Shown here: in pieces, positions 1 through 64,000 of the stretch
Layout of the letters: each line of letters begins with the position of its first letter
How positions within the stretch are numbered: the stretch's first letter is position 1
Assembly (NCBI GenBank): GCA_964538485.1
Contig: CAZIHJ010000001.1
Location: 13,899 to 77,898 of the forward strand
Direction: 5' to 3'
Origin: an uncultured Chitinophagales bacterium
Lineage (GTDB): Bacteria > Bacteroidota > Ignavibacteria > UBA10030 > UBA6906
DNA length: 64,000 nt
Made by a program: the position numbers and the translations under genes
Notes under the pieces: model-generated
Told to the model about the DNA's origin: nothing
Seen by the model: the letters and a program-made list of their open reading frames with translations, nothing else
Databases searched by the model: none

Positions 1-392
1 TTGATGTTGGCAATGGGAAAGCGAAGAGTGGCAACATCGACAAAATTCGTTGGAACGGTGGCGCCGCTGTCAAGGCCGCCAAGATATTCTATGTTTAACG
101 AACTGACATTTCCCGAAAGCGCGGTCAGACTCAACGGTGAATAGATCGTGCCATCTGCAAAATTGTGAGAGGCCTGGACGGTTGGTGTATTCAATCCGCT
201 ACCGTAGGAAAAAGCAAGGTTCGTCGTTCCCAGTTTGAATGCTGACCCATTTGCTTTGATCTGCACCTTCACGTCCAGAGTATTGCCATCGTTTGCGATT
301 TCAATAAATTGAACGCTATATGAATCGGCGAACGCCTGTGAAGCTGCGAGTAGTATGCCGAACAAGAGTCGGATGAGCATAGTTCGTTTCAT
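1..392 (-). CDS. Hypothetical secreted protein, partial (3' end lies beyond window start)
   Basis: Reverse-complement ORF not in the supplied track because it runs off the window edge. ATG at 392 (alt 380) gives MKRTMLIRLLFGILLAASQAFADSYSVQFIEIANDG..., a classic signal peptide followed by an open frame to position 1. The ORF is the only local evidence. Confidence 0.4.
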   Translation of the reverse strand, partial: MKRTMLIRLLFGILLAASQAFADSYSVQFIEIANDGNTLDVKVQIKANGSAFKLGTTNLAFSYGSGLNTPTVQASHNFADGTIYSPLSLTALSGNVSSLNIEYLGGLDSGATVPTNFVDVATLRFPIANI

Positions 393-635
393 TAACGCTG
401 TTTGGATGTTGAACAAGACCGCTTTGTTGCATTGCCTGCCAAACATCTGAAGATGCCGGCGTGTTGAAGCCGTGGTGCAAATGGCCTCTGTGATAAGCTG
501 GATTAACTTATTGAGTTTGAAGCTGAAAAAGTGTTATGGCGGTCACACACCGAACGGTCCCTGCATTCAAATCCTGCCCCAATTTAGCAAAGTAAGCAGG
601 AAATGTAAACACCCTGCAAAATCAGCTGGATTTCA

Positions 636-2414
636 TTACTTGAGCAAAACGGCCTTTTTAGTGGCAGAATACACGTTGCCGGATTTCGACACTGCTGTGA
701 GCCGGATGCTGTACACGCCGCTTGAGAGGTCTGGGGCCGACCAGAGGGACGTATGTGTCCCCGCTGAGACAGTTCCCTCGAATATCGTGGCAATTTTTCT
801 TCCTAGAATATCATACGCCGTCACTGCTATATCCGCCATTTGCGGAATGTGAAAACTTATCATTGTTGCAGGATTGAAGGGATTTGGGTAGTTCTGTTCG
901 AGACTGAACGTTGACGGTCGTTCGTCACCTCCAACAGATGTTGTTGTTGAATCTCGCACCTCAATGCGATAAGACCCTGAGGCGCCAACCAGGGGTTTGT
1001 TTACCTCTCTTGCAGATCCGGTAAACGCCTTGAGATAATACCACAGTGTCGTACCCGCTGGTTGTGCTGGAATATCAGTTGAGAATACGCCAGAACTGTC
1101 GGACAATACGGACGACTGAAACCCCGCAGTGGTATCGGTTCTCCATAATACAAACGCTGAATCAATTCCGCTTCGTGCTTTGATCCGTGCCTCGATATGA
1201 ATTGTTGCCGTATCGCTTGCAGAGGAGAGAGGCGCATGAGCAAAATGAACAGGTTCGCGTATTCCGATCTCCTTGGTGATGCAATGAATTGCTCCAAGTT
1301 GTCCAATTATGGAATTGCAATCGAAACCCTGGATTGTGTATCCGGGCATTGCTTCCACGTAAATGTCCAATGCCTGCTGATCGGTCGGGAGATTATAAAT
1401 AGGAACCAGAACAGTCTTGTTGATGATAACCGAATTGGTGTAAGTGAGATAGTTGGATCCGTTATCGGGATACCGGCCCTGCGCATCGGGCGGCATGGGT
1501 ATGCGTACAATTCTATAGGGACGGCCATAGGGTCCCGTCAGGGTCTCAAGGTAGTCCACAGTGTTCTCAATGACAACGTAGTCTGCGACATTTACAGGGT
1601 ACTGTCCTATCAAAATGGTCTCCTCGTCAAGGAGTTTCATATGCATATCGATATGATGAATCACATCGTATGGCAGCGGATCCATTGTGACGTAGGATGT
1701 CAGACCGCAGTATCGTTGCATCGAAGAGTCAATATCAGCTGAAGTCAGGTGTGGATTCTCATTGAGTATCAATTCTGATGAGAAGCCACGATTGAATCCA
1801 TCCACCATAAAATTACCACCAGTATGTATCACGCTGTCCGGCTGTTGCACCGTCTGGTAGAGTGGCAGATTCCAGCGTGCGGCAAGCGCAACCGGCACGA
1901 GATCGTCCTGCGGGCGCGGACGATTATAGCGAAAATCAAGGATGCCCATGGAATCAGTCAAAACATCGTAGACGGTCCATGGACCGTAGTCCCTGCACCA
2001 GATACTATTGGTGCTGATGGCAAGAAATTCCAGATTTGTTAACGGGATGTTTCGCCCAGTCAGATAAGCGATAATGTTGCTCGAATCAGACGTGGCGGGA
2101 CGGGTAAGTATCCATACAGTTCCTTCCTCCTGGGCAGCGTCAACAATTTGACTTAACAGCAGATTTTGAGTTCCGTACGCCCATCGCACAATGATCCCTT
2201 CAAGCTCTTCATACTCTGCCATCCCACGGACGGGCCGGGGCGGCGGGGTGGTCGAGATGGCTGAAGGAGGAATGTAAGTTGAATTCAACAGACGTTCATG
2301 GGAGGTTTCATAACGCGGTAAAGGATGTTGTTCCTGTTCCTGCCATTGGGCAACCCCTGAGCTGTATATCAGCGTTGCAACAATAGCGAGTGAGAATACT
2401 CGAAAACAACGCAT
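636..2414 (-). CDS. Peptidyl-arginine deiminase (Porphyromonas-type)/agmatine deiminase family enzyme with T9SS C-terminal sorting domain
   Basis: The 636..2606 ORF was trimmed to the internal ATG at 2414, which begins a signal peptide (MRCFRVFSLAIVATLIYSSGVAQ). Motifs IWCRDYGPW, HTGGNFMVDG and QLGAIHCITKEIG match the PAD_porph/agmatine deiminase fold, including the catalytic Cys near the C-terminus of the domain. C-terminus LEQNYPNPFNPATMISF... is the Por/T9SS sorting domain. Confidence 0.75.
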   Translation of the reverse strand: MRCFRVFSLAIVATLIYSSGVAQWQEQEQHPLPRYETSHERLLNSTYIPPSAISTTPPPRPVRGMAEYEELEGIIVRWAYGTQNLLLSQIVDAAQEEGTVWILTRPATSDSSNIIAYLTGRNIPLTNLEFLAISTNSIWCRDYGPWTVYDVLTDSMGILDFRYNRPRPQDDLVPVALAARWNLPLYQTVQQPDSVIHTGGNFMVDGFNRGFSSELILNENPHLTSADIDSSMQRYCGLTSYVTMDPLPYDVIHHIDMHMKLLDEETILIGQYPVNVADYVVIENTVDYLETLTGPYGRPYRIVRIPMPPDAQGRYPDNGSNYLTYTNSVIINKTVLVPIYNLPTDQQALDIYVEAMPGYTIQGFDCNSIIGQLGAIHCITKEIGIREPVHFAHAPLSSASDTATIHIEARIKARSGIDSAFVLWRTDTTAGFQSSVLSDSSGVFSTDIPAQPAGTTLWYYLKAFTGSAREVNKPLVGASGSYRIEVRDSTTTSVGGDERPSTFSLEQNYPNPFNPATMISFHIPQMADIAVTAYDILGRKIATIFEGTVSAGTHTSLWSAPDLSSGVYSIRLTAVSKSGNVYSATKKAVLLK

Positions 2415-2491
2415 TGCTGTGATCCTGTTTATGAAGGCCTGGGGTAATATATCTGACCATTCACGGAAAGTCAACGTAAAAGGTCGTGAGA

Positions 2492-5400
2492 CTATTTGAG
2501 TAGTATCATCTTCTGATGTGCCACAAAAGCCCTCCCTGACGCACCGGTTGCAACGATACGGTACGCATACACACCACTCGATGACATGATGTCGCCTGTG
2601 TGCCAAGCGACGTCGTTGCGCCCTGCCGCATACATCCCTTCTGCGAGCGTATGTATCTCCCTGCCGAGCATGTCATACACTTTGAGCGACACGCTGGCAG
2701 GTTCTGGCAGATCGAATGTTATTGTTGTGGAAGGGTTGAACGGATTAGGATAGTTCTGGTGTAACGCATAACTCACCGGAATGACCGTTGCATCGTCCTC
2801 TTCAGCATCCCCTGCAAGTGTCCCAGTCGACGGAGGAGGTACTGCGGTATTGAAGAAGTAATCAATGAGTCCGTTGAATATCGGTACAGGGCTTCCGGCG
2901 TTGCCGAAGAATGGGCCGATGGCGTTGACAACAAGTGGGTGCTGGAATGTCACAGATGTTGTCCAGTCAGTGCCGTTGTACGAATAACGTTGCGTCCAGG
3001 TGTTGCCGTCTCGGCGGACTCGCAGGTACAATGTGTTACTCGATGTAATCGTCAAGTCCTTGCGCGTTGTGGGAACCCCGTTGGCGAATGTGGCAGCGAA
3101 TGCCCGGATGCTCGTTCCGCCCCGGACAAAATCGAACCGGATGAAGTTTCCTTGATCCTGTTGCACTATGATTCCTTGAAGCTGGGACTTCATATCCATG
3201 ATTGACTGGAATCGCGCCTCGACCTCGAAATCGACGTTGTTGGCCGACTGCATAATGCGCGGTGCGTAATTTCCGGATGTCCATACATCATGAGAAATAC
3301 CTGCAGGTACAGTGACAGCAAGCTGGGTTCCTGTCAAGGAGAATGTTGCATCGCCGCGAGGATTAACAACAGTCCAAAGTCCCGTGTTTAGTGAAGGGGC
3401 GTTGAAATTGTCTGAAACAATCGTTGACGGTGTTCCACCGCTGATAAAGGATGCCCCGATGATCTTGTTGGTGTCCATTGAAATTGTCACCGGATTTGTA
3501 TTCCCCACAAGGTCACCGCTCCAATTCTGGAACTGCGCGCCAGACCCGGGGACAGCAGTCAAAGTCACAAGCTGTCCCTTCAGATAATCCGGCATTATGG
3601 GGTTCACAGTCACGTTGCCGTTACCGGTGGCATTGACAGCCAGTGTAAAGCGGGAATTGGTAACAGACCGTACCATAACATCACCAAAGCTGGCATCAAC
3701 ATGGTGAGCAACAAGAAGCAAACATCCTTGTTGCGGGTCCGTCGGCGCGGCTTGACCGATGAGGTCCCAATTGACCGGTTCGCTTAAGGAATCGGCCCAG
3801 ACCTTGATACTGTAGCGTGGGATTCCTCCTTGAAGTGTTTCCACACGTGCCTTAAAGATATATCGTACTCCTTTGACAAGCTTGCGACCGGTGTTGTCTG
3901 ATGCGAGCGTCTGAAGATTATTTCCTGCAATGACGAGATTTTCAGTCCCTGTACGATAACTATACCACGCCAGCGCACCCAGAGGCAAATACCCTGTCTT
4001 GGGCTGGAGGCCTGCTGTGCTTGCCGGACTGTTACTGTGACCCGGCCATCGAAGCAAGAATCCAACTCCCGCACCATTGCTTGGCGGCGCGTAGCCGGAG
4101 GAATCGATACGATTTATGGTGATTGGGACAGTCACCTCATAGTTTTTCCAGGAATGTTCACCGATGGCAACAAGACGGTCATAACCAATCTGAATTGGCC
4201 GGAGTGAACCCGTGGCGTCATCAATTCTCCATGATCCATCGAGAACCTGGGCGACGTTCGGAAGATTGCTTACGGCAGACCAGTTGATGTCGTAGTTTCC
4301 GGGCCAGGAGTTTCCTGCAACATATGTCACGCGCACTGTATCGAATGCAAGGACATTCACGCTGTCACGGGCACGAATAACAACCCGATTCAATCCGTTT
4401 GTAAGCGAGGTGTACGGGAGATCAACATTGAAATCGCCCTTTGCCACGAGTCGTCGTGTATCCGGTCCGCGGGACAGTGTCTTGAATGTTCCACCATTGA
4501 GCGAGTAGTGCAGTTCCTTAATACCCTTTGATGAAGTAACATTTCCCAGAATATTTATATCGGGTGTGGGATCGCCGATACTGCCAAAGGTTTGTTGGTT
4601 GCCGTACCAGATCTGGATAATAGTTCCACGCGTGACTCGCAATACTGCAGGTCCGCTTGTATCGCTTCCGACGTAGTTCGAGACGACACATCGGAAAACC
4701 GCTCCGCTATCTGAAATGACCGTTTGAGGCGTGGTGTATGTTGAACCGGTTGCACCCGGAATGGTCGCTCCATTTTTCTGCCATTGATAGGTAAGCGATC
4801 CCGTTCCGGTTGCTGAAACCGAGAATGATGCTGATTGTCCTTGCGCAACAATTTGTTGGCCAGGATTCGCTGTCACTGTTGGCGAGACTCCATGCACTGT
4901 CAGGACTGCGGCATCGCTTGTGTCGCTGCCAAGGGCGTTTGTTACCACACAGCGCATCATTGCACCACTATCAGCCATTGATGGAGTAAATGCGTATCCG
5001 GCTTCCACGGCACCTGCAACAGCGGTTCCGTTACGCAGCCATTGGAATTGCAAAGGAGCGGTACCATCCGCGGTAACACTAAAGCCAGTCTGTTGTCCGT
5101 CGTTGACATTCAGGTTAAGAGGTTGTGTGACTATCTCCGGCAATTCTCCGATAGTGAGTACACCAATCGCGCTGGTGTCCCTTCCGAGTGCGTTCGTGAC
5201 AATGCAGCGGAATGCCGCACCATCATCGTCCGGAATTGTTGGTGCCGTCAGAAGTGATGCACTTATTCCCTCCGGAATGTCATTCCCGTTTTTCTGCCAT
5301 TGATATTCAAAGGGAGGAGTGCCGATTGTCCCAACCATGAACGCGGCTGACTGACCAATCAGAACAACCCGGTTCAACGGGTTCTGAACGACAATCGGGG

Positions 5401-6199
5401 CAGAGGCCACGACACTCAATGTTGCAGATTCGCTTGTGTCGGCTCCAGCTATGTTGGTGATAATACAATGGAAGATCGCCCCACTATCACTGGCATTTGT
5501 TATTGGTATGTTCAGGGTTGCAGAATTGCCACCGACAATATCCACCCCATTCCGCACCCACACATACTGAAGAGGAAGTGTCCCCGTTGCCGAAACTGAG
5601 AACGTGACACCATCTCCTTCCGGGACAGATCTGCTTATCGGCTGGGTTGTAATGAGCGGGGGAAGAACTGTCGGTGCTGTCTTCTTCAATTCCACGTCAT
5701 CGATATAATACACCGTGCCGCTTGTCGCGTACGGTGCGAACCAGAATCGAACACGCGCGTCATTGACGACACCGGAAAACCCGCTTGTGGTAAACTCAAT
5801 GGTGTAGGTTTGCCACGAATTGGTAAGATTGACGAACCGATTGCTGAGGCCGTAGGTTGTATATGGAGAGGTTTGCTTCATGACCGTAAGCGAAACATCA
5901 CGGGCATTATTTGAATATGCCGAGAATGTGAGGGTGTAGCTCGTGTTTGGTTCCAATCGTAATCCTGATTGGTAGAGTTGCACATTCGAGCCGACCGAGT
6001 TCATGGTTAACCTCGCCGCACGCGCTCCGGTAAAGCCCGGCGACACAGATGCGTAGCTACCCGACGCGTTCGTATAGAACGTCCACGAACCCGTGCCAGT
6101 CTCAAAGCCCGGGTTTGTAAGGATGTTTCCCGTTTGAGCAGCCGCAGGGACCGAAAGGCTGGAGACAATCACGATGACATACAAAGAAACACGATTCAC
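2492..6199 (-). CDS. Large T9SS-secreted surface protein: N-terminal CBM4/9-like carbohydrate-binding module, five tandem Ig-like repeats, concanavalin/LamG-like domains, T9SS CTD
   Basis: 1235 aa with a signal peptide (MNRVSLYVIVIVSSLSVPAAAQ). The N-terminus NPGFETGTGSWTFY...YYIDDVEL resembles CBM_4_9. Five ~85-aa repeats of the pattern P..VTQP.s..V..G....FsV.AtGt.PL.YQW..NG..I.GA..at....SDSGA.FRCvvtN..G.dtS..A.LtV are Ig/I-set-like. C-terminus QNYPNPFNPSTTITFDLPE. Confidence 0.8.
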   Translation of the reverse strand: MNRVSLYVIVIVSSLSVPAAAQTGNILTNPGFETGTGSWTFYTNASGSYASVSPGFTGARAARLTMNSVGSNVQLYQSGLRLEPNTSYTLTFSAYSNNARDVSLTVMKQTSPYTTYGLSNRFVNLTNSWQTYTIEFTTSGFSGVVNDARVRFWFAPYATSGTVYYIDDVELKKTAPTVLPPLITTQPISRSVPEGDGVTFSVSATGTLPLQYVWVRNGVDIVGGNSATLNIPITNASDSGAIFHCIITNIAGADTSESATLSVVASAPIVVQNPLNRVVLIGQSAAFMVGTIGTPPFEYQWQKNGNDIPEGISASLLTAPTIPDDDGAAFRCIVTNALGRDTSAIGVLTIGELPEIVTQPLNLNVNDGQQTGFSVTADGTAPLQFQWLRNGTAVAGAVEAGYAFTPSMADSGAMMRCVVTNALGSDTSDAAVLTVHGVSPTVTANPGQQIVAQGQSASFSVSATGTGSLTYQWQKNGATIPGATGSTYTTPQTVISDSGAVFRCVVSNYVGSDTSGPAVLRVTRGTIIQIWYGNQQTFGSIGDPTPDINILGNVTSSKGIKELHYSLNGGTFKTLSRGPDTRRLVAKGDFNVDLPYTSLTNGLNRVVIRARDSVNVLAFDTVRVTYVAGNSWPGNYDINWSAVSNLPNVAQVLDGSWRIDDATGSLRPIQIGYDRLVAIGEHSWKNYEVTVPITINRIDSSGYAPPSNGAGVGFLLRWPGHSNSPASTAGLQPKTGYLPLGALAWYSYRTGTENLVIAGNNLQTLASDNTGRKLVKGVRYIFKARVETLQGGIPRYSIKVWADSLSEPVNWDLIGQAAPTDPQQGCLLLVAHHVDASFGDVMVRSVTNSRFTLAVNATGNGNVTVNPIMPDYLKGQLVTLTAVPGSGAQFQNWSGDLVGNTNPVTISMDTNKIIGASFISGGTPSTIVSDNFNAPSLNTGLWTVVNPRGDATFSLTGTQLAVTVPAGISHDVWTSGNYAPRIMQSANNVDFEVEARFQSIMDMKSQLQGIIVQQDQGNFIRFDFVRGGTSIRAFAATFANGVPTTRKDLTITSSNTLYLRVRRDGNTWTQRYSYNGTDWTTSVTFQHPLVVNAIGPFFGNAGSPVPIFNGLIDYFFNTAVPPPSTGTLAGDAEEDDATVIPVSYALHQNYPNPFNPSTTITFDLPEPASVSLKVYDMLGREIHTLAEGMYAAGRNDVAWHTGDIMSSSGVYAYRIVATGASGRAFVAHQKMILLK

Positions 6200-6436
6200 A
6201 ATAGCACCTAACCAAGTCAGGATGTATTTTCGGTGGATCTGGACGGGTTTTGACGGTAGCCTGGAAGGTTAACGTACGTAAAGGCCATTTCGTGTGGTGT
6301 GACCGGCGTCTCCCGACTGCAGAATCTTGGATCAATGGGCAGAATACGGAAGTTCCGTCCAAACATCAAATGAGACAGGACCGGAAAAGAAACAGGCGCT
6401 CTTGAAGGAGCGCCCGTGCCTGAGGTACATGGGGGT

Positions 6437-6474
6437 ATCGCATCCTCAATGCGGAAGTGCATCGAGGATGCGAT
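6437..6474. terminator. Perfect 11-bp inverted repeat (atcgcatcctc ... gaggatgcgat) immediately downstream of the minus-strand cytochrome gene; possible intrinsic terminator without U-tract
   Basis: Read directly from the sequence: stem 6437-6447 pairs with 6464-6474 around a 16-nt loop, and lies 10 nt after the stop codon at 6484-6486. No T-run follows on the minus strand, so termination function is uncertain. Confidence 0.35.
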
Positions 6475-6483
6475 GAAAGGACC

Positions 6484-8601
6484 TCATTTCAGCAAGACCA
6501 TCTTCTTTGTGGCTGAGAATGATCCTATTGTCACTCTGTACAGATAGAGACCGCTTGCAACTTTTGCTCCGCTTGCATCGCTTCCTTCCCACGATACATT
6601 GTAGTTGCCCGGCTCGAGTTCTCTATCGACCATTGTCGTAATGAGTGTCCCCAATGTATTGAAGACTTCGAGCCTGACGTACCCTTTCTCCGGCAACGAG
6701 AAGCCGATCGTTGTTGTCGGGTTGAACGGGTTGGGGTAGTTTTGCTGCAGGACGAATTCCTGTGGAATGGTCTCGTCGATTTGTTTCACGTCTGTTGGGT
6801 ACCAGCCAAGTGCTTTTTGCAATAGTGCAACGGCGTATTTCGTATTGTGGACGCCATAACTTCCGTCGCTCTTGACAAAGTAATATGTCCAGATGCCCTG
6901 AACGAGGTCCGGACGGTTTGCGACTCGCGCAGAGTCGGCGGCAGTGACGGTGCTTCCACCGATTGGCTCGCCATCAGAACCGAGAGGCAGTCGGGCCTTG
7001 AGCACATCAAGCATCCCATGCACCTCGCTGACCACTCCTTCAACCGCGCCATCATGGTCATAGTCATACGCCGCTTGTATGTCGTTGAACTCCTCGATCT
7101 CGCCGTGGCAAGTAATACATGCCTCTACCTGATCGTGTGTGCCGCCGACGTTATCGATCATCGACATTTCATGATCCGAATGCACGCTGGAGCCGTTTAC
7201 CCGCTCTGCCATATGGCAGGTCACGCAGGTGTTCTCAACTTGCGAGTGTGTATTCCGGCCTGTGAGTGTCGCGTCGCCGAACTCGTAGGAGTTTCGGCCG
7301 AGCAACATATCCGCCTGATTACTGTGATGTGGTGTGAACCGTGCGCCAAAACCATAGTACGGCGGGGTGCTTTTGACCTTCTGGACATAACGTGATTTGT
7401 GGCAGTTCATACAGAGTTGACCTGTCCCACCGACTGTGGGGACAAAGCCGTTCTTCAGCGAATCCACTCTTACAGTCCTGAGCTGATGCTCGTTTGTTAT
7501 ACTATGCGGATCATGGCATGTGGTGCATGAAACGTTCTTGTTTCCGTCAGCTGCCACGCTATAGCCCGGCGCCGACTTGTTATTCGTCCACTTGACGAAA
7601 GAAGAACCACTGTGACAAGGGAAGCAGTTTGTATTTGCCGTGTGGCCTCCCTCTGCGAACGTTGAGTGTCCCGAAGCTTCCCAGTAACTGCCGAGCCGAT
7701 GTTTCTTTGGCGCATCATGGCATTGCATACAAACGCCGGCATCTGTGGTGACACCGATTTTTTCGCGAGCGCCCATGTGACTTCCGCCGGGCCCGTGGCA
7801 ACTTTCACAACCAATGCTTGCCACAGGCAACATTGATGTCGGCATTGCATGATAGATTGATGAATCACGGTATGGAATCCAATAGTCTCCACCGTAAAAA
7901 GGGAGCCCGGCAAACCACGTTGAATCCCAATTTGTTTGATGTGCAAGGTAACCGAAGTTCCCGTTGTCCGTAGTCGGCTCCCATCCCGTCGTATGGCATT
8001 TTATGCACCCACTCGCATAAGCACCCTTGCCGGTAAACGGATCGACCTCGACTTGTCCGGTGATGGCACGCGTAAACATCGTTGCATGCGGCGTTGTCTT
8101 CCATGCCGCGGTGCTTGTCGCGTGGCATGTAACGCACTTGATGACCCCGGGGTTTCCGCCTTCGACACCCGTATACGTGCTTGCATAAAGGGTGTCAAGT
8201 GCATTGATGCTGCCATTCGCAGAGACCCTGATAATGTACTGACCGATTTGATCCGGCATAAACCGGACGAATCCGTTGGACGGCGTATCAATCACCGCAG
8301 TTGAGTTCGCCGGCTTTGAGATAATAGACCACGCAAGGGATGTGACGTTCCCGGTGGTATCGGCAGAAAGGTACACCTTCATGTTCTGACCAACCACTCG
8401 CAAGCCCGTGGAAACAAAATATGGGCCCGAGGGTGCAGTATAATTCGGCGGACCTGATGAGCGCCGGCCTGGAGACATTGCCTCAATCTTGATCTTCACT
8501 GTCTGCGCAATGGCATCAAGCGATGTGCCTGCAAGCAGACTCAGGGCGAGCAACCCCAAACAGATTGAACCAATTCGTTTCATAAAAATGTTTCCTTTCA
8601 T
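6484..8601 (-). CDS. Secreted multiheme cytochrome c (9 CXXCH motifs) with T9SS C-terminal sorting domain
   Basis: ORF 6484..8727 trimmed to the ATG at 8601 or 8583 (MKGNIFMKRIGSICLGLLALSLLAGTSLDAIAQ signal peptide). CXXCH motifs: CVTCH, CIKCH, CESCH, CMQCH, CFPCH, CTTCH, CMNCH, CVTCH, CITCH. An N-terminal Ig/Fn3-like beta-rich region is present. C-terminus LQQNYPNPFNPTTTIGFSLPEKGYVRLEVFN... is a T9SS CTD. Confidence 0.8.
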   Translation of the reverse strand: MKGNIFMKRIGSICLGLLALSLLAGTSLDAIAQTVKIKIEAMSPGRRSSGPPNYTAPSGPYFVSTGLRVVGQNMKVYLSADTTGNVTSLAWSIISKPANSTAVIDTPSNGFVRFMPDQIGQYIIRVSANGSINALDTLYASTYTGVEGGNPGVIKCVTCHATSTAAWKTTPHATMFTRAITGQVEVDPFTGKGAYASGCIKCHTTGWEPTTDNGNFGYLAHQTNWDSTWFAGLPFYGGDYWIPYRDSSIYHAMPTSMLPVASIGCESCHGPGGSHMGAREKIGVTTDAGVCMQCHDAPKKHRLGSYWEASGHSTFAEGGHTANTNCFPCHSGSSFVKWTNNKSAPGYSVAADGNKNVSCTTCHDPHSITNEHQLRTVRVDSLKNGFVPTVGGTGQLCMNCHKSRYVQKVKSTPPYYGFGARFTPHHSNQADMLLGRNSYEFGDATLTGRNTHSQVENTCVTCHMAERVNGSSVHSDHEMSMIDNVGGTHDQVEACITCHGEIEEFNDIQAAYDYDHDGAVEGVVSEVHGMLDVLKARLPLGSDGEPIGGSTVTAADSARVANRPDLVQGIWTYYFVKSDGSYGVHNTKYAVALLQKALGWYPTDVKQIDETIPQEFVLQQNYPNPFNPTTTIGFSLPEKGYVRLEVFNTLGTLITTMVDRELEPGNYNVSWEGSDASGAKVASGLYLYRVTIGSFSATKKMVLLK

Positions 8602-9088
8602 CGATGATATTGAGCCGCGGTTGATAAACATCGGGCTGTGGGAAAAAATCAGTAAGAACGGCGGCGAAATGGGCGAACATTGGCGGTACTGATTAGATTT
8701 CGATTCGCCCGTGTTACGAAACAGCAACGTGCGTGCCGTTATTTGATTGAAGATTTGAGAATCCGAAATCCCGATTGCTTCCCCTCAGTTCTGTCGGAGA
8801 ATGAGCCTTTTGTGTTGCGGACGCGAAGGCGAAGTGCTTTACATGATGAGGACAGAATACCTGCCTGTTGAGACTGAGAAATACGGCTTCACAAATGAGA
8901 ATTGCGAGGAAGGAGGAGATTCTCAGATTGCGAACCGGCTTCAGGACAATTCTGTCTTGTATTCGTTTCTCAGAAACCATAGATTCACAAGAGAAGTCCA
9001 CCTTCAATCGAAGGACCAGGTTCTGGAAAATCACCAAGCACGGGGACTGTTGCAACGAAATCAACAACATACAACCACACTGGCACCA

Positions 9089-10513
9089 ATGACTTCTTTA
9101 TTGGATGCCGTTGCGGATCCGGCTTTTGTGCTCTCGCGCGCCGGAATTATCATTGCCGTGAATGAAGCAGCTGCCGAAGTGTGGAAGCAGTCGAAGCATA
9201 CTCTGGTTGGCCGTGACCTGGTATCTTTTCTGAAGCCACAATCGCGTGGCGGATATTCCATGGCCTTGGAGCGTTGCTTTGTCGAAAGACAAAGGCAATT
9301 CTGTACCGTCACTTTTGAGAAGCCGGAACTGAGCAATGATTTTATGATGTCGCTTGCGACGTTTTCCGCACCAGACAGTCCGGATGATATGTTCTGCCTG
9401 TCCATTGCTCGTGACGTTACCGAAGACGTACAAAAGGACATTGACCTTCTTCGATTTTCAAACGTTGCTCACTACACATTGAATCCGCTCGAAATCACTG
9501 ATATTCATGGACAGATTATCTATGTCAATCCCGCCTTCGAAAAGGCGAGCGGCTTTTCAAAAGAGGAGTTGATCGGAAGGGACCCGAACGTCTTTGGGAG
9601 CGGCAAACATCCTAAACGTTTCTGGCAGGAAATGTGGCAGACGATAACCTCCGGCAAGGTGTGGACCGGAGAAGTACAGAACAGGAAGAGAACTGGAGAA
9701 CCATTTCTTACGCATTTGCTTATTTCTCCCATTGTGGATCAGACCGGAAAAGTGGCGGGTTATTTCGGCATTCACCGGGACATCACAGAACAGCGACATC
9801 TTGAACACCAGCTCTTTCAGGCACAGAAGATGGAGAGTATCGGTACGCTTGCCGCGGGTATTGCACATGAAGTGGGCAACCCGCTCACATCAATTTCGTC
9901 CCTGGTGCAGGTGGTGCAGCGGACAACGCAGGAGGACTTTACCAAAGAGAAACTCGAACTGGTGAAGCATCAGGTGACGCGCATCTCGAAAATCATTCGT
10001 GATCTTGTCGACTTCTCGCGACCTTCGACGTACGAAGTGCAACTTACAGACATCAACAAGTGTGTTCGTCAGGCTATCGACATTGTCAAAGTTGGCAAGA
10101 AATCAAGGTCCATCCGTTTTGTTTTGAACCTTGATCCCACCGTTCCGTCGCTTCATCTCGTTCCGGATCAGGTGGAGCAAGTATTGATTAATATTCTGAT
10201 TAACGCTGTCGATGCTGTATCTGACGCGCAGCTTCCGGAACGAAAAGACGGATGCATCGAGGTCTCCTCGCGCGTCGAAGGAAAGAACCTCACGGTGATG
10301 ATTCAAGACAACGGAAAAGGAATGTCTGAGGAAGAAGTGGAAAAGATTTTTGAACCATTTTTTACAACCAAAGGAGTGGGAGAAGGAACGGGTTTGGGTC
10401 TCTGGGTCAGCTATGGTATTGTGAAGAGCTTCCACGGCCAGATTCAGGTAGAAAGCGAACCCGGTCGCGGTTCCTCCTTCAACGTTCTGCTCCCGATCCA
10501 TTCCGACTACTAA
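9089..10513 (+). CDS. PAS-domain sensor histidine kinase (cytoplasmic; NtrB/AtoS-like)
   Basis: Two PAS-like segments ([12 protein letters not shown]...; [36 protein letters not shown]), an H-box ([11 protein letters not shown]) and a HATPase_c (N-box LINAVDA; G-boxes DNGKGM and GTGLGL). The start is uncertain: the open frame begins at 8801, with an ATG also at 8843, but the first PAS domain starts right after the ATG at 9089. Confidence 0.75.
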
Positions 10514-10525
10514 ACTACTGGAGCC

Positions 10526-11884
10526 ATGGCACATCGCATTCTGGTTGTTGATGACGAGCAGATCATCCGGGAATCAATTTCCTATGTTCTGAAGAAGGAA
10601 GGTTACGAGGTCGAGGAGGCGGAAAACGGCAAGGTGGCTCTTGACAGGATTGCCGAACGATCCTTCAATGTGGTCATTACGGACATTGAAATGCCCGTGA
10701 TGAAAGGGATCGAGTTGCTGGATAAAGTCATGCAGCAGAGTCCCGAGACGATCGTCCTCATTATTACAGCGTACGGTTCTCTTGAAACGGCGATCGCTGC
10801 GCTACGGGCAGGAGCCGGTGATTACATCCTCAAGCCGCTGGAATTTGATGAGTTACTCATCAAACTCAGACGGTTGTTGGAGGCCCGTACGCTGACACTG
10901 GAGAATCAACTGTTGCGCCGGGAGATACAGAGAGAGTTTGACTCATCTCCCATCATCGGGAAGAGTGCAGCGATGAAGCGCGTCTTCGATACGATCATGA
11001 CCGTTGCAGGAACTGATTCGACGGTACTGATCACCGGCAAGAGTGGTACTGGAAAAGAGTTAGTGGCACGTGCTGTTCATTTCAACAGCAGGCGCCGTGA
11101 ACGTTCCATTGTTGCTGTGAATTGTGGCGCCATTCCCGAATCGCTGATTGAAAGCGAGCTCTTTGGCCACAAGCGTGGATCGTTTACGGGGGCAGTATCC
11201 GACAAGATCGGGTATTTCAAGGCGGCCGAGGGGGGGACATTGTTTCTTGACGAAGTCAGCGAGATGCCGGTGAACCTGCAGGTGAAGCTGTTGCGCGCGA
11301 TTGAACAGCGTGAGATCATTCCTGTTGGTACTTCCGTCCCCCAAAGTATTGATGCGAGGTTTGTGGCTTCGACCAATCGCGATTTAAAAAAGGAAGTGGA
11401 GGCGGGACGATTCCGGGAGGATTTGTACTATCGCCTCAATGTTGTGGAAGTACATCTGCCGCCGCTGAGCGAGCGCAAAGATGACATCCCGTTGTTGGCT
11501 GAACACTTTATCGCCAAGTACCGGACAGAACTTCGGAAGGATGTCAAAGGAATCGACAGCGGGGTTATGCGGGCACTCCTCGGTCATGTTTGGAAGGGTG
11601 AGGTGCGCGAACTGAGCAATATCATCGAACGCGCGGTGATCTTCTGCAAAGGCGATTTTGTTACGATGAACGATCTTCCTGAATTTTTTCGCGGCGCTCC
11701 CGAGATAGACCTTTCCGATGACAATAAGTCGCTGCAGCACGCCATGAACGAACTCGAGAAAGTCTACATCGAGCGTGTTCTGCGGAAACATAATTTTGAC
11801 AAGGAGCACACCGCAACCGCACTTGGCATCAGTCTTCCCACACTCTATCGTCGGATTAAGGAACTGGGCATCCCGCACGAGTAG
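10526..11884 (+). CDS. Sigma-54-dependent response regulator (NtrC/AtoC family: REC + AAA+ sigma54-interaction + Fis-type HTH)
   Basis: REC domain (ILVVDDE...DIEMP...LKP), Walker A GKSGTGKE, GAFTGA-equivalent GSFTGA, ESELFGH, and a C-terminal HTH (TALGISLPTLYRRIKELGI). Adjacent to the kinase, so the two form a two-component pair. Confidence 0.9.
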   Translation: MAHRILVVDDEQIIRESISYVLKKEGYEVEEAENGKVALDRIAERSFNVVITDIEMPVMKGIELLDKVMQQSPETIVLIITAYGSLETAIAALRAGAGDYILKPLEFDELLIKLRRLLEARTLTLENQLLRREIQREFDSSPIIGKSAAMKRVFDTIMTVAGTDSTVLITGKSGTGKELVARAVHFNSRRRERSIVAVNCGAIPESLIESELFGHKRGSFTGAVSDKIGYFKAAEGGTLFLDEVSEMPVNLQVKLLRAIEQREIIPVGTSVPQSIDARFVASTNRDLKKEVEAGRFREDLYYRLNVVEVHLPPLSERKDDIPLLAEHFIAKYRTELRKDVKGIDSGVMRALLGHVWKGEVRELSNIIERAVIFCKGDFVTMNDLPEFFRGAPEIDLSDDNKSLQHAMNELEKVYIERVLRKHNFDKEHTATALGISLPTLYRRIKELGIPHE

Positions 11885-12023
11885 TCCTTCTCAATTCTGA
11901 AGCCCTTATCATCCGGCATCTCACGTTTGAGAACCGGTTGCCATTTCTTCCCCTGAAAACATCTCCCACCGTTCGCATTTGCATCAATCTGCGCGTTCTT
12001 GCCCTGATTGTCCGCTCCAATAT

Positions 12024-12040
12024 CGGCACAACGGTTGCAG
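12024..12040 (+). promoter_or_regulatory. Candidate sigma-54 (-24/-12) promoter cGGCACaacggTTGCa upstream of usp gene
   Basis: GG (12025-26) and GC (12037-38) separated by 10 nt, matching the TGGCAC-N5-TTGC consensus in 5 of 6 and 4 of 4 core positions. It lies ~30 nt upstream of the AGGAGG RBS and ATG at 12072, and directly downstream of the sigma54 activator gene. Confidence 0.4.
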
Positions 12041-12071
12041 GAGAACCTGATGGACAACCCAGGAGGAAGCA

Positions 12072-12578
12072 ATGTACATGATCAGAAATATCCTTGTACC
12101 GACCGATTTCTCAGATTTTTCGACGGCGGCTATTGAGCATGCTTCTTCTCTCGCGCTGCTGTACGGCGCAAAAATGCACCTCGTGCATGTGATTGATACT
12201 GTTCCGGTGTTTGGGGCGCCAAATCTTGCGTTGACTGCGGAACCCATGGCCGGAGTCCTTGAGGCCAATGCCCAGGAGGAGATGAGAAAGTTCGTGTATT
12301 GGAAGCTGAAGAACAGCACAAACCTGGAACAGATAATTCTTCATGGTGACCCGTGCCAGGAAGTGGTCAACTACTCCCAGCAGCATGAAATTGACCTGAT
12401 CGTAATTGCCACGCACGGCAGAACCGGTCTTGCTCACATGTTGATGGGCAGTGTTGCGGAGAAGATCGTTCGTCTTTCGTCCGTACCTGTCCTTGCAGTG
12501 AAGCCCACGGAATTGCGCGACAGGGTTTTGACGAAGGAAGACATCGAAGAGGATCTCCATGTCCTCAAACGGGAGTAA
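12072..12578 (+). CDS. Universal stress protein (UspA family)
   Basis: ILVPTDFSDFS...HLVHVID...DLIVIATHGRTGLAHMLMGSVAEKIVRLSSVPVLAVKP is the canonical Usp ATP-binding fold. Strong AGGAGG RBS at 12061-12066. Confidence 0.85.
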   Translation: MYMIRNILVPTDFSDFSTAAIEHASSLALLYGAKMHLVHVIDTVPVFGAPNLALTAEPMAGVLEANAQEEMRKFVYWKLKNSTNLEQIILHGDPCQEVVNYSQQHEIDLIVIATHGRTGLAHMLMGSVAEKIVRLSSVPVLAVKPTELRDRVLTKEDIEEDLHVLKRE

Positions 12579-12588
12579 GTGGAATATT

Positions 12589-13020
12589 ATGCAATCACTC
12601 GCGCACGGTGAAGATCCGGGATCGGAGAGTCGGAGAAATGCCATTGTTATGTACAGCCCCGACGTGGATCTTTGTATGAGTTTTACGCTCTACTTTCAGG
12701 AAAAGTACGACATTATTACAACAACAGATGGGAACTCGCTGCCTGCGCTTGTAGACACGTATCATCCGTCGCTCGTGATTGTTGATGCGCTACCGACAAG
12801 TTGGATCCTGGAGTTATTTGACCGATGGAAAAAAGGGAGTCAGGATATCAGCATCATGCTGTTTCGCGTATGGCGATATGAAGACCGAAAGCGGGAGGCA
12901 ACGATTCATCAGTCTATTGATTTTGTTGTGTACAAGCCAATCGATATTGACTTCGTTGCGCGTGTCATCAATAATCTCCATAAGGCGCCGGGTAGTGAGT
13001 CGGCAGAATCAAGAGTGTAG
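12589..13020 (+). CDS. Hypothetical protein with divergent CheY-like receiver fold
   Basis: ORF 12559..13020; start moved to the ATG at 12589 to avoid overlap with usp. IVMYSPDVDL...LVIVDALP...FVVYKP follows the REC topology, retaining the D and K positions, but is highly divergent. Confidence 0.4.
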   Translation: MQSLAHGEDPGSESRRNAIVMYSPDVDLCMSFTLYFQEKYDIITTTDGNSLPALVDTYHPSLVIVDALPTSWILELFDRWKKGSQDISIMLFRVWRYEDRKREATIHQSIDFVVYKPIDIDFVARVINNLHKAPGSESAESRV

Positions 13021-13055
13021 CCCCCTTCGTGTGAGAACAAAACAGAAGGAGAAGA

Positions 13056-13805
13056 ATGGAAAACGTTACGATGACAGTAGTCGCCGACCGGAGCCCATAC
13101 GGGAGAATGGAGATTCAGAAGTTTCTCCACAGGAACTTTGTTCGCGGGATGATCATCTCCATTCTCCTGCATGCAGTGGTAGTTGGCTCCTACTATTCTG
13201 CACTCGTTCTTGGAGAAGATGACGATAATATTCCGACGATGAAAGTACGTATTCTGAAGTACAGTGATCTCGGTCCGCCTCCCTCCATTTCACAAGCACC
13301 GCTGCCACCTGCAATGGGAGTGCAAGCACCTGTGAAGCCCTCGGTGGGTGTTCCGGTTCCGGTTCCGGATGCCGAGGTGAACCCTGAGCAGACTTTTGCC
13401 ACGCAGCAAGAACTGAGCGCAACTCCGTCCCCGGTGACTGAGGGTTTAAGTAGTGAAGATGGCATTCAGGTGACGCAGGATATTACAATAGAGGATGATC
13501 CGGACATTGATGAGTTTGTTCCATATGAAAAGGGTCCCGTGGTTGTCAAGAACGTAGTCCCGAAGTATCCTGAAATGGCGCTTCGTGCTGGTCTCGAGGG
13601 CACGGTGTGGGTGAAAGTTCTTGTGGATAAGGATGGGAAGCCCAAAAAGGCCGTCGTCCTGAAGTCTGCTGCAGAGATCTTGAATGATGCGGCGTTGGAA
13701 GCGGCCATGCAGTTTGTTTTTACTCCGGCCGTCATGAACAGCGGCGCTGTGCGTGTGTGGGTGGCGATACCGTTCAAATTTCAGATTAATGAAAGCCCAA
13801 GCTAA
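13056..13805 (+). CDS. TonB family energy-transducer protein
   Basis: N-terminal TM helix (MIISILLHAVVVGSYY), a Pro-rich spacer (GPPPSISQAPLPPAMGVQAPVKPSVGVPVPVP) and a C-terminal TonB_C motif (YPEMALRAGLEGTVWVKVLVDKDGKP...VWVAIPFKF). Confidence 0.75.
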   Translation: MENVTMTVVADRSPYGRMEIQKFLHRNFVRGMIISILLHAVVVGSYYSALVLGEDDDNIPTMKVRILKYSDLGPPPSISQAPLPPAMGVQAPVKPSVGVPVPVPDAEVNPEQTFATQQELSATPSPVTEGLSSEDGIQVTQDITIEDDPDIDEFVPYEKGPVVVKNVVPKYPEMALRAGLEGTVWVKVLVDKDGKPKKAVVLKSAAEILNDAALEAAMQFVFTPAVMNSGAVRVWVAIPFKFQINESPS

Positions 13806-13817
13806 GACCAACATCGC

Positions 13818-14198
13818 GTGAGGAAACAGGCAATGCTGACCAACGAACAATATCTCGAAGCGATTCTGGCGCGCGTCTGTCCGAAATGTGTGGACGGGGA
13901 TGGCAAAGGAAACTGCCGGATCTCCAACAACGCTGAATGCGCCGTCAAGCGGTTTCACTCTGAGATTGTCGAAGTCGTTCGCTCCATGTATAGCAATTCC
14001 ATGGTGCCGTACGAGGCAGCATTGAGAAACAAGGTCTGTGGTGCGTGTATCCATCAGTCGAGTGACGGGAGATGTGCTGTCAGGAACGAAGTCGATTGCT
14101 CGTTGGACAGGTACTTTCCGCTGATTGTCGAAACTATCGAAAAACTGGAAGTGAAACACCGTCTCACAAGTCCCGGTACAGGTTGGAGTTTTGAATGA
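13818..14198 (+). CDS. Cys-rich hypothetical protein (two C-x2-C...C-x n-C clusters; possible metal-binding)
   Basis: CPKCVDGDGKGNCRISNNAEC and CGACIHQSSDGRCAVRNEVDC. No family recognised. Confidence 0.45.
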   Translation: MRKQAMLTNEQYLEAILARVCPKCVDGDGKGNCRISNNAECAVKRFHSEIVEVVRSMYSNSMVPYEAALRNKVCGACIHQSSDGRCAVRNEVDCSLDRYFPLIVETIEKLEVKHRLTSPGTGWSFE

Positions 14199-14470
14199 TC
14201 CCGGTGCTTGTCGTCATGAGTGTGGCGGTCTCTTTTGCAGCATTGCTTCTGACATTGCCGGAGTGTATCGCAGTGTACAGGCAATTCACGCGTGGCCATT
14301 TCGTCGAATGTCCGGAGACACACCAACAATCGACTATTGCTGTTTCGGCGGGTATTGCAGCAGGCACATCTGCAATTGCAAAACCTGTTCTTGTAGTCAC
14401 GACATGTGTGTTGTGGCCAGTCAAGTGTTGTTCACGGAGATGCATATCGCAAATTCGAAGTCACGAATGA
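14195..14470 (+). CDS. Small hydrophobic hypothetical protein
   Basis: ATGA start/stop overlap with the preceding ORF suggests translational coupling. Hydrophobic N-terminus MIPVLVVMSVAVSFAALLL. Weak evidence. Confidence 0.3.
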   Translation: MIPVLVVMSVAVSFAALLLTLPECIAVYRQFTRGHFVECPETHQQSTIAVSAGIAAGTSAIAKPVLVVTTCVLWPVKCCSRRCISQIRSHE

Positions 14471-14515
14471 CTCAGAACGTCATTCGACGTTAAACAATAA
14501 AACAAGGAGAACAAG

Positions 14516-14785
14516 ATGGATAACACGACACACCCACCACACAGTGTCTCAGGTGAATATTTCGTCTCCGAAGAATGTGATGGATGCGCTTATTGTGCAT
14601 TGGTCGCACCGGAGAATTTCGACTTTAATAAATCAACCAATACGTATTTCGTTGCCCAACAGCCACGATCAAATGATGATCTGGAGTTGGTGCTGGAAGC
14701 CATGGAAGACTGTCCGGTGAGTGCTATTCGCAAATCGAGTCCGCTGAAAGCATCAATGTACAATATGGAACTTGATATCGAATAG
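14516..14785 (+). CDS. Small ferredoxin (single [4Fe-4S]/[3Fe-4S] cluster type)
   Basis: ECDGCAYCALVAP...CPVSAIR is a C-x2-C-x2-C...CP ferredoxin motif. Confidence 0.65.
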   Translation: MDNTTHPPHSVSGEYFVSEECDGCAYCALVAPENFDFNKSTNTYFVAQQPRSNDDLELVLEAMEDCPVSAIRKSSPLKASMYNMELDIE

Positions 14786-15018
14786 GGCCCGGAATGATAA
14801 TCGAGCGGCATGATCTCCTCATGAATTCATCCGGTCAAATGTTGCGATAAACGCGCATCAATGCCGAATCGAGCAACAATAGCATCAAAAATACACAGTA
14901 TCATTTCTCGCTCTTGCAAAGCCATTCTCAGATTTTAGAATAACTCCCCGCTGGCGTCACAAAGCTCCTCAGAATCCCTAAATTCCAAGATATTACCAGA
15001 GTTTTTCCTGCAATTCTG

Positions 15019-15035
15019 ATGGCACGTATCTTGAC
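15019..15035 (+). promoter_or_regulatory. Possible sigma-54-type promoter TGGCACGtatcTTGAc upstream of PLP-lyase gene
   Basis: TGGCACG is perfect at -24; -12 reads TTGA instead of TTGC. Located ~90 nt upstream of the ATG at 15125. Confidence 0.25.
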
Positions 15036-15124
15036 CTCCCAATATCAGTAATCCATAGGCGGTTTGCAATCCCGATAGCTCCTTCAAACCTGCCTGTTGG
15101 AACAATGACAAGGGGTGAAAATCA

Positions 15125-16480
15125 ATGAAACGAGATCCTGAAGAAAAACAAGAAGGAAGATACTCGGTCGAGGCACATCTTATCTACGGCCAATCCCAGG
15201 ACCCGCGGTGGGATTATAGTCACCATTTGCTCCCGCCCATTTCGTCGTCCGCCACATACAGACTTGATTCCGCCCAGCGGGGAGCTCAGGGATTTACAGA
15301 GTTTGCTCACTCGAATGACGAGGTTCATGTTACCAGCAAAGCCCCAATTTATATTTATGATCGTCTCGGTGAGCCCAACAAGGACATGCTTGAAGAGAAC
15401 CTTGCATACGCTGAAGGCGGTGATATCGCTGTGACCTTTGCCAGCGGCATGGGGGCCATCTCGGCGGTGCTTGGAGTACTGACGGGGACGGGAAGCGAAA
15501 TCCTTGCCCATAAAACACTGTATGGATGCACATACTCACTGCTGACAAACTGGTATCCGCGGCTGAAGATCAAGACGGCATTTGCCGACTTCACGAACCC
15601 GGAAGAAATCAGACGGAGCATTACTCCGCAAACACGGGTCGTGTACATGGAATCGCCTGTGAACCCGACATTGCTGCTCATCGATTTGGCGGCTGTGGTA
15701 CAGGTTGTGAGAGAAGTGAACCAGAAGCGCTCACCGGAAGACAAGGTCTACACTATTGTTGATAGCACCTTTGCCACCCCGTTCTGCCAGCGACCATTGA
15801 AAATCGGTATCGACTTCGTGGTCCATTCGTTGACAAAAGCGATCGGAGGATTTGGTACTGACATCGGAGGAGTTGTCATCGGTCCGCAGTGGAGCAAAGA
15901 CATGTTGATGTTGTACCGGAAGGACTTCGGAGCGGTCCTTTCCGCGAAGAGCGCGTGGCCTGTACTTGTACAAGGTCTCCCATCGCTTGCCGTTCGGATG
16001 AGACAGATGCAGGACACAGCAATGGAAGTGGCGGAGTTTCTCGAATCCTGTCCGGAAATCGAATCAGCCCGCTATCCCGGCCTTCCTTCGTTCAGTCAGT
16101 ATGAACTGGCGCAACGACAAATGCGCGATTATGACGACAACTTCGCCCCCGGTCCGATGATCTATTTCGTGATGAAGGGAGAAGATCCTCACGACTCGTT
16201 GAAGCGTGCAGAGAGATTCATCAATCACATCGCCAAAAACGCGTACTGCATTACTCTGGCTGTTAGTCTCGGTAACATCCGCACGTTGATCGAACATCCC
16301 GGATCAATGACGCACTCCGCCATACCACCGGATGAACAACTTGCCAAAGGACTTGACCCCGGCGGAATCCGGTTGGCGATCGGTCTGGAGAAACCCGGGG
16401 ATATCATTGCAGATCTGAAATGTTCACTCGCGGGGACACGTGTCGATACGCCGGTCGAACTGGCGGACATGGAGCTTTAG
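15125..16480 (+). CDS. PLP-dependent Cys/Met-metabolism family enzyme (methionine gamma-lyase / O-acetylhomoserine sulfhydrylase-like)
   Basis: Cys_Met_Meta_PP signature: ...VDSTFATPFCQRPLKIGIDFVVHSLTKAIGG (the PLP-lysine lies in SLTK), and N-terminal YSRLGNPT-like region (IYIYDRLGEPN). Confidence 0.8.
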   Translation: MKRDPEEKQEGRYSVEAHLIYGQSQDPRWDYSHHLLPPISSSATYRLDSAQRGAQGFTEFAHSNDEVHVTSKAPIYIYDRLGEPNKDMLEENLAYAEGGDIAVTFASGMGAISAVLGVLTGTGSEILAHKTLYGCTYSLLTNWYPRLKIKTAFADFTNPEEIRRSITPQTRVVYMESPVNPTLLLIDLAAVVQVVREVNQKRSPEDKVYTIVDSTFATPFCQRPLKIGIDFVVHSLTKAIGGFGTDIGGVVIGPQWSKDMLMLYRKDFGAVLSAKSAWPVLVQGLPSLAVRMRQMQDTAMEVAEFLESCPEIESARYPGLPSFSQYELAQRQMRDYDDNFAPGPMIYFVMKGEDPHDSLKRAERFINHIAKNAYCITLAVSLGNIRTLIEHPGSMTHSAIPPDEQLAKGLDPGGIRLAIGLEKPGDIIADLKCSLAGTRVDTPVELADMEL

Positions 16481-16511
16481 TTCAACAATCCAAGAATCAA
16501 ATAAGGTATCT

Positions 16512-17846
16512 ATGCACTACAATACGATTTCCCAGACTATTAAACGTCAGTACGAGCGAAAATTTGTTACTGCCGGTGACGCGGTGTCCGTGATCCAATC
16601 CGGCGACAGGGTGTGGATTCATCCGGGTTGTGCCGTGCCGCAGATTCTACTGGATGCGATGGTAGCCAGGTACGAGGAATTGCATGACGTTGAAGTCGTT
16701 CACCTGCTTGGCGTGAATCAGGCTCCATATGTTCATCCGGAAATGAAAGGGCACTTCAGACACAATGCCTTCTTTATTGGAAAGAATGTACGACAAGCTG
16801 TATGGGAAGGGCGTGCAGACTTCACTCCCATTTTTCTCTCGGAGATTCCTGCCATGCTGTACGGCAAACAATATCCGATTGACGTGGCCTTGATTCAGGT
16901 TTCGCCCCCGGACGAACACGGGTACTGCAGCTTTGGCGTTGGCGTTGAATGCACAAAGGCGGCAACAGAAGTGGCGAAGGTAGTGATTGCCCAGGTGAAT
17001 CCCAATATGCCGAGGTCGCTGGGCGACAGCTTCATTCATTTGAATCAGATCGACTATTGTGTAGAAGTTGAGACGTTGCTCACGGAGCTTCCCCAGCTTG
17101 AAGGTGATGAGACGCCGGAAGAGTTGGATGTATATCAGAAGATTGGGGCGCACATTGCCAGTCTGGTTGAAGATGGTGCAACTCTGCAACTGGGGATCGG
17201 TCGAATTCCGGATGCTGTCGTGAAATATCTGGGCGACCGGAAAGATCTTGGTATTCATTCCGAAATGGTTTCGGATGGTATTATTCCCCTTGTTGAAGCA
17301 GGGGTTATCAATAACAAGAAGAAGACCTTGCTTCCCGGGAAGATCGTCACGTCGTTCGTTCTCGGTTCACGCCAATTGTTTGAGTTCGTCGACAACAATC
17401 CGTTGATGGAGTTTCGACCAACCCAATTTACGAACGACCCGTTTACCATTTCGCGGAACAGGAAAATGGTGGCAATCAATTCGGCCCTGGCGGTTGATCT
17501 CACGGGACAGGTTTGCGCGGATTCGATCGGTCAGAAATTCTACAGCGGGTTTGGCGGGCAGGTGGATTTTATCCGCGGAGCGGCAAGGTCCGAGGGTGGC
17601 AAGCCCATCATTGCCCTTCCCTCAACGGCCAAGGACGGAGCCCTTTCACGTATAACAACGAGGCATATGGATGGAGCCGGTGTGACCACGTCGCGGGGTG
17701 ATGTTCACTATGTGGTTACTGAGTTTGGTGTGGTGAATCTGCATGGCAAGACAATCAGAGAACGGGCGGAATCGCTTATTCAGATTGCGCACCCATCGTT
17801 CAGGCAGTCCCTTGAGGAGTTTGCAAGGGAACAACACTACTTGTAG
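16512..17846 (+). CDS. Acetyl-CoA hydrolase/transferase family protein (4-hydroxybutyrate / propionyl-CoA:carboxylate CoA-transferase-like)
   Basis: ORF 16440..17846 trimmed to the ATG at 16512 (MHYNTISQ...). AcetylCoA_hydro N- and C-terminal domains are present (GDRVWIHPGCAVPQ...; SGFGGQVDFIRGAA). Confidence 0.8.
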   Translation: MHYNTISQTIKRQYERKFVTAGDAVSVIQSGDRVWIHPGCAVPQILLDAMVARYEELHDVEVVHLLGVNQAPYVHPEMKGHFRHNAFFIGKNVRQAVWEGRADFTPIFLSEIPAMLYGKQYPIDVALIQVSPPDEHGYCSFGVGVECTKAATEVAKVVIAQVNPNMPRSLGDSFIHLNQIDYCVEVETLLTELPQLEGDETPEELDVYQKIGAHIASLVEDGATLQLGIGRIPDAVVKYLGDRKDLGIHSEMVSDGIIPLVEAGVINNKKKTLLPGKIVTSFVLGSRQLFEFVDNNPLMEFRPTQFTNDPFTISRNRKMVAINSALAVDLTGQVCADSIGQKFYSGFGGQVDFIRGAARSEGGKPIIALPSTAKDGALSRITTRHMDGAGVTTSRGDVHYVVTEFGVVNLHGKTIRERAESLIQIAHPSFRQSLEEFAREQHYL

Positions 17847-17856
17847 GAGACAATTG

Positions 17857-18168
17857 ATGGCACGCGGATCGGTTCAATTTGAAATTGACACATGTAAGGG
17901 ATGTGAGCTTTGTATAGGAGCGTGTCCCCAGGGCAGCATAGAACTCTCCCCGGGGATCAACAAACAAGGGTATCATTATGCCGTCCTTATCAAGGACAAT
18001 TGTACGGGCTGCACAAACTGTGCTCTTGTTTGTCCCGATGCAGTGATTCGGGTGTATCGCGAAGAGAAAAAGAAGAGAGTTCCGGTTGCAACCATTTCCA
18101 ATGTCAAGGAAAACATTACGGTCACCATTACTGATGGTGATCGCGGAACAGTCGGTTCACAAGGGTAA
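17857..18168 (+). CDS. 2-oxoacid:ferredoxin oxidoreductase delta subunit (2x[4Fe-4S] ferredoxin)
   Basis: Trimmed to the ATG at 17857. CKGCELCIGACP and CTGCTNCALVCP motifs. Immediately precedes the alpha, beta and gamma subunit genes. Confidence 0.75.
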   Translation: MARGSVQFEIDTCKGCELCIGACPQGSIELSPGINKQGYHYAVLIKDNCTGCTNCALVCPDAVIRVYREEKKKRVPVATISNVKENITVTITDGDRGTVGSQG

Positions 18169-18185
18169 TTTGAAAGGGGAATACG

Positions 18186-19274
18186 GTGTCCGAGCTTCGA
18201 TTAATGAAAGGAAATGAGGCACTTGCCGAGGCCGCAATCCGCGCGGGATGTCAGGCGTATTTCGGTTATCCCATCACGCCGCAGTCGGAGATTCTTGAGT
18301 ACCTGACGGACGAGGGGCGTAAACGGGGGATGGTCGTTCTTCAAGCGGAGAGCGAAGTTGCCTCGATTAACATGGTGTATGGAGCAGCTGGAGCGGGAGC
18401 CAGGACGATGACGTCGTCATCAAGTCCGGGAATCAGCTTGATGCAGGAAGGTCTCTCGTATATCGCCTGTGCCGAGCTGCCCTGCCTTGTGGTCAATGTC
18501 AATCGCGGAGGTCCAGGCCTTGGGACAATTCAACCTTCGCAGGGTGATTACTTCCAGTCCACTAAAGGAGGCGGTCACGGGGATTACCGCCTGATCGTCC
18601 TTGCGCCGGCAAGCGTTCAGGAGATGGCGGACTTTGTCTATGATGCGTTTGATCTTGCAGACAAGTACCGGACTCCAGTGTTGATTCTCGCTGATGGTGC
18701 ACTGGGACAGATGATGGAGAAGGTGGAGTTCAAGGAATACAATCCGGCGGAACATATCCCGTCAAAACCATGGGCAACGGTTGGCAAGCCCAAGTCACGT
18801 GAGCGCAATATCATCACGTCGCTTCATATTCAGCCTGAAAAAATGGAGCAAATGAATATCCAGCTCCAGGCGAAGTACAAGGAGATCTCGGAACAAGAGG
18901 TCCGCTTTGAGGAGATTCAGACCGAGGATGCCGACTGTTTCATCGTCGCTTACGGGTTGGCTGCGCGGATCGCACATCGCGCAGTGGAGCAGGCACGCGA
19001 ATTGGGTATTCGTGTCGGATTGTTGCGACCGATAACGCTGTGGCCGTTCCCCCAAGCAAAGATCCGCGAACTTGCGGACAAGACCCACGGGGTGTTGGTG
19101 GTCGAAATGAATGCAGGACAAATGGTGGAAGACGTCCGACTCAGCGTTGAAGGAAGAGTGCCGGTCCGGTTTTGCGGAAGAATGGGTGGTGTTGTACCAT
19201 CGGCCGAGGAGATTGTGGCTGCTCTTGAAGCGTTGGACTATGAAGTCGCCAAGGATCATATCGGAGAATACTGA
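18186..19274 (+). CDS. 2-oxoacid:ferredoxin oxidoreductase alpha subunit
   Basis: GNEALAEAAIRAGCQAYFGYPITPQSEI is the POR/KOR alpha N-terminal signature. Start is GTG at 18186 (GGGG RBS) or ATG at 18204. Confidence 0.85.
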   Translation: MSELRLMKGNEALAEAAIRAGCQAYFGYPITPQSEILEYLTDEGRKRGMVVLQAESEVASINMVYGAAGAGARTMTSSSSPGISLMQEGLSYIACAELPCLVVNVNRGGPGLGTIQPSQGDYFQSTKGGGHGDYRLIVLAPASVQEMADFVYDAFDLADKYRTPVLILADGALGQMMEKVEFKEYNPAEHIPSKPWATVGKPKSRERNIITSLHIQPEKMEQMNIQLQAKYKEISEQEVRFEEIQTEDADCFIVAYGLAARIAHRAVEQARELGIRVGLLRPITLWPFPQAKIRELADKTHGVLVVEMNAGQMVEDVRLSVEGRVPVRFCGRMGGVVPSAEEIVAALEALDYEVAKDHIGEY

Positions 19275-19275
19275 C

Positions 19276-20052
19276 ATGGACGCACATGCTTCACAGAATA
19301 TCAATGAGACATTGGAGTGTGTATATGAACGACCGGACACACTCACCGATACGAGGATGCACTATTGCCCCGGATGTGGTCATGGTTCTGCTCATCGACT
19401 GCTGATGGAGGTTGTTGATGAGTTGGGCATTCAGGAGCAGACGATTGGCGTTGCACCTGTTGGATGTTCAGTATTTGCCTATCAGTACATGAACATTGAT
19501 ATGCAGGAAGCAGCACATGGAAGGGCGTCAGCCGTGGCAACCGGCATCAAACGCATTCATCCTGACAAGTACGTGTTCTCATATCAGGGAGATGGTGACC
19601 TCGCCGCAATCGGTACTGCAGAGACCATTCATACTGCAAACCGCGGCGAAAACATCCTTGTCGTGTTTATCAACAACGGTATTTATGGCATGACCGGTGG
19701 TCAGATGGCCCCCACAACATTGCTCGGAATGAAGACGACGACAAGTCCAGCCGGCCGTACTACTGATACGGCGGGTTTTCCGCTCAAGATCAGCGATATG
19801 ATCGCAATGTTGCCCGGTGTGTACTACGTGAGCAGGCATTCTGTGCACACACCGAATGCTGTCCGGCAGTTAAAGAAAGCGCTTACGAAGTCGTTCCAAT
19901 TTCAAAAGGAGAAGAAGGGAACATGCTTCATAGAAGTTGTCTCCAATTGTCCCTCCGGTTGGAAGATGACCCCTCCGCAGGCAAACAAATGGATGGAGGA
20001 GAATATGTTCCCGATGTATCCCCCGGGCGAATTGAAAGCGCCCAAGCCATGA
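19276..20052 (+). CDS. 2-oxoacid:ferredoxin oxidoreductase beta subunit (TPP-binding)
   Basis: Trimmed to the ATG at 19276, which lies 1 nt after the alpha-subunit stop. HYCPGCGHG and GDGD...IFINNGIYGMTGGQ form a TPP-binding motif. Confidence 0.85.
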   Translation: MDAHASQNINETLECVYERPDTLTDTRMHYCPGCGHGSAHRLLMEVVDELGIQEQTIGVAPVGCSVFAYQYMNIDMQEAAHGRASAVATGIKRIHPDKYVFSYQGDGDLAAIGTAETIHTANRGENILVVFINNGIYGMTGGQMAPTTLLGMKTTTSPAGRTTDTAGFPLKISDMIAMLPGVYYVSRHSVHTPNAVRQLKKALTKSFQFQKEKKGTCFIEVVSNCPSGWKMTPPQANKWMEENMFPMYPPGELKAPKP

Positions 20053-20128
20053 AACACCAGAGGAGAACGGAGCGCGGAAATAGCAGCCGCATATTCTTCT
20101 CTCTGTTCAGGATTGAAAGGAAACAGCA

Positions 20129-20680
20129 ATGACACACGAACTACTTGTTGCGGGCTTTGGTGGACAAGGCGTTCTCTCCATGGGGATGACGCTTGCGTAT
20201 GCCAGCATGATTGAGAAAAAGGAAGTCAGTTGGATGCCTTCGTACGGTCCGGAGATGCGGGGCGGAACAGCGAACTGTATCGTGATTGTCTCCGATAGAC
20301 AGATCAGTTCCCCGATTGTTACGACCTTCGATACGGTCGTTGCGCTCAACCAACCATCATTGGAGAAGTTCGAAAAAGCTGTCAAACCGGGCGGGTTGCT
20401 CGTGTATGATTCCACAAACTGTATCGCCCCACCGCGCAGAACTGATATCGACATTCTTCCTCTTGCAGCGAGTGAAGAGGCGGCCAAATTGAATAATGCC
20501 CGGATCATGAACATGATTGTCCTTGGAGCGTTCATCGCACAGACTGGCGTTGTGGAAATTGCATCGTTGATGCATGCCTTGGAAAAAGTCCTGCCGGAAC
20601 GCTATCACAATCTCCTGCCATTGAACGAACGAGCGCTGCGCCGCGGAATGGAACTGGCGACACATGTCGAGGCCATCTAG
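20129..20680 (+). CDS. 2-oxoacid:ferredoxin oxidoreductase gamma subunit
   Basis: [19 protein letters not shown]...[11 protein letters not shown] is the POR/KOR gamma signature. Confidence 0.85.
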
Positions 20681-20721
20681 CGGGAAGGTTATCACGTATC
20701 CACATCCGAGAGGAGTCTGCA

Positions 20722-20970
20722 ATGGAGGTTCAATGTATGCACACATGTCAGGGTCACTGCAATGCTCTCAAGGTTGCCGAGCAGATTGAGTTATCCGCAA
20801 TTGAGGGATACAGCCGCTACCTCACGGAGTGCAACTATCCCGACGTGAGAGTGATATTGCAGGATATGATCGACCGGCATCAGAAAACCCTTCAGTTTCT
20901 GCAAGGGAAGAAAAACGAGCTGACCGAAAAACTGAATATCCTCGACAACATCAATGACAGTTTTAGCTGA
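20722..20970 (+). CDS. Small hypothetical protein (possibly ferritin-like four-helix)
   Basis: ORF only; 82 aa; E/H-rich helical pattern. Weak. Confidence 0.35.
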   Translation: MEVQCMHTCQGHCNALKVAEQIELSAIEGYSRYLTECNYPDVRVILQDMIDRHQKTLQFLQGKKNELTEKLNILDNINDSFS

Positions 20971-20989
20971 AACGGCCTGGAGACAACGT

Positions 20990-21241
20990 ATGGCACATCA
21001 GGGCAATGATGTCGTGAATTGGAACGAGGTCTCAATTGAAGAGATCCTTGCGCTGGCAATCGCCGATGAGGAATACGCGCGTGACTACTACAAACACGCC
21101 GCTGATCTCGCCGGCAGCTTGCATACGCGACAAATGCTATTGCAGCTTTCTGAAATGGAACAGGGACATGCCGACCAGTTGCGAAAAGAGCTTGACGAGC
21201 TTTCCCTGCAACGTGAGATGGAAGCTGGAATGGCGGATTAG
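20990..21241 (+). CDS. Small ferritin-like/rubrerythrin-like diiron-motif protein
   Basis: EEYARDYYKHAA and EMEQGHADQL resemble paired E-x2-H diiron-carboxylate motifs. Trimmed to the ATG at 20990. Confidence 0.4.
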   Translation: MAHQGNDVVNWNEVSIEEILALAIADEEYARDYYKHAADLAGSLHTRQMLLQLSEMEQGHADQLRKELDELSLQREMEAGMAD

Positions 21242-21295
21242 GACGGAGTGGATTCACACCTATTAAGTCCTATGCAGTTCACAAGGAGGTCCACC

Positions 21296-21886
21296 ATGAC
21301 GAAATACATTGAACAACTTTCAAAGCTCGCTTTCTTGACATTGACGGGGGTCATCGGGAGCGTTGTTGTGGGATTGATGGTGTATGGCAATGAGGTGTTT
21401 GGCATGACGCACATCGGCTTTTCATTTGTTTCATTCGGTTTGAGTGGCGCTTTCATCTTTGCTTTTTACCACGTTCGAGGTCTTTCGGAGACCATCACTG
21501 CTGCCGTGGTGACCAGTGCCTTGCAATTTGCCGTTGCCTCATCATGGATCACGCCACTTAACGCAGCGATCTGGTCCTTTGGAGTGAACCTGCCGCTCAT
21601 TCTTGTTGCGCTCATTTTCGAACGGAAACTCTCCCCGTTCAGGCAATATAAGTTCATTGTCGTGGCATTGCTGTACGGAGTGATGTTTGTGCTGTTGACG
21701 CTGTTTGTCTCATTGTTGAGTGGTATGCAGTTGCTTCCAGCAACGGTGTTCCGACAAAACTTCGTGGATGGAGGGTTGATCGGATTGGGGCTCGCGCTCG
21801 GGATTGAAGCGGGAGAAGCGTTGATCCATTCGCTTGAGCATCACCATTCCTTGAAGCATCACGGCCATATTGAGAAGCACGCGTAA
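21296..21886 (+). CDS. Integral membrane protein (5-6 TM helices), unknown function
   Basis: Trimmed to the ATG at 21296, preceded by a perfect AGGAGG RBS. Hydrophobic helices throughout and a His-rich C-terminus (HSLEHHHSLKHHGH). Confidence 0.55.
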   Translation: MTKYIEQLSKLAFLTLTGVIGSVVVGLMVYGNEVFGMTHIGFSFVSFGLSGAFIFAFYHVRGLSETITAAVVTSALQFAVASSWITPLNAAIWSFGVNLPLILVALIFERKLSPFRQYKFIVVALLYGVMFVLLTLFVSLLSGMQLLPATVFRQNFVDGGLIGLGLALGIEAGEALIHSLEHHHSLKHHGHIEKHA

Positions 21887-22026
21887 GAATCTGGCAAGAG
21901 GTCTGTCCGCTCTTTCTGTTCGCCGGGATGTATCGTGGGAAGTTTCCTTCAAGCGTCCCGGCATTCTTGTTGTTCGCACAACGTGCGCAGGATACAGTTA
22001 CTCACACACATATCTGAGATGACCGT

Positions 22027-23151
22027 ATGAGCAAATATACTATTGCCTGGTTGCCCGGCGACGGAATAGGCAATGACGTAATGGAAGCTGCACGGATTGT
22101 ACTTGATGCAGTGCACCTTGACGCAGACTACGTTCACGGCGACATCGGATGGGAATTCTGGTGTCGTGAAGGCGATGCTTTTCCCCGGCGTACCATCGAT
22201 CTTCTCCACCATGTCGATGCAGCGATGTTTGGTGCGATTACCTCCAAACCGGTCAAATCAGCTGAAACAGAACTGGCACCTGCACTCCAGGGCAAGGGCC
22301 TTGTGTACCGGTCGCCCATTGTTCGCATGCGCCAATTGTTCGATCTCTATACGTGCCTTCGTCCGTGTAAAGCGTATCCCGGCAATCCCTTGAATTTCAA
22401 AGAAGGCATCGACCTTACGGTATTCAGAGAGAACACTGAAGACCTCTATGCCGGCGTGGAGTTTAGTCCTGTTCCTGTTGAGTTATCCAGTCTGCTGACG
22501 AGTATCTCCAAACCGTTTGAAGCGTTCAAGAATCTATCGGGCGACGAGTATACGGTGTCCTGCAAAATCAACACCAGGAAGGGTTCCGAGCGAATTGTCC
22601 GGGCTGCATTCGAGTTTGCACGCAAGAACGATCGAAAGAAGGTCACTGTGGTACACAAAGCCAACGTCGTCCGCGCAACTGATGGCATGTTCCTTGACGA
22701 AGCAAAGAAAGTCTCGCGGGAATTCCCCGAAATTGTGATGGACGATGCCAATGTTGACGCCATCTGCATGTGGTTGCTGAAGAACCCTCTCAGCTATGAT
22801 GTCCTTGTTGCGCCGAATCTGTACGGAGACATCATCTCCGACCTCGCGGCGCAGATGGTCGGTGGGCTGGGCTTTGGCTGCTCGGGCAACATCGGCAAGA
22901 GGCTTGCGGTATTTGAACCGTCCCATGGATCCGCGCCGAAGTATGCAGGACAAAATAAAGTGAATCCCATTGCCACCATATTGGCGGCAAAGATGATGAT
23001 GGAGTGGCTCGGAGAAACAGAGAAGGCCGAGCGCGTTGAGCGTGCAACGGCCTCCGTGATCAAGGCGGGCAGAGTGCGGACCTACGATATGGGTGGGCAC
23101 AATACCACGCGCGAAATGGCGGAAGAAATCACGAGACATCTGACCGACTAG
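22027..23151 (+). CDS. leuB: Isopropylmalate/isocitrate/homoisocitrate dehydrogenase family (beta-decarboxylating dehydrogenase)
   Basis: LPGDGIGNDV, NLYGDIISDLAAQMVGGLG and FEPSHGSAPKYAGQNKVNP are family signatures. Substrate assignment is uncertain given the genomic context. Confidence 0.85.
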   Translation: MSKYTIAWLPGDGIGNDVMEAARIVLDAVHLDADYVHGDIGWEFWCREGDAFPRRTIDLLHHVDAAMFGAITSKPVKSAETELAPALQGKGLVYRSPIVRMRQLFDLYTCLRPCKAYPGNPLNFKEGIDLTVFRENTEDLYAGVEFSPVPVELSSLLTSISKPFEAFKNLSGDEYTVSCKINTRKGSERIVRAAFEFARKNDRKKVTVVHKANVVRATDGMFLDEAKKVSREFPEIVMDDANVDAICMWLLKNPLSYDVLVAPNLYGDIISDLAAQMVGGLGFGCSGNIGKRLAVFEPSHGSAPKYAGQNKVNPIATILAAKMMMEWLGETEKAERVERATASVIKAGRVRTYDMGGHNTTREMAEEITRHLTD

Positions 23152-24081
23152 GTGGAGACAACGATGAATGATATCATCATACACGAAGTTGGTTTGCGGG
23201 ATGGTCTGCAGATGGAGAAGCAAATCGTTCCTATGGCGCAAAAAGCGAAATGGGTCGAGCAGCTCATCGATGCGGGAGTGGATATCATTCAGCTTGGCTC
23301 GTTTGTTCATCCCGAGAAAGTCCCGCAGATGGCTGATACCGATGGACTGTTTCAGTATTTCACCAACATTGAACGACCGTCCGGCGTGATGTTCTCAGGT
23401 CTCGTCCTCAACGAGAAGGGATTTGATCGAGGTCTTGCGTGTGGAGTTGAGATGTTTTGCCTGGGTGTGTCCGCGAGTGAAACCCACAGCCGGAAGAACA
23501 CCGGCATGTCGGTGAATGAGGCAACCGATCGGATCATTGCAATTGCACTACGGGCTATTGAAGCCGGGAGAACAGTACAGGTGTCGGTGCAATCGGCATT
23601 TGGATGCGGGTACGAAGGCCACGTTCCACAGGAACGGGTGATGAGGATTGTTGAACGCTACTTGAATGCCGGACTGCGGAATATCAGTCTCGCCGATACT
23701 GCAGGTCATGCCACGCCGGACCAGGTGGAGAGAATGTTTGCATCAGTCATGGAATGCGACGAAGGCGTTCAATACGCCTGTCACTTTCATAACACATATG
23801 GGCTTGGACTCGCAAACGCATATGCAGCGATGAAGACGGGAGTGAAGTATTTTGAATCATCGGTCGGTGGGCTCGGTGGTTGCCCATTCACGAAGATCGC
23901 CGGAGGCAACGTCTGTACTGAAGATCTCGTACATATGCTGCAACGGATGGAACGCCGACACGATATAACATTGGAGGGTCTCATCGAGGTTGCAAAAGAC
24001 ATGAATGTGTTTTTCGATCGCGAGTTGCCGGGGACGATTTACAAGACCGGAAAGATCGTTGAGAATCACACTGTACAGTAA
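23152..24081 (+). CDS. HMG-CoA lyase-like (HMGL family) short lyase/synthase; lacks LeuA/CimA C-terminal domain
   Basis: IHEVGLRDGLQ (compare the HMGL signature EVGPRDGLQ), the TIM-barrel metal ligands HFHNTYG and D..GH. At 309 aa it is the size of HMG-CoA or citramalyl-CoA lyases rather than the 500+ aa synthases. Confidence 0.8.
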   Translation: METTMNDIIIHEVGLRDGLQMEKQIVPMAQKAKWVEQLIDAGVDIIQLGSFVHPEKVPQMADTDGLFQYFTNIERPSGVMFSGLVLNEKGFDRGLACGVEMFCLGVSASETHSRKNTGMSVNEATDRIIAIALRAIEAGRTVQVSVQSAFGCGYEGHVPQERVMRIVERYLNAGLRNISLADTAGHATPDQVERMFASVMECDEGVQYACHFHNTYGLGLANAYAAMKTGVKYFESSVGGLGGCPFTKIAGGNVCTEDLVHMLQRMERRHDITLEGLIEVAKDMNVFFDRELPGTIYKTGKIVENHTVQ

Positions 24082-24100
24082 TTGATCCGGAGGGTGAGAT

Positions 24101-24568
24101 ATGCATTGTAGCTGTGGAAGTCCGGTAAATCACTTGGATGATTTTTGTCCGCATTGCGGTGCACTGCTTCTGGAAGAAGTTCACTGCAGCAGACATTCCC
24201 CGGAGAAAGCCCTTGGTGTGTGCATTATTTGTTCCAAACCCTTTTGTGCGACTTGTGGCGGATGGTTAGGCGGTCTCTTCTTGTGCAATGAACATCGTGG
24301 ATATGAAGTCATTGAAGGAATGGCAAAAGTATTCGGGGGAAGTGACGGTGCACAGGTTGAGCATGCAAAGAATTGTTTGGAGAAAAGCGATTTACATCCT
24401 TTCTTTTTTTCTCGAAAAGCGACCCCTGGTCCCGACCACGCATTGTTCAGAGAGCTCGATGGTCACATCGTCGACGAGTACAAGGTCATGGTTCCGTGCA
24501 ATGAAGTGATGAAGGCGGAGGATGTGTTGAAGAAATTGGACCTGGTCGAAATGGACAAAACAAGTTGA
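24101..24568 (+). CDS. Zinc-ribbon hypothetical protein
   Basis: CSCGSPVNHLDDFCPHCG ... CIICSKPFCATCGGW...C give two C4-type clusters. C-terminal region of unknown function. Confidence 0.45.
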   Translation: MHCSCGSPVNHLDDFCPHCGALLLEEVHCSRHSPEKALGVCIICSKPFCATCGGWLGGLFLCNEHRGYEVIEGMAKVFGGSDGAQVEHAKNCLEKSDLHPFFFSRKATPGPDHALFRELDGHIVDEYKVMVPCNEVMKAEDVLKKLDLVEMDKTS

Positions 24569-24585
24569 AGCGCCGAGGAGAAATT

Positions 24586-25785
24586 GTGACACAAGCACTG
24601 CTCTCAGGCATTCGTGTTCTTGATCTGACGAATGTTCTCTCGGGACCGTTTGCAACACTTCATCTCTCGTTGCTGGGAGCCGAGGTCATCAAGATCGAGA
24701 ATCCTGTCGATGGTGACCTTGCGCGCAAGCTTGGCAGCGTTCCCGAGTTAAACGACCAACTCATGGGAACGAGTTTCCTCGCCCAGAACGCGAATAAGAA
24801 ATCGCTCACACTGAATCTCAAAGAGACGGAAGCAAAAAAAATATTTCTGAAGCTTGTCAAAACAGCCGACATTGTGGTCGAAAACTTTCGTCCCGATGTT
24901 ATGAACCGCCTTGGGCTCGGGTATGATGTACTCAGGAAGAATAATACGGCGCTTATCTACTGTGGCATCTCCGGCTTCGGTGCCACGGGACCGGATGCAA
25001 TGAAACCCGCGTACGATCAGATCATCCAGGGACTCAGTGGTGTCATGGCCATCAACGGCGATGAGAGCTTGAATCCGCTGCGTTGCGGGTTCCCAGTGTG
25101 TGATACCGTCGGAGGATTGAACGCTGCGTTTGCCATCATGGCTGCCTTGTTCCATCGCGAACGGACAGGGGAGGGGCAGTTCATTGATGTGGCGCTTCTT
25201 GATTCCGTAATGCCGCTCATGGGTTGGGTGGCGGCAAACCTTCTCATCGGTCACCAGCAGCCGGTACTGATGGGAAATGACAACTTCACTGCCGCACCAT
25301 CGGGGATGTTCGTCACGAAGGACGGCCATATCAACATTGCCGCCAATAAGCAGGAGCAATGGGAAGCCGTTGCGGACGTACTTGGTGTTCCCGGGCTCAC
25401 ACAGGACCCTCGCTTTGAAAAGCGTGATGCGCGTAAAAGAAACCGGAAGGTTCTTACGTTATTGTTGGAGGAAAAATTGAAAGAGAGGGAGACAGCATAC
25501 TGGGTGGAAACACTCAATGCAAAGGGCGTTCCTTCGGGTGAGATTCTTGGTCTTGAAGCCGCACTGGACCAGCAGCAGGTGAAGCATCGCGATGCAATTC
25601 AGTCTGTTCATGCCGACGGTATCGGGGATCTCAAGTTGTTCAATTTGACTGCAAAGTTTGAGAAGACTCCGGGGAACGTAACATGTGCTCCGCCGAAGCT
25701 CGGTGCGCATACAAACGAATTCCTTCGCGAATTGGGTTATTCCAATGTGGAGATAGAGCAGCTTCGTGAGCGAAGGGTTGTGTAG
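24586..25785 (+). CDS. CoA-transferase family III (CaiB/BaiF/Frc-type)
   Basis: LSGIRVLDLTNVLSGPFATLHLSLLGAEVIKIE is the family-III N-terminal signature. The start is probably GTG at 24586 (AGGAG 7 nt upstream); the ORF track uses TTG at 24565. Confidence 0.85.
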   Translation: MTQALLSGIRVLDLTNVLSGPFATLHLSLLGAEVIKIENPVDGDLARKLGSVPELNDQLMGTSFLAQNANKKSLTLNLKETEAKKIFLKLVKTADIVVENFRPDVMNRLGLGYDVLRKNNTALIYCGISGFGATGPDAMKPAYDQIIQGLSGVMAINGDESLNPLRCGFPVCDTVGGLNAAFAIMAALFHRERTGEGQFIDVALLDSVMPLMGWVAANLLIGHQQPVLMGNDNFTAAPSGMFVTKDGHINIAANKQEQWEAVADVLGVPGLTQDPRFEKRDARKRNRKVLTLLLEEKLKERETAYWVETLNAKGVPSGEILGLEAALDQQQVKHRDAIQSVHADGIGDLKLFNLTAKFEKTPGNVTCAPPKLGAHTNEFLRELGYSNVEIEQLRERRVV

Positions 25786-25796
25786 CATATCAGCGA

Positions 25797-27095
25797 GTGT
25801 GTGCAATGGGTATGACAATAGTTGAAAAGATTCTGGCCCGCGCGTCAGGGTACAAAGCGGTGAAAGCCGGTGATGTGGTGGAGCCGTCAGTCGATCTCGC
25901 AATGTCGCATGAGAACGCGGCACTGGTGATCAATCAGTTTCTCGAAATCTTTGAAGGTACTGGTGTCACACCGGAGGTGTGGAGTTCGCCAAGGGTTGCA
26001 ATCATCTTTGATCATCGCGTTCCGGCGGAATCAGCGAAGACCGCGACGAACCAGAAAAAGGTCCGGGAGTTTGTAGCGAAACACATGATCAATAAATTCC
26101 ATGACATTCGGGGTGATCGCGGTGGAATTTGTCACCAGATTCTCCCTGAAAGCGGCTACGTTCGTCCCGGCTCAGTGGTTGTGGGTACGGATTCACATAC
26201 GACCAGCCATGGCGCTCTTGGCGCGTTTGCCTTTGGGATCGGGGCAACCGAGATGGCGAGTGTCTGGGCGCTCGGTACGGTCCTCAACGTGGAAGTGCCC
26301 GAGACGATCAAGGTGAATGTGCACGGGAGTTTCCCCCCCTTCGTCGGGCCTAAAGATTTGATTCTCCACCTCATCGGCAAGATCAGTGCGCAGGGGGCGA
26401 ATTTCAGGGTCATTGAGTTCCATGGCGACACAATCCGGGCAATGTCCACTTCGGGGCGTTTGGTTCTCTGCAATATGTCTGTCGAAGCTGGCGCAACATC
26501 CGGCATCGTTCCTGCCGATGAAGAATCGATCCGATACCTCAGGGACGAAGCCGGCGTAAACGATCCGCTGACCCCGGTTTTGCCCGACAATAATGCGACA
26601 TACATCCAGGAGATCGATATTGATGTGTCGAATCTCGGACCACAGGTTGCCTGTCCGCACACGGTTGATAATGTCAAATCCGTTGAGAGTGTCATGGGAA
26701 CATCTGTCCACCAGATCGTCATCGGGTCGTGCACAAACGGCAGATTGGATGACCTTCAGGTAGCCGCAGAGATTATCAGAGGAAAGAAGGTTTCGAAGAA
26801 CACCCGTATGCTTGTTTTTCCGGCAAGCGGCAAGATCTATGGTGAGGCGCTTGAGCGAGGGTACATCATGGACTTCATGAAGGCCGGAGCCGTGGTGATG
26901 AACCCGGGGTGTGGGCCGTGTCTCGGCATACATGAAGGTGCGTTGGCCGACGGTGAGGTTGCCCTCTCGACGACAAACAGAAATTTCAAAGGACGGATGG
27001 GAAACCCGAAATCTGAAGTATATCTCTGCTCACCTGCCGTTGCCGCGGCATCAGCCATTACCGGGATGATCACCGATCCGCGGAAAGGGGGATAA
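25797..27095 (+). CDS. leuC: Aconitase-family hydro-lyase large subunit (archaeal-type LeuC/HACN-like, ~430 aa)
   Basis: Fe-S ligand Cys region CTNGRLDD...NPGCGPCLG, and the substrate-loop region GSRTDSHT-like (VVGTDSHTTSHGAL). Confidence 0.85.
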   Translation: MCAMGMTIVEKILARASGYKAVKAGDVVEPSVDLAMSHENAALVINQFLEIFEGTGVTPEVWSSPRVAIIFDHRVPAESAKTATNQKKVREFVAKHMINKFHDIRGDRGGICHQILPESGYVRPGSVVVGTDSHTTSHGALGAFAFGIGATEMASVWALGTVLNVEVPETIKVNVHGSFPPFVGPKDLILHLIGKISAQGANFRVIEFHGDTIRAMSTSGRLVLCNMSVEAGATSGIVPADEESIRYLRDEAGVNDPLTPVLPDNNATYIQEIDIDVSNLGPQVACPHTVDNVKSVESVMGTSVHQIVIGSCTNGRLDDLQVAAEIIRGKKVSKNTRMLVFPASGKIYGEALERGYIMDFMKAGAVVMNPGCGPCLGIHEGALADGEVALSTTNRNFKGRMGNPKSEVYLCSPAVAAASAITGMITDPRKGG

Positions 27096-27099
27096 TGAT

Positions 27100-27618
27100 A
27101 TGGCAAAGGTAGTCCTGGCTGTTGGCGACGATATCTCCACCGATGTTATCTATCCGGGCAGGTTCATGGCAACAGTTCTTCCCGCTGAAACACCACAGTT
27201 CGCATTTGCGGACAATACCGGGTTCAACGCGAAGTTGAAATCGAAACAAATTGCTGGCGGGAGTATCATTGTGGCAGGGAGGAATTTTGGATGCGGTTCG
27301 TCACGCGAACAAGCCGTCTCCACTCTCAAAGGTCATGATCTGGTGATCGTTGCAAAGAGCTTTGCGCGCATTTTCTTGCAGAATTCCGTGAACCTTGGAT
27401 TGCAGTTGGTTGAAGCGCCGGAAATCGAAGCGTCTGAAAATGACGAATTGGATATCGACGCGGACATTGTTGAAAACAAGACGACAGGAAAACGGTTCAA
27501 CATCATTGCTTTCCCGAAGACCCGACAAGAGATCATTGCTTCAGGTGGATTAATACCCCATACGAGAAAGTTGATCATGGAGAGGCGGAGGGGAGTTTCT
27601 CAACGGAAAAATGCTTAA
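27100..27618 (+). CDS. leuD: Aconitase-family hydro-lyase small subunit (archaeal-type LeuD-like)
   Basis: GDDISTDVIYPGRF...IVAGRNFGCGSSREQA is the LeuD swivel-domain signature. Lies 4 nt after leuC. Confidence 0.85.
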   Translation: MAKVVLAVGDDISTDVIYPGRFMATVLPAETPQFAFADNTGFNAKLKSKQIAGGSIIVAGRNFGCGSSREQAVSTLKGHDLVIVAKSFARIFLQNSVNLGLQLVEAPEIEASENDELDIDADIVENKTTGKRFNIIAFPKTRQEIIASGGLIPHTRKLIMERRRGVSQRKNA

Positions 27619-27646
27619 CTACTTCTGATTATTCCAATCACTACAT

Positions 27647-28141
27647 GTGAGAAGAGACATGGAATCCATTGAACAACCCAAAGTGAGACATCGATCATTT
27701 TCCTACACGACAAATCTCTCCTGGGCGGAAGGCAGAATCGGGACGATGACATCCGAGGGGAAGCCGACTCTCAAGATATCAAGTCCGCCGGAGTTCAAAG
27801 GCAACGCCGGCTATTGGACGCCGGAGGATGTTTTTGTCGGCTCTGTAGAGATGTGTCAGATGCTCACATTTATTGGAATTGCCCAGAAACAAAATGTTCC
27901 GTTCGTATCATACAAGAGTTCTGCCAAGGGTACACTGGAGTTTATTGACGGACAGTACCGGTTTACGCATATCGTTATTACTCCGGTAGTAGTGGTGGAC
28001 GAGCCGGGGACAGAGTCTCAAATCAACGCAGTCCTTCGTGAAGCCCACAAGAAATGCCTTATCGCAAACTCTATTACGGCAATTGTGGAGGTCAACCCTA
28101 CGATCCAGTTGAAAGAGAGAATCGCCGGTGAAGTTATCTGA
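27647..28141 (+). CDS. OsmC/Ohr family peroxiredoxin-like protein
   Basis: PEDVFVGSVEMCQMLTFIGIA...KKCLIANSI carries the two conserved Cys of OsmC. An alternative ATG lies at 27659. Confidence 0.75.
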   Translation: MRRDMESIEQPKVRHRSFSYTTNLSWAEGRIGTMTSEGKPTLKISSPPEFKGNAGYWTPEDVFVGSVEMCQMLTFIGIAQKQNVPFVSYKSSAKGTLEFIDGQYRFTHIVITPVVVVDEPGTESQINAVLREAHKKCLIANSITAIVEVNPTIQLKERIAGEVI

Positions 28142-28314
28142 TGTGTGTGGTGCCACCGTTCAAAGTTAAGAAAACGGCGCGCGACCCATTCTCACATCTG
28201 AAAATCCGATTCACCCGTGGATCAACGGGCGTTATTCCTTCCCAAATTTAACAAATCGATGTGCATTGATTTGGCACCCCCTTTGTCACCTGAGTCAGCA
28301 ACAGGAGGGATTCC

Positions 28315-29709
28315 ATGATGTTTTCTTCGCCGTTGAAAGTAGATGTCGGTCTGCTCAGTAAGTATGATCGTCCCGGACCGCGATACACCAGTTATCCGAC
28401 TGCCCCGATGTTTACGAGTGCATTTACCCCAGACGACTATCGGCGTGCCATAGTCGAGTCAAACCCGGCAACGGCAAACTCTGATATCTCACTCTATTTT
28501 CATTTCCCCTTTTGTGACACATTATGCTATTTCTGCGGTTGCACCATGATGGTAACGCGCGACCGCAAGAGGATCTCAGAATATCTCCAGTACGTGAAAA
28601 AGGAAATCGATATTGTTGCTCCGCTGATTGCGGACAAGAGGAAGGTGATGCAGGTGCATTGGGGGGGTGGGACCCCCACGCACCTGACGCCAGAAGAGAT
28701 ACTCGACATGGCAGGGTACATTCGGCGCTCCTTCAATATCGCTCCCGACGCCGAAATGAGTGTCGAGATTGACCCGCGTGAGTTGACGCAGAAACACCTT
28801 GGCGCACTACGACATGTTGGGTTTAACAGGGTGAGCATGGGGATTCAGGACTTCAACCCTCGCGTGCAGCATGCCGTCAATCGTGTGCAGCCGGAGGAGT
28901 TGTCATTGCAAGTCTACAAGTGGGCAACCGCGCTTGAGTTCGAAAGCATCAACGTGGACCTGATCTACGGACTTCCGTTGCAGACCATGAGCACGTTTCG
29001 GGATACGTTGCAGAAAGTCATCCGCTTGCGCCCCGATCGGATTGCAGTCTTTAATTATGCCCACGTTCCCTGGATGAAGGCCCACCAACGTTTGATCCAT
29101 GCAGAGGACCTTCCGAGCGCGGACGACAAACTCAATATTCTGAAAATGACAATTGAGATGCTCTGCTCTGACGGCTACGAGTATATCGGGATGGATCATT
29201 TTGCACGACCAAATGATGAGCTCACTGTGGCTCAACGGGAGAAGACGCTCAACCGGAATTTTCAGGGCTACTCGACAAAATCCGGTGCGGACCTGTACGG
29301 ATTTGGCATGTCATCCATCGGTAATATTCATGGCGTGTACGCTCAGAACGCCAAGACGCTGCCTGAGTACTACAAGGCCCTTGATCAAGGTACGCCGGCA
29401 ACGTACGTAGGATACCGGATGACGAATGATGATCACATCAGGAAGCATGTCATCGCGCGTCTCATGTGTGATCTTGAACTGAAAAAGTCCGATGTGGAGA
29501 AACTGTTCAGCATCGACTTTGATGAGTACTTCGAGGAGGCGTTGGAACAACTGGAGACATTTGTGGATGACGATCTTGTGGAGCACACACTGAACGGGAT
29601 ACGGATCATCGGCAACGGGCGGCTTGTTCTTCGCAACATCGCCATGTGCTTCGATGCGTACCTTGATACGATGCAGAAAGAGAAACCGGTGTTCTCGCGG
29701 ACTGTGTGA
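28315..29709 (+). CDS. hemN: Oxygen-independent coproporphyrinogen III oxidase (radical SAM, HemN)
   Basis: Radical-SAM CDTLCYFCGC, the PRYTSYPTA N-terminal motif, and the HemN C-terminal domain. Confidence 0.9.
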   Translation: MMFSSPLKVDVGLLSKYDRPGPRYTSYPTAPMFTSAFTPDDYRRAIVESNPATANSDISLYFHFPFCDTLCYFCGCTMMVTRDRKRISEYLQYVKKEIDIVAPLIADKRKVMQVHWGGGTPTHLTPEEILDMAGYIRRSFNIAPDAEMSVEIDPRELTQKHLGALRHVGFNRVSMGIQDFNPRVQHAVNRVQPEELSLQVYKWATALEFESINVDLIYGLPLQTMSTFRDTLQKVIRLRPDRIAVFNYAHVPWMKAHQRLIHAEDLPSADDKLNILKMTIEMLCSDGYEYIGMDHFARPNDELTVAQREKTLNRNFQGYSTKSGADLYGFGMSSIGNIHGVYAQNAKTLPEYYKALDQGTPATYVGYRMTNDDHIRKHVIARLMCDLELKKSDVEKLFSIDFDEYFEEALEQLETFVDDDLVEHTLNGIRIIGNGRLVLRNIAMCFDAYLDTMQKEKPVFSRTV

Positions 29710-29732
29710 TATCCACATCCGTGGTGAACATA

Positions 29733-29763
29733 AAAGCCACCCTTGACGGGTGGCTTTTTTTTG
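29733..29763 (+). terminator. Rho-independent terminator (GCCACCC-ttgac-GGGTGGC followed by T9)
   Basis: Stem 29736-29742 pairs with 29748-29754, and a run of nine T follows. Lies 24 nt after the hemN stop. Confidence 0.65.
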
Positions 29764-29935
29764 AGGTCACGCACCCTCGGGATGCTCGGGTTGCGACGAG
29801 CATATTGATCGTTGAATTTGTGAACACCTTCCGAGAGAATCCTTCTTCTCACGTCTGACAATAGCGAAGTGTATTCCTGTAAATTGTGCCGACATTCGCA
29901 TCGCGATGGTGGCACGTTATTGGGGATGACCATGG

Positions 29936-32338
29936 TTGTTCCACCACTTTCGTATTGGAGACTGTTTGCTCTCATATGTGCAAGAAAAAAGCTGCGGTGA
30001 GTTTGATATAGACCAGGAATGCGGGACGAAGAGGAAGAAGATCAATGTTGCGGGAATTGTCGCTCTGTGTATTCTGGCGACAACGTATGCTTCTCCCGTT
30101 GAAGCACAGGTGACGTTGGCTGGTCAGGTGGTTGATGAAGAGACGCACCAACCGATTGAGAATGTGAGTGTTCTGCTCCTGGAAACAGGGCGCCGGAAAT
30201 ACACGAATACACAAGGACGCTTCGCGTTCGAGAATCTTGCCGCCGGCCAGTACGCAGTAGCAGTGCATCACATTGGCTACGCCGACGTTGAGTGTATGGT
30301 CGTCGTTCGGGAGAAGATCGACAGCATCATTATCCTCCTGCGCTCCTCCATCAACCAATCCGCTGAAGTACTCGTCCGGGGAACGCGTGCACTTTCATCA
30401 TTGAAAAAGTCCTCCTTTCCCATCGATGTTTTAATGAGTGATCGCCTTACTCAGCACTCCCCAACATCAGTCTCTGATGCGCTCAAGAATATTCCGGGGC
30501 TTTCCCTCGTCCGTGACGGCGTTTGGGCCACAACGGTTTCCATCCGCGGGATGGGCCGTTCAAATATCGTTACTCTCGTGGACAACACCAGAATCGAAAC
30601 TTCCAATGATATTGCGGGCGGACTCTCGCTGCTCAATGTTCAGGATATTGAGAGAGTGGAGACGATGAAATCTCCCGGATCGGTCCTTTTTGGATCCGGA
30701 GCCCTTGGAGGTGCGGTTCATGTGATGATGAAACGGCCGTCGTTCAGCGACCAGCCCGGAATGGCCGTCGAAGTATCCGGGGGGTTCACGAGTGTCGATA
30801 ACGGGCTCTCCCAATATCTTGCCATTGAGTCCTCGACTGATCAATACGCCGTCAGACTGAGTGGAGGATATCGACGAGCCGGGAACACCATGACGCCTGA
30901 TGGGATGCTTCTGAATTCACAGTATCGTGATTTCAGTCTGTCAGATGCGCTGGCTGTAAAGACACTTGGTGAACAATCGCTGCTTCTGAACTACCAGCGG
31001 TCGCAAGCCGAGGACACCGGTCTTCCCGGTGGATCGCCAATTTCACCAACAGCGAACGCCAGGTACACACTCGCACGACGTGAACGATTCGGGTTGGAGT
31101 ATATCCTGCCGAATATGTCGCCGGGGACTCCGCTTCTCACGTTCAGACTTTCCCGACAGACGATTACCCGTAATGTTGAGATCATTCAGAATCCGGTGTT
31201 GACTATAACACCGCATGCGGTACATACCACCATATCCGGCCAGATTGAATCCCAAGTTCTCCCCGACGTCAATGACCGCCTCACGGTCGGCATTGAGCTC
31301 TGGCGCAGGGAACTGGATAGCCAGCGTGAGAGAATCGATCGGAGCAACGGTCAAATCACAGGTGAGCGCCCTGTGCCGTTGTCCACCAATCTTAATGCGG
31401 GAGTGTATGCGCAGAACGAATGGCGTAGCTCCTCCGACAACATGGTGATAATGTTGGGAGCTCGCTATGATCGAGCCCGTGTCGCCAATGATGAGACAAT
31501 GAATCCCGCCTATGTTGTTGCCGGTGGAATTCTGCAGACCGCACCGTCCGACCAGAAACTGTTGTGGAAGAAATCAACCGCACACGATGAGTCGTGGAGC
31601 ATGAATGCCGGCCTCCAGTACGCCGTCAGTCCATTGGTTGATGCATCGCTGCTGGTCGCAACGGCATTCCGGTCGCCTTCACTCGAAGAGCGCTTTCAGT
31701 TCATTGATCTCGGGAACACCGTTCGCATCGGAGATCCAACCCTGCAACCTGAACGAAGCCTCTGCATCAACACCGGAGTGGGCTTGCACACGCAAGCCCT
31801 GAAAATCCGCACAGACATGTTCTGGACCCGGCTCTCGAATCTCATCACAGAAATTCCCGGAGTATACGAGGGTCGACCGGCGTACGTGAAAACGAATATT
31901 GGAACAGCCAGTGTGTACGGGTGTGAGATCTCGACCGAACTCGCTCTGACAACATATATTGTTTTGAAGTCGTCGGCTGCCTACGTGCGGGGCCGCGACA
32001 CTCGTAATCATACTGATCTTCCGCAGATTCCACCCATGAACGGCCGTGTGGAAGTTAACGGCCACTTCGAGTCTCTGGGAAATCTGCATATCGCGTGGTC
32101 GGGCGCGGTGACGCAGAATAGTCTTGCTCCTGCCGAGCAGCGCACACCGGGCTATGCGGTTATAGATGTGGATATCGCGAGTAGGCCGCTGACGATCGGA
32201 CCATTGTCGCTCATCGTCCGATCCGGGATACAGAATGTTTTCAATCGGGCGTACAGGAATCATCTCTCCACCCTTCGAGATGTCATCAAGTCCGAGCCGG
32301 GTAGGAATTTCTTTTTGTGTGCGAAGGTCGTCCTATGA
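29936..32338 (+). CDS. TonB-dependent outer-membrane receptor with N-terminal carboxypeptidase-regulatory-like domain
   Basis: A CarbopepD_reg-like beta-sandwich (VTLAGQVVDEETHQPIENVSVLLLETGRRKYTNTQGRFAF), a plug region (PGLSLVRDG...IRGMG), and a long barrel with a C-terminal aromatic-rich strand. The exact start is uncertain: the open frame has no internal ATG before the signal peptide. Confidence 0.8.
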   Translation: MFHHFRIGDCLLSYVQEKSCGEFDIDQECGTKRKKINVAGIVALCILATTYASPVEAQVTLAGQVVDEETHQPIENVSVLLLETGRRKYTNTQGRFAFENLAAGQYAVAVHHIGYADVECMVVVREKIDSIIILLRSSINQSAEVLVRGTRALSSLKKSSFPIDVLMSDRLTQHSPTSVSDALKNIPGLSLVRDGVWATTVSIRGMGRSNIVTLVDNTRIETSNDIAGGLSLLNVQDIERVETMKSPGSVLFGSGALGGAVHVMMKRPSFSDQPGMAVEVSGGFTSVDNGLSQYLAIESSTDQYAVRLSGGYRRAGNTMTPDGMLLNSQYRDFSLSDALAVKTLGEQSLLLNYQRSQAEDTGLPGGSPISPTANARYTLARRERFGLEYILPNMSPGTPLLTFRLSRQTITRNVEIIQNPVLTITPHAVHTTISGQIESQVLPDVNDRLTVGIELWRRELDSQRERIDRSNGQITGERPVPLSTNLNAGVYAQNEWRSSSDNMVIMLGARYDRARVANDETMNPAYVVAGGILQTAPSDQKLLWKKSTAHDESWSMNAGLQYAVSPLVDASLLVATAFRSPSLEERFQFIDLGNTVRIGDPTLQPERSLCINTGVGLHTQALKIRTDMFWTRLSNLITEIPGVYEGRPAYVKTNIGTASVYGCEISTELALTTYIVLKSSAAYVRGRDTRNHTDLPQIPPMNGRVEVNGHFESLGNLHIAWSGAVTQNSLAPAEQRTPGYAVIDVDIASRPLTIGPLSLIVRSGIQNVFNRAYRNHLSTLRDVIKSEPGRNFFLCAKVVL

Positions 32339-33243
32339 ACCTCTTTGGAGAATACGGTTCGGCGACATGGCTTGTGCTGGCTTTATGTTCCGCATTGTTC
32401 TCAGCCGGAGCAGCAGTGACCCAAAAGAGGGTGCTGTTCCGCGTAAACGCATTAGAGTTCTCGTTTCTCCTTTCGTTCATCATTATGGTTTTTTCCACGT
32501 TCATTCCTTTGTCGGTTGATGTTATGGCAATTTCAGCGCCCACCGCGTTGATCATCCTGGGCAAGAGTCTCTTGGGAGGGATGGCCTTCCTCTTTGTGAT
32601 GAAGGCGCTCGAGCGCAACCAAATCAGTACTGCGCTTCCGTTGTTGGGATTGACTCCGGCAGTGGCGGCTCTCTTCGCGATGTTCATCCTCGGAGAAATG
32701 CTTCAGGGCTTGGAATGGGTTGGCGTCGCCTTGATGATGATTGGAGTATACATGTTGGAAAAACGTCCGGTTGAACAAACGCCTGATGTGCACGCAAGAG
32801 CCGGTGCTCCAATACAGCACCGGTACATTCTCGGAGCGGTGGGGTTGTTTGGCGTGTCGTCCGTATTCGATAAGATGCTCGTTGGCACTTTAACGATCGA
32901 TGCGCGCGTTGTGCTGTTCTACCAGCACATCGTATACTGGTTTCTGTTTGGAGCGATGCTGTTGGTGCGGCGCTCACCGTTCACCGATGTCGTCCGAAAA
33001 GGGCGCGAGCTGCTTCCGCTCCTTGTTCTCGTGGCCGTACTTACCATCGTATATCGTTTCACACAACTTGAAGCCATGAAACTCGCGCCGGTTGCGATGG
33101 TTCTCGCAGTGAAACGCACATCTATTCTCTTTGCCTCATTCTTTGGCGGCAAGCTATTCTCGGATGACAGGCTCGGTATAAGATTGGCCGGGGCGGCACT
33201 CATTGTTGCCGCAGGGTTTCTCATTCTCAGAAATGTTGCATGA
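32335..33243 (+). CDS. EamA/DMT-superfamily transporter (10 TM)
   Basis: Two EamA-like halves; ATGA overlap with the upstream stop. Trimmed to the ATG at 32335. Confidence 0.7.
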   Translation: MNLFGEYGSATWLVLALCSALFSAGAAVTQKRVLFRVNALEFSFLLSFIIMVFSTFIPLSVDVMAISAPTALIILGKSLLGGMAFLFVMKALERNQISTALPLLGLTPAVAALFAMFILGEMLQGLEWVGVALMMIGVYMLEKRPVEQTPDVHARAGAPIQHRYILGAVGLFGVSSVFDKMLVGTLTIDARVVLFYQHIVYWFLFGAMLLVRRSPFTDVVRKGRELLPLLVLVAVLTIVYRFTQLEAMKLAPVAMVLAVKRTSILFASFFGGKLFSDDRLGIRLAGAALIVAAGFLILRNVA

Positions 33244-33271
33244 TGTTGTAAATCTTTCGTGAGGACATAAC

Positions 33272-33793
33272 ATGAACGGAACACACACACTTTCACGTGA
33301 ACTGCAGGAAATTGATCTCATCGTGACCAAATGCAAAGGAAGGCAGGGGGAATTGCTGACCATTCTTGAGCAGACACAGCTTCTCAATGAACAGAAGTAC
33401 CTTTCAGAGGAGGCTCTGAACCGTGTTGCTCTCAGGACAGGAGTGCCTCTTTCCCGGATCTATAATGTCGTTACGTTCTATTCATTCTTCAGTCTCAAAC
33501 CTCAGGGCAAGCACACACTCACTGTGTGTCGTGGAACCGCATGTCACACTAAGGGGTCGCGGGCCCTTCTGAACGATCTTGGACTGATTCTCGGCTGCAA
33601 CAAGGCGTTGTCGGACGGAGAATCAACCTTCACGACACCGGATAACCAGTTTACCATTTCCACAGTGGCATGTTTCGGTCAATGCGCTCTTGCTCCGGTC
33701 GTTGGCATTGATGGGATCATTCATAGCAACATGACGACGGCGAAGGTACAAAGGTTGGTGCAAAGGATCACCAAGCGGAGGATCAAGACATGA
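33272..33793 (+). CDS. NuoE/HoxE/HydC-like thioredoxin-fold [2Fe-2S] subunit
   Basis: CRGTACHTKG ... VACFGQCALAPV is the NuoE-type C-x4-C...C-x3-C [2Fe-2S] motif. Confidence 0.8.
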   Translation: MNGTHTLSRELQEIDLIVTKCKGRQGELLTILEQTQLLNEQKYLSEEALNRVALRTGVPLSRIYNVVTFYSFFSLKPQGKHTLTVCRGTACHTKGSRALLNDLGLILGCNKALSDGESTFTTPDNQFTISTVACFGQCALAPVVGIDGIIHSNMTTAKVQRLVQRITKRRIKT

Positions 33794-36700
33794 AGATCCA
33801 CGACGTAACAACGCTGAACGATATCCGTCAAAAGGGCCTCAAGAAACTGTTCCCTGATGTGCCAAAAATCTCGGTGGGCATGGGAACCTGTGGCCTCGGC
33901 AATGGCGCCCAGGATGTGCTCAAACGACTGCAGGATGTAATCAAAGAGAAGAAAGCAAGGATCCAGCTTTCCTCCGTGGGGTGCTTCGGCTTCTGTGCGG
34001 AGGAGACCCTTGTCAATTGCTACATACCCGGACAGCCGCTGGTCATTCTCCACAGAGTCACGCCGGGAGATGCCACCAATATTGTTGAGAGTCTCTCGAG
34101 AGGATTGATGCCGTTGCGGAAAGCGCTCTGCAAGATTGAGCAATGGGACTTCTGCACCTCTAAGATTGAGTTTGGAAAGGGAATTGGCAGCGTTCCCGTG
34201 TGGAACGAGCTTCCGTTCTTCAAAGGGCAGAAGAAGATCGTTCTCCGCGACGCGGGGTTGATCAACCCTGAAGACATCGAGGAGTACATCGCCGTCGGCG
34301 GGTACAGTGCATTGTTCAAGGCCCTGACACACATGACGCCGGAGATGGTGCTTGATGAGATCAAGAAATCGAAACTCCGTGGACGCGGGGGAGCAGGATT
34401 TCCTGTCGGCGTAAAGTGGGAAATGATGAAAAGCGCTCAGGCAGACAAGAAGTACATAATCTGCAATGCTGACGAGGGCGATCCCGGCGCGTACATGAAT
34501 CGTAATGAAATCGAAAGTGACCCCCACGCCCTCCTCGAGGGAATGCTCATCGGTGCCTATGTGATGGGAACCTCTGAAGGTGTCATGTATGTGCGAGCCG
34601 AGTATCCACTTGCAGTTCAACGTTTCACGAAGGCCATGGCTGCTGCCCGGGAGTACGGCATTCTCGGACAGAATATTCTCGGTTCATCATTCAACTTCCA
34701 AATCTCTCATGTTGAAGGAGCTGGCGCCTTCGTCTGCGGTGAAGAGACTGCACTTATCGCTTCTATTGAGGGAAGAGCAGGTCGTCCGATTCCACGGCCA
34801 CCCTACCCTGCCCAAAAAGGGCTCTGGGGAAAACCGACAAATATCAACAACGTTGAGACATGGATAAATATTCCTGTCATCGTGACGATTGGCGGGAACG
34901 AATTTGCAAAATTCGGAACACAGACCAGCACCGGCACAAAGGTGTTTTCCCTTGTTGGTAAGATCAAGAACACCGGATTGGTCGAGCTGCCTCTCGGCAC
35001 TCTGTTGCAGGATATTATCTATCAGATGGGTGAGGGAACCGGTAACAGGAAGAGGATCCGGGCAGTCCAGACTGGCGGCCCGTCGGGAGGATGTATTCCG
35101 GTTGAACATTTCAACACACCTGTCGACTATGAATCCCTCACCAAGCTGGGCACAATCATGGGCTCCGGGGGCATGGTGGTGATGGATCAGGACAATTGCA
35201 TGGTGGATGTTGCACGGTACTTTGTCGAAGTGACGTACAACGAGTCCTGCGGCAAGTGTACGCCCTGTCGTGAAGGGCTGGCACAATCTCTGGCCATCCT
35301 TAATAAGATCACGCGTGGTGAAGCAACCATGCATGATCTTGACACGCTTGAACGGTTGTCGTACGTGATCAGGGATTCATCACTCTGCGGCTTGGGACAA
35401 ACGAGTTCGAATCCTGTTTTGAGTACGTTGCGGTATTTTCGTGATGAGTATGAACGACATATCATCCAGCGGCGATGCAAGGCGGGAGTATGTGAGAACC
35501 TGTTCGTTGCCCTCTGCGAAAACAGTTGTCCGCTGCATATGAATATTCCCGGGTACCTCCAACTGTTGAAGGAAGTCCGACTTGAAGAGGCGTTTGAGCT
35601 CACGCTCAGAGATAATCCGTTGCCCGGTACGGTCGGAAGAATTTGCTACTTCCATTGTCAGGTTCGTTGCCGGCGTGATATGGTCGACGATCCGGTTTCC
35701 CAGGGGGAAATCCATCGCTATCTGGCTGACACCATGTATAAGATGGGGAAGGAGAAAGAAATCTATCAGCGGCTGATAAAAGAGAAACTCTCACCCACCC
35801 AAAAGAACATTGCCATCATTGGCGCGGGCCCCGCAGGACTGACAGCCGCCTATTACCTCGTCCGTCTCGGGCACAATGTAACGGTCTATGACAGCCACGC
35901 GAAGGCCGGTGGTATTCTGCAATACGGAATCCCCGCGTATCGTCTGCCAAAGGACGTGCTCAACAAAGAGCTTGAGCTCTTCAGGAAACTTGGTGTCACG
36001 TTCATCTTTAATACGCATATCGGGAAGGAAATTTCCCTGAAGGCCCTCCAGAAACAGAATGACGCAGTCTTCCTTGCGGTCGGGGCTCAGAAAGACATCG
36101 AGCTTGATATCGAGGGGAAGGACCTCGATGGCGTGCTGCAGGGCTACGAGTTCCTCGAACACCTTGGGGCGGGAGAGAAGCTCCAGATAGGCCAAAAGGT
36201 AGTGGTCATCGGAGCAGGCAACGTGGCAATCGATGCAGCCCGGTCGTGTGTGCGCCTCGGCGCTGACGTGACAATTGTCTACCGTCGCGACAGGGACGAA
36301 GTACCTGCCAACGAGCATGAAGTAAAGGACGCGATCGACGAGAATATCAGGTTCATGTTTATGTCCGCTCCACACCGGATCATTGGTGATGCAAAGGGGA
36401 GGGTGAAAGGTCTTGAAATCCGAAAGATGAAGTTCGACGGTTTCGACAACACCGGGCGGAAAAAACCTGTCGATACAGGAGAATCCGACATCATTGAGTG
36501 CACCAGAGTCATAGTTGCCATCGGAGAGAAGGTTGATTTTGAACCCGCAAAGGAGGTCGGGCTTGAACTCCGAAAGAACGGCACAGTGAAAGTGCATCCT
36601 CCGGCATACCGGACCAACCTGCCAAAGGTGTATGCCGGCGGTGACGCGGTGACGGGACCCGCAACGGTCGCCGAAGCCATGGGGATTGCCCGCCAGGCCT

Positions 36701-36951
36701 CAGAGGCAATCGACTTCGACCTGATGAATGAGAAACGCTTCCATCGACTCTTCAGAGAATTCCAATACAAAGACGAGGTGGTGCTGGAACCGGAAGTAAA
36801 TAAAAAAGTGGATCCACAGAGAATACCGATCAGAGAGAGAATCCACAGTTTTCAGGAGGTTTTGTCCGGATACTCCGGTGAAGAAGCAATGCAGGAAGCT
36901 CTCCGGTGCCTTCGCTGCGATGTCAAATGCCAGGAACACGAGGATAGCTAG
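33790..36951 (+). CDS. NuoF-like NAD(H)/FMN/[4Fe-4S] subunit fused to a C-terminal GltD/NfnB-like FAD/NAD(P)H oxidoreductase (1053 aa)
   Basis: N-terminal half has GRGGAGFPVGVKWE (the NuoF FMN/NADH motif), a SLBB domain, and the NuoF C-terminal cluster CGKCTPCREG. Residues ~610-1050 read IAIIGAGPAGLTAAYYL...VVVIGAGNVAIDAAR...VYAGGD, two Rossmann dinucleotide motifs typical of the glutamate-synthase small subunit or NfnB. Preceded by Cys clusters (CENSCPLHMNIPGY). Confidence 0.85.
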   Translation: MKIHDVTTLNDIRQKGLKKLFPDVPKISVGMGTCGLGNGAQDVLKRLQDVIKEKKARIQLSSVGCFGFCAEETLVNCYIPGQPLVILHRVTPGDATNIVESLSRGLMPLRKALCKIEQWDFCTSKIEFGKGIGSVPVWNELPFFKGQKKIVLRDAGLINPEDIEEYIAVGGYSALFKALTHMTPEMVLDEIKKSKLRGRGGAGFPVGVKWEMMKSAQADKKYIICNADEGDPGAYMNRNEIESDPHALLEGMLIGAYVMGTSEGVMYVRAEYPLAVQRFTKAMAAAREYGILGQNILGSSFNFQISHVEGAGAFVCGEETALIASIEGRAGRPIPRPPYPAQKGLWGKPTNINNVETWINIPVIVTIGGNEFAKFGTQTSTGTKVFSLVGKIKNTGLVELPLGTLLQDIIYQMGEGTGNRKRIRAVQTGGPSGGCIPVEHFNTPVDYESLTKLGTIMGSGGMVVMDQDNCMVDVARYFVEVTYNESCGKCTPCREGLAQSLAILNKITRGEATMHDLDTLERLSYVIRDSSLCGLGQTSSNPVLSTLRYFRDEYERHIIQRRCKAGVCENLFVALCENSCPLHMNIPGYLQLLKEVRLEEAFELTLRDNPLPGTVGRICYFHCQVRCRRDMVDDPVSQGEIHRYLADTMYKMGKEKEIYQRLIKEKLSPTQKNIAIIGAGPAGLTAAYYLVRLGHNVTVYDSHAKAGGILQYGIPAYRLPKDVLNKELELFRKLGVTFIFNTHIGKEISLKALQKQNDAVFLAVGAQKDIELDIEGKDLDGVLQGYEFLEHLGAGEKLQIGQKVVVIGAGNVAIDAARSCVRLGADVTIVYRRDRDEVPANEHEVKDAIDENIRFMFMSAPHRIIGDAKGRVKGLEIRKMKFDGFDNTGRKKPVDTGESDIIECTRVIVAIGEKVDFEPAKEVGLELRKNGTVKVHPPAYRTNLPKVYAGGDAVTGPATVAEAMGIARQASEAIDFDLMNEKRFHRLFREFQYKDEVVLEPEVNKKVDPQRIPIRERIHSFQEVLSGYSGEEAMQEALRCLRCDVKCQEHEDS

Positions 36952-36960
36952 AGGACACAA

Positions 36961-38790
36961 ATGGAAAATACGATGGTCAATATAAAAATTGATGGTGTAC
37001 AGTACCAGGTGAAGCAGAGCGTGACAATACTGGACGCGTGCAGGTTTACCGGGATCAAAGTACCAACCCTCTGCTTTCTTGAAGACGTTTCCAGGAATGC
37101 TTCATGCGCGATGTGTGTAGTGGAGGTGAAGGGTGCCCGTTCTCTCGTGCGCTCCTGCGTTACGTGTGTTTATGAGGGGATGGAGATAGCGACGACGTCG
37201 TCACGCATCAGAGAAACGAGAAAAACAAACCTTGAACTTTTGCTTGCCAATCATCCGAAAGAGTGTCTTTCCTGCCTGCGCAATAAGAACTGCGAACTGC
37301 AGACTCTTGCAGCCGATCTTGGTGTAAAGGAGGATCAGTTTGCGCGATCCAAAGAGGTCAGTGCAATGGACGAGACTTCTCCGTCAATCACAAGAGATCC
37401 GAACAAGTGCATACTCTGTGGCAGATGCATTGCGGTATGTCAGAATGTTCAAACAGTTTCGGCAATCGGCCTTTCCGGGCGGGGGGTCAAGACAAAGATT
37501 TCGACCTACTTTGAGAAAGGCCTTGGCCATGTTGCCTGTACATACTGCGGTCAGTGTGCGTTGGTCTGTCCTACCGGGGCAATTGTTGAACACGATGATA
37601 CGGACATCGTCTTCGAAGAGATCGGCAATCCGGAGAAGGTCGTGATCGTCCAAACCGCTCCGGCGATCCGAGTCGGAATCGGTGAAGCGATGGGGATGGG
37701 ATCGGGCATGCTCGTCACGGGCCAGATGGTCGCCGGTTTACGACGCCTCGGTTTTAACAAAGTCTTTGACACGCAGTTCGCGGCAGACCTGACTATCATT
37801 GAAGAGGGACATGAGTTGATCAACCGCATAACGAACAATGGTGTCCTGCCCATGGTTACCTCCTGTTCACCCGGATGGATAAAATTCGCAGAGCATTTCT
37901 TCCCTCATGCACTCGGACATCTCTCAACGTGCAAGTCTCCACAGCAGATGTTTGGATCAATAGCAAAGACGTACTACGCCGCGAAGATGGGAATCGATCC
38001 AAGAAAGATCGTCGTTGTTTCAATTATGCCGTGCACCGCAAAAAAATATGAGGCGAAGCGACCCGAGATGACCGGTGCGTTCAAGTACTGGAAAGAAAGG
38101 AGGGCATGGTCTGACGACGATATGTTTTATGATGTCGACTATGTACTGACGACGAGAGAACTTGCGAGGATGTTCAAGGAAACGGGAATTCAGTTTGCGC
38201 ATCTCCCTGCGGAGGAATTCGATAACCCGCTGGGTGAATCAACGGGAGCGGCTGCGATTTTTGGGGCGACAGGTGGCGTGATGGAGGCGGCTCTGAGGAC
38301 GGCGTATGAAGTGATGACTGGGAAATCATTGGAGAATCTCAATTTCGCTGCAGTGCGAGGGATGGAAGGAATCAAAGAAGCGGAAGTCGACATAGACGGC
38401 AGGAAGGTAAAGGTGGCCGTCGCCCACACATTGAAGAACGCGCGCAAACTTCTTGAGCAAATTGAGAAAGGGGAATCTCCGTACGCGTTTATCGAGATTA
38501 TGACATGTCCGGGTGGCTGCCTTGGTGGTGGCGGTCAGCCGATCCCGACCACATTGGAAATCCGGAAGTTGCGGGCGGAATCCATCTATGCGGAAGACGC
38601 AAGAAAACAGATCCGCAAATCACACGAGAACCCGGAGATTCAGATTCTCTACAAGGAATTTCTCAAGGAGCCGCTTGGAGAAATATCCCATCATCTTCTC
38701 CATACCTCATATAAGAAGCGCGGGCTTTTTGTTTGGAAGTCAGATGGTGACAAGCTTGAGGAGGCGGACGCGCTCGAAAGTAACCTGTGA
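36961..38790 (+). CDS. hydA: [FeFe]-hydrogenase catalytic subunit (M3-type: 2Fe-2S + 2x[4Fe-4S] + H-cluster domain)
   Basis: N-terminal NuoG-like [2Fe-2S] region, ferredoxin motifs CILCGRCIAVC and CTYCGQCALVCP, and H-cluster motifs L2 MPCTAKKYE and L3 EIMTCPGGCLGGGGQP. L1 reads TSCSPGW rather than the canonical TSCCPxW. Confidence 0.9.
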   Translation: MENTMVNIKIDGVQYQVKQSVTILDACRFTGIKVPTLCFLEDVSRNASCAMCVVEVKGARSLVRSCVTCVYEGMEIATTSSRIRETRKTNLELLLANHPKECLSCLRNKNCELQTLAADLGVKEDQFARSKEVSAMDETSPSITRDPNKCILCGRCIAVCQNVQTVSAIGLSGRGVKTKISTYFEKGLGHVACTYCGQCALVCPTGAIVEHDDTDIVFEEIGNPEKVVIVQTAPAIRVGIGEAMGMGSGMLVTGQMVAGLRRLGFNKVFDTQFAADLTIIEEGHELINRITNNGVLPMVTSCSPGWIKFAEHFFPHALGHLSTCKSPQQMFGSIAKTYYAAKMGIDPRKIVVVSIMPCTAKKYEAKRPEMTGAFKYWKERRAWSDDDMFYDVDYVLTTRELARMFKETGIQFAHLPAEEFDNPLGESTGAAAIFGATGGVMEAALRTAYEVMTGKSLENLNFAAVRGMEGIKEAEVDIDGRKVKVAVAHTLKNARKLLEQIEKGESPYAFIEIMTCPGGCLGGGGQPIPTTLEIRKLRAESIYAEDARKQIRKSHENPEIQILYKEFLKEPLGEISHHLLHTSYKKRGLFVWKSDGDKLEEADALESNL

Positions 38791-39033
38791 TCCGTTGGCA
38801 CAACAATACCGTTTCTCCCGGCCCAAAATGGTCGGTTCTCTGATTTGGTAAGCACCCCCCGTTCCTTTTCAGGAATGAGAAATCAGGTCTTTAAATCCTT
38901 AATTATTACTGAATACATGCCAGAATCAGGCATTTCATACATGGAACAGCATTTGCCCTGTTACTCTCATGTAACCAATTGTTCAAACAAAGAACTCAAG
39001 TTATTATGAACTTTTACTGCGAGTCATCGAATC

Positions 39034-42000
39034 ATGGAACAAATCCCCAAACGTAAACACGTAACAATCGACGGAAACGAAGCAGCGGCTTACGTTGCCC
39101 ACAAACTCAACGAAGTTATTGCCATCTATCCGATCACGCCGTCGTCAAACATGGGCGAATGGGCAGATGAATGGTCGGCACAGGGCCGGAAGAACTTGTG
39201 GGGAACGGTCCCTTCGGTGACGGAGATGCAGAGTGAAGGTGGTGCAGCCGGAGCAGTTCATGGTGCCCTGCAAACAGGGGCTCTCTCCACGACGTTTACC
39301 GCTTCCCAGGGATTGCTCCTGATGATACCGAATATGTACAAGATTGCAGGCGAACTGACGTCAACAGTGTTTCATGTGTCCGCCCGTTCTCTCGCAACAC
39401 AGTCCCTCTCCATTTTCGGTGATCATAGCGACGTGATGGCCACACGAGGGACGGGGTTTGCAATGATGTGTTCAAACTCCGTGCAGGAAGTAATGGATTT
39501 TGCATTGATTGCCCAGGCAGCCACACTCGAAGCTCGCGTTCCGTTCCTTCATTTCTTCGACGGTTTCAGAACGTCCCATGAAGTCATGAAGATCGAACAA
39601 TTGAACGATGATGATATTCGCGCCATGATTGATGATGAATTGATTCACGCGCACCGTTCACGCGGTCTTTCTCCCGACCGTCCGGTGATGCGGGGAACAG
39701 CGATGAATCCCGACGTTTATTTCCAGGCACGCGAAACCGTGAACCCGTTCTATGCAGCGTGTCCGGCCATTGTGCAAAAGGCAATGGATAAGTTCGCAAA
39801 GGTTGTTGGACGTCAGTATCAATTGTTTGAGTATTTCGGTTCGCCCAACGCAGAGCGTGTCATTGTGATTATGGGTTCCGGAACCGGTGCCGTTGAGGAG
39901 ACGATCTCACATCTCAACAGCAAAGGCGAGAATGTTGGCGTCTTGAAAGTACGATTATTTCGGCCATTCTCAATTGCAGCATTTGTTCAAGCACTCCCGA
40001 AATCCGTCAAGACCATCGCCGTCCTCGACAGAACGAAGGAGCCCGGAGGCGCGGGCGAGCCGTTGTATCAGGATGTTGTGACCGCAATCGCCGAACGGCA
40101 CAGTTCCGGAACGCTTCCCTTTGTATTCCCAAGAATCATCGGCGGACGGTATGGACTTTCTTCCAAGGAATTTACGCCTGCGATGGTCAAAGGCGTCTAC
40201 GATGAGATGAAGAAGACCCCCCCGAAGAACCATTTCACCGTCGGCATCAATGACGACGTCACGCATACAAGTCTCGAGTATGATGCGGATTTTACCACGG
40301 AGCCCGACGATGTCGTACGGGCAATGTTCTATGGCCTTGGTGCTGATGGTACAGTTGGAGCGAACAAGAACTCCATCAAGATCATCGGAGAGGATACTGA
40401 TTTCTTTGCCCAGGGATATTTCGTTTACGACTCAAAGAAGTCAGGCTCAACAACGATTTCACATCTCCGTTTCGGTCCGCGTCCCATCAAATCAAACTAT
40501 CTGATTGAAAGAGCCAACTTCATCGCGTGCCATCAATGGTTCTTCCTTGAAAAATTTGATGTGTTGAAGAATGCAGTTCCGGGGGCAACTTTTCTTCTTA
40601 ACAGTTACTTCGGCCCGGACAAAGTGTGGGATGAACTACCACGCCAAATCCAGGAACAGATCATACGGAAGAAGATCAAGTTCTATGTGATTGATGGCTA
40701 CAAGGTTGCCCAGGCAACCGGTATGGGTGGTCGCGTGAATACTATTATGCAGACATGTTTCTTTGCCATCTCCGGCGTACTTCCGCGTGAACAGGCGATT
40801 GATGCGATCAAGAATTCAATCAAGAAAACATACGGGAAGAAGGGCGACCAGATCGTACAGCAAAACTTTGACGCCGTGGATCAGACTATTGCCAACCTTT
40901 TTGAAGTGACAATACCTGAACTGGTGACGAGCACTCTGGAGATGCCGTCCGCGGTTTCGTCGAAAGCGCCGGAGTTTGTTCGCAATGTCACTGGCGTAAT
41001 CATCGCCGGCATGGGTGATTCGCTTCCGGTCAGCGCGATGCCGATTGACGGGACGTTCCCGGTCGGGACAGCCCAATGGGAAAAGCGCAACATAGCTCTT
41101 GAAATTCCCGTCTGGGACACACAGGTTTGCATACAATGCAACAAGTGTGCGATTGTTTGTCCGCATGCAACCATCCGCATAAAGGTATATGATCCCAAGG
41201 AGTTAGCGGGCGCGCCGTCCACGTTCAAGTCAACTGACTACCGCGGCCCCGAATACAAGGGGATGAAATATTCGATTCAAGTTGCCCCCGAAGATTGTAC
41301 GGGATGCGGCATCTGTATAGAGATTTGCCCCGCCAAGAACAAATCGGAGACACGACTCAAGGCAATCAACATGATGCCGCAACCGGCTATCCGCGACCAG
41401 GAGAGAGAGAACTACGAGTTCTTCCTCAACCTTCCCGAGGTGGATCGGCGCGGAGTGAAAATGGATTCGGTGAAGGGGTCGCAGTTGCTTCAACCGTTAT
41501 TTGAATACTCCGGTGCGTGCTCGGGTTGCGGTGAGACGCCGTATCTCAAGTTGGTGACACAGTTGTTCGGCGATAGAATGCTTGTGGCAAATGCAACCGG
41601 CTGCTCATCCATCTATGGCGGCAACCTTCCGACCACACCGTGGACAAAGAACAATGACGGTCGGGGCCCGGCGTGGTCGAATTCACTCTTTGAGGACAAC
41701 GCTGAGTTCGGCATGGGTATGCGTCTCACTATCGACAAACACACAGAGATGGCGAAGGAGCTCGTGCAGGTCCTGGAACCGGTGATTGGAGCCGAGTTGG
41801 TGAATGCACTTCTCACAGCCAGCCAAGCTGATGAGGCCGGTATTTACGAACAGCGCCTGAGAGTTGAGGAGTTAAAGAAGAAACTGAAAATGATCACCTC
41901 TCCCGAAGCAAAGCAACTCGCGACTCTCGCCGACAGCCTTGTGAAGAAGAGTGTGTGGATTGTTGGTGGTGATGGCTGGGCGTATGATATCGGCTTTGGC

Positions 42001-42633
42001 GGACTTGACCATGTGCTCGCCTCGGGAAAGAACGTGAACATTCTCGTGCTCGACACGGAAGTGTACTCCAACACCGGCGGCCAGATGTCCAAGTCCACGC
42101 CACGTGGCGCGGTAGCGAAGTTTGCAGCGGGCGGCAAGCCGCGCGCGAAGAAGGACCTCGGCCAGATCGCAATGACCTACGGTAATGTCTACGTTGCAAC
42201 GGTGGCCATGGGTGCGAACGACATGCAAACCATCAAAGCATTCCTTGAAGCGGAAGCATACGATGGCCCGTCACTTATCATCGCATACAGTCATTGCATT
42301 GCACACGGCATTAACATGGAAAAGGGGATGGGCAACCAGAAAGCCGCGGTGGAAAGTGGCCATTGGCCGCTGTACCGCTACAACCCGACGCAGGACGCCA
42401 ATGGGAAGAACCCGTTCAAACTCGACTCCAAGGCCGCGAAGATCAAGTTCTCTGACTACGCCTATCTTGAGACGCGTTACAAAATGCTGACAAAGAGCGA
42501 TCCTGAAGCGGCGAAAAAACTGATGGAACTTGCACAGGAAGATGTCAACAAGCGATGGGAAATCCTTGAAGAGATGGCAAGGGATGGGAATGGAACCGCG
42601 CAAACGATTGTTCCACCGGTGCAGCATAACTAG
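39034..42633 (+). CDS. nifJ: Pyruvate:ferredoxin (flavodoxin) oxidoreductase, single-polypeptide NifJ/PFOR type
   Basis: 1199 aa; N-terminus VTIDGNEAAAYVAHKLNEVIAIYPITPSS; internal ferredoxin motifs CIQCNKCAIVCPHA and CTGCGICIEICP; a TPP-binding C-terminal domain (GGDGWAYDIGFGG). Confidence 0.95.
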   Translation: MEQIPKRKHVTIDGNEAAAYVAHKLNEVIAIYPITPSSNMGEWADEWSAQGRKNLWGTVPSVTEMQSEGGAAGAVHGALQTGALSTTFTASQGLLLMIPNMYKIAGELTSTVFHVSARSLATQSLSIFGDHSDVMATRGTGFAMMCSNSVQEVMDFALIAQAATLEARVPFLHFFDGFRTSHEVMKIEQLNDDDIRAMIDDELIHAHRSRGLSPDRPVMRGTAMNPDVYFQARETVNPFYAACPAIVQKAMDKFAKVVGRQYQLFEYFGSPNAERVIVIMGSGTGAVEETISHLNSKGENVGVLKVRLFRPFSIAAFVQALPKSVKTIAVLDRTKEPGGAGEPLYQDVVTAIAERHSSGTLPFVFPRIIGGRYGLSSKEFTPAMVKGVYDEMKKTPPKNHFTVGINDDVTHTSLEYDADFTTEPDDVVRAMFYGLGADGTVGANKNSIKIIGEDTDFFAQGYFVYDSKKSGSTTISHLRFGPRPIKSNYLIERANFIACHQWFFLEKFDVLKNAVPGATFLLNSYFGPDKVWDELPRQIQEQIIRKKIKFYVIDGYKVAQATGMGGRVNTIMQTCFFAISGVLPREQAIDAIKNSIKKTYGKKGDQIVQQNFDAVDQTIANLFEVTIPELVTSTLEMPSAVSSKAPEFVRNVTGVIIAGMGDSLPVSAMPIDGTFPVGTAQWEKRNIALEIPVWDTQVCIQCNKCAIVCPHATIRIKVYDPKELAGAPSTFKSTDYRGPEYKGMKYSIQVAPEDCTGCGICIEICPAKNKSETRLKAINMMPQPAIRDQERENYEFFLNLPEVDRRGVKMDSVKGSQLLQPLFEYSGACSGCGETPYLKLVTQLFGDRMLVANATGCSSIYGGNLPTTPWTKNNDGRGPAWSNSLFEDNAEFGMGMRLTIDKHTEMAKELVQVLEPVIGAELVNALLTASQADEAGIYEQRLRVEELKKKLKMITSPEAKQLATLADSLVKKSVWIVGGDGWAYDIGFGGLDHVLASGKNVNILVLDTEVYSNTGGQMSKSTPRGAVAKFAAGGKPRAKKDLGQIAMTYGNVYVATVAMGANDMQTIKAFLEAEAYDGPSLIIAYSHCIAHGINMEKGMGNQKAAVESGHWPLYRYNPTQDANGKNPFKLDSKAAKIKFSDYAYLETRYKMLTKSDPEAAKKLMELAQEDVNKRWEILEEMARDGNGTAQTIVPPVQHN

Positions 42634-42664
42634 TGGTGAGGCGGAAGCTTCAATAGGATAGAGT

Positions 42665-43120
42665 ATGAGACTTCTCACAAGTTTAGCCATAATGTCAATC
42701 ATACAGGCCGGATGCTTTGTGTTAACAGCAACGGCACAAGATGATGAAGATACTTCTTACATCAACGCGTTCCGCCAGCATGCCGAGCAATGGAGGCAGG
42801 CCTACAACATCAAAGACTCTTCCACACTGTCATCAATGTACGCGGATGACGCGCAGTACATCTCGGCCCATGTTGCCGGATACATTCTGCATGGCCGCGA
42901 CCGTGTCATAGAGAATTTCCAGAACGGGGCCAGGAGCGGAGGGTATATCGACACCCTCGAAGTGCTTTCAGTCAATTCTTCGTGTGAAATGGCAACTCTT
43001 GTGACCAGATATGCAGGGATGGCAGGGGGTGACAAGGTGAATGGCCGGAATCTTCTCGTCTGTAGGAGAACAAAAGGCCGGTGGCTTATTGTTACCCACA
43101 TGACCGTTGTCCGAGACTAA
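42665..43120 (+). CDS. Secreted SnoaL-like/DUF4440 (NTF2-fold) protein
   Basis: A signal peptide and an NTF2-like pattern (FRQHAEQWRQAYNIKDSSTLSSMYADDAQYIS...). Low-specificity call. Confidence 0.5.
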   Translation: MRLLTSLAIMSIIQAGCFVLTATAQDDEDTSYINAFRQHAEQWRQAYNIKDSSTLSSMYADDAQYISAHVAGYILHGRDRVIENFQNGARSGGYIDTLEVLSVNSSCEMATLVTRYAGMAGGDKVNGRNLLVCRRTKGRWLIVTHMTVVRD

Positions 43121-43133
43121 CAAGAGAAGGAAC

Positions 43134-43574
43134 ATGAATCAGGCTATTCAGGATTTCATCGGCTGTAAGCGTATTGCGGTTGTTGGCTATTCACGCGATA
43201 TCCGCAAGTTCGGCACCTATGCGTATGCAGAACTACAAAAACGCGGCTATCAAGTCTTCGCTGTTCATCCCATAGAAAAAGAAATCTCCGGCGTAAAGTG
43301 TTATCCCAATCTGCAAGCGTTGCGCGGTGAGATTGATGCTGTCTTGATTTCCATCCAACCGAAACTGGTAGTGCCTATTCTGGAGGAAGCTTCGGCTATC
43401 GGAGTGAAGAATGTCTGGCTGCAACAAGGCGCTGAGTCCGTTGAGGCGCTTGTGGCTGCGGATCGTCTGGGACTTGGCATTGTCGCAAAGAAGTGTGTAC
43501 TCATGTATGCTCCGCCGGTGCGATCGTTCCATGGCTTGCATCGTGCAGTGATGAGACTTGTCGGGAGACTATGA
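43134..43574 (+). CDS. CoA-binding domain protein (YccU-like)
   Basis: KRIAVVGYSRD...GYQVFAVHP...IDAVLISIQP is a CoA_binding_2 fold. Trimmed to the ATG at 43134, which has an AGAAGGA RBS. Confidence 0.7.
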   Translation: MNQAIQDFIGCKRIAVVGYSRDIRKFGTYAYAELQKRGYQVFAVHPIEKEISGVKCYPNLQALRGEIDAVLISIQPKLVVPILEEASAIGVKNVWLQQGAESVEALVAADRLGLGIVAKKCVLMYAPPVRSFHGLHRAVMRLVGRL

Positions 43575-43598
43575 GATGACGGTGAGTGAGAGGGCCCT

Positions 43599-44570
43599 TT
43601 GAAACGCATAGCAGTTCTCACATCGGGTGGTGATGCGCCGGGAATGAATGCTGCAATACGGGCAGTCACACGCTGTGCAATTGAACAAGGATGGGAAGTG
43701 TACGGTGTTCGCCACGGCTTCAGCGGGTTGGTGGCCGGACATTTCCAGGAGTTGACCGCACGTTCGGTTGGCGGGATTATTCAGCAGGGAGGAACGATCC
43801 TCGGCAGTGCCCGTTGCCCTGATTTTCAAACCGAGGAAGGCCGGATGTCGGCGTTGCGTGAGTTGCGCCAGCGGGACATCACCGGGTTGGTTGTCATTGG
43901 AGGCAATGGTTCTCAAACAGGCGCATGTGCGCTCGCGAAGATGGGGTTCCCCGTTGTCGGCGTTGCCTCAACCATTGATAACGATCTTGCGGGAAGTGAT
44001 ATCTCCATTGGTGTCGACACGGCACTCAACATTGCCCTTGAAGCAATCGACCGGCTCAAGATTACCGCATCATCGCACATGCGGGCCTTTCTTGTTGAAG
44101 TTATGGGACGTAAGTGTGGCTATCTCGCACTGATGACAGCTATTGCCGGCGGTGCCGAGGTGGTGGTGGTGCCGGAAATCGACACCACACCCGAGCAGGT
44201 GGCCCAAGGTATCCGGGCGGCATACGAGCGTGGCAAAGCGCATGCTCTCGTTGTTGTCGCTGAAGGAGCCACATACAACGCGGAGGCGCTCGTAAGCTAT
44301 TTCAAAGAACACAGTGCGCGCGTTGGTTTTGATCTGCGCTCCACGACTCTTGGTCATGTGCAGCGCGGTGGCGCCCCGACGGCATTTGACCGGATACTCG
44401 CCACCCGGCTCGGTGCGGGAGCTGTTGCTGCGTTGGCGCATGGAGAAACAAGCGCTCTGGTCGGGATGGTGAAGGGAAGTATTGCAGTAACACCGTTCAG
44501 TGAAGTCGTTGAAATCCGGAAGTCCATTGATCCGGAACTGCTTCAACTGGCACGTGCACTTGACAAATAA
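43599..44570 (+). CDS. pfkA: ATP-dependent 6-phosphofructokinase
   Basis: KRIAVLTSGGDAPGMNAAIRAV, GGNGS and MGRKCG motifs. Confidence 0.9.
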   Translation: MKRIAVLTSGGDAPGMNAAIRAVTRCAIEQGWEVYGVRHGFSGLVAGHFQELTARSVGGIIQQGGTILGSARCPDFQTEEGRMSALRELRQRDITGLVVIGGNGSQTGACALAKMGFPVVGVASTIDNDLAGSDISIGVDTALNIALEAIDRLKITASSHMRAFLVEVMGRKCGYLALMTAIAGGAEVVVVPEIDTTPEQVAQGIRAAYERGKAHALVVVAEGATYNAEALVSYFKEHSARVGFDLRSTTLGHVQRGGAPTAFDRILATRLGAGAVAALAHGETSALVGMVKGSIAVTPFSEVVEIRKSIDPELLQLARALDK

Positions 44571-44603
44571 ACGGTATACCAATCAACTCAACATACGTGG
44601 TGA

Positions 44604-45596
44604 ATGATGGACCTCTCAACAACATATCTTGGACTGAAACTGAAGAACCCGATTGTTCCTTCAGCAAGCCCTCTTTCGTATTCACTCGACAGTATGAAAC
44701 GATTGGAGGATGCTGGTGCCTCGGCTGTCGTTATGTATTCGTTGTTCGAAGAGCAGATCGCACACGAAGCGGCAGAGTTGGAGCACTATCTCAGCTACGG
44801 CAGTGAAAGCTATGCTGAGGCCCTCACATACTTTCCTGAGACAAAGGAATACAATATTGGACCCGATCAGTATGTCGAGTTGGTACGAAAGGCAAAGGAG
44901 GAACTGGACATTCCTGTAATCGGAAGCCTGAATGGTATTTCCACGGGAGGCTGGATCAACTACGCCCGAAAGATTGAAGAAGCAGGCGCTGATGCACTGG
45001 AACTCAACATCTATTACATACCCACCGATCCGGACATTACATCAACTGATGTTGAAGACCGGTACCTCGAGGTGTTGCACGCGGTCAAACGAACGATCAC
45101 CATTCCGGTGGCAATGAAACTCAGCCCGTTCTTCAGTTCAATGAGCAACATGGCGAGACGACTCGAGCTTGGTGGGGCCAGTGGACTGGTGATGTTCAAC
45201 CGTTTTTATCAGCCCGATATCGACCTTGAATCGTTGGAGGTGAAACCCAACGTTGTATTGAGTACAACCAACGCGTTGCGTTTGCCGCTGCGGTGGATTG
45301 CGATTCTGCATGGAAGAACCAGGATGAGCCTTGCAGCCACAAGTGGCATTCACACCGCCGAAGATGTCATCAAGATGGTCATGGCCGGCGCGGACGTTAC
45401 CATGATGTGTTCGGCCCTTCTGAAGAACGGCCCCGGGTACATCGCCCAAATTCTCACGGATATTGACCGTTGGATGCTCGATCACGAGTATATTTCCATT
45501 CAACAAATGAAGGGAAGTATGAGTCAGAAGGCCGTAGCAAACCCCGCGGCGTTTGAACGAGCGAACTATGTGAAGGCCCTGCATTCCTTCAAATGA
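44604..45596 (+). CDS. Dihydroorotate dehydrogenase-like (DHO_dh family) flavoprotein
   Basis: [15 protein letters not shown]...; TIM-barrel FMN-site residues ([13 protein letters not shown]; [18 protein letters not shown]). Confidence 0.7.
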
Positions 45597-45632
45597 AAAA
45601 GAAATTGACAAAACACCTGAAAGGACAGAACA

Positions 45633-47939
45633 ATGGTACGTAAACAAGAAGCACTCGACTATCATTCGGTGGGACGCAAGGGAAAGATTGAAGTCGTCTC
45701 ATCAAAACCGTGTCAGACACAAAGAGACCTCTCGCTTGCCTACACACCCGGCGTGGCAGAGCCGTGCAGGGAGATAGAAAAGAACCCCGATGATGCGTAC
45801 CTCTATACGGCGAAGGGGAATCTCGTTGCGGTGATCTCCAACGGGACGGCGGTTCTCGGACTTGGCGACATTGGAGCGCTGGCCGGTAAACCGGTGATGG
45901 AAGGGAAGGGAGTGCTGTTCAAAAGATTTGCTGACATCGATGTGTTTGACATCGAAATGAATTCGCACAATCCGGACGACATCATCAAAGCAGTGCAGAT
46001 GCTCGAGCCGACGTTCGGGGGTATTAATCTCGAAGACATCAAAGCCCCCGATTGTTTCTATATCGAAGAAACGTTGAAGAAAACCATGAACATCCCGGTC
46101 TTCCACGATGACCAGCATGGTACGGCCATCATCAGCGGTGCTGCCTTGCTGAATGCAGTCGAAATTGTCGGAAAGCAACTCAACCAGGTGAAGGTGGTGT
46201 TCAGCGGGGCTGGTGCTGCAGGGATTGCCTGCGCGAAGTTATACGAGAAACTCGGGGTGAAGCGCGAGAATATGTTGCTCGTTGACACCAAGGGGGTCGT
46301 GTTCAAAGGCCGGACTTCGGGGATGAATCCCTACAAGGAGTACTTTGCTGCCGAGACGAATGCCCGTTCACTGGCTGATGCCATGAGAGGTGCTGACGTC
46401 TTCTGTGGTGTATCGGTGAAGGACATCGTTACCAAGGATATGATCAAGTCCATGGCCGATAATCCGATCGTGTTCGCAATGGCGAACCCTGATCCGGAGA
46501 TCACGTATGATGATGCCATCAGCGTCCGCAAAGACCTCATCATGGCGACGGGACGGTCTGACTACCCGAACCAGGTGAATAACGTCCTTGGCTTCCCGTT
46601 CATCTTCCGTGGTGCACTCGACGTTCGTGCATCGACAATTAATGACGAAATGAAGATGGCGGCTTCGTATGCGCTGGCGAAACTCGCGAAAGAGGACGTG
46701 CCTGATTCCGTTATGCGCGCATACGGCGGAAAGAGGATTGAATTCGGGAGAGACTACATCATCCCGAAGCCCTTTGACCCACGCGTTATGCTTTGGGAAA
46801 CAGTGGCCGTGGCGAAGGCGGCAATGGACACAGGGGTAGCGCGCATGCCGATCACGGACTTTGAGGCGTACAAGGATTCGCTTGAGGCACGTCTCGGCAA
46901 GTCTCACGAAGTCATGCGCTTCTTCGTTCATAAGGCACAGAAATCGCCGAGAAGGATTGTGTTCCCGGAAGGCGAAGAAGAAAAGATTCTCCGCGCTGCA
47001 CAGATCATTGTCGGGGAAGGCATCGGCCAGCCGATATTGCTTGGAGGCCGTACACTCATCACTCAACGGATCAAAGACCTAGGGCTCGATCTGGAGGGTG
47101 TGGAGATCATCAATCCATCGAAGTCGCCAAAGTTCGACGAGTACGTCACTGCCTACTACGCGATGCGGCAACGGAAAGGCGTGACGCGATTCGATGCAGA
47201 ACGGCAGATGGCGACACACAATATTTTCGGTATGATGATGGTGCAACGGGGTGATGCGGACGGCTTGATCTCCGGCCTCACACAGCACTATCCTGCCACA
47301 GTGCGTCCCGCGATACAGATTATCGGTACACGGGAGGGTGTGAGGAAGGTTGCCGGGTTGTATATGATGATCTTCAAGAACCGGACGATCTTCATTGCCG
47401 ATGCGACGGTCAACATTGAACCAACGGCGGAGGATCTGGCAGAGATTGCTTTGTTAACTGCCGAGAAGGTGAAACAATTCAATATCGTGCCGAAGATCGC
47501 CATGCTTTCCTTCGGGAGTTTTGGCGGAACGAATCATCCGCTGGCCGCGAAAGTGCAGAAGGCCCTGAGTATGGTAAAAGAACGGGCACCGCACCTTGCC
47601 ATCGATGGTGAAATGCAGGCGGATGCGGCAGTGTCCCCCGAAATTCTTGCTGAACTCTACCCGTTCAGTCCACTGCAGGGAGGGGCGAATGTTCTCATTT
47701 GTCCGGACCTGACTTCGGCGAACATCGCGTACAAATTACTGAAGTGTCTCAGCGATGCAGTGGCTGTCGGACCGATCCTGATGGGGATAAAGAAACCGGT
47801 ATATCTCCTTGTGCCGGGAAATGATGTGAACGATATCGTCAATATTACTGCGATGGCTGTTTGTGAATCGCAGCGATTGCGAGAGGAGAAGCTGGAGGCG
47901 AAGGAGCACACATTCGAGCTTCCTGTCCATGCGGAATAA
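45633..47939 (+). CDS. maeB: NADP-dependent malic enzyme (MaeB-type: malic enzyme + PTA-like C-terminal domain)
   Basis: N-terminus [26 protein letters not shown], and a C-terminal phosphotransacetylase-like domain (~330 aa). Confidence 0.9.
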
Positions 47940-47968
47940 GTGTGCGACCATAATTGAAAGCACGTCCT

Positions 47969-48409
47969 ATGAGTATCATTTTCAGTCGTAGATGTGAATA
48001 TGGCTTGCAGGCGGTACTGTATCTTGCATTGAAGAACGGGGGAACGAAGACTTCCGTTAAGGAACTCGTCCAGCACATTCAAGTGCCTTCGCCGTTCCTT
48101 GCAAAGATCCTTCAGGACCTTGCGCACAAGGGGATACTCATGTCCTCCAAAGGACCGCGCGGAGGGTTTGCGCTCGCCAAACCGGCCAACGAGATCACGA
48201 TGCTGAGTATTGTGGAGGCAATTGACGGTACAGCGTTTACCAATGGGTGTGTGCTCGGGTTCATGGAGTGTACCACGGGAACACCATGCGCCATGCATGA
48301 TGAATGGTCTGGAATTCGTGACCGGATTATTGGCGCGCTTGGCAATCAAGATCTCGGAGAGATGGCAAAGCGAATGCACAAACCTGAGTACGAAGGAGCG
48401 TTGAGCTAG
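47969..48409 (+). CDS. Rrf2-family transcriptional regulator (IscR/NsrR-like, 3-Cys Fe-S ligands)
   Basis: Winged helix SVKELVQHIQVPSPFLAKILQDLAHKGIL, and the Cys triad C-x6-C-x6-C (CVLGFMECTTGTPC). Confidence 0.8.
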   Translation: MSIIFSRRCEYGLQAVLYLALKNGGTKTSVKELVQHIQVPSPFLAKILQDLAHKGILMSSKGPRGGFALAKPANEITMLSIVEAIDGTAFTNGCVLGFMECTTGTPCAMHDEWSGIRDRIIGALGNQDLGEMAKRMHKPEYEGALS

Positions 48410-48558
48410 GGGCCGTGTTCTTATATCGGTCTTTGTCCGAAATTGGCACGGGAATTGGCCTTTAAGGACATAAAGGGCGATGAGAATGACGAACGTGCTG
48501 AAGGGAAACCAGAAGGGCAATTCTCAGTCGGCCGGTTATCAGACTTGAAAGTCCGATT

Positions 48559-49776
48559 ATGAGAATTGAAAAACTGGAACCCGGCGGAGATATCCCTCCG
48601 GACGAATTTGCGCCCGAAGTTTCGTTGCATAGAATAACCAAAGTGGAGAAGTCCCGGACAAGGAAGAAAATCCCACCCGGTTCCCGACGCCTCCTTCCGG
48701 ATTTTTCCTCCGAACCTCACCGCGCAAAAAGATTTATATGGAGACTCAGGGAGGATCCGCAGTTCCTCAGATCAACAGTTCAGTTTACGTTTGCGCTCCT
48801 GTGTGTTTGGATTGGGATTGAGTTTTACCTGTTCATGCAGTGGGGGCTGTCAAGTGGAGATGCCCCGTTTTCCAGCCGCCCTCCCGGAGTCGAGGGGTTT
48901 CTTCCAATCAGTGCACTCATCAGTCTCAAGTATTGGATGCTGACGGGCATCATCAATAACATTCATCCCGCATCGCTGTTCATCCTGATTGCGATTGTCG
49001 CGGTTAGCATTGTGTTGAAGAAGTCGTTCTGCAGTTGGTTGTGCCCGGTGGGAACGATAAGCGAATCTCTCTGGATGCTTGGACAGCGGCTCTTTAAGCG
49101 CAATGTGAATGTTACGCGCTGGCTTGATTACCCCCTCCGATCCCTCAAATATATTCTTCTTTTCTTTTTTGTGTATGCAATCTGGCAAATGGATGTCTCA
49201 TCGTTGGCGACGTTTATTTACAGTCCTTACAACAAAGTTGCGGACATCAAGATGTACTTGTTCTTTGCCGAGATCACCTCGTTTGCCCTGTGGGTGATTC
49301 TCGGGCTTGTTCTTCTCTCCGTAGTGATCAAGAATTTCTGGTGCCGTTTTCTCTGTCCCTACGGCGCCCTACTCGGGATTGTCGGGTGGATGAGTCCGTT
49401 GAAGGTCACACGTAAGGAATCCTCTTGCATTGACTGCGAGCTTTGCACGAAAGCATGTCCTGCAAATATCAAGGTGCATGCTGTTGCACGGGTGTGGAGC
49501 GATGAGTGCACAAGTTGTTTGCAGTGTGTCTCCGCGTGTCCCGTGAAGGATACACTCAATATGCAACTGAGCGCATCCCGCAGACCCGTCCCGCATTGGA
49601 TGTTGGGAATTCTCGTTGCAGGAGTATTTGTGGCGATCACAGGGTTTGCGATGCTCACAGGTCATTGGCAAAACGCAATCAAGCAGGAAGAGTATCAGCG
49701 TCGATTCCAGCAACTTGATTCACCAAAGTATCAACACTTTCAAGGCAAGGTGCCGGAGTATGGGTCAGAGGATTGA
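48559..49776 (+). CDS. NapH/MauN-like integral-membrane polyferredoxin (4Fe-4S binding)
   Basis: Several TM helices, CSWLCPVGT, and ferredoxin motifs CIDCELCTKACP and CTSCLQCVSACP. The start is uncertain. Confidence 0.6.
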   Translation: MRIEKLEPGGDIPPDEFAPEVSLHRITKVEKSRTRKKIPPGSRRLLPDFSSEPHRAKRFIWRLREDPQFLRSTVQFTFALLCVWIGIEFYLFMQWGLSSGDAPFSSRPPGVEGFLPISALISLKYWMLTGIINNIHPASLFILIAIVAVSIVLKKSFCSWLCPVGTISESLWMLGQRLFKRNVNVTRWLDYPLRSLKYILLFFFVYAIWQMDVSSLATFIYSPYNKVADIKMYLFFAEITSFALWVILGLVLLSVVIKNFWCRFLCPYGALLGIVGWMSPLKVTRKESSCIDCELCTKACPANIKVHAVARVWSDECTSCLQCVSACPVKDTLNMQLSASRRPVPHWMLGILVAGVFVAITGFAMLTGHWQNAIKQEEYQRRFQQLDSPKYQHFQGKVPEYGSED

Positions 49777-50536
49777 AGCGTTTGGTGCCGGGGATTTTTA
49801 TGATCGGCTTGCAACGGATTATGACCAGATGACCGATTTCGAAGGCCGGTTTGTCCGCGAACGATCCGCATTCAAGGCGCTTGTCGACAACCATTCCATT
49901 GCAACGGCCTTGGATGCCGGGTGTGGAACAGGATTTCATTCGGTTCTGCTTGCGCGGCTCGGTGTAGCAGTGACCGCTGTTGATCTCTCCGGGGCAATGG
50001 TGGAGAGACTTCGTCGACATGCTGCAGAAGAGAATCTCACAATCAAAGTTCTCCAATCATCTTTTCAGGAATTGCCGCGACGCATCAGCACGTCCTTTGA
50101 CGCTGTGTTCTGCATGGGGAACACACTGGTGCATTTGCTGACCGGACATGAACTGCGGATGGCACTGAATGACTTCTGCGCGTTACTCAACCCCGGCGGA
50201 CTTCTCGTCCTTCAGCTCTTGAACTTCGAACGGATTCTGGAACAGAGACCGCACATACTGAGCACAAGAACCACTGGCGCAACGATCTATACCCGTTCCT
50301 ATGAGTATGAAGATCCGTTGGTCAGATTCAACATTGCGAGATCCAGGGAAGGGAGTGAACACGCGGACGAGATCATTACAACGACTCTGCGTCCCATACT
50401 TTGGAAGGAACTGTTTGTGATGTTGGGAGATGCGGGGTTTGAGAACATAATGGGTTTTGGCTCCATGTCCATGACGGAGTACGTGCCAGCAACATCCCAG
50501 GACCTTGTGGTATTGGCTTTGAAAAACACTCTCTGA
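49760..50536 (+). CDS. Class I SAM-dependent methyltransferase
   Basis: ALDAGCGTGFHSVLLARLG is Rossmann motif I. Trimmed to the ATG at 49760, overlapping the upstream gene by 17 nt. Confidence 0.75.
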   Translation: MGQRIEAFGAGDFYDRLATDYDQMTDFEGRFVRERSAFKALVDNHSIATALDAGCGTGFHSVLLARLGVAVTAVDLSGAMVERLRRHAAEENLTIKVLQSSFQELPRRISTSFDAVFCMGNTLVHLLTGHELRMALNDFCALLNPGGLLVLQLLNFERILEQRPHILSTRTTGATIYTRSYEYEDPLVRFNIARSREGSEHADEIITTTLRPILWKELFVMLGDAGFENIMGFGSMSMTEYVPATSQDLVVLALKNTL

Positions 50537-50550
50537 GCTATCCCGGTGGA

Positions 50551-51120
50551 TTACGAAAAGGGATTTCTATTGTGCTTTGCTTGTTCCAGGAGACTGGAGC
50601 AATAGGCACAAAAGCTATGACTTTTCATATCGAGTTCTTCCACATACGACGCTGCATGCATGACGCATGAATGCTGTGAGCAGTGCACGAGGCCCAGCGA
50701 GTGTCCGAGCTCATGAGTTGCTACTTTTTGCAAACGTTCCCGGACAAGGAGTGTATTTGACGGAAGTCCGTACAGCTCATTGCGGAATCGGTGATATGAT
50801 ACAACGGCAACATTCCCGCCCAGCGGGGCCTCGCCGAACACATATGTGAGTATGGGTATATACAAGTCATACCCTGTCACTCCGACGAGTTGCACCCCAT
50901 TGTCTGCGTGCCGCGGTTTTGCGCTGTTGAGTTGAGCCAGGAAATGCAGAATAGCGGTAGAATTGTATTGCCCCCGCTGCACGTCGTAGAAACGATCAAT
51001 GGCAAAGCGGTCCGGACAAATTCTTACCGGGACGCCGAACGTTTCGTGCAACGTCGAGTCCAAACCATCAAATACACCGGGGTCAACCTCTGCCAGCGGT
51101 TGTACCTCAATTGCCGTCAT
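50551..51120 (-). CDS. Archaemetzincin-family zinc metallopeptidase
   Basis: HELGHSLGLVHC (HExxHxxGxxH) followed by Cys-rich CSQHSCVMH...CAYC, characteristic of AmzA. Confidence 0.75.
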   Translation of the reverse strand: MTAIEVQPLAEVDPGVFDGLDSTLHETFGVPVRICPDRFAIDRFYDVQRGQYNSTAILHFLAQLNSAKPRHADNGVQLVGVTGYDLYIPILTYVFGEAPLGGNVAVVSYHRFRNELYGLPSNTLLVRERLQKVATHELGHSLGLVHCSQHSCVMHAASYVEELDMKSHSFCAYCSSLLEQAKHNRNPFS

Positions 51121-52459
51121 TGCGCTTTAAACCGTACTTCTGAATCTTGTGATAGAGCGTTACCCGGTCAATGTCAAGAATTGTGGCTGCGCGGCTTACA
51201 TTCCATCCTGTTTCGGCGAGAACCTCTTTGATATACTTGTGCTCCACATCTTCAAGTGTCTTCCTGCCATTGATTCCGACTACAGATGTTCTCAATGGAA
51301 GATGGTCCTTTTCAATTGTCGATCCGACACTCACCACAACAGCACGCTCGATTGCATTCTCCAACTCACGCACATTTCCCGGCCATTCATACCCCTTTAG
51401 TTCGAGCATGGCTTCACGCGAAAACCCCTCGATCCTCTTGTTCATGGCACGCGAATATTTATCAAGGAAATGATGGGCGAGTTTTGCAATATCTCCCTTC
51501 CGGCTACGGAGGGGAGGGATATGAATTGGAAAGACATTCACACGGTAAAAGAGATCTTCCCGGAACGTCCCGTCCTTAACCGCTTGCTCAAGGTCTTTGT
51601 TCGTTGCACAAATCACCCTGAAATCCGACGTGAGCACATCGCTTCCACCGACTCGTGTGAACTGCTTTGTCTCAATGACGCGGAGCAAGTCCATTTGCGT
51701 CTTTGGGTCAATGTTGCCGATTTCATCAAGGAACAATGTCCCTCCGTCGGCCATCTCGACTTTTCCCTTCCTCCGGTACTGCGCACCTGTAAATGCCCCC
51801 TTTTCGTGGCCGAAGAGTTCACTCTCCAGCAATGTCTCAGTCATCGCGCCACAGTTTACCGTGACGAGAGAAAAGAACTTTCGTTGACTGGCATTGTGAA
51901 TGGCCCGTGCTACCAGCTCCTTGCCTGTGCCGCTCTCACCGCGAATCATGACCGTGGTGTCCGCGACGGCAACGGTCTTCACAAGTTTCAAAACGTTGAG
52001 AATTTCAGGCGATTCTCCCACAATCTCATCCCCGCTGGTGAGTTCGCTGACTGCATCTTTCAACCTCTGATTTTCCTTCAGCAGTTCCTGTTCCTTGAGG
52101 ATCTTCTCCACCAGATGATCAAGGTAATCGGGGTCAATGGGTTTGGTGATGTAGTCGTACGCACCATCCTTGAGGGATTTCACGGCGGTATCCACCGCAG
52201 CAAACGCCGTGATAATGATAACGGCGATATGTTTGTTGGTCTCCTTTACACGATGCAACAGCTCGATCCCATCCATACCAGGCATCCGGATGTCGACAAA
52301 CATGATATTCCAACGATTCAATTGCAGTTTTCTTAGTGCGGCTGCGGCATTCTCCGCCACGTCAACACGGTACCCCTCTTCGGCAAACCACTTTGATAGT
52401 GATTCCCTCACAATCAACTCATCGTCCACGACGAGAATCCCGATCTCATTGTTGTTCAT
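51107..52459 (-). CDS. Sigma-54-dependent response regulator (NtrC family)
   Basis: REC (ILVVDDE...DIRMPGMDG), GESGTGKE, GAFTGA, and a Fis-type HTH at the C-terminus. Confidence 0.9.
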   Translation of the reverse strand: MNNNEIGILVVDDELIVRESLSKWFAEEGYRVDVAENAAAALRKLQLNRWNIMFVDIRMPGMDGIELLHRVKETNKHIAVIIITAFAAVDTAVKSLKDGAYDYITKPIDPDYLDHLVEKILKEQELLKENQRLKDAVSELTSGDEIVGESPEILNVLKLVKTVAVADTTVMIRGESGTGKELVARAIHNASQRKFFSLVTVNCGAMTETLLESELFGHEKGAFTGAQYRRKGKVEMADGGTLFLDEIGNIDPKTQMDLLRVIETKQFTRVGGSDVLTSDFRVICATNKDLEQAVKDGTFREDLFYRVNVFPIHIPPLRSRKGDIAKLAHHFLDKYSRAMNKRIEGFSREAMLELKGYEWPGNVRELENAIERAVVVSVGSTIEKDHLPLRTSVVGINGRKTLEDVEHKYIKEVLAETGWNVSRAATILDIDRVTLYHKIQKYGLKRNDGN

Positions 52460-54110
52460 AATCCATTTCCTTTCTTATTCCGGAAGTGTCCGGTTGCGAT
52501 GCATCCACTTCTTGCTTTACCGGAAACGTCAAGGTGAATGTAGTTCCTGCTCCCGGCCTGGAGTCCACGAGGATGGTCCCGTGGTGGTGCTGAACGATCC
52601 CATACACGACCGCCAGACCCAGACCAACACCCTTGCCTTCAGATTTTGTTGTGAAGAATGGCTCAAAAACGTGCGCCTTCACATCGTTGCTCATTCCGCA
52701 TCCTGTATCACTTACGCGAAGGATGACCTTTTCGGGTTGCTGCTGTTGCACCTCGATCTTCAGCGTTCCACCTGAAGCTCCGGGGGAGTCCATTGCTTCG
52801 ATTGCATTCGACATCAAGGCGATAAGCGCCTGTTGCAGTTGATTGGAATCTCCATCCATTACGACATCGTCTGCACGCGACACGATCACATCGATTCCAT
52901 GCATCCGGGCGTGGTGGCTCATGAGCATAACGCATCGATCCACAACCGTGTTCAAGGAAAGAGCGCCAAATGATCCGCCCCGATGTCGCGCAAAGACGAG
53001 CAGGTTCTTCACGATATTGCCACAACGGAGCGATTCATCTGCGATGAGTTTCAGTTCATCATGCATTTGCAGAAGTTCTTTTTCCGTGAGGGTGTTTCGT
53101 TTCACCCTCTTCATCAACAGTCTTGCAAATGTCAGAATGCCTTCAAGCGGGTTATTAAGTTCATGGGCAACAGTCGCCGCAAGGTTTCCTAACGATGCCA
53201 TTTTCTCCACTGTCACCATATGCCTGTGCGCCCGCTCCAGGTCCGCAGTTTTCTCTTCAACCTTCTGCTCGAGAGTTCGGGACCATTCTGTGAGTTCTTC
53301 CCGCGCCGCGGCGAGGTCATCCGTCATCCGGTTGAACGTTACAGCGAGCGTCCCGAGCTCATCACGCGATGTTGCTTCGAGTTTCTGATCCAGTTGGCCG
53401 GACGATACCAACTGCATTCCAGTCATCAATCGTTTAACAGGCCGGTTGATGACCATCCAAATGAAGCCCCCCGAAATCAAGGAGATCAACAGCACGGCGG
53501 CAAACGAAAGGAGGAGGAGCTGGTTTCTGCTTTGTTGCAGATGGACGTCCACCTGTGCAAGTGACATTTTTACGTCCAGCACCCCGAGGATGGTTTTCGA
53601 TTCCGGGTGTGCATGACACGCGGCGTCTGAACATTGCTGTTCATTCCTGATCGGAGTGATGAGTCCGAGAACGCGATCACCGTTCGGTTTGCTGAACACA
53701 CGGGTGAGCTGAGCAGGTGTTTGGGAGACGCTATCGAGATGCGAAGACGAATGACAGCTCACACACGCCTCGGCGTTCACGTCAACCTGGGTGTGCGTTT
53801 CATCCGGAATGGATCCGAAGATCACTTCACCCTGTTTGTTGTAAATGCGGATTCCCTCGAGTCCCGGCTCACCCCCGACCGAAGTGATGATGCTGCGAAC
53901 ATCATCTTTTTGATTGAGCAACATGCTGTGGCGCGTGGAGCGGGCGATGAGATCGCTGACGCGCGTCGCACTCATGATCACATTTTCCATAATGTGAGAC
54001 TGCTGGATGTGGACCGCGGCGAAGGTCAACGCAAACAGTATGATCGTCTGTACAGAGACGATCAACAAAAAGAGTCTGAACGCGATTGTCCTTGTGAGTT
54101 TCATAACCAT
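52446..54110 (-). CDS. Sensor histidine kinase with periplasmic sensor domain containing CXXCH motif(s), HAMP, HisKA, HATPase
   Basis: TM1 (residues ~8-33), a ~155-aa periplasmic domain containing ACVSCHSS (CXXCH) and CSDAACHAH, TM2, HAMP, an H-box HELNNPLEGI, and G-boxes DTGCGM and GVGLGL. Confidence 0.85.
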   Translation of the reverse strand: MVMKLTRTIAFRLFLLIVSVQTIILFALTFAAVHIQQSHIMENVIMSATRVSDLIARSTRHSMLLNQKDDVRSIITSVGGEPGLEGIRIYNKQGEVIFGSIPDETHTQVDVNAEACVSCHSSSHLDSVSQTPAQLTRVFSKPNGDRVLGLITPIRNEQQCSDAACHAHPESKTILGVLDVKMSLAQVDVHLQQSRNQLLLLSFAAVLLISLISGGFIWMVINRPVKRLMTGMQLVSSGQLDQKLEATSRDELGTLAVTFNRMTDDLAAAREELTEWSRTLEQKVEEKTADLERAHRHMVTVEKMASLGNLAATVAHELNNPLEGILTFARLLMKRVKRNTLTEKELLQMHDELKLIADESLRCGNIVKNLLVFARHRGGSFGALSLNTVVDRCVMLMSHHARMHGIDVIVSRADDVVMDGDSNQLQQALIALMSNAIEAMDSPGASGGTLKIEVQQQQPEKVILRVSDTGCGMSNDVKAHVFEPFFTTKSEGKGVGLGLAVVYGIVQHHHGTILVDSRPGAGTTFTLTFPVKQEVDASQPDTSGIRKEMDYEQQ

Positions 54111-54281
54111 CCCTGAAAGACAAGACGGAACCTACCGTGTTGAATTTATTCACAATTCATGCCAGCAGGGCTTCACGGTGATTCCGTCCATTTGGGAACG
54201 AATATTCCTTTTCAGACCGAACAGTCTTTTGTCAACTCTGGTGACCGCCTCTTGCTTTTGTAGCAGGAATGACAAACACCG

Positions 54282-55502
54282 TCATCCCCGTGAATCTGCG
54301 GGGACAAAACCCGCTCCGGCACCCGGGAGCTCCACTGCCTCTGAAACGTGGTCAGCACCCGCCACATGGCCGTGTTCGACCTCTTTCCCGAACACATCGA
54401 AGTACCGGGCAACAAATGAGAACGCAACGAATCCAAACGCGGCGAGAGCTATGGTGATGGCAAGTTCCTGCCATGAAGGAATATATGTCCGCGTTTGCCA
54501 CTGCTCCATGCTGGTGATGGCGGTATTCAATCTGTGGGCGACGAACCCAAGCAACACAAGAACGGAGGAATAGAACAGCCCGGTTTTACTCGTCCGGACT
54601 TTCTTGAACAGGAGCAGAGCGAAAGGAACCAGCACTCCCAATACGACTTCGCCAATGAACATCATGCTCTGGTACGTTGGTTCAAACACGTATTGTAATG
54701 CATCCCGATTCACCAGATCCTGAATTCGTACAGTGAAGTACAGAGCAAGCACGACTACCACGACTTTCGCCAACTGGGAGAGCAATGGCAGTTCTATTTC
54801 TCTCCCGAAGGCTCGCGCTGAAAGGAAGGATTCGAAGATCGTCATGCACAACCCTGCCGCAACGCACGAGATGATGAAGAGAAACGGAATGACGTTGGAA
54901 TACCAGAGCGGGTGCATTCTGCCTGGGATGATAAGGAACAGTGACCCGAGGGAAGACTGGTGGAGAGTAGAAAGAAGCACACCCGCAACGACCAATGGAA
55001 TAGTGATTGCCTTGACGACCTTCAACGCTCGCTTGAGCCGGAAACGCTCAAGAATCACGGGGCTAAACTCCAACGCGAGCACCGTGGTGTACAGCATCAC
55101 GCACCAGGCAACTTCGAACATCACCGATCTTGGGTTCCAATAAATGAGTGCGTGCCAGATGGCCCACGGACGCCCGAGATCAACCATCAGGCCTGCAATG
55201 ACAAGCAGATATCCGAGAAACGCTGTAAGAATGGTTGGTCGGAGAATTGGTCTGAACCGCTCAATGTTGAAGATATACACTGCCGCCGCGATCGTGAATC
55301 CGCCTGCTGCGAGTCCGACCCCAACCAGAATATCGAACCCGATCCATAATCCCCACGGAAATGTATCTGCGAGATTAGTTGTGGCCCCGAGGCCGAGAGT
55401 GAAGCGCTGGATCGTCGCCACAAGTCCGGCCACCATCAACGCCACGGCAACTACTTTCCAAAAAGTTATCTTAAGAAGTCCAGGAAATTTCATGATCATC
55501 AC
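54282..55502 (-). CDS. NrfD/PsrC-family polytopic membrane quinol-interacting subunit
   Basis: Roughly 10 TM helices with the NrfD-like pattern (GLWIGFDILVGVGLAAGG...). Start codon overlaps the stop of the upstream NrfC-like gene. Confidence 0.8.
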   Translation of the reverse strand: MMIMKFPGLLKITFWKVVAVALMVAGLVATIQRFTLGLGATTNLADTFPWGLWIGFDILVGVGLAAGGFTIAAAVYIFNIERFRPILRPTILTAFLGYLLVIAGLMVDLGRPWAIWHALIYWNPRSVMFEVAWCVMLYTTVLALEFSPVILERFRLKRALKVVKAITIPLVVAGVLLSTLHQSSLGSLFLIIPGRMHPLWYSNVIPFLFIISCVAAGLCMTIFESFLSARAFGREIELPLLSQLAKVVVVVLALYFTVRIQDLVNRDALQYVFEPTYQSMMFIGEVVLGVLVPFALLLFKKVRTSKTGLFYSSVLVLLGFVAHRLNTAITSMEQWQTRTYIPSWQELAITIALAAFGFVAFSFVARYFDVFGKEVEHGHVAGADHVSEAVELPGAGAGFVPADSRG

Positions 55503-56281
55503 CTTGTGTTAGTATTTGCTTGATCGTCTTTTTTGCGCAACTCCTCGGCTTCGAACCTCGCTACTTCTGTTCGACGTGCGGTGATCCAATGAATGCCGAA
55601 GAGTACCACGCTCGCTGCAACCGTGTACTTCGGAATTTGTGAGAGCACGCGCCACGAGAGATTGGGAATCGGCTCATTTGGAATGTTCATCGGGAAACCG
55701 AGCTTCTCAAACGGTATGGCAGAGATGTACAGGACGGAAGTTCCCCCGGCCTCTTTCAGTCCATAGATGTAGTTCACATACTGTCCGGGATTCTCGTCGA
55801 TGCGTTTTCTTGCTTCCGTGATCATCTCATCCCGATCACCGAAGGTTGTCGCTCCGAACTGGCACGCTTCAGCGCATGCTGTTGGCTGACCTGCAGTCAC
55901 GCGCTCATAGCACATCTTGCACTTCTGGACTCTTGGCGCAAGACTGCTCCATTCATAGCGTGGGATCTCAAATGGACATGCCTGCATACAGTACCGGCAT
56001 CCGATGCACTTCGACTCATCGTAGACAACGGCACCGGTTTCTGTCTTAGTGAACGCTCCCACGAGACAGGCAGAAACACACGTCGGCTCGTTACAGTGCA
56101 TACACAGTTTGCGCACATGGACTTCGTCATTCTGGAAGCTTTTCAACACGGTGTATCGGGTTGAGGAGAGCTCCTGCCCATCCTCCTGGGGAAGACCGTT
56201 TGTTTCTGCGCAGGCACGTGTGCATTCGCCACACCCCACACACTTGGTGATATCGATAAGCAACGCTTTTGACGTACTCAT
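55499..56281 (-). CDS. NrfC/PsrB/HybA-like 4x[4Fe-4S] ferredoxin subunit with C-terminal TM anchor
   Basis: CVGCGECTRAC, CMHCNEPTCVSAC, CIGCRYCMQACP and CKMC...C clusters, plus a C-terminal hydrophobic helix. Confidence 0.85.
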   Translation of the reverse strand: MSTSKALLIDITKCVGCGECTRACAETNGLPQEDGQELSSTRYTVLKSFQNDEVHVRKLCMHCNEPTCVSACLVGAFTKTETGAVVYDESKCIGCRYCMQACPFEIPRYEWSSLAPRVQKCKMCYERVTAGQPTACAEACQFGATTFGDRDEMITEARKRIDENPGQYVNYIYGLKEAGGTSVLYISAIPFEKLGFPMNIPNEPIPNLSWRVLSQIPKYTVAASVVLFGIHWITARRTEVARFEAEELRKKDDQANTNTR

Positions 56282-56991
56282 TGGCCGATCTCCTTGTGAT
56301 CAGACTCTTGTGCTTTGCGTAAGGTCGTGAACGTGTGACCGAAATCCTCCCAGATGCGATCGTCAAGCTGCTGGAGAACGCCGTCGACCGGCAACCCGCC
56401 CTCCTGTAAGGTCACCGGCTGTCCCTCCATCTCATTCATCGCAATAAAGTCCCGCACCAATACCACTTGTTCCCGCAACCATTCCATCGGTTGGCGGATA
56501 ATGTATTGTCGTGATGCTGCAATATCATCTACCCTTGATTTCAAACGGACAAGCCATCCCTTTCCATACGGATCAGTCATTATGAGCGAAGGGTCTCTCA
56601 GAACATCAGGGTTCGGCTCGACAACTCCACCGGCAACAGGTGTTGCCAGCCGGAATGATCGGCCGTTCGCACCCATTGAAAAATCAGCAAAAGAGGGTCT
56701 CGTCGTCTCTCCAGCGGGTGGGACGGCGATTGTTTCAACTACTCCCATCAGCCGGCTGAGAAACCCGTCAATCCCCAGCGTAATTGTCCCATCGTGGTTG
56801 GTCCGCATCCACATATGGTTGGTAGCGAGTTCGACATCCTGCGGGAGGTGACTCGGGAGTTGGAAAGGCCGTGGCCGCGATGTCGCCTGGAATGGCTTTC
56901 GCACCGCGACAGGCCGGCTACGTTTTTTTTGAACAACGTGGTCGATTGCCAGGAAAGTAATCAGTGTGCACAGCACGAGTAAGACAGTCAT
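56278..56991 (-). CDS. Membrane-anchored glycine-cleavage H-protein-like (GcvH-fold) protein lacking the lipoyl-lysine
   Basis: N-terminal TM helix, then NHMWMRTNHDGTITLGIDGFLSRLMGVVETIAVP...PYGKGWLVRLK. This parallels GcvH (KEHEWL...GITEHAQ...VFVDLP...ESVKA...SEPYAGGWIFKIK) but no Lys sits at the lipoylation position. GGAGG RBS. Confidence 0.6.
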   Translation of the reverse strand: MTVLLVLCTLITFLAIDHVVQKKRSRPVAVRKPFQATSRPRPFQLPSHLPQDVELATNHMWMRTNHDGTITLGIDGFLSRLMGVVETIAVPPAGETTRPSFADFSMGANGRSFRLATPVAGGVVEPNPDVLRDPSLIMTDPYGKGWLVRLKSRVDDIAASRQYIIRQPMEWLREQVVLVRDFIAMNEMEGQPVTLQEGGLPVDGVLQQLDDRIWEDFGHTFTTLRKAQESDHKEIGQ

Positions 56992-57003
56992 GGTAGTTCT
57001 CCT

Positions 57004-57657
57004 CTATGATTTCAATTTCTTTTCCGTGACTAACGAACCGTCACGCACATCGACATGGAAAAACTGGCGAGCGATGCTCGACCACTCTTCGTCCGAGCAC
57101 TTGTCAGCGAGATTCTGCAACAGAACACCACCCTCCTGGAACATCAATGCGGGTGTTCTCGAAAAGAACCTGAGAAGTTCAGCGCGTTCCATATCCTGCC
57201 ATTTGATAGCCGCCCTTCCAGTGAAGAGATTGTTCAATTGGAAGTTGAGTTTGGTTGGCCGCACTTTGAGCAGCCATCCATCACCATAGGGGGAGCTATT
57301 GACAAGTGCAGGGTTGTTCTTCACCATTTCATTTTTTTCGATTACCCAACCGGTCACCGGACTTCTCATGGGCACCACTCGATTACCATGCCGTACGACC
57401 CATCCAACCTCCCCCTGGCGTACGCGACGAAGCAACCGTGGGAGCCTCAACTCATCAACGGCCCCGATGACTGATTGCCCGAAATCATCGATCCCGATAA
57501 CAACATCTCCATCCCGGGTCTGTCTCATCCATGTATGACCCGGATGCATGTAGCGTTTCACCATCACAGGTTCAGGATGGGCTTCAGGTTTTTCTTTTGC
57601 CATCATTCGGATGAGAATGATGACCGTCGCAGTGATTATTGCAAGTATAAGCGACAT
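57004..57657 (-). CDS. Membrane-anchored GcvH-like protein, paralog of the downstream gene, lacking lipoyl-lysine
   Basis: Trimmed to the ATG at 57657, which has an AGGAGG RBS. TM helix, then YMHPGHTWMRQTRDGDVVIGIDDFGQSVIGAVDELRLP...RHGNRVVPMRSPVTGWVIEKN...NSSPYGDGWLLKVRP, which aligns with GcvH position by position. The lipoyl-Lys is replaced by RHGNR. Confidence 0.6.
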   Translation of the reverse strand: MSLILAIITATVIILIRMMAKEKPEAHPEPVMVKRYMHPGHTWMRQTRDGDVVIGIDDFGQSVIGAVDELRLPRLLRRVRQGEVGWVVRHGNRVVPMRSPVTGWVIEKNEMVKNNPALVNSSPYGDGWLLKVRPTKLNFQLNNLFTGRAAIKWQDMERAELLRFFSRTPALMFQEGGVLLQNLADKCSDEEWSSIARQFFHVDVRDGSLVTEKKLKS

Positions 57658-58038
57658 GGCAACCTCCTTTGGGTTTCTGTTCACCTCTGTCGAAGAGTAA
57701 TAGTCCCAAGAAGTTTGCCAGATCACTCACGGGTTTTCAGCGGTGTAAACTCGTGCGACACAATAGGTTGAAACCTGTTGCAAAAACGAACATGTGATGA
57801 GATGAAACAAGAAGTTGAATAACACAACAGCGCCTTCGGCTGAGAGTCGGGATTTTAGCTGGATCTGGTTGTTATCAATGGAGTTGGAAGTGTGTTGAAA
57901 ATTGAAGCGAGAATGTGTAAGTAATCATCACTTCCAGACTGGAGAGTCGCTGATGCGGGAACAAAGTCAAGCCACGCTCATGTTGCCCCACCGGACGGAC
58001 TTTACACCTCCGAAAGTAACTGTTGAGGTTTTCAATAC

Positions 58039-58052
58039 TGGCATCCAATTCG
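58039..58052 (+). promoter_or_regulatory. Possible sigma-54 -24/-12 element (TGGCATccaatTCGC) upstream of the cytochrome operon
   Basis: GG-N10-GC spacing; TGGCA matches the -24 box; -12 reads TCGC instead of TTGC. Lies ~140 nt upstream of the ATG at 58192. Weak. Confidence 0.25.
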
Positions 58053-58191
58053 CCCCTTATTTCTCACAACTGAGAACCTCCACCCATGATTGAGATGCAA
58101 TTTCAGCGTTTTCATTGCTTTCTACCTCGGCATGTGCTTTGAATCTATGAAGGGTGTTGATTTGACAATACAACGGTTGATCTATCAGGTG

Positions 58192-60330
58192 ATGAAAACC
58201 TTTACACTCATACTGACACTTGTCTTCTCTTCGAATGTTGGACCGGATCTTCTGGCCCAGGACAACAATCAGTGTTTGACCTGTCATGGCGAGCATGCCC
58301 TTTCTATGGAGAAGAGGGGAAAGTCAATTTCCCTTTTTGTGAATCCGCCCGCATTCCAGAAGTCAGCACACGGTGATCTCGAATGCGTTGGATGTCACGA
58401 AGGACTTTCTGGCGACGAGATTCCGCATGCAAAGAAGATCAATGCGGTTGACTGCATGAGCTGCCACGACAGCCAGGGGCTTACCCACTACAAGGAGAGC
58501 GTCCACGCACTGAAGAAGGCGAATGGATCTACTGCGGCTACCTGTGCGGACTGTCATTCAAAGCACGCGATTCAGAGAATCTCTGAAAAGGATCCACATG
58601 CAAGGCAAGAATTTGGTATTGGGGTCTGCGCGACGTGTCACGGTGATCTGAAAAACAAGTTCATGGCTTCGGACCATGGTAAGGCCTTCAAGGCCGGCAC
58701 AAAAGGGGCTCCGGCTTGCATAGACTGTCATGGCGAACACGGGGTCCAGTCCGCGATGAATGACTCTTCGACCACAAACCACAAGCAAGTTGCGGCAATG
58801 TGCTTGAATTGTCATCTGGACAATCCCGACGTACGCGCGAAAGTCGGGCCGTCTGCCGGGTTTGTGTCGAGCTACGAGCAAAGCGTTCATGGCCAGGCTG
58901 TGCAACATGGGAATGATATGGCTGCAACGTGTACTGACTGCCACAGCAGTCATGAGATGCGAAAGGGTTCCGATCCCGTATCAAAGGTTGCAAAGAAAAA
59001 TATCGCATCCACATGCGGACAGTGTCACGGCGATGTTGAAGAGCAGTACAAGTACAGTGTCCACGGCAAAGCGGTTGCTGCCGGTATTGGGGCTTCAGCG
59101 ACGTGCACAGATTGCCATGGCGAGCACAACATTCTTTCTCCAAAAGACGACCGTTCACCCGTCTCTGCCAGGAACGTCTCTGTGCAGGTTTGCTCTCCCT
59201 GTCACGCATCGGTCAAACTCAACGAGAAGTACGGGCTCGCCAGTGACCGGTTCCAGAGCTTTGCCGATAGCTATCATGGGCTGGCAGGACGGGCGGGCGA
59301 TGTTGAGGTTGCCAATTGTGCCAGTTGCCATGGTGTTCACGACATCAAGCCTTCTTCGGATTCCACTTCAAGGATCCATCCAAAGAATCTTGTCAACACG
59401 TGTGGTTCATGTCATCCCGGGGCGAACGAGAATTTTGCCCAGGGTTCTGTGCACGTGATTGCGACGTCCGGCCAGGACAGGGTGCTGTATTTCGTTTCCA
59501 CCTCATACATTATCCTGATTATTGTGACGATTGGAGGGATGTTCTTCCACAATCTTCTCGACTTCATCAGGAAATCAAAAAGAAAACTCATGGAACGGCG
59601 CGGGTTGATCCATCACCGACCTGCGGAAAACCGGCTGTACCTGAGGATGTCATTAGGCGAGAGGATTCAGCACGGTACATTGCTCGTCAGTTTTACAACG
59701 CTTGTTCTTACAGGGTTTGCACTCAGGTTTCCGGATGCCTGGTGGGTAGCACCTGTGCGCGATATCAGTCCGATGATGTTTGAACTCCGAAGCCTCAGTC
59801 ACAGGATTGCCGGTGTTGTAATGGTACTCGTGAGTCTCTATCATGTCTACTATGTTCTTATTGTCCCGCGAGGCAAGCAACTCCTGCGCGATATGCTTCC
59901 CGAACGGAACGATCTTACGGATGTGATTGGCGTTTTGAAATACAATCTTGGGATGGCTGCCGTGAAACCGGGGTTCAAGCGCTTCAGCTACATTGAGAAA
60001 GCGGAGTATTGGGCGCTCATCTGGGGGACGTTCGTGATGGCCGCAACCGGATTTATCCTCTGGTTTGACAACACGTTTATAGGCCTCTTCACCAAGCTTG
60101 GATGGGACGTTGCACGGACCATTCATTACTACGAGGCCTGGCTAGCAACACTCGCAATCATCGTCTGGCATTTCTACTTCGTGATTTTCAACCCGGACAC
60201 GTATCCCCTCAACCTCGCTTTCTGGAAGGGAACGCTCACTGAGGAAGAAATGCGGGAAGAACATCCCCTGGAGTTGGATGAATTGAAGCGAGAGGAAGAA
60301 TCGGAAAAAGAAATAGGCGGGGAGAGTTAG
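58192..60330 (+). CDS. Multiheme cytochrome c (13 CXXCH) fused to C-terminal di-heme cytochrome b (FdnI/PhsC/HybB-like) membrane domain
   Basis: Trimmed to the ATG at 58192 (signal peptide MKTFTLILTLVFSSNVGPDLLAQ). Thirteen CXXCH motifs occur between residues 30 and 440. The C-terminal ~270 aa forms 4-5 TM helices with conserved His pairs (IQHGTLL...; SHRIAGVVMVLVSLYHVYYV; WHFYFVIFNP), typical of b-type cytochrome subunits of formate dehydrogenase or hydrogenase. Confidence 0.8.
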   Translation: MKTFTLILTLVFSSNVGPDLLAQDNNQCLTCHGEHALSMEKRGKSISLFVNPPAFQKSAHGDLECVGCHEGLSGDEIPHAKKINAVDCMSCHDSQGLTHYKESVHALKKANGSTAATCADCHSKHAIQRISEKDPHARQEFGIGVCATCHGDLKNKFMASDHGKAFKAGTKGAPACIDCHGEHGVQSAMNDSSTTNHKQVAAMCLNCHLDNPDVRAKVGPSAGFVSSYEQSVHGQAVQHGNDMAATCTDCHSSHEMRKGSDPVSKVAKKNIASTCGQCHGDVEEQYKYSVHGKAVAAGIGASATCTDCHGEHNILSPKDDRSPVSARNVSVQVCSPCHASVKLNEKYGLASDRFQSFADSYHGLAGRAGDVEVANCASCHGVHDIKPSSDSTSRIHPKNLVNTCGSCHPGANENFAQGSVHVIATSGQDRVLYFVSTSYIILIIVTIGGMFFHNLLDFIRKSKRKLMERRGLIHHRPAENRLYLRMSLGERIQHGTLLVSFTTLVLTGFALRFPDAWWVAPVRDISPMMFELRSLSHRIAGVVMVLVSLYHVYYVLIVPRGKQLLRDMLPERNDLTDVIGVLKYNLGMAAVKPGFKRFSYIEKAEYWALIWGTFVMAATGFILWFDNTFIGLFTKLGWDVARTIHYYEAWLATLAIIVWHFYFVIFNPDTYPLNLAFWKGTLTEEEMREEHPLELDELKREEESEKEIGGES

Positions 60331-60573
60331 AAGTGAAGGTCAACGGAAAAAAGGTAGTCCCTTTTTCATCCTTTTGGACTATTTCCAGGAACTTGGAAAG
60401 TCCCTATTGTCTTGTCATAGATGGTAGTATGGCAAATCAGTGAATGACCATTTCAATATGATACTTGTGGAGCGGGCAGTTCTTTGTTACATTAGCTGCG
60501 GTTGCTATGAGTTCCACCCGTTCTTTTCTTCGAATGCTCCAACACTAACACCAACATTTGCATAGGGAGAAAA

Positions 60574-61116
60574 ATGAGATCAACCATGCAGTTTATTGCA
60601 GTCATACTTGTTACTCTCGTCGTGGTAAGCGTAAGTGCTGCGGACAATAAGTTCACGGGCGCCAAGATGTGCGCCGCGTGCCACAAGGCAGGTAAAGGCG
60701 GAACTGCTTTTGCCGTTTGGGAGAAGAGCGCCCACGCACACGCATTTCAAACATTGCTCAGTGATGCCTCAAAGAAAATTGCAAAAGAAAAGGGTTTAAA
60801 GACGGCACCCAGTGAAAGTCCGGAGTGTTTGAAGTGTCATGTCACCGGCGGCGGTGCTGCGAAGAATATTGAGGCCTCGTTCAAGAAGGAAGAAGGCATC
60901 ACATGCGAAGCATGCCACGGGGCGGCATCCGGCTACAAGATGCTTCACAGCAAGGGTGATCTTGCAAAGTCAAAAGCGGCAGGAATGGATCCCGGGCAGA
61001 AAGATGCGAAATTCTGCGTTACCTGTCACAACGCTGAGAGTCCCTCACACAAATCAGCTTTCAAACTCGACGAGATGTGGTCGAAGATAGAACACCCACT
61101 GCCGGCAAAGAAATGA
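60574..61116 (+). CDS. Periplasmic tetraheme cytochrome c (c3-like)
   Basis: Signal peptide, then CAACH, CLKCH, CEACH and CVTCH in 180 aa. Confidence 0.8.
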   Translation: MRSTMQFIAVILVTLVVVSVSAADNKFTGAKMCAACHKAGKGGTAFAVWEKSAHAHAFQTLLSDASKKIAKEKGLKTAPSESPECLKCHVTGGGAAKNIEASFKKEEGITCEACHGAASGYKMLHSKGDLAKSKAAGMDPGQKDAKFCVTCHNAESPSHKSAFKLDEMWSKIEHPLPAKK

Positions 61117-61128
61117 CTTGATGCGTGA

Positions 61129-61158
61129 AACCCGGCCGGTTGACGTCACCCGGCCGGG
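61129..61158 (+). terminator. GC-rich perfect hairpin (CCCGGCCGG-N10-CCGGCCGGG) followed by ATTTGTTTC; probable attenuator/terminator
   Basis: 9-bp perfect stem read from the sequence, 13 nt after the cytochrome stop, with a T-rich tail. The next gene starts 16 nt later. Confidence 0.45.
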
Positions 61159-61173
61159 ATTTGTTTCATCGGT

Positions 61174-62691
61174 GTGTTTACCACGGAGTCCCACTTGAAG
61201 CGCCGATTTCCGGATGTCATCTACAATCCCATCAGCATAGTAGGCGCAGCACTCGCAAGCGTCAGCTTTGCAACCATTCTCTTTCTAACGCTGGTCGATA
61301 TTATGCAGGAGCACCCCCCCGCATACATCGGCATTATCTCCTATGTTGTCCTTCCCATACCGTTGATCATCGGTCTGGCGCTCATCCCGATTGGCATTCT
61401 GCGCGAGAAATCCCGTTTACGCAAGGGATTGCCCGCCAGCCGGATGTCATTTAGTATTGATCTGAACATTCCAAGGCAACGGACTGCGGTGACGCTCTTC
61501 GCAGGTGCAACCGTTATTTTCCTGTTATTCACGGCGTACGGAAGTTACAGGACATTTGAATGGACGGAATCAGTCGAGTTCTGCGGTGAAACTTGTCACT
61601 CAGTGATGGAACCGGAATTCACTGCATACTTGAATTCTCCTCATGCGCGGGTAAAGTGTGTGGATTGTCATGTCGGATCCGGAGCGGATTGGTACCTCAA
61701 GTCGAAGCTCAGTGGTGCGTACCAGGTGTATGCTGTTCTGGTGGATAATTATCCCCGTCCGATCCCGACGCCGATAGCGAACTTGCGTCCGGCGCAGGAA
61801 ACATGTGAACAGTGTCACTGGCCGTCTCACTTTGCAGGTGAGAAGAAGTATGTCAACACGTACTTCAAGTCCGACGAACAGAATACGCGTTGGACGATTG
61901 CCCTTTTGATGAAGACCGGTGGAGGAAGTGCCGATCGTACTCCGACGAGCGGTATTCACTGGCATATGAATATCGCCAATGAGATTACCTACGTCGCGAC
62001 GGACAGTCAGCGTCAGACGATTCCATGGGTGAAGGTTAGAAATCAATCAACGGGTGAGGAGACCGAATATCTCTCGTCGGATGCAACGGAGTCGATGGAC
62101 CATTTCAGGCAACTCCCATCCAACAGAGTAGACTGTATTGATTGTCACAACAGGCCGTCGCACATCTATCGTCCACCTGTCCGCATTGTGGATCAGAGCC
62201 TTGCACTCGGCAGAATCAGCACGGATCTTCCCAGTATTCGGGCAGCGTCCATTCAGGCGTTGACGGAACCCTACACGTCAACGAAAGCAGCGATGGACAG
62301 TATCCCGTTGTTGATGGCCGGATTTTACGCGGATCAGTATCCCGCTGTTGCGAATGAGAAGAAGGAGTTGATCAAGGCTGCTTCGGAAGAGCTTAAAACA
62401 CAATTCAGCCGGAACTTTTTCCCCGGGATGAAGGTCAACTGGAAGGCATATCCCAACAACATCGGACATATGACAGACATCGGCTGTTTTCGATGCCACG
62501 ATGGGAAGCACGTCAGCGCCACGGGCAAGACGATCTCAAAGGATTGCAATAGCTGTCATACGATTCTCTATCAGGGCAGCGATCCTGTTCCGACAACTAT
62601 GAGTATTGCTGGATTGGAATTCCAACACCCTGAAGACATTGGTGAGATCTGGAAGGAAATGAACTGCAAGGATTGTCACACCGGGCAGTGA
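61174..62691 (+). CDS. Membrane-anchored multiheme cytochrome c (7 CXXCH; NapC/NrfH-superfamily-like N-terminus with 2-3 TM helices)
   Basis: The open frame begins after a TGA at 61141; the first plausible start is GTG at 61174. Hydrophobic helices (ISIVGAALASVSFATILFLTLV; IGIISYVVLPIPLIIGLALIPIGIL; VTLFAGATVIFLLF) precede CGETCH, CVDCH, CEQCH, CIDCH, CFRCH, CNSCH and CKDCH. Confidence 0.75.
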   Translation: MFTTESHLKRRFPDVIYNPISIVGAALASVSFATILFLTLVDIMQEHPPAYIGIISYVVLPIPLIIGLALIPIGILREKSRLRKGLPASRMSFSIDLNIPRQRTAVTLFAGATVIFLLFTAYGSYRTFEWTESVEFCGETCHSVMEPEFTAYLNSPHARVKCVDCHVGSGADWYLKSKLSGAYQVYAVLVDNYPRPIPTPIANLRPAQETCEQCHWPSHFAGEKKYVNTYFKSDEQNTRWTIALLMKTGGGSADRTPTSGIHWHMNIANEITYVATDSQRQTIPWVKVRNQSTGEETEYLSSDATESMDHFRQLPSNRVDCIDCHNRPSHIYRPPVRIVDQSLALGRISTDLPSIRAASIQALTEPYTSTKAAMDSIPLLMAGFYADQYPAVANEKKELIKAASEELKTQFSRNFFPGMKVNWKAYPNNIGHMTDIGCFRCHDGKHVSATGKTISKDCNSCHTILYQGSDPVPTTMSIAGLEFQHPEDIGEIWKEMNCKDCHTGQ

Positions 62692-62885
62692 ATTAAGGAA
62701 TCTCCTGATTGCAGGTTTGATAAAAGGCAGGTGTTTCCCTTATGATTGTTGAGAATGAGCCGCATGACTGTCCGGGGAGTGTTGATTTAAGATGGATTTG
62801 GCTGATTCTCCTGGCGTTTCGTTGGCACACGGCTTGATAATATCGAGACAGCATTTTGATTATCCATCGAGAGCGAATCAAACCT

Positions 62886-64000
62886 ATGAACGCTGATACT
62901 GCATTCTCGAAGAGTTTCAAACACATTCTTCTTCTCCTTGCCCTTTCTTTTGGCTGTTCATCGCTTTCAATCGGGCAATTGGTCAACGGTCGTTTTATTA
63001 CATCGGTGTATTCCTGGAAGCAGTATGAAACCGTGGACGTGTCGAAGACATTTACTCGGGGATTTCAGTCCGTCCTCCTTGACGTTGCGCAGAACGATTT
63101 CAGCCTTCATGGCCACTTCCAGGGAGCGGTGATGCTGCAAAGCAAGCTCGATGAGCTTCCGGACTACCGGCTGTATTACGGTTATGCACAATGGAGGAAC
63201 ATCGCTGATGTCGCCGATCTCTCCTTTGGCAGGGTACCGTTCTTTGCCGGTGTGGGTTCGGGAACGATAGACGGCGCGCTGGCAAGATTCCGTGTTGCGG
63301 AGAATGCATGGCGGTTGACGTTCTACGGAGGCGCGAATACTCCTGCGGATATGACGGTGAAAAAATGGGGCCCTCTCAAGAACAACTTTACCATCGGCGG
63401 GCAGATTCTGACGACGGCTGTTGAAGACTGGCGCTTCGGTCTCAGTTACATGAACCGACAGCGTGAGAGTCCGGGCTACTGGACGCTTCGGTCCGACTCG
63501 CTGTTTACTCCATTCGCCCTCTACATTGATCCGAATCAGGCGAAGGAACAGTATGCAAGCGCCGATATCTCCTATTCCCTGAACAACATTAACCTTCGTG
63601 CTCTCTGCGATTACAACATCGACTATGAGAAGACCCAACGAGCACTTGTGAGTGCCCGCTACTATCCATCAGATGACTGGATTGTCAGTGCAGAGTACAT
63701 CCACCGGGCCCCCCGATTGATGTCGAATTCCTTCTTTGCGGTCTTCAATGCGCACACGATTGATGAGATAGAAGGTGGTGCGGATTACACGGTGTTACCT
63801 TCCGTTCGCGTGTTTGCCCGCGGAGCGTACGTGCAATATTCTGGCGATAATAGTTTTCGCTACACGGTGGGTGTAGCCAACGACTACGCTTCCGCCAGTT
63901 ACCGGGGAAGCACGGGATATGCCGGGGAACTACACTCCGTCTCATTGCAGGGATCGTATCCTCTGTGCGATCGGATGTTTATTCCGACTGCCGGTCTTTC
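62886..64000 (+). CDS. Probable outer-membrane beta-barrel protein, partial (continues past window end)
   Basis: Not in the ORF track because it has no stop within the window. ATG at 62886 gives MNADTAFSKSFKHILLLLALSFGCSSLSIGQ (signal peptide), followed by 340 aa of alternating-hydrophobicity, Tyr/Gly/Arg-rich sequence (YGYAQWRN..., TFYGGAN..., FGLSYMNRQ..., ADISYSLNN...) typical of a porin-like barrel. The opposite-strand ORF 62967..63638 is a shadow of this frame. Confidence 0.5.
   Translation, partial: MNADTAFSKSFKHILLLLALSFGCSSLSIGQLVNGRFITSVYSWKQYETVDVSKTFTRGFQSVLLDVAQNDFSLHGHFQGAVMLQSKLDELPDYRLYYGYAQWRNIADVADLSFGRVPFFAGVGSGTIDGALARFRVAENAWRLTFYGGANTPADMTVKKWGPLKNNFTIGGQILTTAVEDWRFGLSYMNRQRESPGYWTLRSDSLFTPFALYIDPNQAKEQYASADISYSLNNINLRALCDYNIDYEKTQRALVSARYYPSDDWIVSAEYIHRAPRLMSNSFFAVFNAHTIDEIEGGADYTVLPSVRVFARGAYVQYSGDNSFRYTVGVANDYASASYRGSTGYAGELHSVSLQGSYPLCDRMFIPTAGL

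Follow-up and report, generated by a model that had tools for sequence, protein, structure and literature searches.

A nonaheme c-type cytochrome with a type A sorting domain of the type IX secretion system: a candidate surface electron-transfer protein in Ignavibacteria

The window (the whole stretch of DNA that was analysed, 64 kb in length) carries on its minus strand a gene for a multiheme c-type cytochrome which has a genuine type A C-terminal sorting domain (CTD) of the type IX secretion system, abbreviated T9SS. The encoded protein consists, in this order, of a signal peptide, a PKD-like beta-sandwich, a nonaheme core, C-terminal helices, and the CTD. Residues are numbered according to the 705-aa translation from position 8601. 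The features of the gene and of its surroundings are listed here, each with the evidence for its assignment.

6484..8583, minus strand: nonaheme cytochrome gene with T9SS CTD (list of open reading frames, CXXCH motifs, starts of homologues)
8503..8583, minus strand: Sec-type signal peptide, residues 7-33 (MKRIGSICLGLLALSLLAGTSLDAIAQT, cleavage before QT; by inspection)
8167..8502, minus strand: N-terminal PKD-like beta-sandwich, residues 34-145 (AF2 model and relative P0202)
7087..8166, minus strand: nonaheme core, residues 146-505 (nine CXXCH motifs, OcwA homology, Pfam)
6802..7086, minus strand: C-terminal helical region, NrfA/OcwA-like, residues 506-600 (AF2 model, Pfam, OcwA alignment)
6487..6744, minus strand: T9SS type A CTD, residues 620-705 (HMM, motifs, Foldseek)
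636..6199, minus strand: tandem pair of additional T9SS type A cargo genes, downstream of the cytochrome gene (Pfam/TIGR04183)
2492-6199, minus strand: first of these, a protein with CBM4_9, four Ig domains, a ConA-like domain, and a CTD
636-2606, minus strand: second of these, a Porphyromonas-type peptidylarginine/agmatine deiminase with a CTD
8724..8738, minus strand: sigma-54-type -24/-12 promoter-like element CGGCACGCACGTTGC (consensus match only)
8801..11884, plus strand: PAS histidine kinase (8801-10513) and sigma-54-dependent response regulator (10526-11884) (Pfam domains)
58090..62691, plus strand: candidate upstream electron-transfer module, 50 kb from the cytochrome gene

The stop codon of the cytochrome gene is at 6484-6486 and the longest open reading frame reads 6484-8727. 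Because homologues begin at MKR and the conserved GAAAGGAA is found 8 nt upstream, ATG 8583 (MKRIGS...) is the preferred codon and probably the start of the gene. In the original prediction, which had the gene at 6484-8601, the coordinate 8601 is thus likely to be incorrect. The upstream GAAAGGAA is also kept in L081, a locus of the closest relative (GCA_046160825.1), which has an orthologue with 84% identity. A database match (P0001) is 100% identical to the window protein.

The start codon is preceded, about 140 nt upstream, by the promoter-like element CGGCACGCACGTTGC, which has one mismatch to TGGCAC-N5-TTGC and lies within the best-conserved block of the intergenic region common to the window and L081. 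The genes for the PAS kinase and the sigma-54 response regulator are divergent from the cytochrome gene, an arrangement which is also found upstream of the L081 orthologue. The two proteins are candidate regulators of the cytochrome gene.

Exactly nine CXXCH motifs are encoded in the 705 residues (at residues 156, 199, 265, 291, 326, 359, 397, 459, and 495). About 0.001 such motifs per 705 aa are expected by chance, as estimated from typical Cys and His frequencies. All but one of the 19 cysteines are inside these motifs, the remaining one being in the signal peptide, and the CH dipeptides of all nine motifs are invariant in 117 homologues. The predicted nine-heme c-type cytochrome is thus confirmed. 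Conserved candidate distal ligands are H172, H275, H301, H312, H366, H425, H452, H477, and H585; further conserved candidates are M432, M464, and M481, which are invariant in a 32-sequence alignment. The signal peptide was recognized by eye from its basic N-terminus, hydrophobic core, and AxA site, and AF2 predicts a helix at residues 5-31. A lipobox at Cys14 was considered and ruled out, as Cys14 is not conserved among homologues.

A first AF2 model, based on 32 sequences, had a pLDDT of 59 with the heme core unmodelled and was dropped in favor of the model used here (117 sequences, pLDDT 91, pTM 0.80). In this model, residues 69-141 are all-beta strands with a pLDDT above 90. There is no Pfam match in the N-terminal region of the window protein (residues 34-145); the equivalent region of its relative P0202 has PKD (PF00801) above the cutoff and PKD_4 (PF18911) just under it. 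The nonaheme core is matched by Cytochrome_C7, Paired_CXXCH_1, and Cytochrome_C554. In the C-terminal region, helices are predicted at residues 523-537, 564-579, and 587-598 (pLDDT ~90-97), and there is a partial match to Pfam Cytochrom_C552 (PF02335; residues 450-598).

The original prediction had assigned a T9SS sorting domain to the C-terminus and had proposed the TIGR04183 (Por_Secre_tail) HMM as a check. This search was run and is significant: on QNYPNPFNPTTTIGFSLPE...KKMVLLK, residues 622-702 are matched with 33.2 bits (cutoff 23, E 3.7e-8). With this score and with motifs that are conserved in more than 100 homologues, the assignment holds. Pfam PF18962 scores 26.0 bits, which is 1 bit under the gathering score of 27. 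The type A motifs (PNPF block, beta3-beta4 loop Gly, GxY, K...K) are all present at the extreme C-terminus. Among 117 sequences, N621, P623-P628, T630, G651, G665, and G684 are invariant, while conservation is 90% or more for Y686, K700, M701, and K705. N[YF]PNPFNP occurs in 129 of 130 full-length homologues. Mean column identity is 0.65 for the CTD versus 0.63 for the heme core. The CTD is thus as conserved as the heme core, which argues for selection on the tag. AF2 predicts strands between residues 630 and 703 (pLDDT ~80-90) which form an Ig-like beta-sandwich of the seven-strand type. Foldseek matches this CTD model to PorU (6za2, E 2.9e-4), RemZ (8gl8_D, TMt 0.63), the RemA CTD (8gl6_D, TMt 0.65), and PorZ (5m11), but also to FlgD and other Ig-like domains; the RgpB CTD was matched with the first, 32-sequence model.

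A CTD HMM scan of all open reading frames detected only three CTDs in the 64 kb window, namely those of the cytochrome gene and of the two genes downstream, the three genes being in tandem. The T9SS core genes sprA, porV, porU, and gldKLMN are not found within the window. At the window locus and at seven related loci, neither a T9SS gene nor a porin-cytochrome or other trans-outer-membrane conduit is adjacent to the cytochrome gene. The neighborhood differs at every locus, except that the PAS kinase and the sigma-54 regulator are common to the window and L081. As the neighborhood is not conserved across the nonaheme-CTD family, the context yields no functional clue. The window also codes for a TonB-C protein (13056-13805) and a TonB-dependent receptor (29936-32338), and its repertoire (PFOR, [FeFe]-hydrogenase, phosphotransacetylase/malic enzyme) is that of a fermentative, anaerobic heterotroph. 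No tRNA or Rfam features were detected in the 64 kb, and the base composition is unremarkable.

The best 120 homologues are nearly all full-length (~700 aa) and originate from metagenome-assembled genomes of Ignavibacteria and Bacteroidota. A full-length homologue is encoded by the cultured species Stygiobacter electus, where TIGR04183 scores 43.7 bits. When contigs were scanned with a generic CTD pattern (PNPFNP[TS]TxI), 80 loci were retrieved, 75 of which have no CXXCH in the reconstructed open reading frame that ends at the match. The full-length family members among the scanned loci are L001-L004; L003 was missed by the reconstruction and is a full-length 49% match in tblastn. In other lineages, the nonaheme core is joined to other C-terminal modules. 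These sequences are consistent with a common extracellular module that is fitted with lineage-specific anchors.

The use of T9SS for extracellular electron transfer had been called an uncommon route in the original prediction. This stands in so far as the route is undescribed in the searchable literature: in a full-text search, which covers no subscription titles and in which long lists may hide some papers, none was found that links T9SS to multiheme cytochromes. It does not stand with respect to frequency, as the cytochrome-CTD architecture is, judged from sequence matches, not rare but abundant in FCB-group metagenomes. The same type of search returned no match for Stygiobacter, and extracellular cytochromes are not discussed in the Melioribacter multi-omics paper.

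OcwA (TherJR_2595 from Thermincola potens JR, PDB 6I5B) is the best match among all PDB chains, with a profile hmmsearch E-value of 2.8e-16 and colinearity from heme 1 to the C-terminal helices; the single-sequence phmmer E-value is 1e-5. Both proteins have nine CXXCH motifs in the same order, and they share the motifs CHGPG...H, CHM, and DGS.GVHN as well as the C-terminal helices. The helical region of the window protein aligns to OcwA chain residues 379-493, which include DGS.GVHN. In both, the core is of the NrfA/c554 type, not of the MtrC type, and an extracellular location and role is proposed for both. The similarity, compared by sequence, is remote and confined to motifs. OcwA is from a monoderm host and, unlike the window protein, has neither a T9SS CTD nor an N-terminal PKD-like domain; the beta-sheet insertion of OcwA between hemes 1 and 2 (residues 75-156) is absent from the window protein. 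OcwA is a surface-located nonaheme terminal reductase which reduces iron oxides and electrodes (PMC6703420). An extracellular redox role of the window protein is supported by the homology of its heme core to this cell-surface reductase.

The second-best PDB relative (profile E 1.3e-10, query positions 250-594) is 6QVM, "multiheme cytochrome cf", which we take to be OmhA of Carboxydothermus ferrireducens. OmhA is reported to be related to OcwA, to have 11 hemes, and to be upregulated on ferrihydrite (PMC7829351). The 6QVM cytochrome is from a Gram-positive host and, unlike the window protein, lacks a T9SS CTD.

The decaheme outer-surface cytochromes MtrC and OmcA from Shewanella are lipoproteins which use the type II system for export and dock on the MtrAB porin-cytochrome complex. 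As terminal reductases that mature in the periplasm and pass the outer membrane in folded form, they are functional analogues of what we propose below. They belong to a different family, and the window protein differs by the absence of a lipobox, the presence of a T9SS tag, and the absence of an adjacent porin. Identity with MtrC/OmcA was rejected, since TIGR03507 scores 25.5 (cutoff 209.3), the number of hemes is nine, and there is no conserved lipobox Cys. PF22113 matches the window protein partially (45 bits).

We consider the window protein to be an OcwA-like nine-heme cytochrome that is T9SS cargo, either attached to the cell surface or released, for extracellular electron transfer, and assign a probability of about 0.55 to this reading. 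The precursor would cross the inner membrane by Sec via its signal peptide (residues 7-33). In the periplasm, a cytochrome c maturation system would covalently attach the nine hemes and the protein would fold; that Ccm performs the attachment in the source organism is plausible. The T9SS (PorV and the SprA/Sov translocon) would then recognize the type A CTD and carry the holo-protein, already folded, through the outer membrane. SprA forms a 36-strand barrel, and T9SS may also occur in Ignavibacteriota (PMC10202324, PMC11285876). The PorU sortase would remove the CTD, and the mature protein (PKD-like domain, nonaheme core, and helical region) would be tethered via anionic LPS or released. Its branched heme chain might hand respiratory electrons to acceptors which are unable to enter the cell, for example electrodes, partner cells, humics, or Fe(III)/Mn(IV) minerals. 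As with OcwA, small soluble oxyanions may be reduced as well. The PAS kinase and the sigma-54 activator that are encoded next to the gene would probably govern its expression.

That no conduit is adjacent to the gene in the window or at the seven related loci counts against this reading, since a surface protein would have to be supplied with electrons. The candidate upstream module at 58090..62691 codes for a fusion of a 13-CXXCH cytochrome with a cytochrome b (58090-60330), which has a CbcL/MtrH-like architecture, and additionally for a c554-like tetraheme cytochrome and an NrfH/NapC-like cytochrome with six CXXCH motifs. The architecture of the fusion matches that of the CbcL/MtoC/MtrH family (PMC6295460).

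The homology to OcwA does not fix the substrate, because OcwA also reduces nitrite and hydroxylamine. Its hemes 2 and 5 are penta-coordinate and flanked by HH motifs (PMC6703420). Its heme 9 has His/Met coordination. By the precedent of hemes 2 and 5, the window protein could be an enzyme of the NrfA/OcwA type with one or two hemes of open coordination, which is exported by the T9SS and reduces or detoxifies nitrite, hydroxylamine, sulfite, or similar compounds; we regard this as unlikely. H301 (conserved in 30 of 32 sequences) and H425 (32 of 32) align to the HH positions 281/282 and 380/381 of OcwA, but the second His is not conserved in the family of the window protein. There is thus a single His rather than HH per pocket, and 29 of 32 sequences have G or Y at position 426. 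Since the conserved His outside the motifs are as many as the hemes, nine of each, every heme could be bis-His. Remote homology to NrfA and its octaheme relatives extends over hemes 5-9 and the C-terminal helices (profile E 6e-8), the Cytochrom_C552 match includes part of this region, and some homologues are named "nitrite reductase c552". The window protein differs from NrfA by its nine hemes and its extra domains, and the CXXCK motif of the catalytic heme does not occur in the 705-aa translation, which speaks against a soluble substrate. As NrfA-family models are also far below their cutoffs and PF02335 matches only partially, identity with NrfA was rejected, and the "nitrite reductase c552" names are probably over-annotations. 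Furthermore, a reductase of soluble substrates has no obvious need for an extracellular site and would still require a supply of electrons.

Two other roles at the cell surface are improbable in our view. One is that of a ferric reductase for iron acquisition, in which Fe(III) is solubilized and taken up as Fe(II) via FeoAB or by TonB-dependent systems. A cluster of Fur, FeoA, FeoB, and a TonB-dependent receptor begins 2.8 kb downstream of the L081 orthologue, after four genes, and the window has the TonB-C protein and the TonB-dependent receptor mentioned above. Neither the window nor any of the other six loci has this Fur/Feo neighborhood, however. Regulation is predicted to be by the PAS kinase and the sigma-54 activator rather than by Fur, and nine hemes are costly for a protein of iron starvation.

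The other role, which we rate as no more probable, is the same surface location with reversed flow, where the cytochrome would draw electrons from a cathode, from a syntrophic partner, or from the oxidation of Fe(II) or minerals and pass them into the cell. Multiheme chains are reversible. The electrochemistry of OcwA is reversible from +100 to -450 mV (PMC6703420). Proteins of the CbcL/MtoC type, with which the product of 58090-60330 may be compared, occur in iron reducers and in iron oxidizers (PMC6295460). On the other hand, reversed flow does not agree with the fermentative, anaerobic heterotroph repertoire of the window, and Fe(III) reduction is described for cultured Ignavibacteria (PMC7399161).

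It is very improbable that the CTD is a generic Ig/FlgD-like beta-sandwich unused by the T9SS, with the cytochrome remaining in the periplasm or on the periplasmic side of the outer membrane. In favor of this, FlgD_ig scores above its cutoff (28.5 versus 27) and PF18962 does not, Foldseek returns FlgD and other Ig-like domains, and T9SS genes are not seen in the 64 kb window. Against it, TIGR04183 is well over its cutoff, and the domain forms the very C-terminus of the protein, with a K-x-x-x-x-K motif as its end. NYPNPFNP, Gly651 of the loop, G684-x-Y686, and K700/K705 show no or almost no variation. Moreover, the same tag is found on the products of both downstream genes, which are of classic T9SS cargo types and include a PPAD-like deiminase.

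With its combination of a Sec signal and a CTD, the window protein resembles the type A cargo RgpB, PPAD, and HBP35 of P. gingivalis and RemA of F. johnsoniae. The cargo known for the T9SS comprises a non-covalent hemin binder besides proteases, glycosidases, adhesins, and deiminases. None of it is known to carry covalently bound cofactors or to act in respiratory electron transfer, as is proposed for the window protein. HBP35 is a heme-related T9SS cargo according to a reference in the 2023 review of T9SS effectors, and that review does not mention cytochromes (PMC10202324). The distribution of CTD proteins tracks that of T9SS core genes (PMC10202324). Together with the three CTD genes in tandem, this lends indirect support to a T9SS core being encoded in the genome of the window.

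Iron reduction is reported for Ignavibacteria, and the group is enriched on anodes and rich in multiheme cytochromes (PMC7399161, PMC11495043). Repeated enrichment, on anodes as in iron-reducing systems, is shared with other Bacteroidota, and multiheme cytochromes which are predicted to be extracellular are numerous in these organisms. How such cytochromes reach the surface was not previously addressed, and a conserved OcwA-type module with a T9SS tag offers a testable answer. Our results suggest that a large, mostly uncultured group of bacteria places respiratory cytochromes on its surface by a route undescribed for them. Tentatively, and with somewhat less than even odds, we extend this to T9SS being a general route for surface multiheme cytochromes in Ignavibacteria and related FCB-group bacteria, where cleavage of the CTD and tethering to anionic LPS would result in a covalently anchored redox coat. 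If so, this would be a third architecture for extracellular electron transfer, beside type II secretion plus porin-cytochrome complexes in Proteobacteria and cell-wall cytochromes in Firmicutes. A T9SS that moves cargo loaded with covalent cofactors would likewise be a first, and the range of T9SS cargo would extend from hydrolases and adhesins to respiratory, cofactor-loaded proteins. Stygiobacter electus 09-Me, as a cultured carrier, makes the hypothesis directly testable, and a CTD combined with multiple CXXCH motifs may serve as a simple marker for the prediction of surface cytochromes in FCB genomes. The occurrence of one heme module with different export or anchor modules in different phyla bears on how extracellular electron transfer has spread across cell-envelope types.

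The longest open reading frame of the nonaheme cytochrome gene spans 6484-8727 on the minus strand. Translation from position 8601, the start used in the original prediction, gives 705 aa with nine CXXCH motifs (residues 156, 199, 265, 291, 326, 359, 397, 459, and 495); about 0.001 would be expected by chance in a protein of this size, as estimated from typical Cys and His frequencies. These motifs contain 18 of the 19 cysteines, the remaining one being in the signal peptide, and CXXCK is absent from the whole translation. The true start is likely ATG 8583 (MKRIGS...), because homologues begin there and because the closest relative has conserved the element GAAAGGAA just upstream. Residues 622-702 match TIGR04183, the NCBIfam model of the type A C-terminal sorting domain (CTD) of type IX secretion systems (T9SS), significantly at 33.2 bits (cutoff 23, E 3.7e-8). 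The predicted nine-heme cytochrome c with a type IX CTD is thus confirmed. The corresponding Pfam model PF18962 scored 26.0, one bit below its gathering score, and FlgD_ig 28.5.

An AlphaFold2 model computed from an alignment of 117 orthologues (pLDDT 91, pTM 0.80) followed a poor one from 32 sequences (pLDDT 59). The protein is organized as follows.

Residues 7-33: Sec-type signal peptide
Residues about 34-145: all-beta sandwich (AlphaFold2 model)
Residues about 146-505: nonaheme core
Residues 523-598: three long helices (AlphaFold2 model), followed by a short linker
Residues 620-705: seven-strand beta-sandwich, the CTD (AlphaFold2 model)

Pfam recognized no domain in the N-terminal sandwich; the equivalent region of a relative matches PKD models. 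Foldseek aligned the predicted CTD with solved T9SS CTDs, namely those of PorU (6za2, E 2.9e-4), translocon-bound RemZ and RemA (8gl8_D and 8gl6_D, TMt 0.63-0.65), and PorZ (5m11); the RgpB CTD (7pq4) was matched with the first, 32-sequence model. As expected for such a fold, Foldseek also returned generic Ig-like and FlgD domains.

Among all PDB sequences, the top relative is OcwA (6I5B), the nonaheme cell-surface terminal reductase of Thermincola potens JR (E 1e-5 with the single sequence, 2.8e-16 with a family profile). The alignment is colinear from heme 1 to the C-terminal helices, and the motifs CHGPG, CHM, and DGS.GVHN are common to both proteins. Next in the profile search were 6QVM ("multiheme cytochrome cf", 1.3e-10) and NrfA (6e-8). 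Two other multiheme families were ruled out: MtrC/OmcA (TIGR03507 25.5 vs. cutoff 209) and NrfA, whose models stay below cutoff and whose CXXCK is lacking. Several family members carry the public names "ammonia-forming cytochrome c nitrite reductase subunit c552" or "FlgD immunoglobulin-like domain containing protein". Such names are probably misleading, since the cytochrome has no CXXCK and its FlgD-like part is the T9SS CTD.

In OcwA, hemes 2 and 5 are open-coordination hemes under His-His motifs and heme 9 has His/Met ligation (PMC6703420). Whereas OcwA has HH at each open-heme site, a single His is aligned to each in the family studied here. In the 32-sequence alignment, H301 is conserved in 30 and H425 in all sequences, 29 sequences have G or Y at position 426, and three Met are invariant. 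Nine non-motif histidines are conserved (H172, H275, H301, H312, H366, H425, H452, H477, and H585). Three sequences have Met in place of H366, the behaviour expected of an axial ligand.

Cysteine spacing at heme motif 1 (residues 156-160, nt 8122-8136) varies among the 117 orthologues: C-x2-CH in 58, C-x1-CH in 26, C-x5-CH in 17, C-x3-CH in 14, and x4 and x7 in one each. Across all 117, each of the nine motifs keeps its second Cys and its His, save that conservation is near-complete (at least 90%) at C202 and H203, as it is at C156 and C265; the three cysteines named are first or second Cys in motifs 1-3. Such variable spacing at one orthologous heme site, CXCH included, is unusual.

The fusion of heme core and CTD is widespread. 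A word-indexed search returned 1330 matches. Nearly every one of the top 120 is full-length (about 660-770 aa, 44-100% identity), and PF18962 is present in almost all of them. The few named entries among these 120 are proteins from Bacteroidota and Ignavibacteria MAGs, called "cytochrome c3 family", "T9SS type A sorting domain-containing", "multiheme c-type cytochrome", or "nitrite reductase c552". The tail motif N[YF]PNPFNP is present in 129 of 130 full-length sequences, and the CTD is conserved as much as the heme core (mean column identity 0.65 vs. 0.63). In Porphyromonas gingivalis CTDs, a glycine of the beta3-beta4 loop and the C-terminal motif are important (PMC11285876); of their counterparts, G651 is invariant and K700 and K705 are at least 90% conserved. 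A full-length homologue also occurs in the cultured Ignavibacterium Stygiobacter electus 09-Me (715 aa, nine CXXCH, TIGR04183 at 43.7 bits, 31% identity, BLASTP E 1e-96).

A search run without filters, in which the heme core was the only query, gave 240 clusters (50% identity) at a threshold of E<=1e-30; at E<=1e-10 there were 881. Among its best 148, 69 of 124 full-length representatives end in the CTD. Bacterial TSP3 repeats with the ending ...F[FY]RV..P were found in four of the 10 non-CTD representatives scanned; other non-CTD forms end in a W.LY-like motif or are tandem versions with 15-24 hemes. These ends may be alternative sorting or anchoring signals of other phyla. The nonaheme module is thus joined to different C-terminal modules by lineage, the CTD version belonging to T9SS-bearing FCB bacteria. 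Earlier work had already assigned OcwA to a subclade made up of nonahemes of Gram-negative bacteria (PMC7829351). Nonaheme relatives devoid of the CTD are P0137, P0148, P0151, P0156, P0185, P0189, P0204, and P0229; the TSP3 repeats of some are calcium-binding, and the tandem multi-module forms have 1000-1950 aa.

The cytochrome gene has the following neighbours.

636-2606, minus strand: Porphyromonas-type peptidylarginine/agmatine deiminase (PF04371, E 2e-42) with type A CTD
2492-6199, minus strand: T9SS type A cargo, 1235 aa, with CBM4_9, four Ig-like domains, InlB B-repeat-like and GH43_C2/ConA-like domains, and CTD
8724-8738, minus strand: sigma-54-type -24/-12-like element CGGCACGCACGTTGC, about 140 nt upstream of the start codon
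8801-11884, plus strand: PAS histidine kinase and sigma-54-dependent (NtrC-type) response regulator, divergent, upstream of the cytochrome gene

The two cargo genes lie directly downstream on the same strand, forming a three-gene CTD tandem, and an HMM scan of the window detected no further CTD gene. A domain scan found no recognisable catalytic domain in the 2492-6199 product. The deiminase, here from an environmental FCB bacterium, shares the architecture of PPAD, a T9SS cargo of P. gingivalis; its real start is probably internal to the listed ORF, the start of which overlaps the upstream gene. Within the intergenic region, CGGCACGCACGTTGC falls in the block best conserved between the window and the locus of the 84%-identical orthologue, where both the element (L081 9862-9875) and the kinase/regulator pair are kept. 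A second sigma-54 activator and HAMP kinase pair (51107-54110) adjoins the window's other cytochrome cluster. Genes for the T9SS core, cytochrome maturation, or a porin-cytochrome complex are absent from the 64-kb window.

Neighbourhoods differ in each of seven related loci, and a porin-cytochrome is adjacent in none. In three genomes including S. electus, the orthologue adjoins a cysS operon (L001 5143-9774, L083 3989-9543, L086 4440-9544), which also encodes an outer-membrane barrel of the FadL/Toluene_X type (481-486 aa) and two or three small proteins without annotation, an arrangement found neither in the window nor in the four other loci. The two barrels scanned (L001 and L083) show sub-threshold matches to the PorV/PorQ and BamG families.

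Further redox genes are listed below.

54282-57726, minus strand: HmcC/NrfD-like membrane subunit and HmcB-like 4Fe-4S subunit, then two GcvH-like proteins
58090-62691, plus strand: three membrane/periplasmic multiheme cytochromes, namely (1) 746 aa, 13 CXXCH and a C-terminal cytochrome b (Ni_hydr_CYTB/FdnI-like), resembling CbcL/MtrH/MtoC quinol oxidases; (2) a 180-aa c554-like tetraheme cytochrome; (3) a 505-aa NrfH/NapC-like cytochrome with 6 CXXCH

The GcvH-like proteins (about 240 aa, lipoyl/biotinyl carrier fold, extended N-termini) are odd partners for the HmcC/HmcB-like pair. PFOR, an [FeFe]-hydrogenase with NuoF-like partner, and HemN are also encoded; the gene set is that of an anaerobe with a multiheme respiratory chain.

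The architecture and the homologies were observed directly in the sequence data; every transport step, the location, the acceptor, and the direction of electron flow we infer. In the best-supported reading, the precursor would be exported by Sec and receive its hemes in the periplasm; the folded holo-protein would be translocated CTD-dependently through SprA/Sov, a 36-strand barrel (PMC10202324); the CTD would be removed, with subsequent surface tethering or release; and the OcwA-like branched heme chain would exchange electrons outside the cell. A T9SS in the source organism is suggested by the three tagged genes, by a published finding that CTD proteins are correlated with T9SS core genes, and by its reported possible presence in Ignavibacteriota (PMC10202324 and PMC11285876). 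System I heme maturation is plausible in the group, given CcmF in Melioribacter (multi-omics paper of Melioribacter). The chief gap in the export reading is the electron path to a protein beyond the outer membrane. OmbB-like porin-cytochrome complexes have been reported in Ignavibacteria genomes (PMC7399161); none is linked to the cytochrome gene in the window.

Four alternatives compete with this reading. The cytochrome might be an assimilatory ferric reductase; in the 84% relative, Fur-FeoAB and a TonB-dependent receptor lie 2.8 kb downstream, with four other genes in between. It might reduce a soluble substrate; OcwA itself reduces iron oxides and electrodes and also nitrite and hydroxylamine (PMC6703420). 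Electron flow might also be reversed. The fourth, a non-functional tag, is unlikely.

The word cytochrome is nowhere used in a 2023 review of T9SS effectors (PMC10202324), and a 2024 survey predicting that Bacteroidota, Ignavibacteria included, secrete many multiheme cytochromes drew no link to T9SS (PMC11495043). Full-text searching outside subscription journals, with some two-term matches perhaps buried among the results, found no literature linking T9SS or its CTD to multiheme cytochromes; the combination is already visible in automatic database annotations. In the export reading, we rate the cytochrome as a multiheme terminal reductase of the cell surface that a different secretion system would target there. 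The value of the finding lies in the abundance and conservation of this combination and in the possibility of testing it in a cultured organism.

Follow-up and report, generated by a model that had tools for sequence, protein, structure and literature searches.

A conserved five-gene operon of uncultured bacteria and its possible role in a thioester-conserving (R)-citramalate pathway

What is the function of a short HMGL-family lyase and a family-III CoA-transferase that are encoded among LeuB-, LeuC- and LeuD-like genes? The question is raised by a locus in a 64-kb stretch of DNA from an uncultured bacterium, which was analysed as a whole and is called the window here. An earlier note on this DNA had placed six ORFs at 22027-27618, and we confirmed all of them on the plus strand at these positions. 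Five of the six constitute a conserved, self-contained operon encoding a dehydrogenase, a lyase, a family-III CoA-transferase and the large and small subunits of an isomerase. A citramalate/2-oxobutyrate route to propionyl-CoA has been described (PMC9432822), and the EC pair 4.1.3.46/2.8.3.20 figures in the literature as one way in which (R)-citramalate might be formed (PMC8307300). We found no published description of the five-gene operon. It is uncharacterised, tightly conserved and present in many uncultured bacterial phyla.

Results

Among the 80 best-matching species genomes, 61 of the 80 loci contain all five core genes, 57 of these complete loci with no change in gene order, and contig ends interrupt 12 of the other 19; chance is far from explaining such an arrangement. 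The operon occurs in Bacteroidota, Ignavibacteriota, Acidobacteriota, Gemmatimonadota, Verrucomicrobiota, Chloroflexota and Calditrichota, metagenome contigs whose lyases are 70-90% identical keep its synteny too, and, in favour of the earlier note, the lyase, transferase, isomerase and dehydrogenase genes stay together across phyla and even in a sister lineage at 51% lyase identity, despite inserted genes. The sixth ORF (24101..24568, plus strand, 155 aa) is zinc-ribbon/B-box-like, with no Pfam match above threshold (weak Zn_ribbon_3, E=0.004). Since it is 81% identical to an ORF in one other locus (L001), with in-frame indels, it is a real gene. It was seen only in the window and in L001, the lyase adjoining the transferase directly in the other ~78 loci; it is a lineage-specific insertion between these two genes and lies outside the conserved module, although the earlier note had mentioned it alongside the module's enzymes.

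The lyase ORF (23152..24081, plus strand, 309 aa; Pfam HMGL-like, 6e-43) probably starts at ATG 23164, which gives 305 aa; this start and that of the transferase were revised by comparison with homologues (consensus start MNxIIIHEVG; called lengths 305 and 399 aa). The protein has B. subtilis HMG-CoA lyase as its top PDB match (1ydo, 1e-59), and it passes the NCBIfam cut-off for the HMG-CoA lyase subfamily (287.6 bits versus 246), an automated threshold whose passing speaks against a citramalate-specific lyase. Its clade has a sharp boundary, at which scores fall from 433 and 330 bits to at most 251 bits: lyases at least 51% identical keep the operon context, and an outgroup lyase at 45% belongs to a leucine-catabolism cluster of the classical type, together with a carboxyltransferase, an enoyl-CoA hydratase and a class-I CoA-transferase. 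We predict the protein to be an (R)-citramalyl-CoA (2-alkylmalyl-CoA) lyase.

Could the short lyase instead be a frameshifted or truncated LeuA or CimA left in a decayed canonical leu operon? Nothing beyond the shared HMGL-like barrel points that way. Its close homologues, 120 in number, are 290-340 aa long, mostly ~305, and 83 sequences retain the catalytic RDG, HxH and GGCP motifs. NCBIfam assigns the protein to the HMG-CoA lyase subfamily rather than to LeuA, its scores being far under the LeuA and CimA cut-offs (75 versus 517 and 52 versus 950); E. coli LeuA matches it weakly (28-54 bits), and no locus encodes a LeuA C-terminal region downstream. Neither the 64-kb window nor the ±10 kb covered in each of the 80 related loci contains a LeuA/CimA-like ORF besides the lyase. 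Homologue lengths, catalytic motifs, NCBIfam scores and the lack of a nearby LeuA/CimA-like ORF refute the truncation, which we regard as having a negligible probability, and both outcomes, an intact ORF and no canonical leuA or cimA beside it, favour the earlier note.

The transferase gene (24565..25785, plus strand, 406-aa ORF; Pfam CoA_transf_3, 2e-117), which probably starts at GTG 24586 to give 399 aa, follows the lyase in every locus with downstream sequence present. Its best NCBIfam matches, succinate-glutarate and succinyl-CoA:mesaconate CoA-transferases, are below cut-off, the top PDB match is succinate-hydroxymethylglutarate CoA-transferase (9br6, 1.4e-73), so that its nearest relative is the dicarboxylate-specific SUGCT, and 76 sequences share its GFPVCDTVGG loop. 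Judged by these features, it is a predicted acyl-CoA:(R)-citramalate CoA-transferase, with succinyl-CoA as the presumed CoA donor.

The two isomerase subunits deserve the label archaeal-type LeuC/LeuD that they had been given. The aconitase-family large subunit (25797..27095, plus strand, 432 aa; Pfam Aconitase, 9e-98) passes the subfamily cut-offs of NF001614 (552 bits versus 385) and TIGR02086 (519 bits versus 410), and the small subunit (27100..27618, plus strand, 172 aa; Pfam Aconitase_C, 3e-13) that of TIGR02087 (114.8 bits versus 108.95). Both find their top PDB match in the corresponding subunit of M. jannaschii isopropylmalate/citramalate isomerase (4nqy, 1.9e-119, and 3vba, 1.8e-28), and the three Fe-S cysteine motifs of the large subunit are conserved. 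The specificity loop of the small subunit, at the position where we take the Arg580 segment of aconitase to lie, reads GRFMAT, compared to ARYLVY in IPMI, and lacks the Arg of the homoaconitase loop (GPYLRT); its surroundings, YPGR[YF]MATVLP, are invariant in 64 sequences.

The dehydrogenase (22027..23151, plus strand, 374 aa; Pfam Iso_dh, 3e-88) belongs to the Iso_dh family of beta-decarboxylating enzymes, and its former designation as leuB proved too specific: it reaches no NCBIfam equivalog cut-off, scoring best with homoisocitrate and archaeal IPM dehydrogenase models. Its cofactor motif, APKYAGQNKVNP, unexpectedly matches the NADP-type Lys-Tyr of E. coli Icd (K344/Y345/V351), with the Lys-Tyr-x5-Val pattern and the Tyr of TYD as in Icd, whereas LeuB carries APDIAG at this position; an Icd-specific insert is also common to both enzymes. 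The substrate helix, R-S-P-I-V-R-M-R, shares Ser113 with that of Icd (R-S113-L-N115-V-A-L-R119). However, Asn115 is replaced by Ile in every clade member, the Arg85 position of Thermus HICDH is Val, and the resulting hydrophobic Ile-Val pair resembles the Leu-Leu of LeuB (R-G-A-L-L-P-L-R). The NADP motif is kept in ~64 of 66 clade members, among which the substrate and cofactor motifs are essentially invariant. The LeuB-like enzyme is an NADP-type, IDH-like hybrid rather than LeuB, a predicted NADP(H)-dependent 3-alkylmalate (3-methylmalate) dehydrogenase. Taken together, the specificity residues point to an alkylmalate such as citramalate/3-methylmalate as the substrate, and away from isocitrate or homoisocitrate; they indicate a hydrophobic side chain and would be compatible with methyl (citramalate), isopropyl (isopropylmalate) and other alkyl groups alike.

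Upstream of the core, the plus strand encodes a four-subunit 2-oxoacid:ferredoxin oxidoreductase (OFOR, 17857..20680, NCBIfam). Its alpha subunit (18186-19274) falls into the VorB subfamily (556 bits, cut-off 399); the delta (17857-18168), beta (19276-20052) and gamma (20129-20680) subunits match generic Por/Kor/Oor models, and the nearest solved structures give no substrate call. OFOR genes adjoin the core in 21 of the 80 loci, on either strand or side, in a Bacteroidota/Ignavibacteriota subset, and the enzyme is predicted to interconvert 2-oxobutyrate and propionyl-CoA. Three small plus-strand ORFs between OFOR and core (20722..21886), co-conserved with OFOR in the same-strand arrangement, encode an 82-aa protein (weak DUF2383, E=0.004), a rubrerythrin-like protein (20954-21241, ~83-95 aa; Pfam Rubrerythrin, 4e-07) and a membrane protein of 212 aa whose C-terminus is rich in His. 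On the other side of OFOR are a methionine-gamma-lyase-like PLP enzyme of Cys/Met metabolism (15125..16480, plus strand, 451 aa; Pfam Cys_Met_Meta_PP, 8e-96), a possible 2-oxobutyrate producer whose gene is found upstream of OFOR in 11 loci, and a CoA-transferase of the acetyl-CoA hydrolase/transferase family (16440..17846, plus strand, 468-aa ORF; Pfam AcetylCoA_hydro and AcetylCoA_hyd_C), possibly of the propionyl-CoA:acetate type and directly upstream of OFOR in eight loci. In NCBIfam, the former scores best with methionine gamma-lyases (317 bits; cut-off 550) and the latter with butyryl-CoA:acetate CoA-transferase (308 bits; cut-off 675), both falling short of the threshold. In one locus (L074) an IlvA-like dehydratase adjoins the lyase-transferase pair. 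The conversion of methionine or homocysteine through 2-oxobutyrate to propionyl-CoA, with a ferredoxin-dependent last step, is known biochemistry (PMC8473912). Here and in related Bacteroidota/Ignavibacteriota genomes, the module is joined to these three enzymes and would be located at the 2-oxobutyrate/propionyl-CoA/propionate node; this connection is no more than suggestive, since 21 of the 80 loci have the OFOR/MGL context and neither the MGL-like enzyme nor the second transferase reaches its equivalog cut-off.

Discussion

We propose, with about an even chance of being right, that the operon encodes a thioester-conserving and hence reversible (R)-citramalate (2-alkylmalate) pathway, whose substrates, CoA donor and direction we infer as follows. 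The lyase would condense acetyl-CoA and pyruvate to (R)-citramalyl-CoA, the transferase would pass the CoA to a carboxylate, probably succinate, to yield (R)-citramalate and an acyl-CoA, the isomerase would convert (R)-citramalate via citraconate to 3-methylmalate, and the dehydrogenase would oxidise the latter with NADP+ to 2-oxobutyrate, CO2 and NADPH, each step being reversible. Lyase and transferase would then stand in for CimA/LeuA, the synthase that hydrolyses the CoA ester in the canonical route, and the link from pyruvate and acetyl-CoA to 2-oxobutyrate would become energy-conserving and reversible. The CoA-ester-conserving citramalate route of the earlier note is partly supported: it gains from the alkylmalate-type residues, the 2-oxobutyrate/propionyl-CoA neighbours and the conserved synteny, and loses its zinc ribbon and its LeuB. 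As to direction, we lean only slightly towards cleavage in the reductive sense (2-oxobutyrate, CO2 and NADPH to pyruvate and acetyl-CoA), because cleavage requires the transferase and lyase pair, for which low-flux biosynthesis has little need, because the dehydrogenase pocket is NADP-type, and because the module is never beside ilv or leu biosynthesis genes and is surrounded here by genes of central carbon and redox metabolism under regulators of the sigma54 type. On the other hand, our own free-energy estimates make a route from propionate that is reductive throughout endergonic with H2 (about +31 kJ/mol), and, to our knowledge, no IPMDH-type enzyme carries out reductive carboxylation under physiological conditions.

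The same chemistry could run on a leucine-type substrate, from 2-oxoisovalerate and acetyl-CoA through 2-isopropylmalyl-CoA, 2-isopropylmalate and 3-isopropylmalate to 2-oxoisocaproate and CO2, the VorB-type OFOR supplying 2-oxoisovalerate from isobutyryl-CoA or turning 2-oxoisocaproate into isovaleryl-CoA. If so, the operon would serve leucine synthesis without LeuA, provide iso-fatty-acid primers or, in reverse, allow redox-neutral cleavage of leucine carbon. The Ile-Val pair of the dehydrogenase, the dual isopropylmalate/citramalate specificity of the nearest isomerase and the VorB-named subfamily of OFOR alpha all agree with this, and Bacteroidetes/Chlorobi MAGs with leuB/C/D, no leuA and no valine/isoleucine pathway (PMC6338057) would fit leucine synthesis from imported valine, if those genes are this module, which they may not be. 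However, none of the 80 loci has an adjacent branched-chain aminotransferase, ilv or leucine-related gene, the recurrent MGL-like neighbour and the IlvA-like one would yield 2-oxobutyrate and not branched 2-oxoacids, and the NADP-type pocket is unlike that of any canonical IPMDH, so we hold this substrate to be rather unlikely.

Less probable still is that two unrelated functions are co-located. The lyase and transferase would then jointly degrade a free hydroxy-dicarboxylate, for instance 3-hydroxy-3-methylglutarate, itaconate-derived citramalate or D-malate, and the LeuB/C/D-like genes would serve ordinary amino-acid biosynthesis and be adjacent by chance. The HMG-CoA lyase assignment, the SUGCT-like transferase and the occurrence of the pair without the other genes, in outgroups (L090) and, within 10 kb, in five internal clade loci, would be expected of such a pair. 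It is hard to reconcile with one gene order in 57 loci of many phyla that holds together at 51% identity, with cross-phylum identities that are similarly high for all five proteins (medians 64-76%), and with a dehydrogenase that is no canonical LeuB and whose upstream position nests the pair inside the LeuB/C/D-like genes, no other biosynthetic leu or ilv gene being nearby. A tricarboxylate version is the most doubtful of these three: citrate and succinyl-CoA would give citryl-CoA and then acetyl-CoA and oxaloacetate, a citrate cleavage or synthesis independent of ATP-citrate lyase, partnered by a heterodimeric aconitase, NADP-isocitrate dehydrogenase and 2-oxoglutarate:ferredoxin oxidoreductase in a variant (reverse) TCA branch. 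A related option would be the homologous homocitrate/2-oxoadipate series. The gene set does parallel OGOR, ICDH, aconitase and citrate cleavage, the OFOR weakly resembles Oor/Kor subunits, and the dehydrogenase has its NADP motif, Ser113 and insert in common with E. coli isocitrate dehydrogenase, its best HMM scores being to homoisocitrate/isocitrate dehydrogenases. Yet the Asn115 that binds the isocitrate gamma-carboxylate is Ile throughout the clade, Val occupies the HICDH Arg85 position, the small-subunit loop of the isomerase lacks a basic residue at the position of the homoaconitase Arg, mitochondrial aconitase matches the large subunit far more weakly than IPM/citramalate isomerase (6e-43 versus 2e-119), and OFOR alpha scores 242 bits against a cut-off of 579 for the 2-oxoglutarate synthase family.

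The proposed (R)-citramalate pathway would be stereochemically coherent, given that LeuCD-type isomerases act on (R)-citramalate and that its first two enzymes may have a counterpart in Chloroflexus. We know of no characterised (R)-citramalyl-CoA lyase other than Chloroflexus Ccl, which Friedmann et al. (2006/2007) are said to have described as an HMGL-family enzyme encoded, like the lyase here, beside a family-III CoA-transferase, in that case succinyl-CoA:(R)-citramalate CoA-transferase.

Organisation and distribution of the operon

All six open reading frames that the earlier note had listed for this region were found, tightly packed on the + strand. Pfam matches identified a 374-aa Iso_dh family dehydrogenase (22027-23151), a 309-aa HMGL-like lyase ORF (23152-24081), a 406-aa family III CoA-transferase ORF (24565-25785; CoA_transf_3) and an isomerase with a 432-aa large subunit (25797-27095; Aconitase) and a 172-aa small subunit (27100-27618; Aconitase_C); the sixth, a 155-aa zinc-ribbon/B-box-like ORF (24101-24568), gave weak matches and no Pfam family above threshold. 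By comparison with homologues, translation probably starts at ATG 23164 for the lyase and at GTG 24586 for the transferase. A database look-up returned no record of a sequence identical to the window's lyase; across the block, protein identity to the closest genome, that of the Bacteroidota MAG GCA_046160825.1, is 91-98%.

We scanned one genome per GTDB species and obtained 548 candidate relatives, an upper estimate from pattern matches, of which we inspected the best 80 loci (lyase identity 63-82%). Every one of these 80 comes from an uncultured MAG, with labels including Bacteroidota, Ignavibacteriota, Acidobacteriota (Vicinamibacteria, Terriglobia, Aminicenantes), Gemmatimonadales, Verrucomicrobiota, Anaerolineae/Chloroflexota, Calditrichaeota and a Chlorobiaceae bin, among others. 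The cluster proposed in the earlier note is kept as a lyase-transferase-isomerase-dehydrogenase set across many phyla: all five core genes are present in 61 of the 80 loci, in the order dehydrogenase-lyase-transferase-large subunit-small subunit in 57, and metagenome contigs show the identical arrangement. Twelve loci end at contig edges, five internal loci have the lyase and transferase alone within 10 kb, and in two the dehydrogenase is not nearby. Median identity to the window is 76% for the dehydrogenase, 65% for the lyase, 72% for the transferase, 75% for the large subunit and 64% for the small subunit. The operon is carried by dozens, and perhaps hundreds, of uncultured species living in soils, sediments and groundwater. 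In GC-rich loci, what looked like dehydrogenase-lyase fusions proved to be long stop-to-stop frames instead.

The zinc-ribbon ORF, which the earlier note had placed between lyase and transferase, was seen only in the window and in the near-conspecific locus L001, where it is 81% identical with all indels in-frame, as befits a genuine gene. This confinement indicates a lineage-specific insertion, and we ruled the ORF out as a pathway component.

The lyase is distinct from LeuA and CimA and forms its own clade

LeuA/CimA-type 2-alkylmalate synthases are ~370-520 aa long and combine the HMGL barrel with linker subdomains and, usually, a LeuA_dimer regulatory domain. The lyase departs from such synthases in size, domain content and family scores: it carries an HMGL-like domain alone in 305-309 aa, reaches only 75 bits with the LeuA model (cut-off 517) and 52 bits with the CimA model (cut-off 950), and passes the NCBIfam HMG-CoA-lyase subfamily model NF004283 (287.6 bits, cut-off 246). 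Nearly all of its 120 closest homologues (69-91% identity) are ~305 aa long, the RDG, HxH (HFH) and GGCP catalytic signatures are kept in 83 lyase sequences, and the match to PDB 1ydo is at 1e-59. When the 64-kb window and the 80 related loci were probed with E. coli LeuA, the lyase alone was picked up, at 28-54 bits. Homologue lengths, conserved motifs, HMM scores and this probe together rule out a truncated or frameshifted LeuA, so that the enzyme stands, as first proposed, as a short protein of a different kind. The same probe found no second LeuA/CimA-like gene in the window or the 80 loci, and hence no canonical leuA or cimA nearby, and no second complete LeuB/C/D set was found over the same range.

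The edge of the lyase clade was located by searching 1.84 billion 50%-identity representatives exhaustively with HMMER. One full-length representative each was found at 433 bits (66% identity) and 330 bits (51%), below which lies the general HMGL pool (<=251 bits, <=45% identity). The 51% sister lyase is still accompanied by Iso_dh, CoA_transf_3, Aconitase and Aconitase_C genes despite unrelated inserted genes. The neighbours of the 45% outgroup lyase P0131 are a carboxyltransferase, an enoyl-CoA hydratase and a class-I CoA-transferase, that is, a classical leucine-catabolism cluster, which marks P0131 as a true HMG-CoA lyase. Two further outgroup loci have other arrangements: a transferase-lyase-IclR regulator trio in L090 (6815-9677) and, in L091 (8001-11756), an HMGL protein of 369 aa with a family-III transferase and an Iso_dh protein of 405 aa, where no isomerase is annotated and a 685-aa protein without any Pfam match comes next. 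These may represent related hydroxy-dicarboxylate pathways. In their source records the outgroup clusters bear nothing more specific than automatically assigned 'HMG-CoA lyase' names. Taken together, the sister and outgroup contexts indicate that the pairing of lyase and family-III transferase predates the five-gene module and that the module marks a distinct lyase clade.

The genes of leucine catabolism or ketogenesis that accompany true HMG-CoA lyases (methylcrotonyl-CoA carboxylase, methylglutaconyl-CoA hydratase) were found neither in the window nor in the 80 loci. In family, size and gene neighbour the lyase resembles a Ccl-type enzyme, a ~34-kDa HMGL protein whose gene adjoins that of a family-III CoA-transferase.

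The CoA-transferase and the isomerase

The transferase gene follows the lyase gene in every locus whose downstream sequence exists. Its product matches CoA_transf_3 at 2e-117; its best NCBIfam relatives are succinate-glutarate and succinyl-CoA:mesaconate transferases and its best PDB relative is succinate-hydroxymethylglutarate CoA-transferase (SUGCT, 9br6; 1.4e-73). The GFPVCDTVGG loop is conserved, and its Asp is the inferred catalytic residue. By sequence, then, the protein has the fold, the Asp loop and the succinyl-CoA/dicarboxylate-using relatives of a family-III dicarboxylate transferase, and since the closest of these are succinyl-CoA-dependent, succinate is the likely carboxylate in CoA exchange.

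The assignment of the isomerase subunits to the archaeal-type LeuC/LeuD was borne out, with 519 bits to TIGR02086 (cut-off 410) and 114.8 bits to TIGR02087 (cut-off 108.95); both subunits miss the equivalog models for LeuC, LeuD, HacA and HacB. Three Fe-S cysteine motifs are conserved in the large subunit. The specificity loop of the small subunit reads GRFMAT, compared with ARYLVY in the M. jannaschii isopropylmalate/citramalate isomerase and GPYLRT in homoaconitase, and the position of the Arg in the homoaconitase YLRT motif is occupied by Ala. The closest structure for both subunits is the M. jannaschii enzyme, with mitochondrial aconitase remote. The heterodimer, the Fe-S cysteines, the subfamily matches and a loop without the homoaconitase Arg are all those of an archaeal-type isopropylmalate/citramalate isomerase.

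Substrate and cofactor pockets of the dehydrogenase

The 'leuB' label first given to the dehydrogenase was not upheld: the protein scores 197 bits with TIGR00169 (cut-off 353) and lacks the Asp-Ile cofactor loop. It reaches no NCBIfam equivalog cut-off, those for isocitrate dehydrogenases (IDH) included, and scores best with the models for homoisocitrate and archaeal isopropylmalate (IPM) dehydrogenases. The helix that binds the gamma-substituent of the substrate reads R-S-P-I-V-R-M-R, compared with R-S113-L-N115-V-A-L-R119 in E. coli isocitrate dehydrogenase (Icd) and R-G-A-L-L-P-L-R in E. coli LeuB. The Ser113 equivalent is kept, but Asn115, which in Icd is a ligand of the isocitrate gamma-carboxylate, is Ile in all clade members, so that the protein does not match an NADP-isocitrate dehydrogenase. 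Arg85 of the Thermus homoisocitrate dehydrogenase is replaced by Val, and thus neither the dehydrogenase nor the small subunit has the distal-carboxylate Arg of the homoisocitrate dehydrogenase/homoaconitase pair. The Ile-Val pair aligns with the hydrophobic Leu-Leu pair of LeuB and is invariant in 66 sequences; the dehydrogenase therefore shares the hydrophobic pair of LeuB and neither its NAD loop nor its equivalog score.

The cofactor side is, unexpectedly, of the Icd type. The dehydrogenase carries APKYAGQNKVNP and TYD, corresponding to the E. coli Icd NADP determinants Lys344, Tyr345, Val351 and Tyr391, and an Icd-type insert that LeuB lacks. Its cofactor loop is APKYAG (Lys-Tyr), as against APDIAG (Asp-Ile) in LeuB, and Lys-Tyr is found in ~64 of 66 clade members. 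The role of Lys344/Tyr345-type residues is established by coenzyme-specificity engineering of IDH and IPMDH. Judged by these residues, the dehydrogenase is a hybrid: its scaffold and NADP pocket are IDH-like, its substrate pocket IPMDH-like.

A LeuCD-type isomerase together with a beta-decarboxylating dehydrogenase requires a 2-substituted malate. By analogy with known enzymes, an HMGL-type lyase and a CoA-transferase would handle such a malate solely via a 2-alkylmalyl-CoA made from acetyl-CoA and a 2-oxoacid. As the side chain of that malate, the Ile/Val helix, the loop without Arg, the kinship of the isomerase and the invariance of the motifs (the helix and small-subunit loop are essentially unchanged in 64-66 clade members) point to an alkyl group that is small or hydrophobic, with no distinction between methyl and isopropyl. 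Tricarboxylates (citrate, homocitrate) are unlikely substrates, and on the specificity residues we rejected both TCA-type citrate/isocitrate and homocitrate-type chemistry.

Neighbouring genes and regulation

The core is preceded on its own strand by a 4Fe-4S ferredoxin (14516-14785, +), a Cys/Met-family PLP enzyme (15125-16480, +) whose best models are methionine gamma-lyases (MGL), an acetyl-CoA hydrolase/transferase-family enzyme (16440-17846, +) closest to butyryl-CoA:acetate CoA-transferase, the latter two both below equivalog cut-offs, and a four-subunit 2-oxoacid:ferredoxin oxidoreductase (OFOR; 17857-20680, +). All four OFOR subunits have NCBIfam and Pfam matches, with delta (2x[4Fe-4S]), alpha, beta (ThDP) and gamma encoded together; alpha falls in the VorB subfamily (556 bits, cut-off 399), and the nearest solved structures allowed no call on the substrate. 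The OFOR adjoins the core in 21 of the 80 loci, all of the Bacteroidota/Ignavibacteriota group, lying upstream in the core's orientation or downstream in the opposite one, and adjacency in both arrangements argues for selection beyond mere inheritance. The OFOR is preceded by an MGL-like gene in 11 loci and by the second CoA-transferase in eight.

No ilv/leu biosynthesis genes flank the module in the window or the 80 loci. Over this range the matches to ilv probes were confined to a generic ThDP enzyme in locus L026 and an IlvA-like dehydratase in locus L074, where it adjoins the lyase-transferase pair. Gamma-eliminating PLP enzymes and threonine dehydratases yield 2-oxobutyrate. Anaerobes oxidise 2-oxobutyrate to propionyl-CoA with ferredoxin, as described for amino-acid fermenters (PMC8473912). 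These neighbours, as putative 2-oxobutyrate producers, and the known propionyl-CoA routes thus favour the methyl series, in this subset of genomes only.

Three small ORFs between the OFOR and the core (20722-21886, +) are co-conserved in the same-strand arrangement: an 82-aa ORF with a weak DUF2383 match, a rubrerythrin/ferritin-like protein of ~83-95 aa and a 212-aa membrane protein with a His-rich tail (HSLEHHHSLKHHGHIEKHA). After the core, an OsmC-like peroxiredoxin and a HemN-like radical SAM protein resembling oxygen-independent coproporphyrinogen oxidase (27647-29709, +) occur in most Bacteroidota/Ignavibacteriota loci; no functional tie to the module is evident.

Otherwise the window is a central-carbon and redox region with a PFOR, a HydABC-like hydrogenase, a malic-enzyme/PTA fusion, a PFK, multihaem cytochromes and two sigma54 two-component systems. 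The HydABC-like set (33272-38790, +) comprises a NuoE-like 2Fe-2S protein (33272-33793), a 1053-aa protein (33790-36951, +) whose NuoF-like part is joined to a GltD/NADPH-type Fer4_20 and Pyr_redox_2 module, and an [FeFe]-hydrogenase (36961-38790); it could be a bifurcating hydrogenase linked to NADP. With the segment that encodes a TonB-dependent receptor and an EamA transporter (29936-33243), it fills ~9 kb between HemN and PFOR, which are neighbours in the close relative L001. PFOR is followed, a few kb further on, by a phosphofructokinase (43599-44570, +) and a 768-aa protein (45633-47939, +) that unites a MaeB-type malic enzyme with a phosphate acetyltransferase-like domain; both reinforce the view of a central-carbon island. 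Downstream of a sigma54 two-component pair (51107-54110) are two GCV_H-domain (lipoyl-carrier-like) proteins in tandem (54282-57726, -), which at 237 and 240 aa have about double the usual length of GcvH; they adjoin a 4Fe-4S protein and an NrfD-like membrane subunit. Multihaem c-type cytochromes (6484-8727, -; 58090-62691, +), among them one of 746 aa that is fused to a cytochrome b561-like membrane domain, and a NapC/NirT-like protein, suggest anaerobic respiratory or extracellular electron-transfer capacity.

Sigma54-type motifs (TGGCAC-N5-TTGC-like) lie 60-123 bp 5′ of the dehydrogenase gene in four Ignavibacteriaceae-type loci (L003, L015, L022 and L033). In the window such motifs precede the Usp gene (12024-12039), the MGL/OFOR block (15020-15035), HemN (28272-28287) and PFOR (38942-38957), and the MGL/OFOR block is likewise preceded by one in L001 and L005; over the whole window the count of 47 is a modest excess over shuffles (35.8 +/- 5). 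On the OFOR side, both gene arrangements are flanked by a sigma54 response regulator and its kinase partner. Across the whole window no Rfam match to a riboswitch, T-box or leader RNA was found, and sigma70 promoter and terminator scans did not rise above shuffles.

A putative CoA-dependent citramalate pathway and its direction

To our knowledge, the known routes of 2-oxoacid chain elongation (leucine, citramalate/isoleucine, homocitrate/lysine and coenzyme B) all open with a thioester-hydrolysing synthase and are irreversible. The operon appears to swap this synthase for a lyase and a CoA-transferase, and its best-supported reading, from residues and context, is a CoA-dependent citramalate pathway. 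The lyase would interconvert acetyl-CoA plus pyruvate and (R)-citramalyl-CoA; the transferase would exchange CoA between citramalyl-CoA and a carboxylate, likely succinate; the isomerase would interconvert (R)-citramalate, citraconate and 3-methylmalate; and the dehydrogenase would interconvert 3-methylmalate plus NADP+ and 2-oxobutyrate, CO2 and NADPH. Of the CoA-ester-conserving variant that had been proposed, the gene set and the lack of a nearby synthase stand firmly, and the thioester appears to be conserved. If so, the whole sequence would be reversible, as in CoA-dependent citrate cleavage in the TCA cycle: without thioester hydrolysis the overall equilibrium should lie near 1, with the direction set by CO2, NADPH/NADP+ and downstream sinks.

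Running oxidatively, the module would provide the 2-oxobutyrate needed for isoleucine or propionyl-CoA; running reductively, it would turn 2-oxobutyrate from methionine, threonine or (via the OFOR) propionyl-CoA into pyruvate and acetyl-CoA. By our own estimates from textbook formation energies, 2-oxobutyrate to two acetate yields about -77 kJ/mol and is redox-neutral, 2-oxobutyrate to propionate, CO2 and H2 about -54 kJ/mol, propionate plus CO2 and H2 to two acetate about -23 kJ/mol, and propionate plus two CO2 and two H2 to pyruvate and acetate about +31 kJ/mol. The transferase-plus-lyase design, the NADP pocket, the lack of branched-chain amino acid gene context and the setting among central-metabolism and sigma54 genes make us lean slightly towards cleavage.

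That the module runs reductively in vivo as a methyl analogue of the reductive TCA branch is a bolder proposal, which we consider unlikely. Here the OFOR would form 2-oxobutyrate from propionyl-CoA, CO2 and reduced ferredoxin, and 2-oxobutyrate, CO2 and NADPH would give 3-methylmalate, then (R)-citramalate and citramalyl-CoA, and finally pyruvate and acetyl-CoA. Were this so, two CO2 would be fixed per propionyl unit without ATP, a new natural CO2-incorporating route by which carbon from propionate, threonine or methionine could be assimilated or fermented to acetyl units in anaerobes with no B12-, biotin- or quinone-dependent steps; closure via the succinate-propionate pathway might even make it a new autotrophic cycle. 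It would also be the natural counterpart of a synthetic CO2-fixing cycle, described in a 2026 preprint, in which alpha-ketobutyrate (2-oxobutyrate) is carboxylated and citramalyl-CoA then cleaved by its lyase (bioRxiv 10.1101/2025.11.21.689712).

Comparison with known systems

The nearest precedent for the lyase-transferase pair, likened by family and gene order rather than by sequence, would be Sct/Ccl of Chloroflexus aurantiacus, where an HMGL-family lyase gene likewise adjoins a family-III transferase gene. Friedmann, Alber and Fuchs are said to have described, in J Bacteriol 2006/2007, Ccl as an HMGL-family (R)-citramalyl-CoA lyase of ~34 kDa and Sct as a family-III succinyl-CoA:(R)-citramalate CoA-transferase of ~44 kDa encoded beside it. 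The two reportedly convert (R)-citramalate and succinyl-CoA to pyruvate and acetyl-CoA and were studied as a cleavage system tied to glyoxylate assimilation; the physiological role of the pair is said to have stayed unclear. The (R)-form of citramalate is the one used by LeuCD-type isomerases. A review (PMC8307300) lists the activities of Ccl (EC 4.1.3.46) and Sct (EC 2.8.3.20) as a way, hypothetical and indirect, of reaching (R)-citramalate. Beyond that hypothetical route, our literature search found no description of an operon or pathway with the module's gene set. We know of no other fixed multi-phylum operon of a lyase/transferase pair with an NADP-type dehydrogenase and a LeuCD-type isomerase.

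With HMG-CoA lyase (Liu/Hmgl; PDB 1ydo, 2cw6) the module's lyase shares the fold, the catalytic residues, ~40% identity and the NCBIfam subfamily; unlike true HMG-CoA lyases such as P0131, whose gene lies beside those for methylcrotonyl-CoA carboxylase and methylglutaconyl-CoA hydratase, members of the module clade never occur in that setting. Annotation pipelines label the parts 'HMG-CoA lyase', 'CoA transferase' and 'LeuB/C/D', so that MAG reconstructions may mis-assign leucine biosynthesis or ketone-body metabolism. A case in point may be a Bacteroidetes/Chlorobi MAG reported to have leuB/C/D without leuA and no Val/Ile pathways (PMC6338057), a pattern such as a pipeline would see in the module, should the genes be the same.

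The parallel with the Hydrogenobacter-type reductive TCA branch (citryl-CoA synthetase/citryl-CoA lyase) is an analogy only, yet it runs step for step, with methyl for carboxymethyl, through ferredoxin carboxylation, NADPH carboxylation, isomerisation, CoA activation and cleavage to acetyl-CoA and a 2-oxoacid. It differs in that activation and cleavage would fall to a family-III transferase and an HMGL lyase instead of succinyl-CoA-synthetase-like and citrate-synthase-like enzymes, in that the module's residues exclude tricarboxylates and in that no ATP would be used.

Similar to the CimA-LeuCD-LeuB pathway of Methanocaldococcus, Geobacter and Leptospira, the module is predicted to lead from pyruvate and an acetyl unit via citramalate and 3-methylmalate to 2-oxobutyrate. 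Unlike that pathway, it would do so without a synthase or thioester hydrolysis, for which the lyase and transferase would substitute, and with a dehydrogenase whose pocket is of the NADP and not the NAD type, and it has no ilv/leu linkage. In Haloferax mediterranei a citramalate/2-oxobutyrate pathway feeds propionyl-CoA (PMC9432822), and the layout of MGL-like enzyme, CoA-transferase, OFOR and core in the window fits the link, known from such routes, of citramalate- or methionine-derived 2-oxobutyrate to propionyl-CoA via a 2-oxoacid oxidoreductase (PMC9432822, PMC8473912). Those routes use a synthase and are unidirectional, whereas the steps of the module are all potentially reversible.

Follow-up and report, generated by a model that had tools for sequence, protein, structure and literature searches.

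Heterotrimeric HydABC hydrogenases (FeFe-Bfu), as described in Thermotoga maritima, Acetobacterium woodii and Thermoanaerobacter kivui, are built from HydC with its C1 cluster, HydB with FMN/NAD(H) loops, cluster B1, a B5-site domain and a His/Cys hinge, and the catalytic subunit HydA. The known HydB ends in a 2x[4Fe-4S] ferredoxin-like domain. Its clusters, B3 and B4, are the ferredoxin site in all characterised Bfu enzymes, and in Nfn-Bfu this domain is needed for bifurcation (PMC12018979). In the Nfn-Bfu/Stn enzymes (NfnABC of Caldicellulosiruptor saccharolyticus and Thermococcus sibiricus; StnABC of Sporomusa ovata), the B subunit has B3/B4, and a circularly permuted module inserted in BfuA, the mid-potential arm, acts as a non-bifurcating NADPH input wired via its two clusters (PMC10482914). 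The large subunit of NfnAB/NfnSL carries an FAD/NADPH/2x[4Fe-4S] module in unpermuted form, with a Glu ligand on the proximal cluster, and bifurcation there requires the NfnA/S subunit ([2Fe-2S] plus a second FAD).

GltD-like NAD(P)H flavoproteins are also linked to group A HydA in the HydDB group A2, the "glutamate synthase-linked" [FeFe]-hydrogenases, for which the rule demands a GltD-like neighbour "but not NuoF". In archaea, the HydB of the group F hybrid [FeFe]/[NiFe] hydrogenase of Thermoplasmatota UBA147 reportedly carries a glutamate-synthase-like domain (Greening et al. 2024, PMC11216029). The model of this HydB, part of a HydABC-related complex, drew on a NuoF-like chain and on the small-chain structure 7MFM_I; its authors took the domain for no more than a probable ferredoxin site and did not discuss NADP(H) (PMC11216029). 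Our literature search found no published account of a bacterial enzyme with a HydB::GltD-type fusion.

Results

Within the 64,000-nt stretch of DNA analysed (the window), hydC (BfuC/NuoE-like; 33272-33793; 173 aa), a hydB::gltD-like fusion gene (33790-36951; a single ORF of 1053 aa plus stop) and hydA (36961-38790; 609 aa; M3-type [FeFe]-hydrogenase catalytic subunit) form a tight operon on the + strand. An ATGA overlap joins the hydC stop to the hydB start, and 9 nt separate the hydB stop from the hydA start, which is preceded by AGGA. The three genes encode a heterotrimeric [FeFe]-hydrogenase of the Bfu/HydABC type. The original prediction of a NuoE-like gene, a 1053-aa fusion and an M3-type HydA, in that order, is upheld in both coordinates and domain calls; its figure of ~600 aa for the usual NuoF-like subunit agrees with solved HydB/BfuB chains (584-630 aa), and all five Pfam families it expected in the fusion were detected (Complex1_51K, SLBB, NADH_4Fe-4S, Fer4_20 and Pyr_redox_2). 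It had allowed for a frameshift or stop near ~35.5 kb, or a separately translated gltD. The 1053-codon frame contains no internal stop. At the junction (557/565) one Pfam domain follows directly on the other, the residues there are invariant among homologs, and over 100 proteins in the database, 1044-1062 aa long, match the fusion at 99-100% query coverage and 61-84% identity. Given the unbroken frame and these full-length homologs, both possibilities are excluded. No NCBIfam model scores above its cut-off on the fusion protein.

The N-terminal half is that of a bifurcation-type HydB. Its first domain (33790..34239), which aligns to 9n5u_B, 9bov_B and 8oh5_B, corresponds to the "B5" site; in the homolog alignment C34, C65 and C69 are invariant and C114 nearly so, and the first motif has a single Cys, as in Nfn-Bfu/Stn B subunits, against which the N-half scores 648, 615 and 596 bits. 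The NuoF/BfuB core (residues 151-572; 34240..35505) comprises Complex1_51K (191-362; E 9e-43), SLBB (386-434) and NADH_4Fe-4S (473-557), with 7t2r_B (653 bits), 9n5u_B (648) and 7q4v_B (573) as structural matches. The FMN/NAD(H) loops GRGGAGFP (198-205), CNADEGDPGA (225-234) and GAGAFVCGEETAL (310-322) are present together with the B1 [4Fe-4S] ligands C487, C490, C493 and C533, and the core motifs are all invariant across 116 sequences. The core closes with the motif H557-x5-C563-x4-C568 (35458..35493), which together with C470 forms the "B2" zinc/hinge site known from bifurcating BfuB subunits; these ligands, likewise invariant in the 116 sequences, match H524/C529/C534/C437 of Tsi NfnB, and a His of the H557 type has been described as a hallmark of bifurcating B subunits (PMC12018979). 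HydB here retains the whole bifurcation-type core: FMN/NAD(H) site, B1, B5-site cysteines and His/Cys zinc hinge.

Alignments of the fusion to all solved BfuB structures stop at this motif. In these alignments the resemblance to HydB ends with the zinc hinge, and the swapped domain begins directly downstream. The entire fusion protein contains no CX2CX2CX3CP ferredoxin-type motif and no Pfam Fer4 match, and a Fer4_20 Fe-S domain (35506..35769; PF14691 match at residues 565-652, E 1e-21) occupies the place in the sequence where B3/B4 would lie. As judged from sequence, the GltD-like module stands in for the ferredoxin-like domain (2x[4Fe-4S]) at the C-terminus of HydB. The original prediction of a module grafted onto an otherwise normal HydB fails on this point, since B3/B4 is swapped out after the hinge. 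We are confident of this architecture, a hydrogenase with an NADP(H)-type module on HydB.

The Fer4_20 domain is the best-conserved region of the fusion, at 86% mean identity. It is followed by FAD and NADP(H) domains (residues 661-990; 35770..36759), recognised by Pfam (Pyr_redox_2 at 673-965, E 3e-35) and by PDB matches. The former domain has GAGPAG (678-683) and R718, and the latter GAGNVA (808-813) and Y831-R832-R833, the YRR marker of NADP(H) specificity (PMC7596348); YRR is invariant over 116 homologs, and so is each cofactor ligand. The C-half matches best Csac NfnA (361 bits), Tsi NfnA (346) and StnC (328) (9bov_A, 9n5u_A, 8oh5_C), scores lower on NfnL and NfnB (323 and 295 bits for these large subunits, which share YRR), and far lower on GltD. 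The C-terminal tail (residues 1003-1053; 36796..36948), ending in R-C1040-L-R-C1043, gives the Fe-S domain two ligands and is homologous to the N-terminus of stand-alone NfnB/NfnL/GltD; its profile matches 4ylf_B 5-42 (E 1.5e-9), 5jca_L 15-47 (E 3e-9) and 6s6s_G 14-53 (E 1e-4), as well as residues 536-568 of 9bov_A/8oh5_C. The module is consequently circularly permuted, as are the NADPH modules of Nfn-Bfu/Stn, its closest solved relatives, with which it also shares the C-x3-C-x3-C-RR motif and YRR. It differs from them in a cluster ligand: the invariant H642 aligns with K170 of StnC, a strictly conserved Lys, and NfnB has Glu at this position. By these criteria the replacement is a permuted GltD/NfnB-like module with two [4Fe-4S] clusters, FAD and a YRR-bearing NADP(H) site. 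The expectation of a GltD/NfnB-like flavoprotein therefore stands as regards the NADP(H)-specific type, the form being that of permuted Nfn-Bfu/Stn rather than stand-alone NfnB/GltD. NADP(H) is very probably a substrate of the fusion-bearing hydrogenase.

The partner subunits are of the kind found in HydABC. HydC (2Fe-2S_thioredx, PF01257, E 3e-37) is a thioredoxin-like [2Fe-2S] subunit with C1 ligands C86, C91, C134 and C138. HydA combines Fer2_4, NADH-G_4Fe-4S_3, two 4Fe-4S domains, Fe_hyd_lg_C (E 6e-99) and Fe_hyd_SSU, a predicted domain set that is the M3 architecture. The clusters read from it are a [2Fe-2S], a His-ligated [4Fe-4S], two more [4Fe-4S] and the H-cluster, whose motifs TSCSPGW, MPCTAKK and EIMTCPGGCLGGGGQP predict a catalytically competent enzyme. 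HydA scores 875 bits against NCBIfam NF040763 (cut-off 765), and its top PDB matches are bifurcating HydA1 of A. woodii (635 bits) and T. kivui (616), with CpI at 484; this grouping with bifurcating HydA1 counts for a Bfu-type reading.

The fusion architecture is widespread, not rare. All cofactor ligands are kept in the more than 115 homologs of full length (45-84% identity). Among 80 species genomes, which represent at least five phyla, every contig of sufficient length has hydC on one side of the fusion and hydA on the other; hydC is 5' of the fusion at all related loci whose flanks reach far enough, and the operon recurs in a 45%-identical clade. In a 55%-identical relative the fusion is paired with a BfuA that lacks the H-cluster and catalytic domain, which shows that the fused B subunit does not depend on hydrogen chemistry. 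The flanks in the 80 genomes hold no conserved redox neighbour, ferredoxin genes included, and hydC-fusion-hydA is a self-contained unit. An NfnA/S-type gene is absent from the operon and its conserved flanks, and a gltB-like gene from the window and the flanks of the 80 loci. Pyruvate:ferredoxin oxidoreductase (PFOR; 39034-42633, + strand; 1199 aa; TIGR02176, 1899 bits) does lie immediately downstream, as first noticed, beyond an AT-rich gap of 243 nt, but it adjoins the operon in 0 of 80 related loci; its adjacency is peculiar to this genome and uninformative on the enzyme family. A second 2-oxoacid:ferredoxin oxidoreductase is also encoded within the window.

Discussion

What distinguishes this enzyme from the known systems? 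HydABC has the same three subunits, but where its HydB (584-630 aa) ends in B3/B4, the 1053-aa fusion instead has an FAD/NADP(H) module of ~480 aa, whose two [4Fe-4S] clusters are folded differently. Compared with Nfn-Bfu/Stn, the locus carries the module on BfuB in place of B3/B4, and its BfuA is a true hydrogenase. The archaeal group F hybrid has, by description, a similar HydB fusion, but it comprises five subunits, with a fused HydA-HyhS, HyhL and HydD. The HydDB rule files the locus under A3, since here a full NuoF/HydB carries the GltD module in one chain and HydC is present.

Coupling of H2 to both NADH and NADPH is probably the most economical reading of this arrangement, with a reaction that we infer entirely from sequence. 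We tentatively favor a Bfu-type hydrogenase in which NADP(H) would replace ferredoxin; the exact reaction, 2 H2 + NAD+ + NADP+ <-> NADH + NADPH + 2 H+, is proposed a shade more cautiously still. H2 would act on the mid-potential BfuA arm, where HydA carries the H-cluster and the usual Fe-S chain, NAD(H) at the FMN would be the high-potential partner and NADP(H) the low-potential one. HydC bears the mobile C1 [2Fe-2S], and the module's two clusters would be located where B3/B4 normally take low-potential electrons from C1, so that the arm ending at ferredoxin would end at FAD/NADP(H). Assuming physiological potentials of about -280 mV for NAD and -380 mV for NADP (E' values from PMC9304861), we calculate that E(H+/H2) falls between the two couples at about 3 Pa to 7 kPa H2; NADH alone would drive H2 only to about 3 Pa. 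Against the coupled reaction, NAD and NADP lie just 100 mV apart, a small lever next to that of ferredoxin, and the Bfu flavobicluster may not bifurcate onto an acceptor of this kind; the position of the module relative to C1 and FMN is putative, an AF2 monomer of the fusion having a pTM of 0.64 and low confidence at the hinge; the PFOR beside the operon hints at reduced ferredoxin needing an outlet; ferredoxin docks on the homologous Fe-S domain in NfnSL and may therefore bind here; and the fusion of the 55%-identical relative partners a BfuA without an H-cluster.

A first alternative is an enzyme of four substrates, which we regard as rather unlikely. Ferredoxin would dock on the Fer4_20 domain, wedged against the C-terminal domain of HydC, in an NADH- and ferredoxin-confurcating hydrogenase, with FAD/NADP(H) as an extra tap on the low-potential arm, through which the complex would have an Nfn-like or ferredoxin:NADP+ reductase activity of its own. 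In NfnAB, ferredoxin probably binds next to the distal [4Fe-4S] of the homologous domain (PMC5861303), and the archaeal glutamate-synthase-like domain was guessed to partner ferredoxin (PMC11216029); the 86% conservation of Fer4_20 is consistent with several docking surfaces, HydA is nearest to ferredoxin-dependent HydA1, and two 2-oxoacid:ferredoxin oxidoreductases lie in the window. However, unless it were gated, an FAD/NADP+ site wired straight to the low-potential clusters would be prone to short-circuit bifurcation, the fusion has lost the canonical ferredoxin-like fold with its motifs, and neither PFOR nor a ferredoxin gene is conserved at related loci.

It is less likely again that FMN/NADH and FAD/NADPH are independent, non-coupled entries to one Fe-S wire and H-cluster, through which either nucleotide pool is vented as H2 at low pressure, or both are reduced from H2. 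GltD-type modules are usually plain NADPH-to-one-electron converters, the FAD of StnC being non-bifurcating (PMC10482914), NADH-dependent HydAB(C) enzymes without bifurcation exist (PMC7311640), and by calculation NADPH alone drives H2 to about 7 kPa, so that its half of the reaction needs no coupling. Non-bifurcating HydB homologs, however, lack the B2-B5 sites (PMC9304861), whereas the fusion retains the His/Cys hinge, including the hallmark H557, and the B5 cysteines, alongside HydC, all invariant. An Nfn with protons in the role of ferredoxin (2 NADPH + NAD+ + H+ <-> 2 NADP+ + NADH + H2), in which NADPH would be mid-potential donor, NAD+ high-potential acceptor and H+/H2 low-potential acceptor, with the flavobicluster arms swapped, seems very improbable. 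In all cases characterised so far, a module of the Nfn-Bfu/Stn type feeds in NADPH electrons at mid potential, and the 55%-identical relative suggests that the A arm can exit to a low-potential carrier, but here the module sits on the arm that serves as low-potential exit in all structures, and such coupling would rarely be needed because the H2 potential is below that of NADPH only above about 7 kPa H2. That the fusion is an artefact (a frameshift or an assembly join of hydB and gltD), or misfiled, with a C-half serving glutamate synthase in the manner of group A2, can be dismissed: only its length is unusual, and the continuous frame, the more than 115 independent full-length orthologs from many assemblies, the invariant junction and the lack of a gltB-like gene in the window and in the flanks of the 80 loci refute it.

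What is new here is the replacement of B3/B4 of HydB by the GltD module, which in Nfn-Bfu/Stn sits in the other large subunit; replacement rather than addition alters the mechanistic question. Under the coupled reaction that we favor, the enzyme would serve fermenters as an NADH- and NADPH-confurcating producer of H2, up to about 150 Pa. Were ferredoxin a fourth substrate, H2 production and NADPH supply could balance in one complex.

Results

The hydrogenase operon consists of three genes on the plus strand. The first, hydC (window 33272-33793; 173 aa), encodes a NuoE/HydC-like thioredoxin-type [2Fe-2S] protein (Pfam PF01257, E 3e-37) and runs through an ATGA overlap into a gene for a 1053-aa fusion of HydB with a GltD-like protein (33790-36951), in which the Pfam domains Complex1_51K, SLBB, NADH_4Fe-4S, Fer4_20 and Pyr_redox_2 follow in that order. 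The start of hydA (36961-38790; 609 aa) lies 9 nt past the stop codon of the fusion, with AGGA in front, and its product is an M3-type hydrogenase with Fer2_4, NADH-G_4Fe-4S_3, two [4Fe-4S], Fe_hyd_lg_C and Fe_hyd_SSU domains. ORF and Pfam analyses thus bear out the gene order and domain description of the original prediction. A scan of the operon for promoters and terminators gave counts no higher than in shuffled sequence.

The fusion had been predicted to be a single ORF, and we looked for a frameshift or stop near ~35.5 kb and for a separate gltD without finding either. Its frame comprises 1053 codons with zero internal stops, the Pfam domains of NuoF type and GltD type meet at residues 557/565, and more than 100 database proteins of 1044-1062 aa span 99-100% of its length at 61-84% identity. 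This continuous frame, together with more than 115 full-length orthologs, rules out that the junction hides a frameshift, a stop or two separate genes. No identical copy of the window protein turned up in public assemblies. The database names of these homologs are 'NADH-quinone oxidoreductase subunit F' or 'FAD-dependent oxidoreductase', and no NCBIfam model matches the fusion at or above its cut-off.

Relatives of the fusion were confirmed by tblastn in 356 stretches. With one genome taken per species, at least 80 loci contained full-length matches, and flanks were compared in these 80. hydC lies directly 5' and hydA directly 3' of the fusion at every one of them with sufficient flank, the few exceptions being contigs that end too early; the question raised earlier, whether orthologous fusions always adjoin hydA, is answered in the affirmative wherever flank suffices among the 80 loci listed. 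The same hydC-fusion-hydA trio surrounds P0123, a database relative that is 45% identical and comes from another genomic background. Carriers among the at least 80 loci belong to Ignavibacteriota, Bacteroidota (Paludibacter, Bacteroidales bacterium CF, Microbacter and others), Spirochaetota, FCPU426, Kryptoniota and an Acidobacteriota-labelled MAG. The Paludibacter genome GCA_001618385.1 represents a carrier in culture. The related loci L033, L074 and L017/L022/L026/L027 are ~80% identical to the window yet labelled as Synechococcus sp., Acidobacteriota and Chitinophagaceae MAGs; these labels are probably binning or labelling errors, and the phylum count of the fusion should therefore be taken with caution.

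Both partner subunits resemble those of bifurcating hydrogenases. All four ligands of C1, the mobile [2Fe-2S] cluster, can be read in HydC (C86, C91, C134 and C138). The best structural matches of HydA are HydA1 of the bifurcating enzymes of A. woodii (635 bits) and T. kivui (616 bits), with CpI at 484 bits, and it scores 874.9 bits against NF040763 ('NADH-dependent [FeFe] hydrogenase, group A6'; cut-off 765). The three H-cluster motifs L1-L3 were found as TSCSPGW, MPCTAKK and EIMTCPGGCLGGGGQP. In L1, Ser replaces the second Cys of TSCCP, a variant that recurs in 79 related loci; a Cys-to-Ser exchange at L1 has been described for one I. album HydA and for T. tengcongensis HydA, and a bias toward H2 oxidation was proposed (I. 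album genome paper).

Over their entire length, residues 23-572 of the fusion can be aligned with every solved B subunit of the bifurcating enzymes in the BfuABC (Bfu) family of Schut et al. (2022), namely A. mobile NiFe-HydB (653 bits), T. sibiricus NfnB (648), C. saccharolyticus NfnB (615), S. ovata StnB (596), and the HydB subunits of A. woodii (573), T. kivui (546) and T. maritima (531). The motifs for FMN/NAD(H) and cluster B1 are identical to those of five solved BfuB subunits and invariant in 116 homologs, in which the B1 [4Fe-4S] ligands C487, C490, C493 and C533 are likewise invariant or nearly so. In the N-terminal domain, which is thioredoxin-like and holds the B5 site, C34, C65 and C69 are invariant, and 114 of the 116 homologs have C114. 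The predicted B2 site (Zn or [2Fe-2S]), formed by H557-x5-C563-x4-C568 and C470, is invariant in the same set and has its counterpart in the zinc hinge of T. sibiricus NfnB (H524, C529, C534 and C437; PMC12018979). The B2 histidine has been called a hallmark, missing from non-bifurcating homologs (PMC12018979; PMC9304861), which lack both the B2 and the B5 site (PMC9304861).

Alignments of the fusion to BfuB subunits end at residue 572, right past this His/Cys hinge. The motif of clusters B3 and B4, CX2CX2CX3CP, which normally occurs twice, is found nowhere in the fusion, and Pfam returned no Fer4-type match. Two predicted [4Fe-4S] clusters of Fer4_20 fold hold the B3/B4 position instead. The B3/B4 domain is the ferredoxin binding site, and cluster B4 is needed for bifurcation in Nfn-Bfu, the transhydrogenase branch of the family (PMC12018979).

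The structures that best match residues 573-1045 are the NADPH modules of Nfn-Bfu/Stn enzymes, from NfnA of C. saccharolyticus (residues 104-567; 361 bits) and T. sibiricus (346) and from S. ovata StnC (328), followed by P. furiosus NfnL (323) and T. maritima NfnB (295); glutamate synthase small subunits are far weaker matches (198 bits or less vs 361). The last 50 residues of the fusion end in R-C1040-L-R-C1043 and correspond by homology to the N-terminus of stand-alone proteins, with profile matches to T. maritima NfnB residues 5-42 (E 1.5e-9), NfnL 15-47 (E 3e-9) and a GltD at 14-53 (E 1e-4), and to residues 536-568 of NfnA/StnC. By these alignments the module is circularly permuted exactly as the Nfn-Bfu/Stn insertion is, and both contain C-x3-C-x3-C-RR. 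The shared permutation and motif argue for common ancestry with the Nfn-Bfu/Stn module and against an independent capture of gltD or nfnB, and point to movement of the module between subunits A and B of Bfu complexes.

The cofactor sites of the module are well preserved. Its Fe-S domain is the most conserved stretch of the fusion (mean identity 86%), and the predicted ligands of the two [4Fe-4S] clusters (C576, C580, C619, C623, C627, C1040 and C1043) are invariant or nearly so, C1043 being present in 115 of 116 homologs. The GxGxxG motif for FAD is conserved, R718, the counterpart of StnC R239, occurs in 115 of the 116, and the NADPH motif GxGxxA is conserved with Y831-R832-R833 across them. 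In NfnB the 2'-phosphate is bound by YRR, a motif that distinguishes relatives using NADP(H) from those using NAD(H) (PMC7596348). His642 (window 35713-35715), invariant in 68 homologs, aligns with StnC K170, an unusual ligand of the FAD-proximal [4Fe-4S] cluster that is strictly conserved and essential in Stn/Nfn-Bfu; NfnB/NfnL have Glu at this position. Among relatives of the fusion, Lys is found in the hydrogenase-linked P0123 clade (45% identity), and Glu in some degenerate members. An AF2 monomer of the fusion yielded confident domains (pLDDT 82.7) and an uncertain inter-domain geometry (pTM 0.64, low pLDDT at 564-579), and it was not used for the mechanism because the module cannot be placed relative to HydC.

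The surroundings of the operon vary among genomes. In the window, a 1199-aa pyruvate:ferredoxin oxidoreductase (PFOR) is encoded 3' of hydA after a 243-nt AT-rich gap. The claim of a PFOR gene immediately downstream thus holds for the window and fails as a statement on neighborhood in general (0/80 related loci listed); its absence from the flanks of all 80 rules out PFOR as a functional partner by synteny. No conserved redox partner was found in the flanks of the 80 loci, where nothing recurs but a TonB-dependent receptor and an EamA transporter (window 29936-33243, 5' of the operon), kept in 27 and 23 related loci, respectively, of the closest clade only; no functional tie of these genes to the hydrogenase is evident. 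A second, two-subunit 2-oxoacid:ferredoxin oxidoreductase (POR_N/PFOR_II, TPP_enzyme_C) is encoded at 18186-20052, so that at least two ferredoxin-reducing enzymes are encoded within 64 kb.

Seven kb 3' of the hydrogenase, past genes for a PFK, a CoA-binding protein and a DHO_dh-like protein, lies a gene (45633-47939) for a MaeB-type malic enzyme with a fused phosphotransacetylase-like domain. MaeB is NADP-dependent in E. coli, and the enzyme is a possible local source of NADPH. Three regions (6484-8727, 54282-57726 and 58090-62691) encode multihaem c-type cytochromes, one of them fused to a cytochrome b561-like domain, an NrfD/4Fe-4S pair, two GcvH-like proteins and flanking sigma-54 two-component regulators, which indicates respiratory versatility alongside the fermentative hydrogenase. 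The window ORFs that were scanned with Pfam include no hydEFG, rnf or nfnA.

Further NuoF-GltD fusions exist at 33-55% identity to that of the window. At L090:506-5697 (GCA_030643555.1), a 55%-identical, cofactor-complete fusion in a hydC-fusion operon precedes two further proteins, one of 132 aa without any Pfam match and one of 403 aa that joins a 170-aa N-terminal domain of no known type to NuoG-type [2Fe-2S]/[4Fe-4S] domains and has no H-cluster; this operon may encode a Bfu-like enzyme that is no hydrogenase and has NADPH on its B subunit. More distant fusions (33-38% identity; L086:3183-9117, P0139, P0155, P0183 and P0186) have degenerate FMN loops, lack the thioredoxin-like domain at the N-terminus and bear an additional 2x[4Fe-4S] domain at the C-terminus. 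In the one context examined, the P0155 gene lies directly 3' of genes for a 705-aa molybdopterin oxidoreductase and a HycB-like 4-cluster protein, a locus that looks like an NADPH-linked formate-dehydrogenase-type complex. P0129 (L089:312-3482) and P0137 combine degenerate FMN loops with Glu at the ligand position, have no operon partners and adjoin genes of two-component regulators (a response regulator and a histidine kinase). A role in redox sensing or regulation is possible for these derivatives. This diversity marks the junction of hinge and permuted GltD as an old, reused building block.

Discussion

Our analyses revealed a trimeric hydrogenase in which, as read from the sequence, the domain of the ferredoxin arm is replaced by an NADPH module of Nfn-Bfu type while the rest of the bifurcation core is strictly conserved. 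The original interpretation, H2 coupled to NADH and NADPH through a NuoF-GltD fusion, was reasonable but incomplete, in that the module takes the place of the B3/B4 ferredoxin arm and is of Nfn-Bfu type. We are confident of the architecture itself, a three-subunit hydrogenase with a fused NADPH module, and consider it very probable that NADP(H) is a substrate of the predicted enzyme.

How does this enzyme relate to known systems? It has in common with the Bfu family a BfuC with C1, the BfuB core of FMN/NAD(H) site and B1, and the B2 and B5 sites. Lacking the defining B3/B4 ferredoxin-like domain of BfuB, the hydrogenase derives from the family and is predicted to work alike, and is better called a variant than a strict member. 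As in the multimeric NADH-linked type of group A (HydDB A3; NCBIfam 'group A6'), a co-oriented NuoF-like gene adjoins hydA in the window and in the 80 loci, and HydDB rules would place the enzyme in A3 'bifurcating'. The same permuted GltD-like module with FAD, YRR and two [4Fe-4S] clusters is found in Nfn-Bfu/Stn, where it lies inside a BfuA without H-cluster, the B subunit keeps B3/B4, and Lys (StnC K170) occupies the ligand position; here the module is C-terminal on BfuB, BfuA is the hydrogenase, and His642 takes the place of Lys. NfnAB/NfnSL, with a Glu ligand and a non-permuted large subunit, differ in both respects, and no NfnA/S-type partner ([2Fe-2S] plus second FAD) was found in the operon or its conserved flanks at the 80 loci.

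We found a glutamate-synthase-like domain in just one published HydB, that of the archaeal group F hybrid hydrogenase, in which the domain was modeled and guessed to be a ferredoxin site (PMC11216029). The open-access literature searched contained no description of a bacterial HydB::GltD fusion, although one may exist elsewhere, and among solved structures the two halves occur together in no single chain. The Bfu census paper and one supplementary file do not mention such a fusion (PMC9304861). The census chose B subunits by a ferredoxin-type 4Fe-4S InterPro domain (PMC9304861), and fusion proteins would thus have been left out.

We propose the following model. The predicted complex comprises an H-cluster, an FMN/NAD(H) site in an otherwise complete bifurcation-type BC core, and an FAD/NADP(H) site linked to it via two predicted [4Fe-4S] clusters that start a few residues past the hinge that otherwise bears B3/B4. 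These two clusters would stand in for B3/B4 and accept the electron brought by the mobile C1, so that the low-potential arm would end at NADP(H) rather than ferredoxin. H2 would then serve the mid-potential A arm, NAD the FMN, and NADP the low arm, in the reaction 2 H2 + NAD+ + NADP+ <-> NADH + NADPH + 2 H+, a prediction that we favor tentatively and with somewhat less than even confidence. Taking physiological potentials of ~-280 mV for NAD and ~-380 mV for NADP (PMC9304861), we calculate that the H+/H2 couple lies between the two from ~3 Pa to ~7 kPa H2, and that confurcation of NADH and NADPH at 1:1 would proceed up to ~145 Pa H2, compared with ~3 Pa for NADH alone. This range fits the architecture of the arms and the habitats of the carriers.

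It is conceivable that ferredoxin still docks, on the Fer4_20 domain, and that the FAD/NADP(H) site is an extra tap, which would make the enzyme a hydrogenase and an Nfn or ferredoxin:NADP+ reductase together. Docking has been proposed at the homologous site of NfnB (PMC5861303), and two 2-oxoacid:ferredoxin oxidoreductases, PFOR among them, are encoded in the window; PFOR, however, is not in conserved linkage, and such a tap would face a short-circuit problem, so that we regard this arrangement as rather unlikely. That the complex merely has two uncoupled NAD(P)H entry sites is more doubtful still, since HydC, the hinge and the B5 site are strictly retained, and non-bifurcating homologs are without them (PMC9304861).

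The origin of the module in transhydrogenases suggests yet another role for NADPH, as the mid-potential donor of an Nfn in which protons replace ferredoxin, and the 55%-identical fusion is indeed partnered with a BfuA without H-cluster. Such an assignment is at odds with the position of the module and would seldom be needed thermodynamically; we consider it very improbable. An artefact or a linkage to glutamate synthase is refuted and next to impossible. No GltB-like ORF occurs among the scanned ORFs of the 64-kb window or in the flanks of the 80 loci, and this, together with the Nfn-Bfu type of the module, rules out the idea of a glutamate-synthase-linked group A2 enzyme.

What would an NADP-terminated low-potential arm mean? 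In all Bfu members characterized to date, to our knowledge, ferredoxin is the low-potential partner, via B3/B4. We speculate, aware that the full proposal is somewhat unlikely, that the fusion hydrogenase is the first natural Bfu-type bifurcating enzyme in which a pyridine nucleotide ends the low-potential branch: a ferredoxin-independent enzyme that confurcates NADH and NADPH to H2, or the reverse, by exploiting the ~100-mV gap between the two pools, with a His-ligated [4Fe-4S] cluster tuning the arm. If true, it would represent a new reaction class in flavin-based electron bifurcation. The swapped arm offers a test of bifurcation models with respect to the acceptor of C1, the exchangeability of the low-potential arm and the role of the non-Cys ligand, and H2-driven regeneration of NADH and NADPH by a single enzyme would be of interest to biocatalysis.

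Electron-bifurcating HydABC is the main route from NADH to H2 in fermenters. Genes of the kind described here are now annotated only as 'NuoF' or 'FAD-dependent oxidoreductase', and their products are classed as ordinary bifurcating hydrogenases. The predicted enzyme would couple H2 directly to the NADPH pool, and a separate Nfn could become dispensable. If our model is correct, Bacteroidota, Ignavibacteriota and Spirochaetota of wetlands, sediments and the gut would possess a new way to turn over H2, and predicted H2 thresholds would shift for abundant lineages of peat, fen, sediment and digesters.
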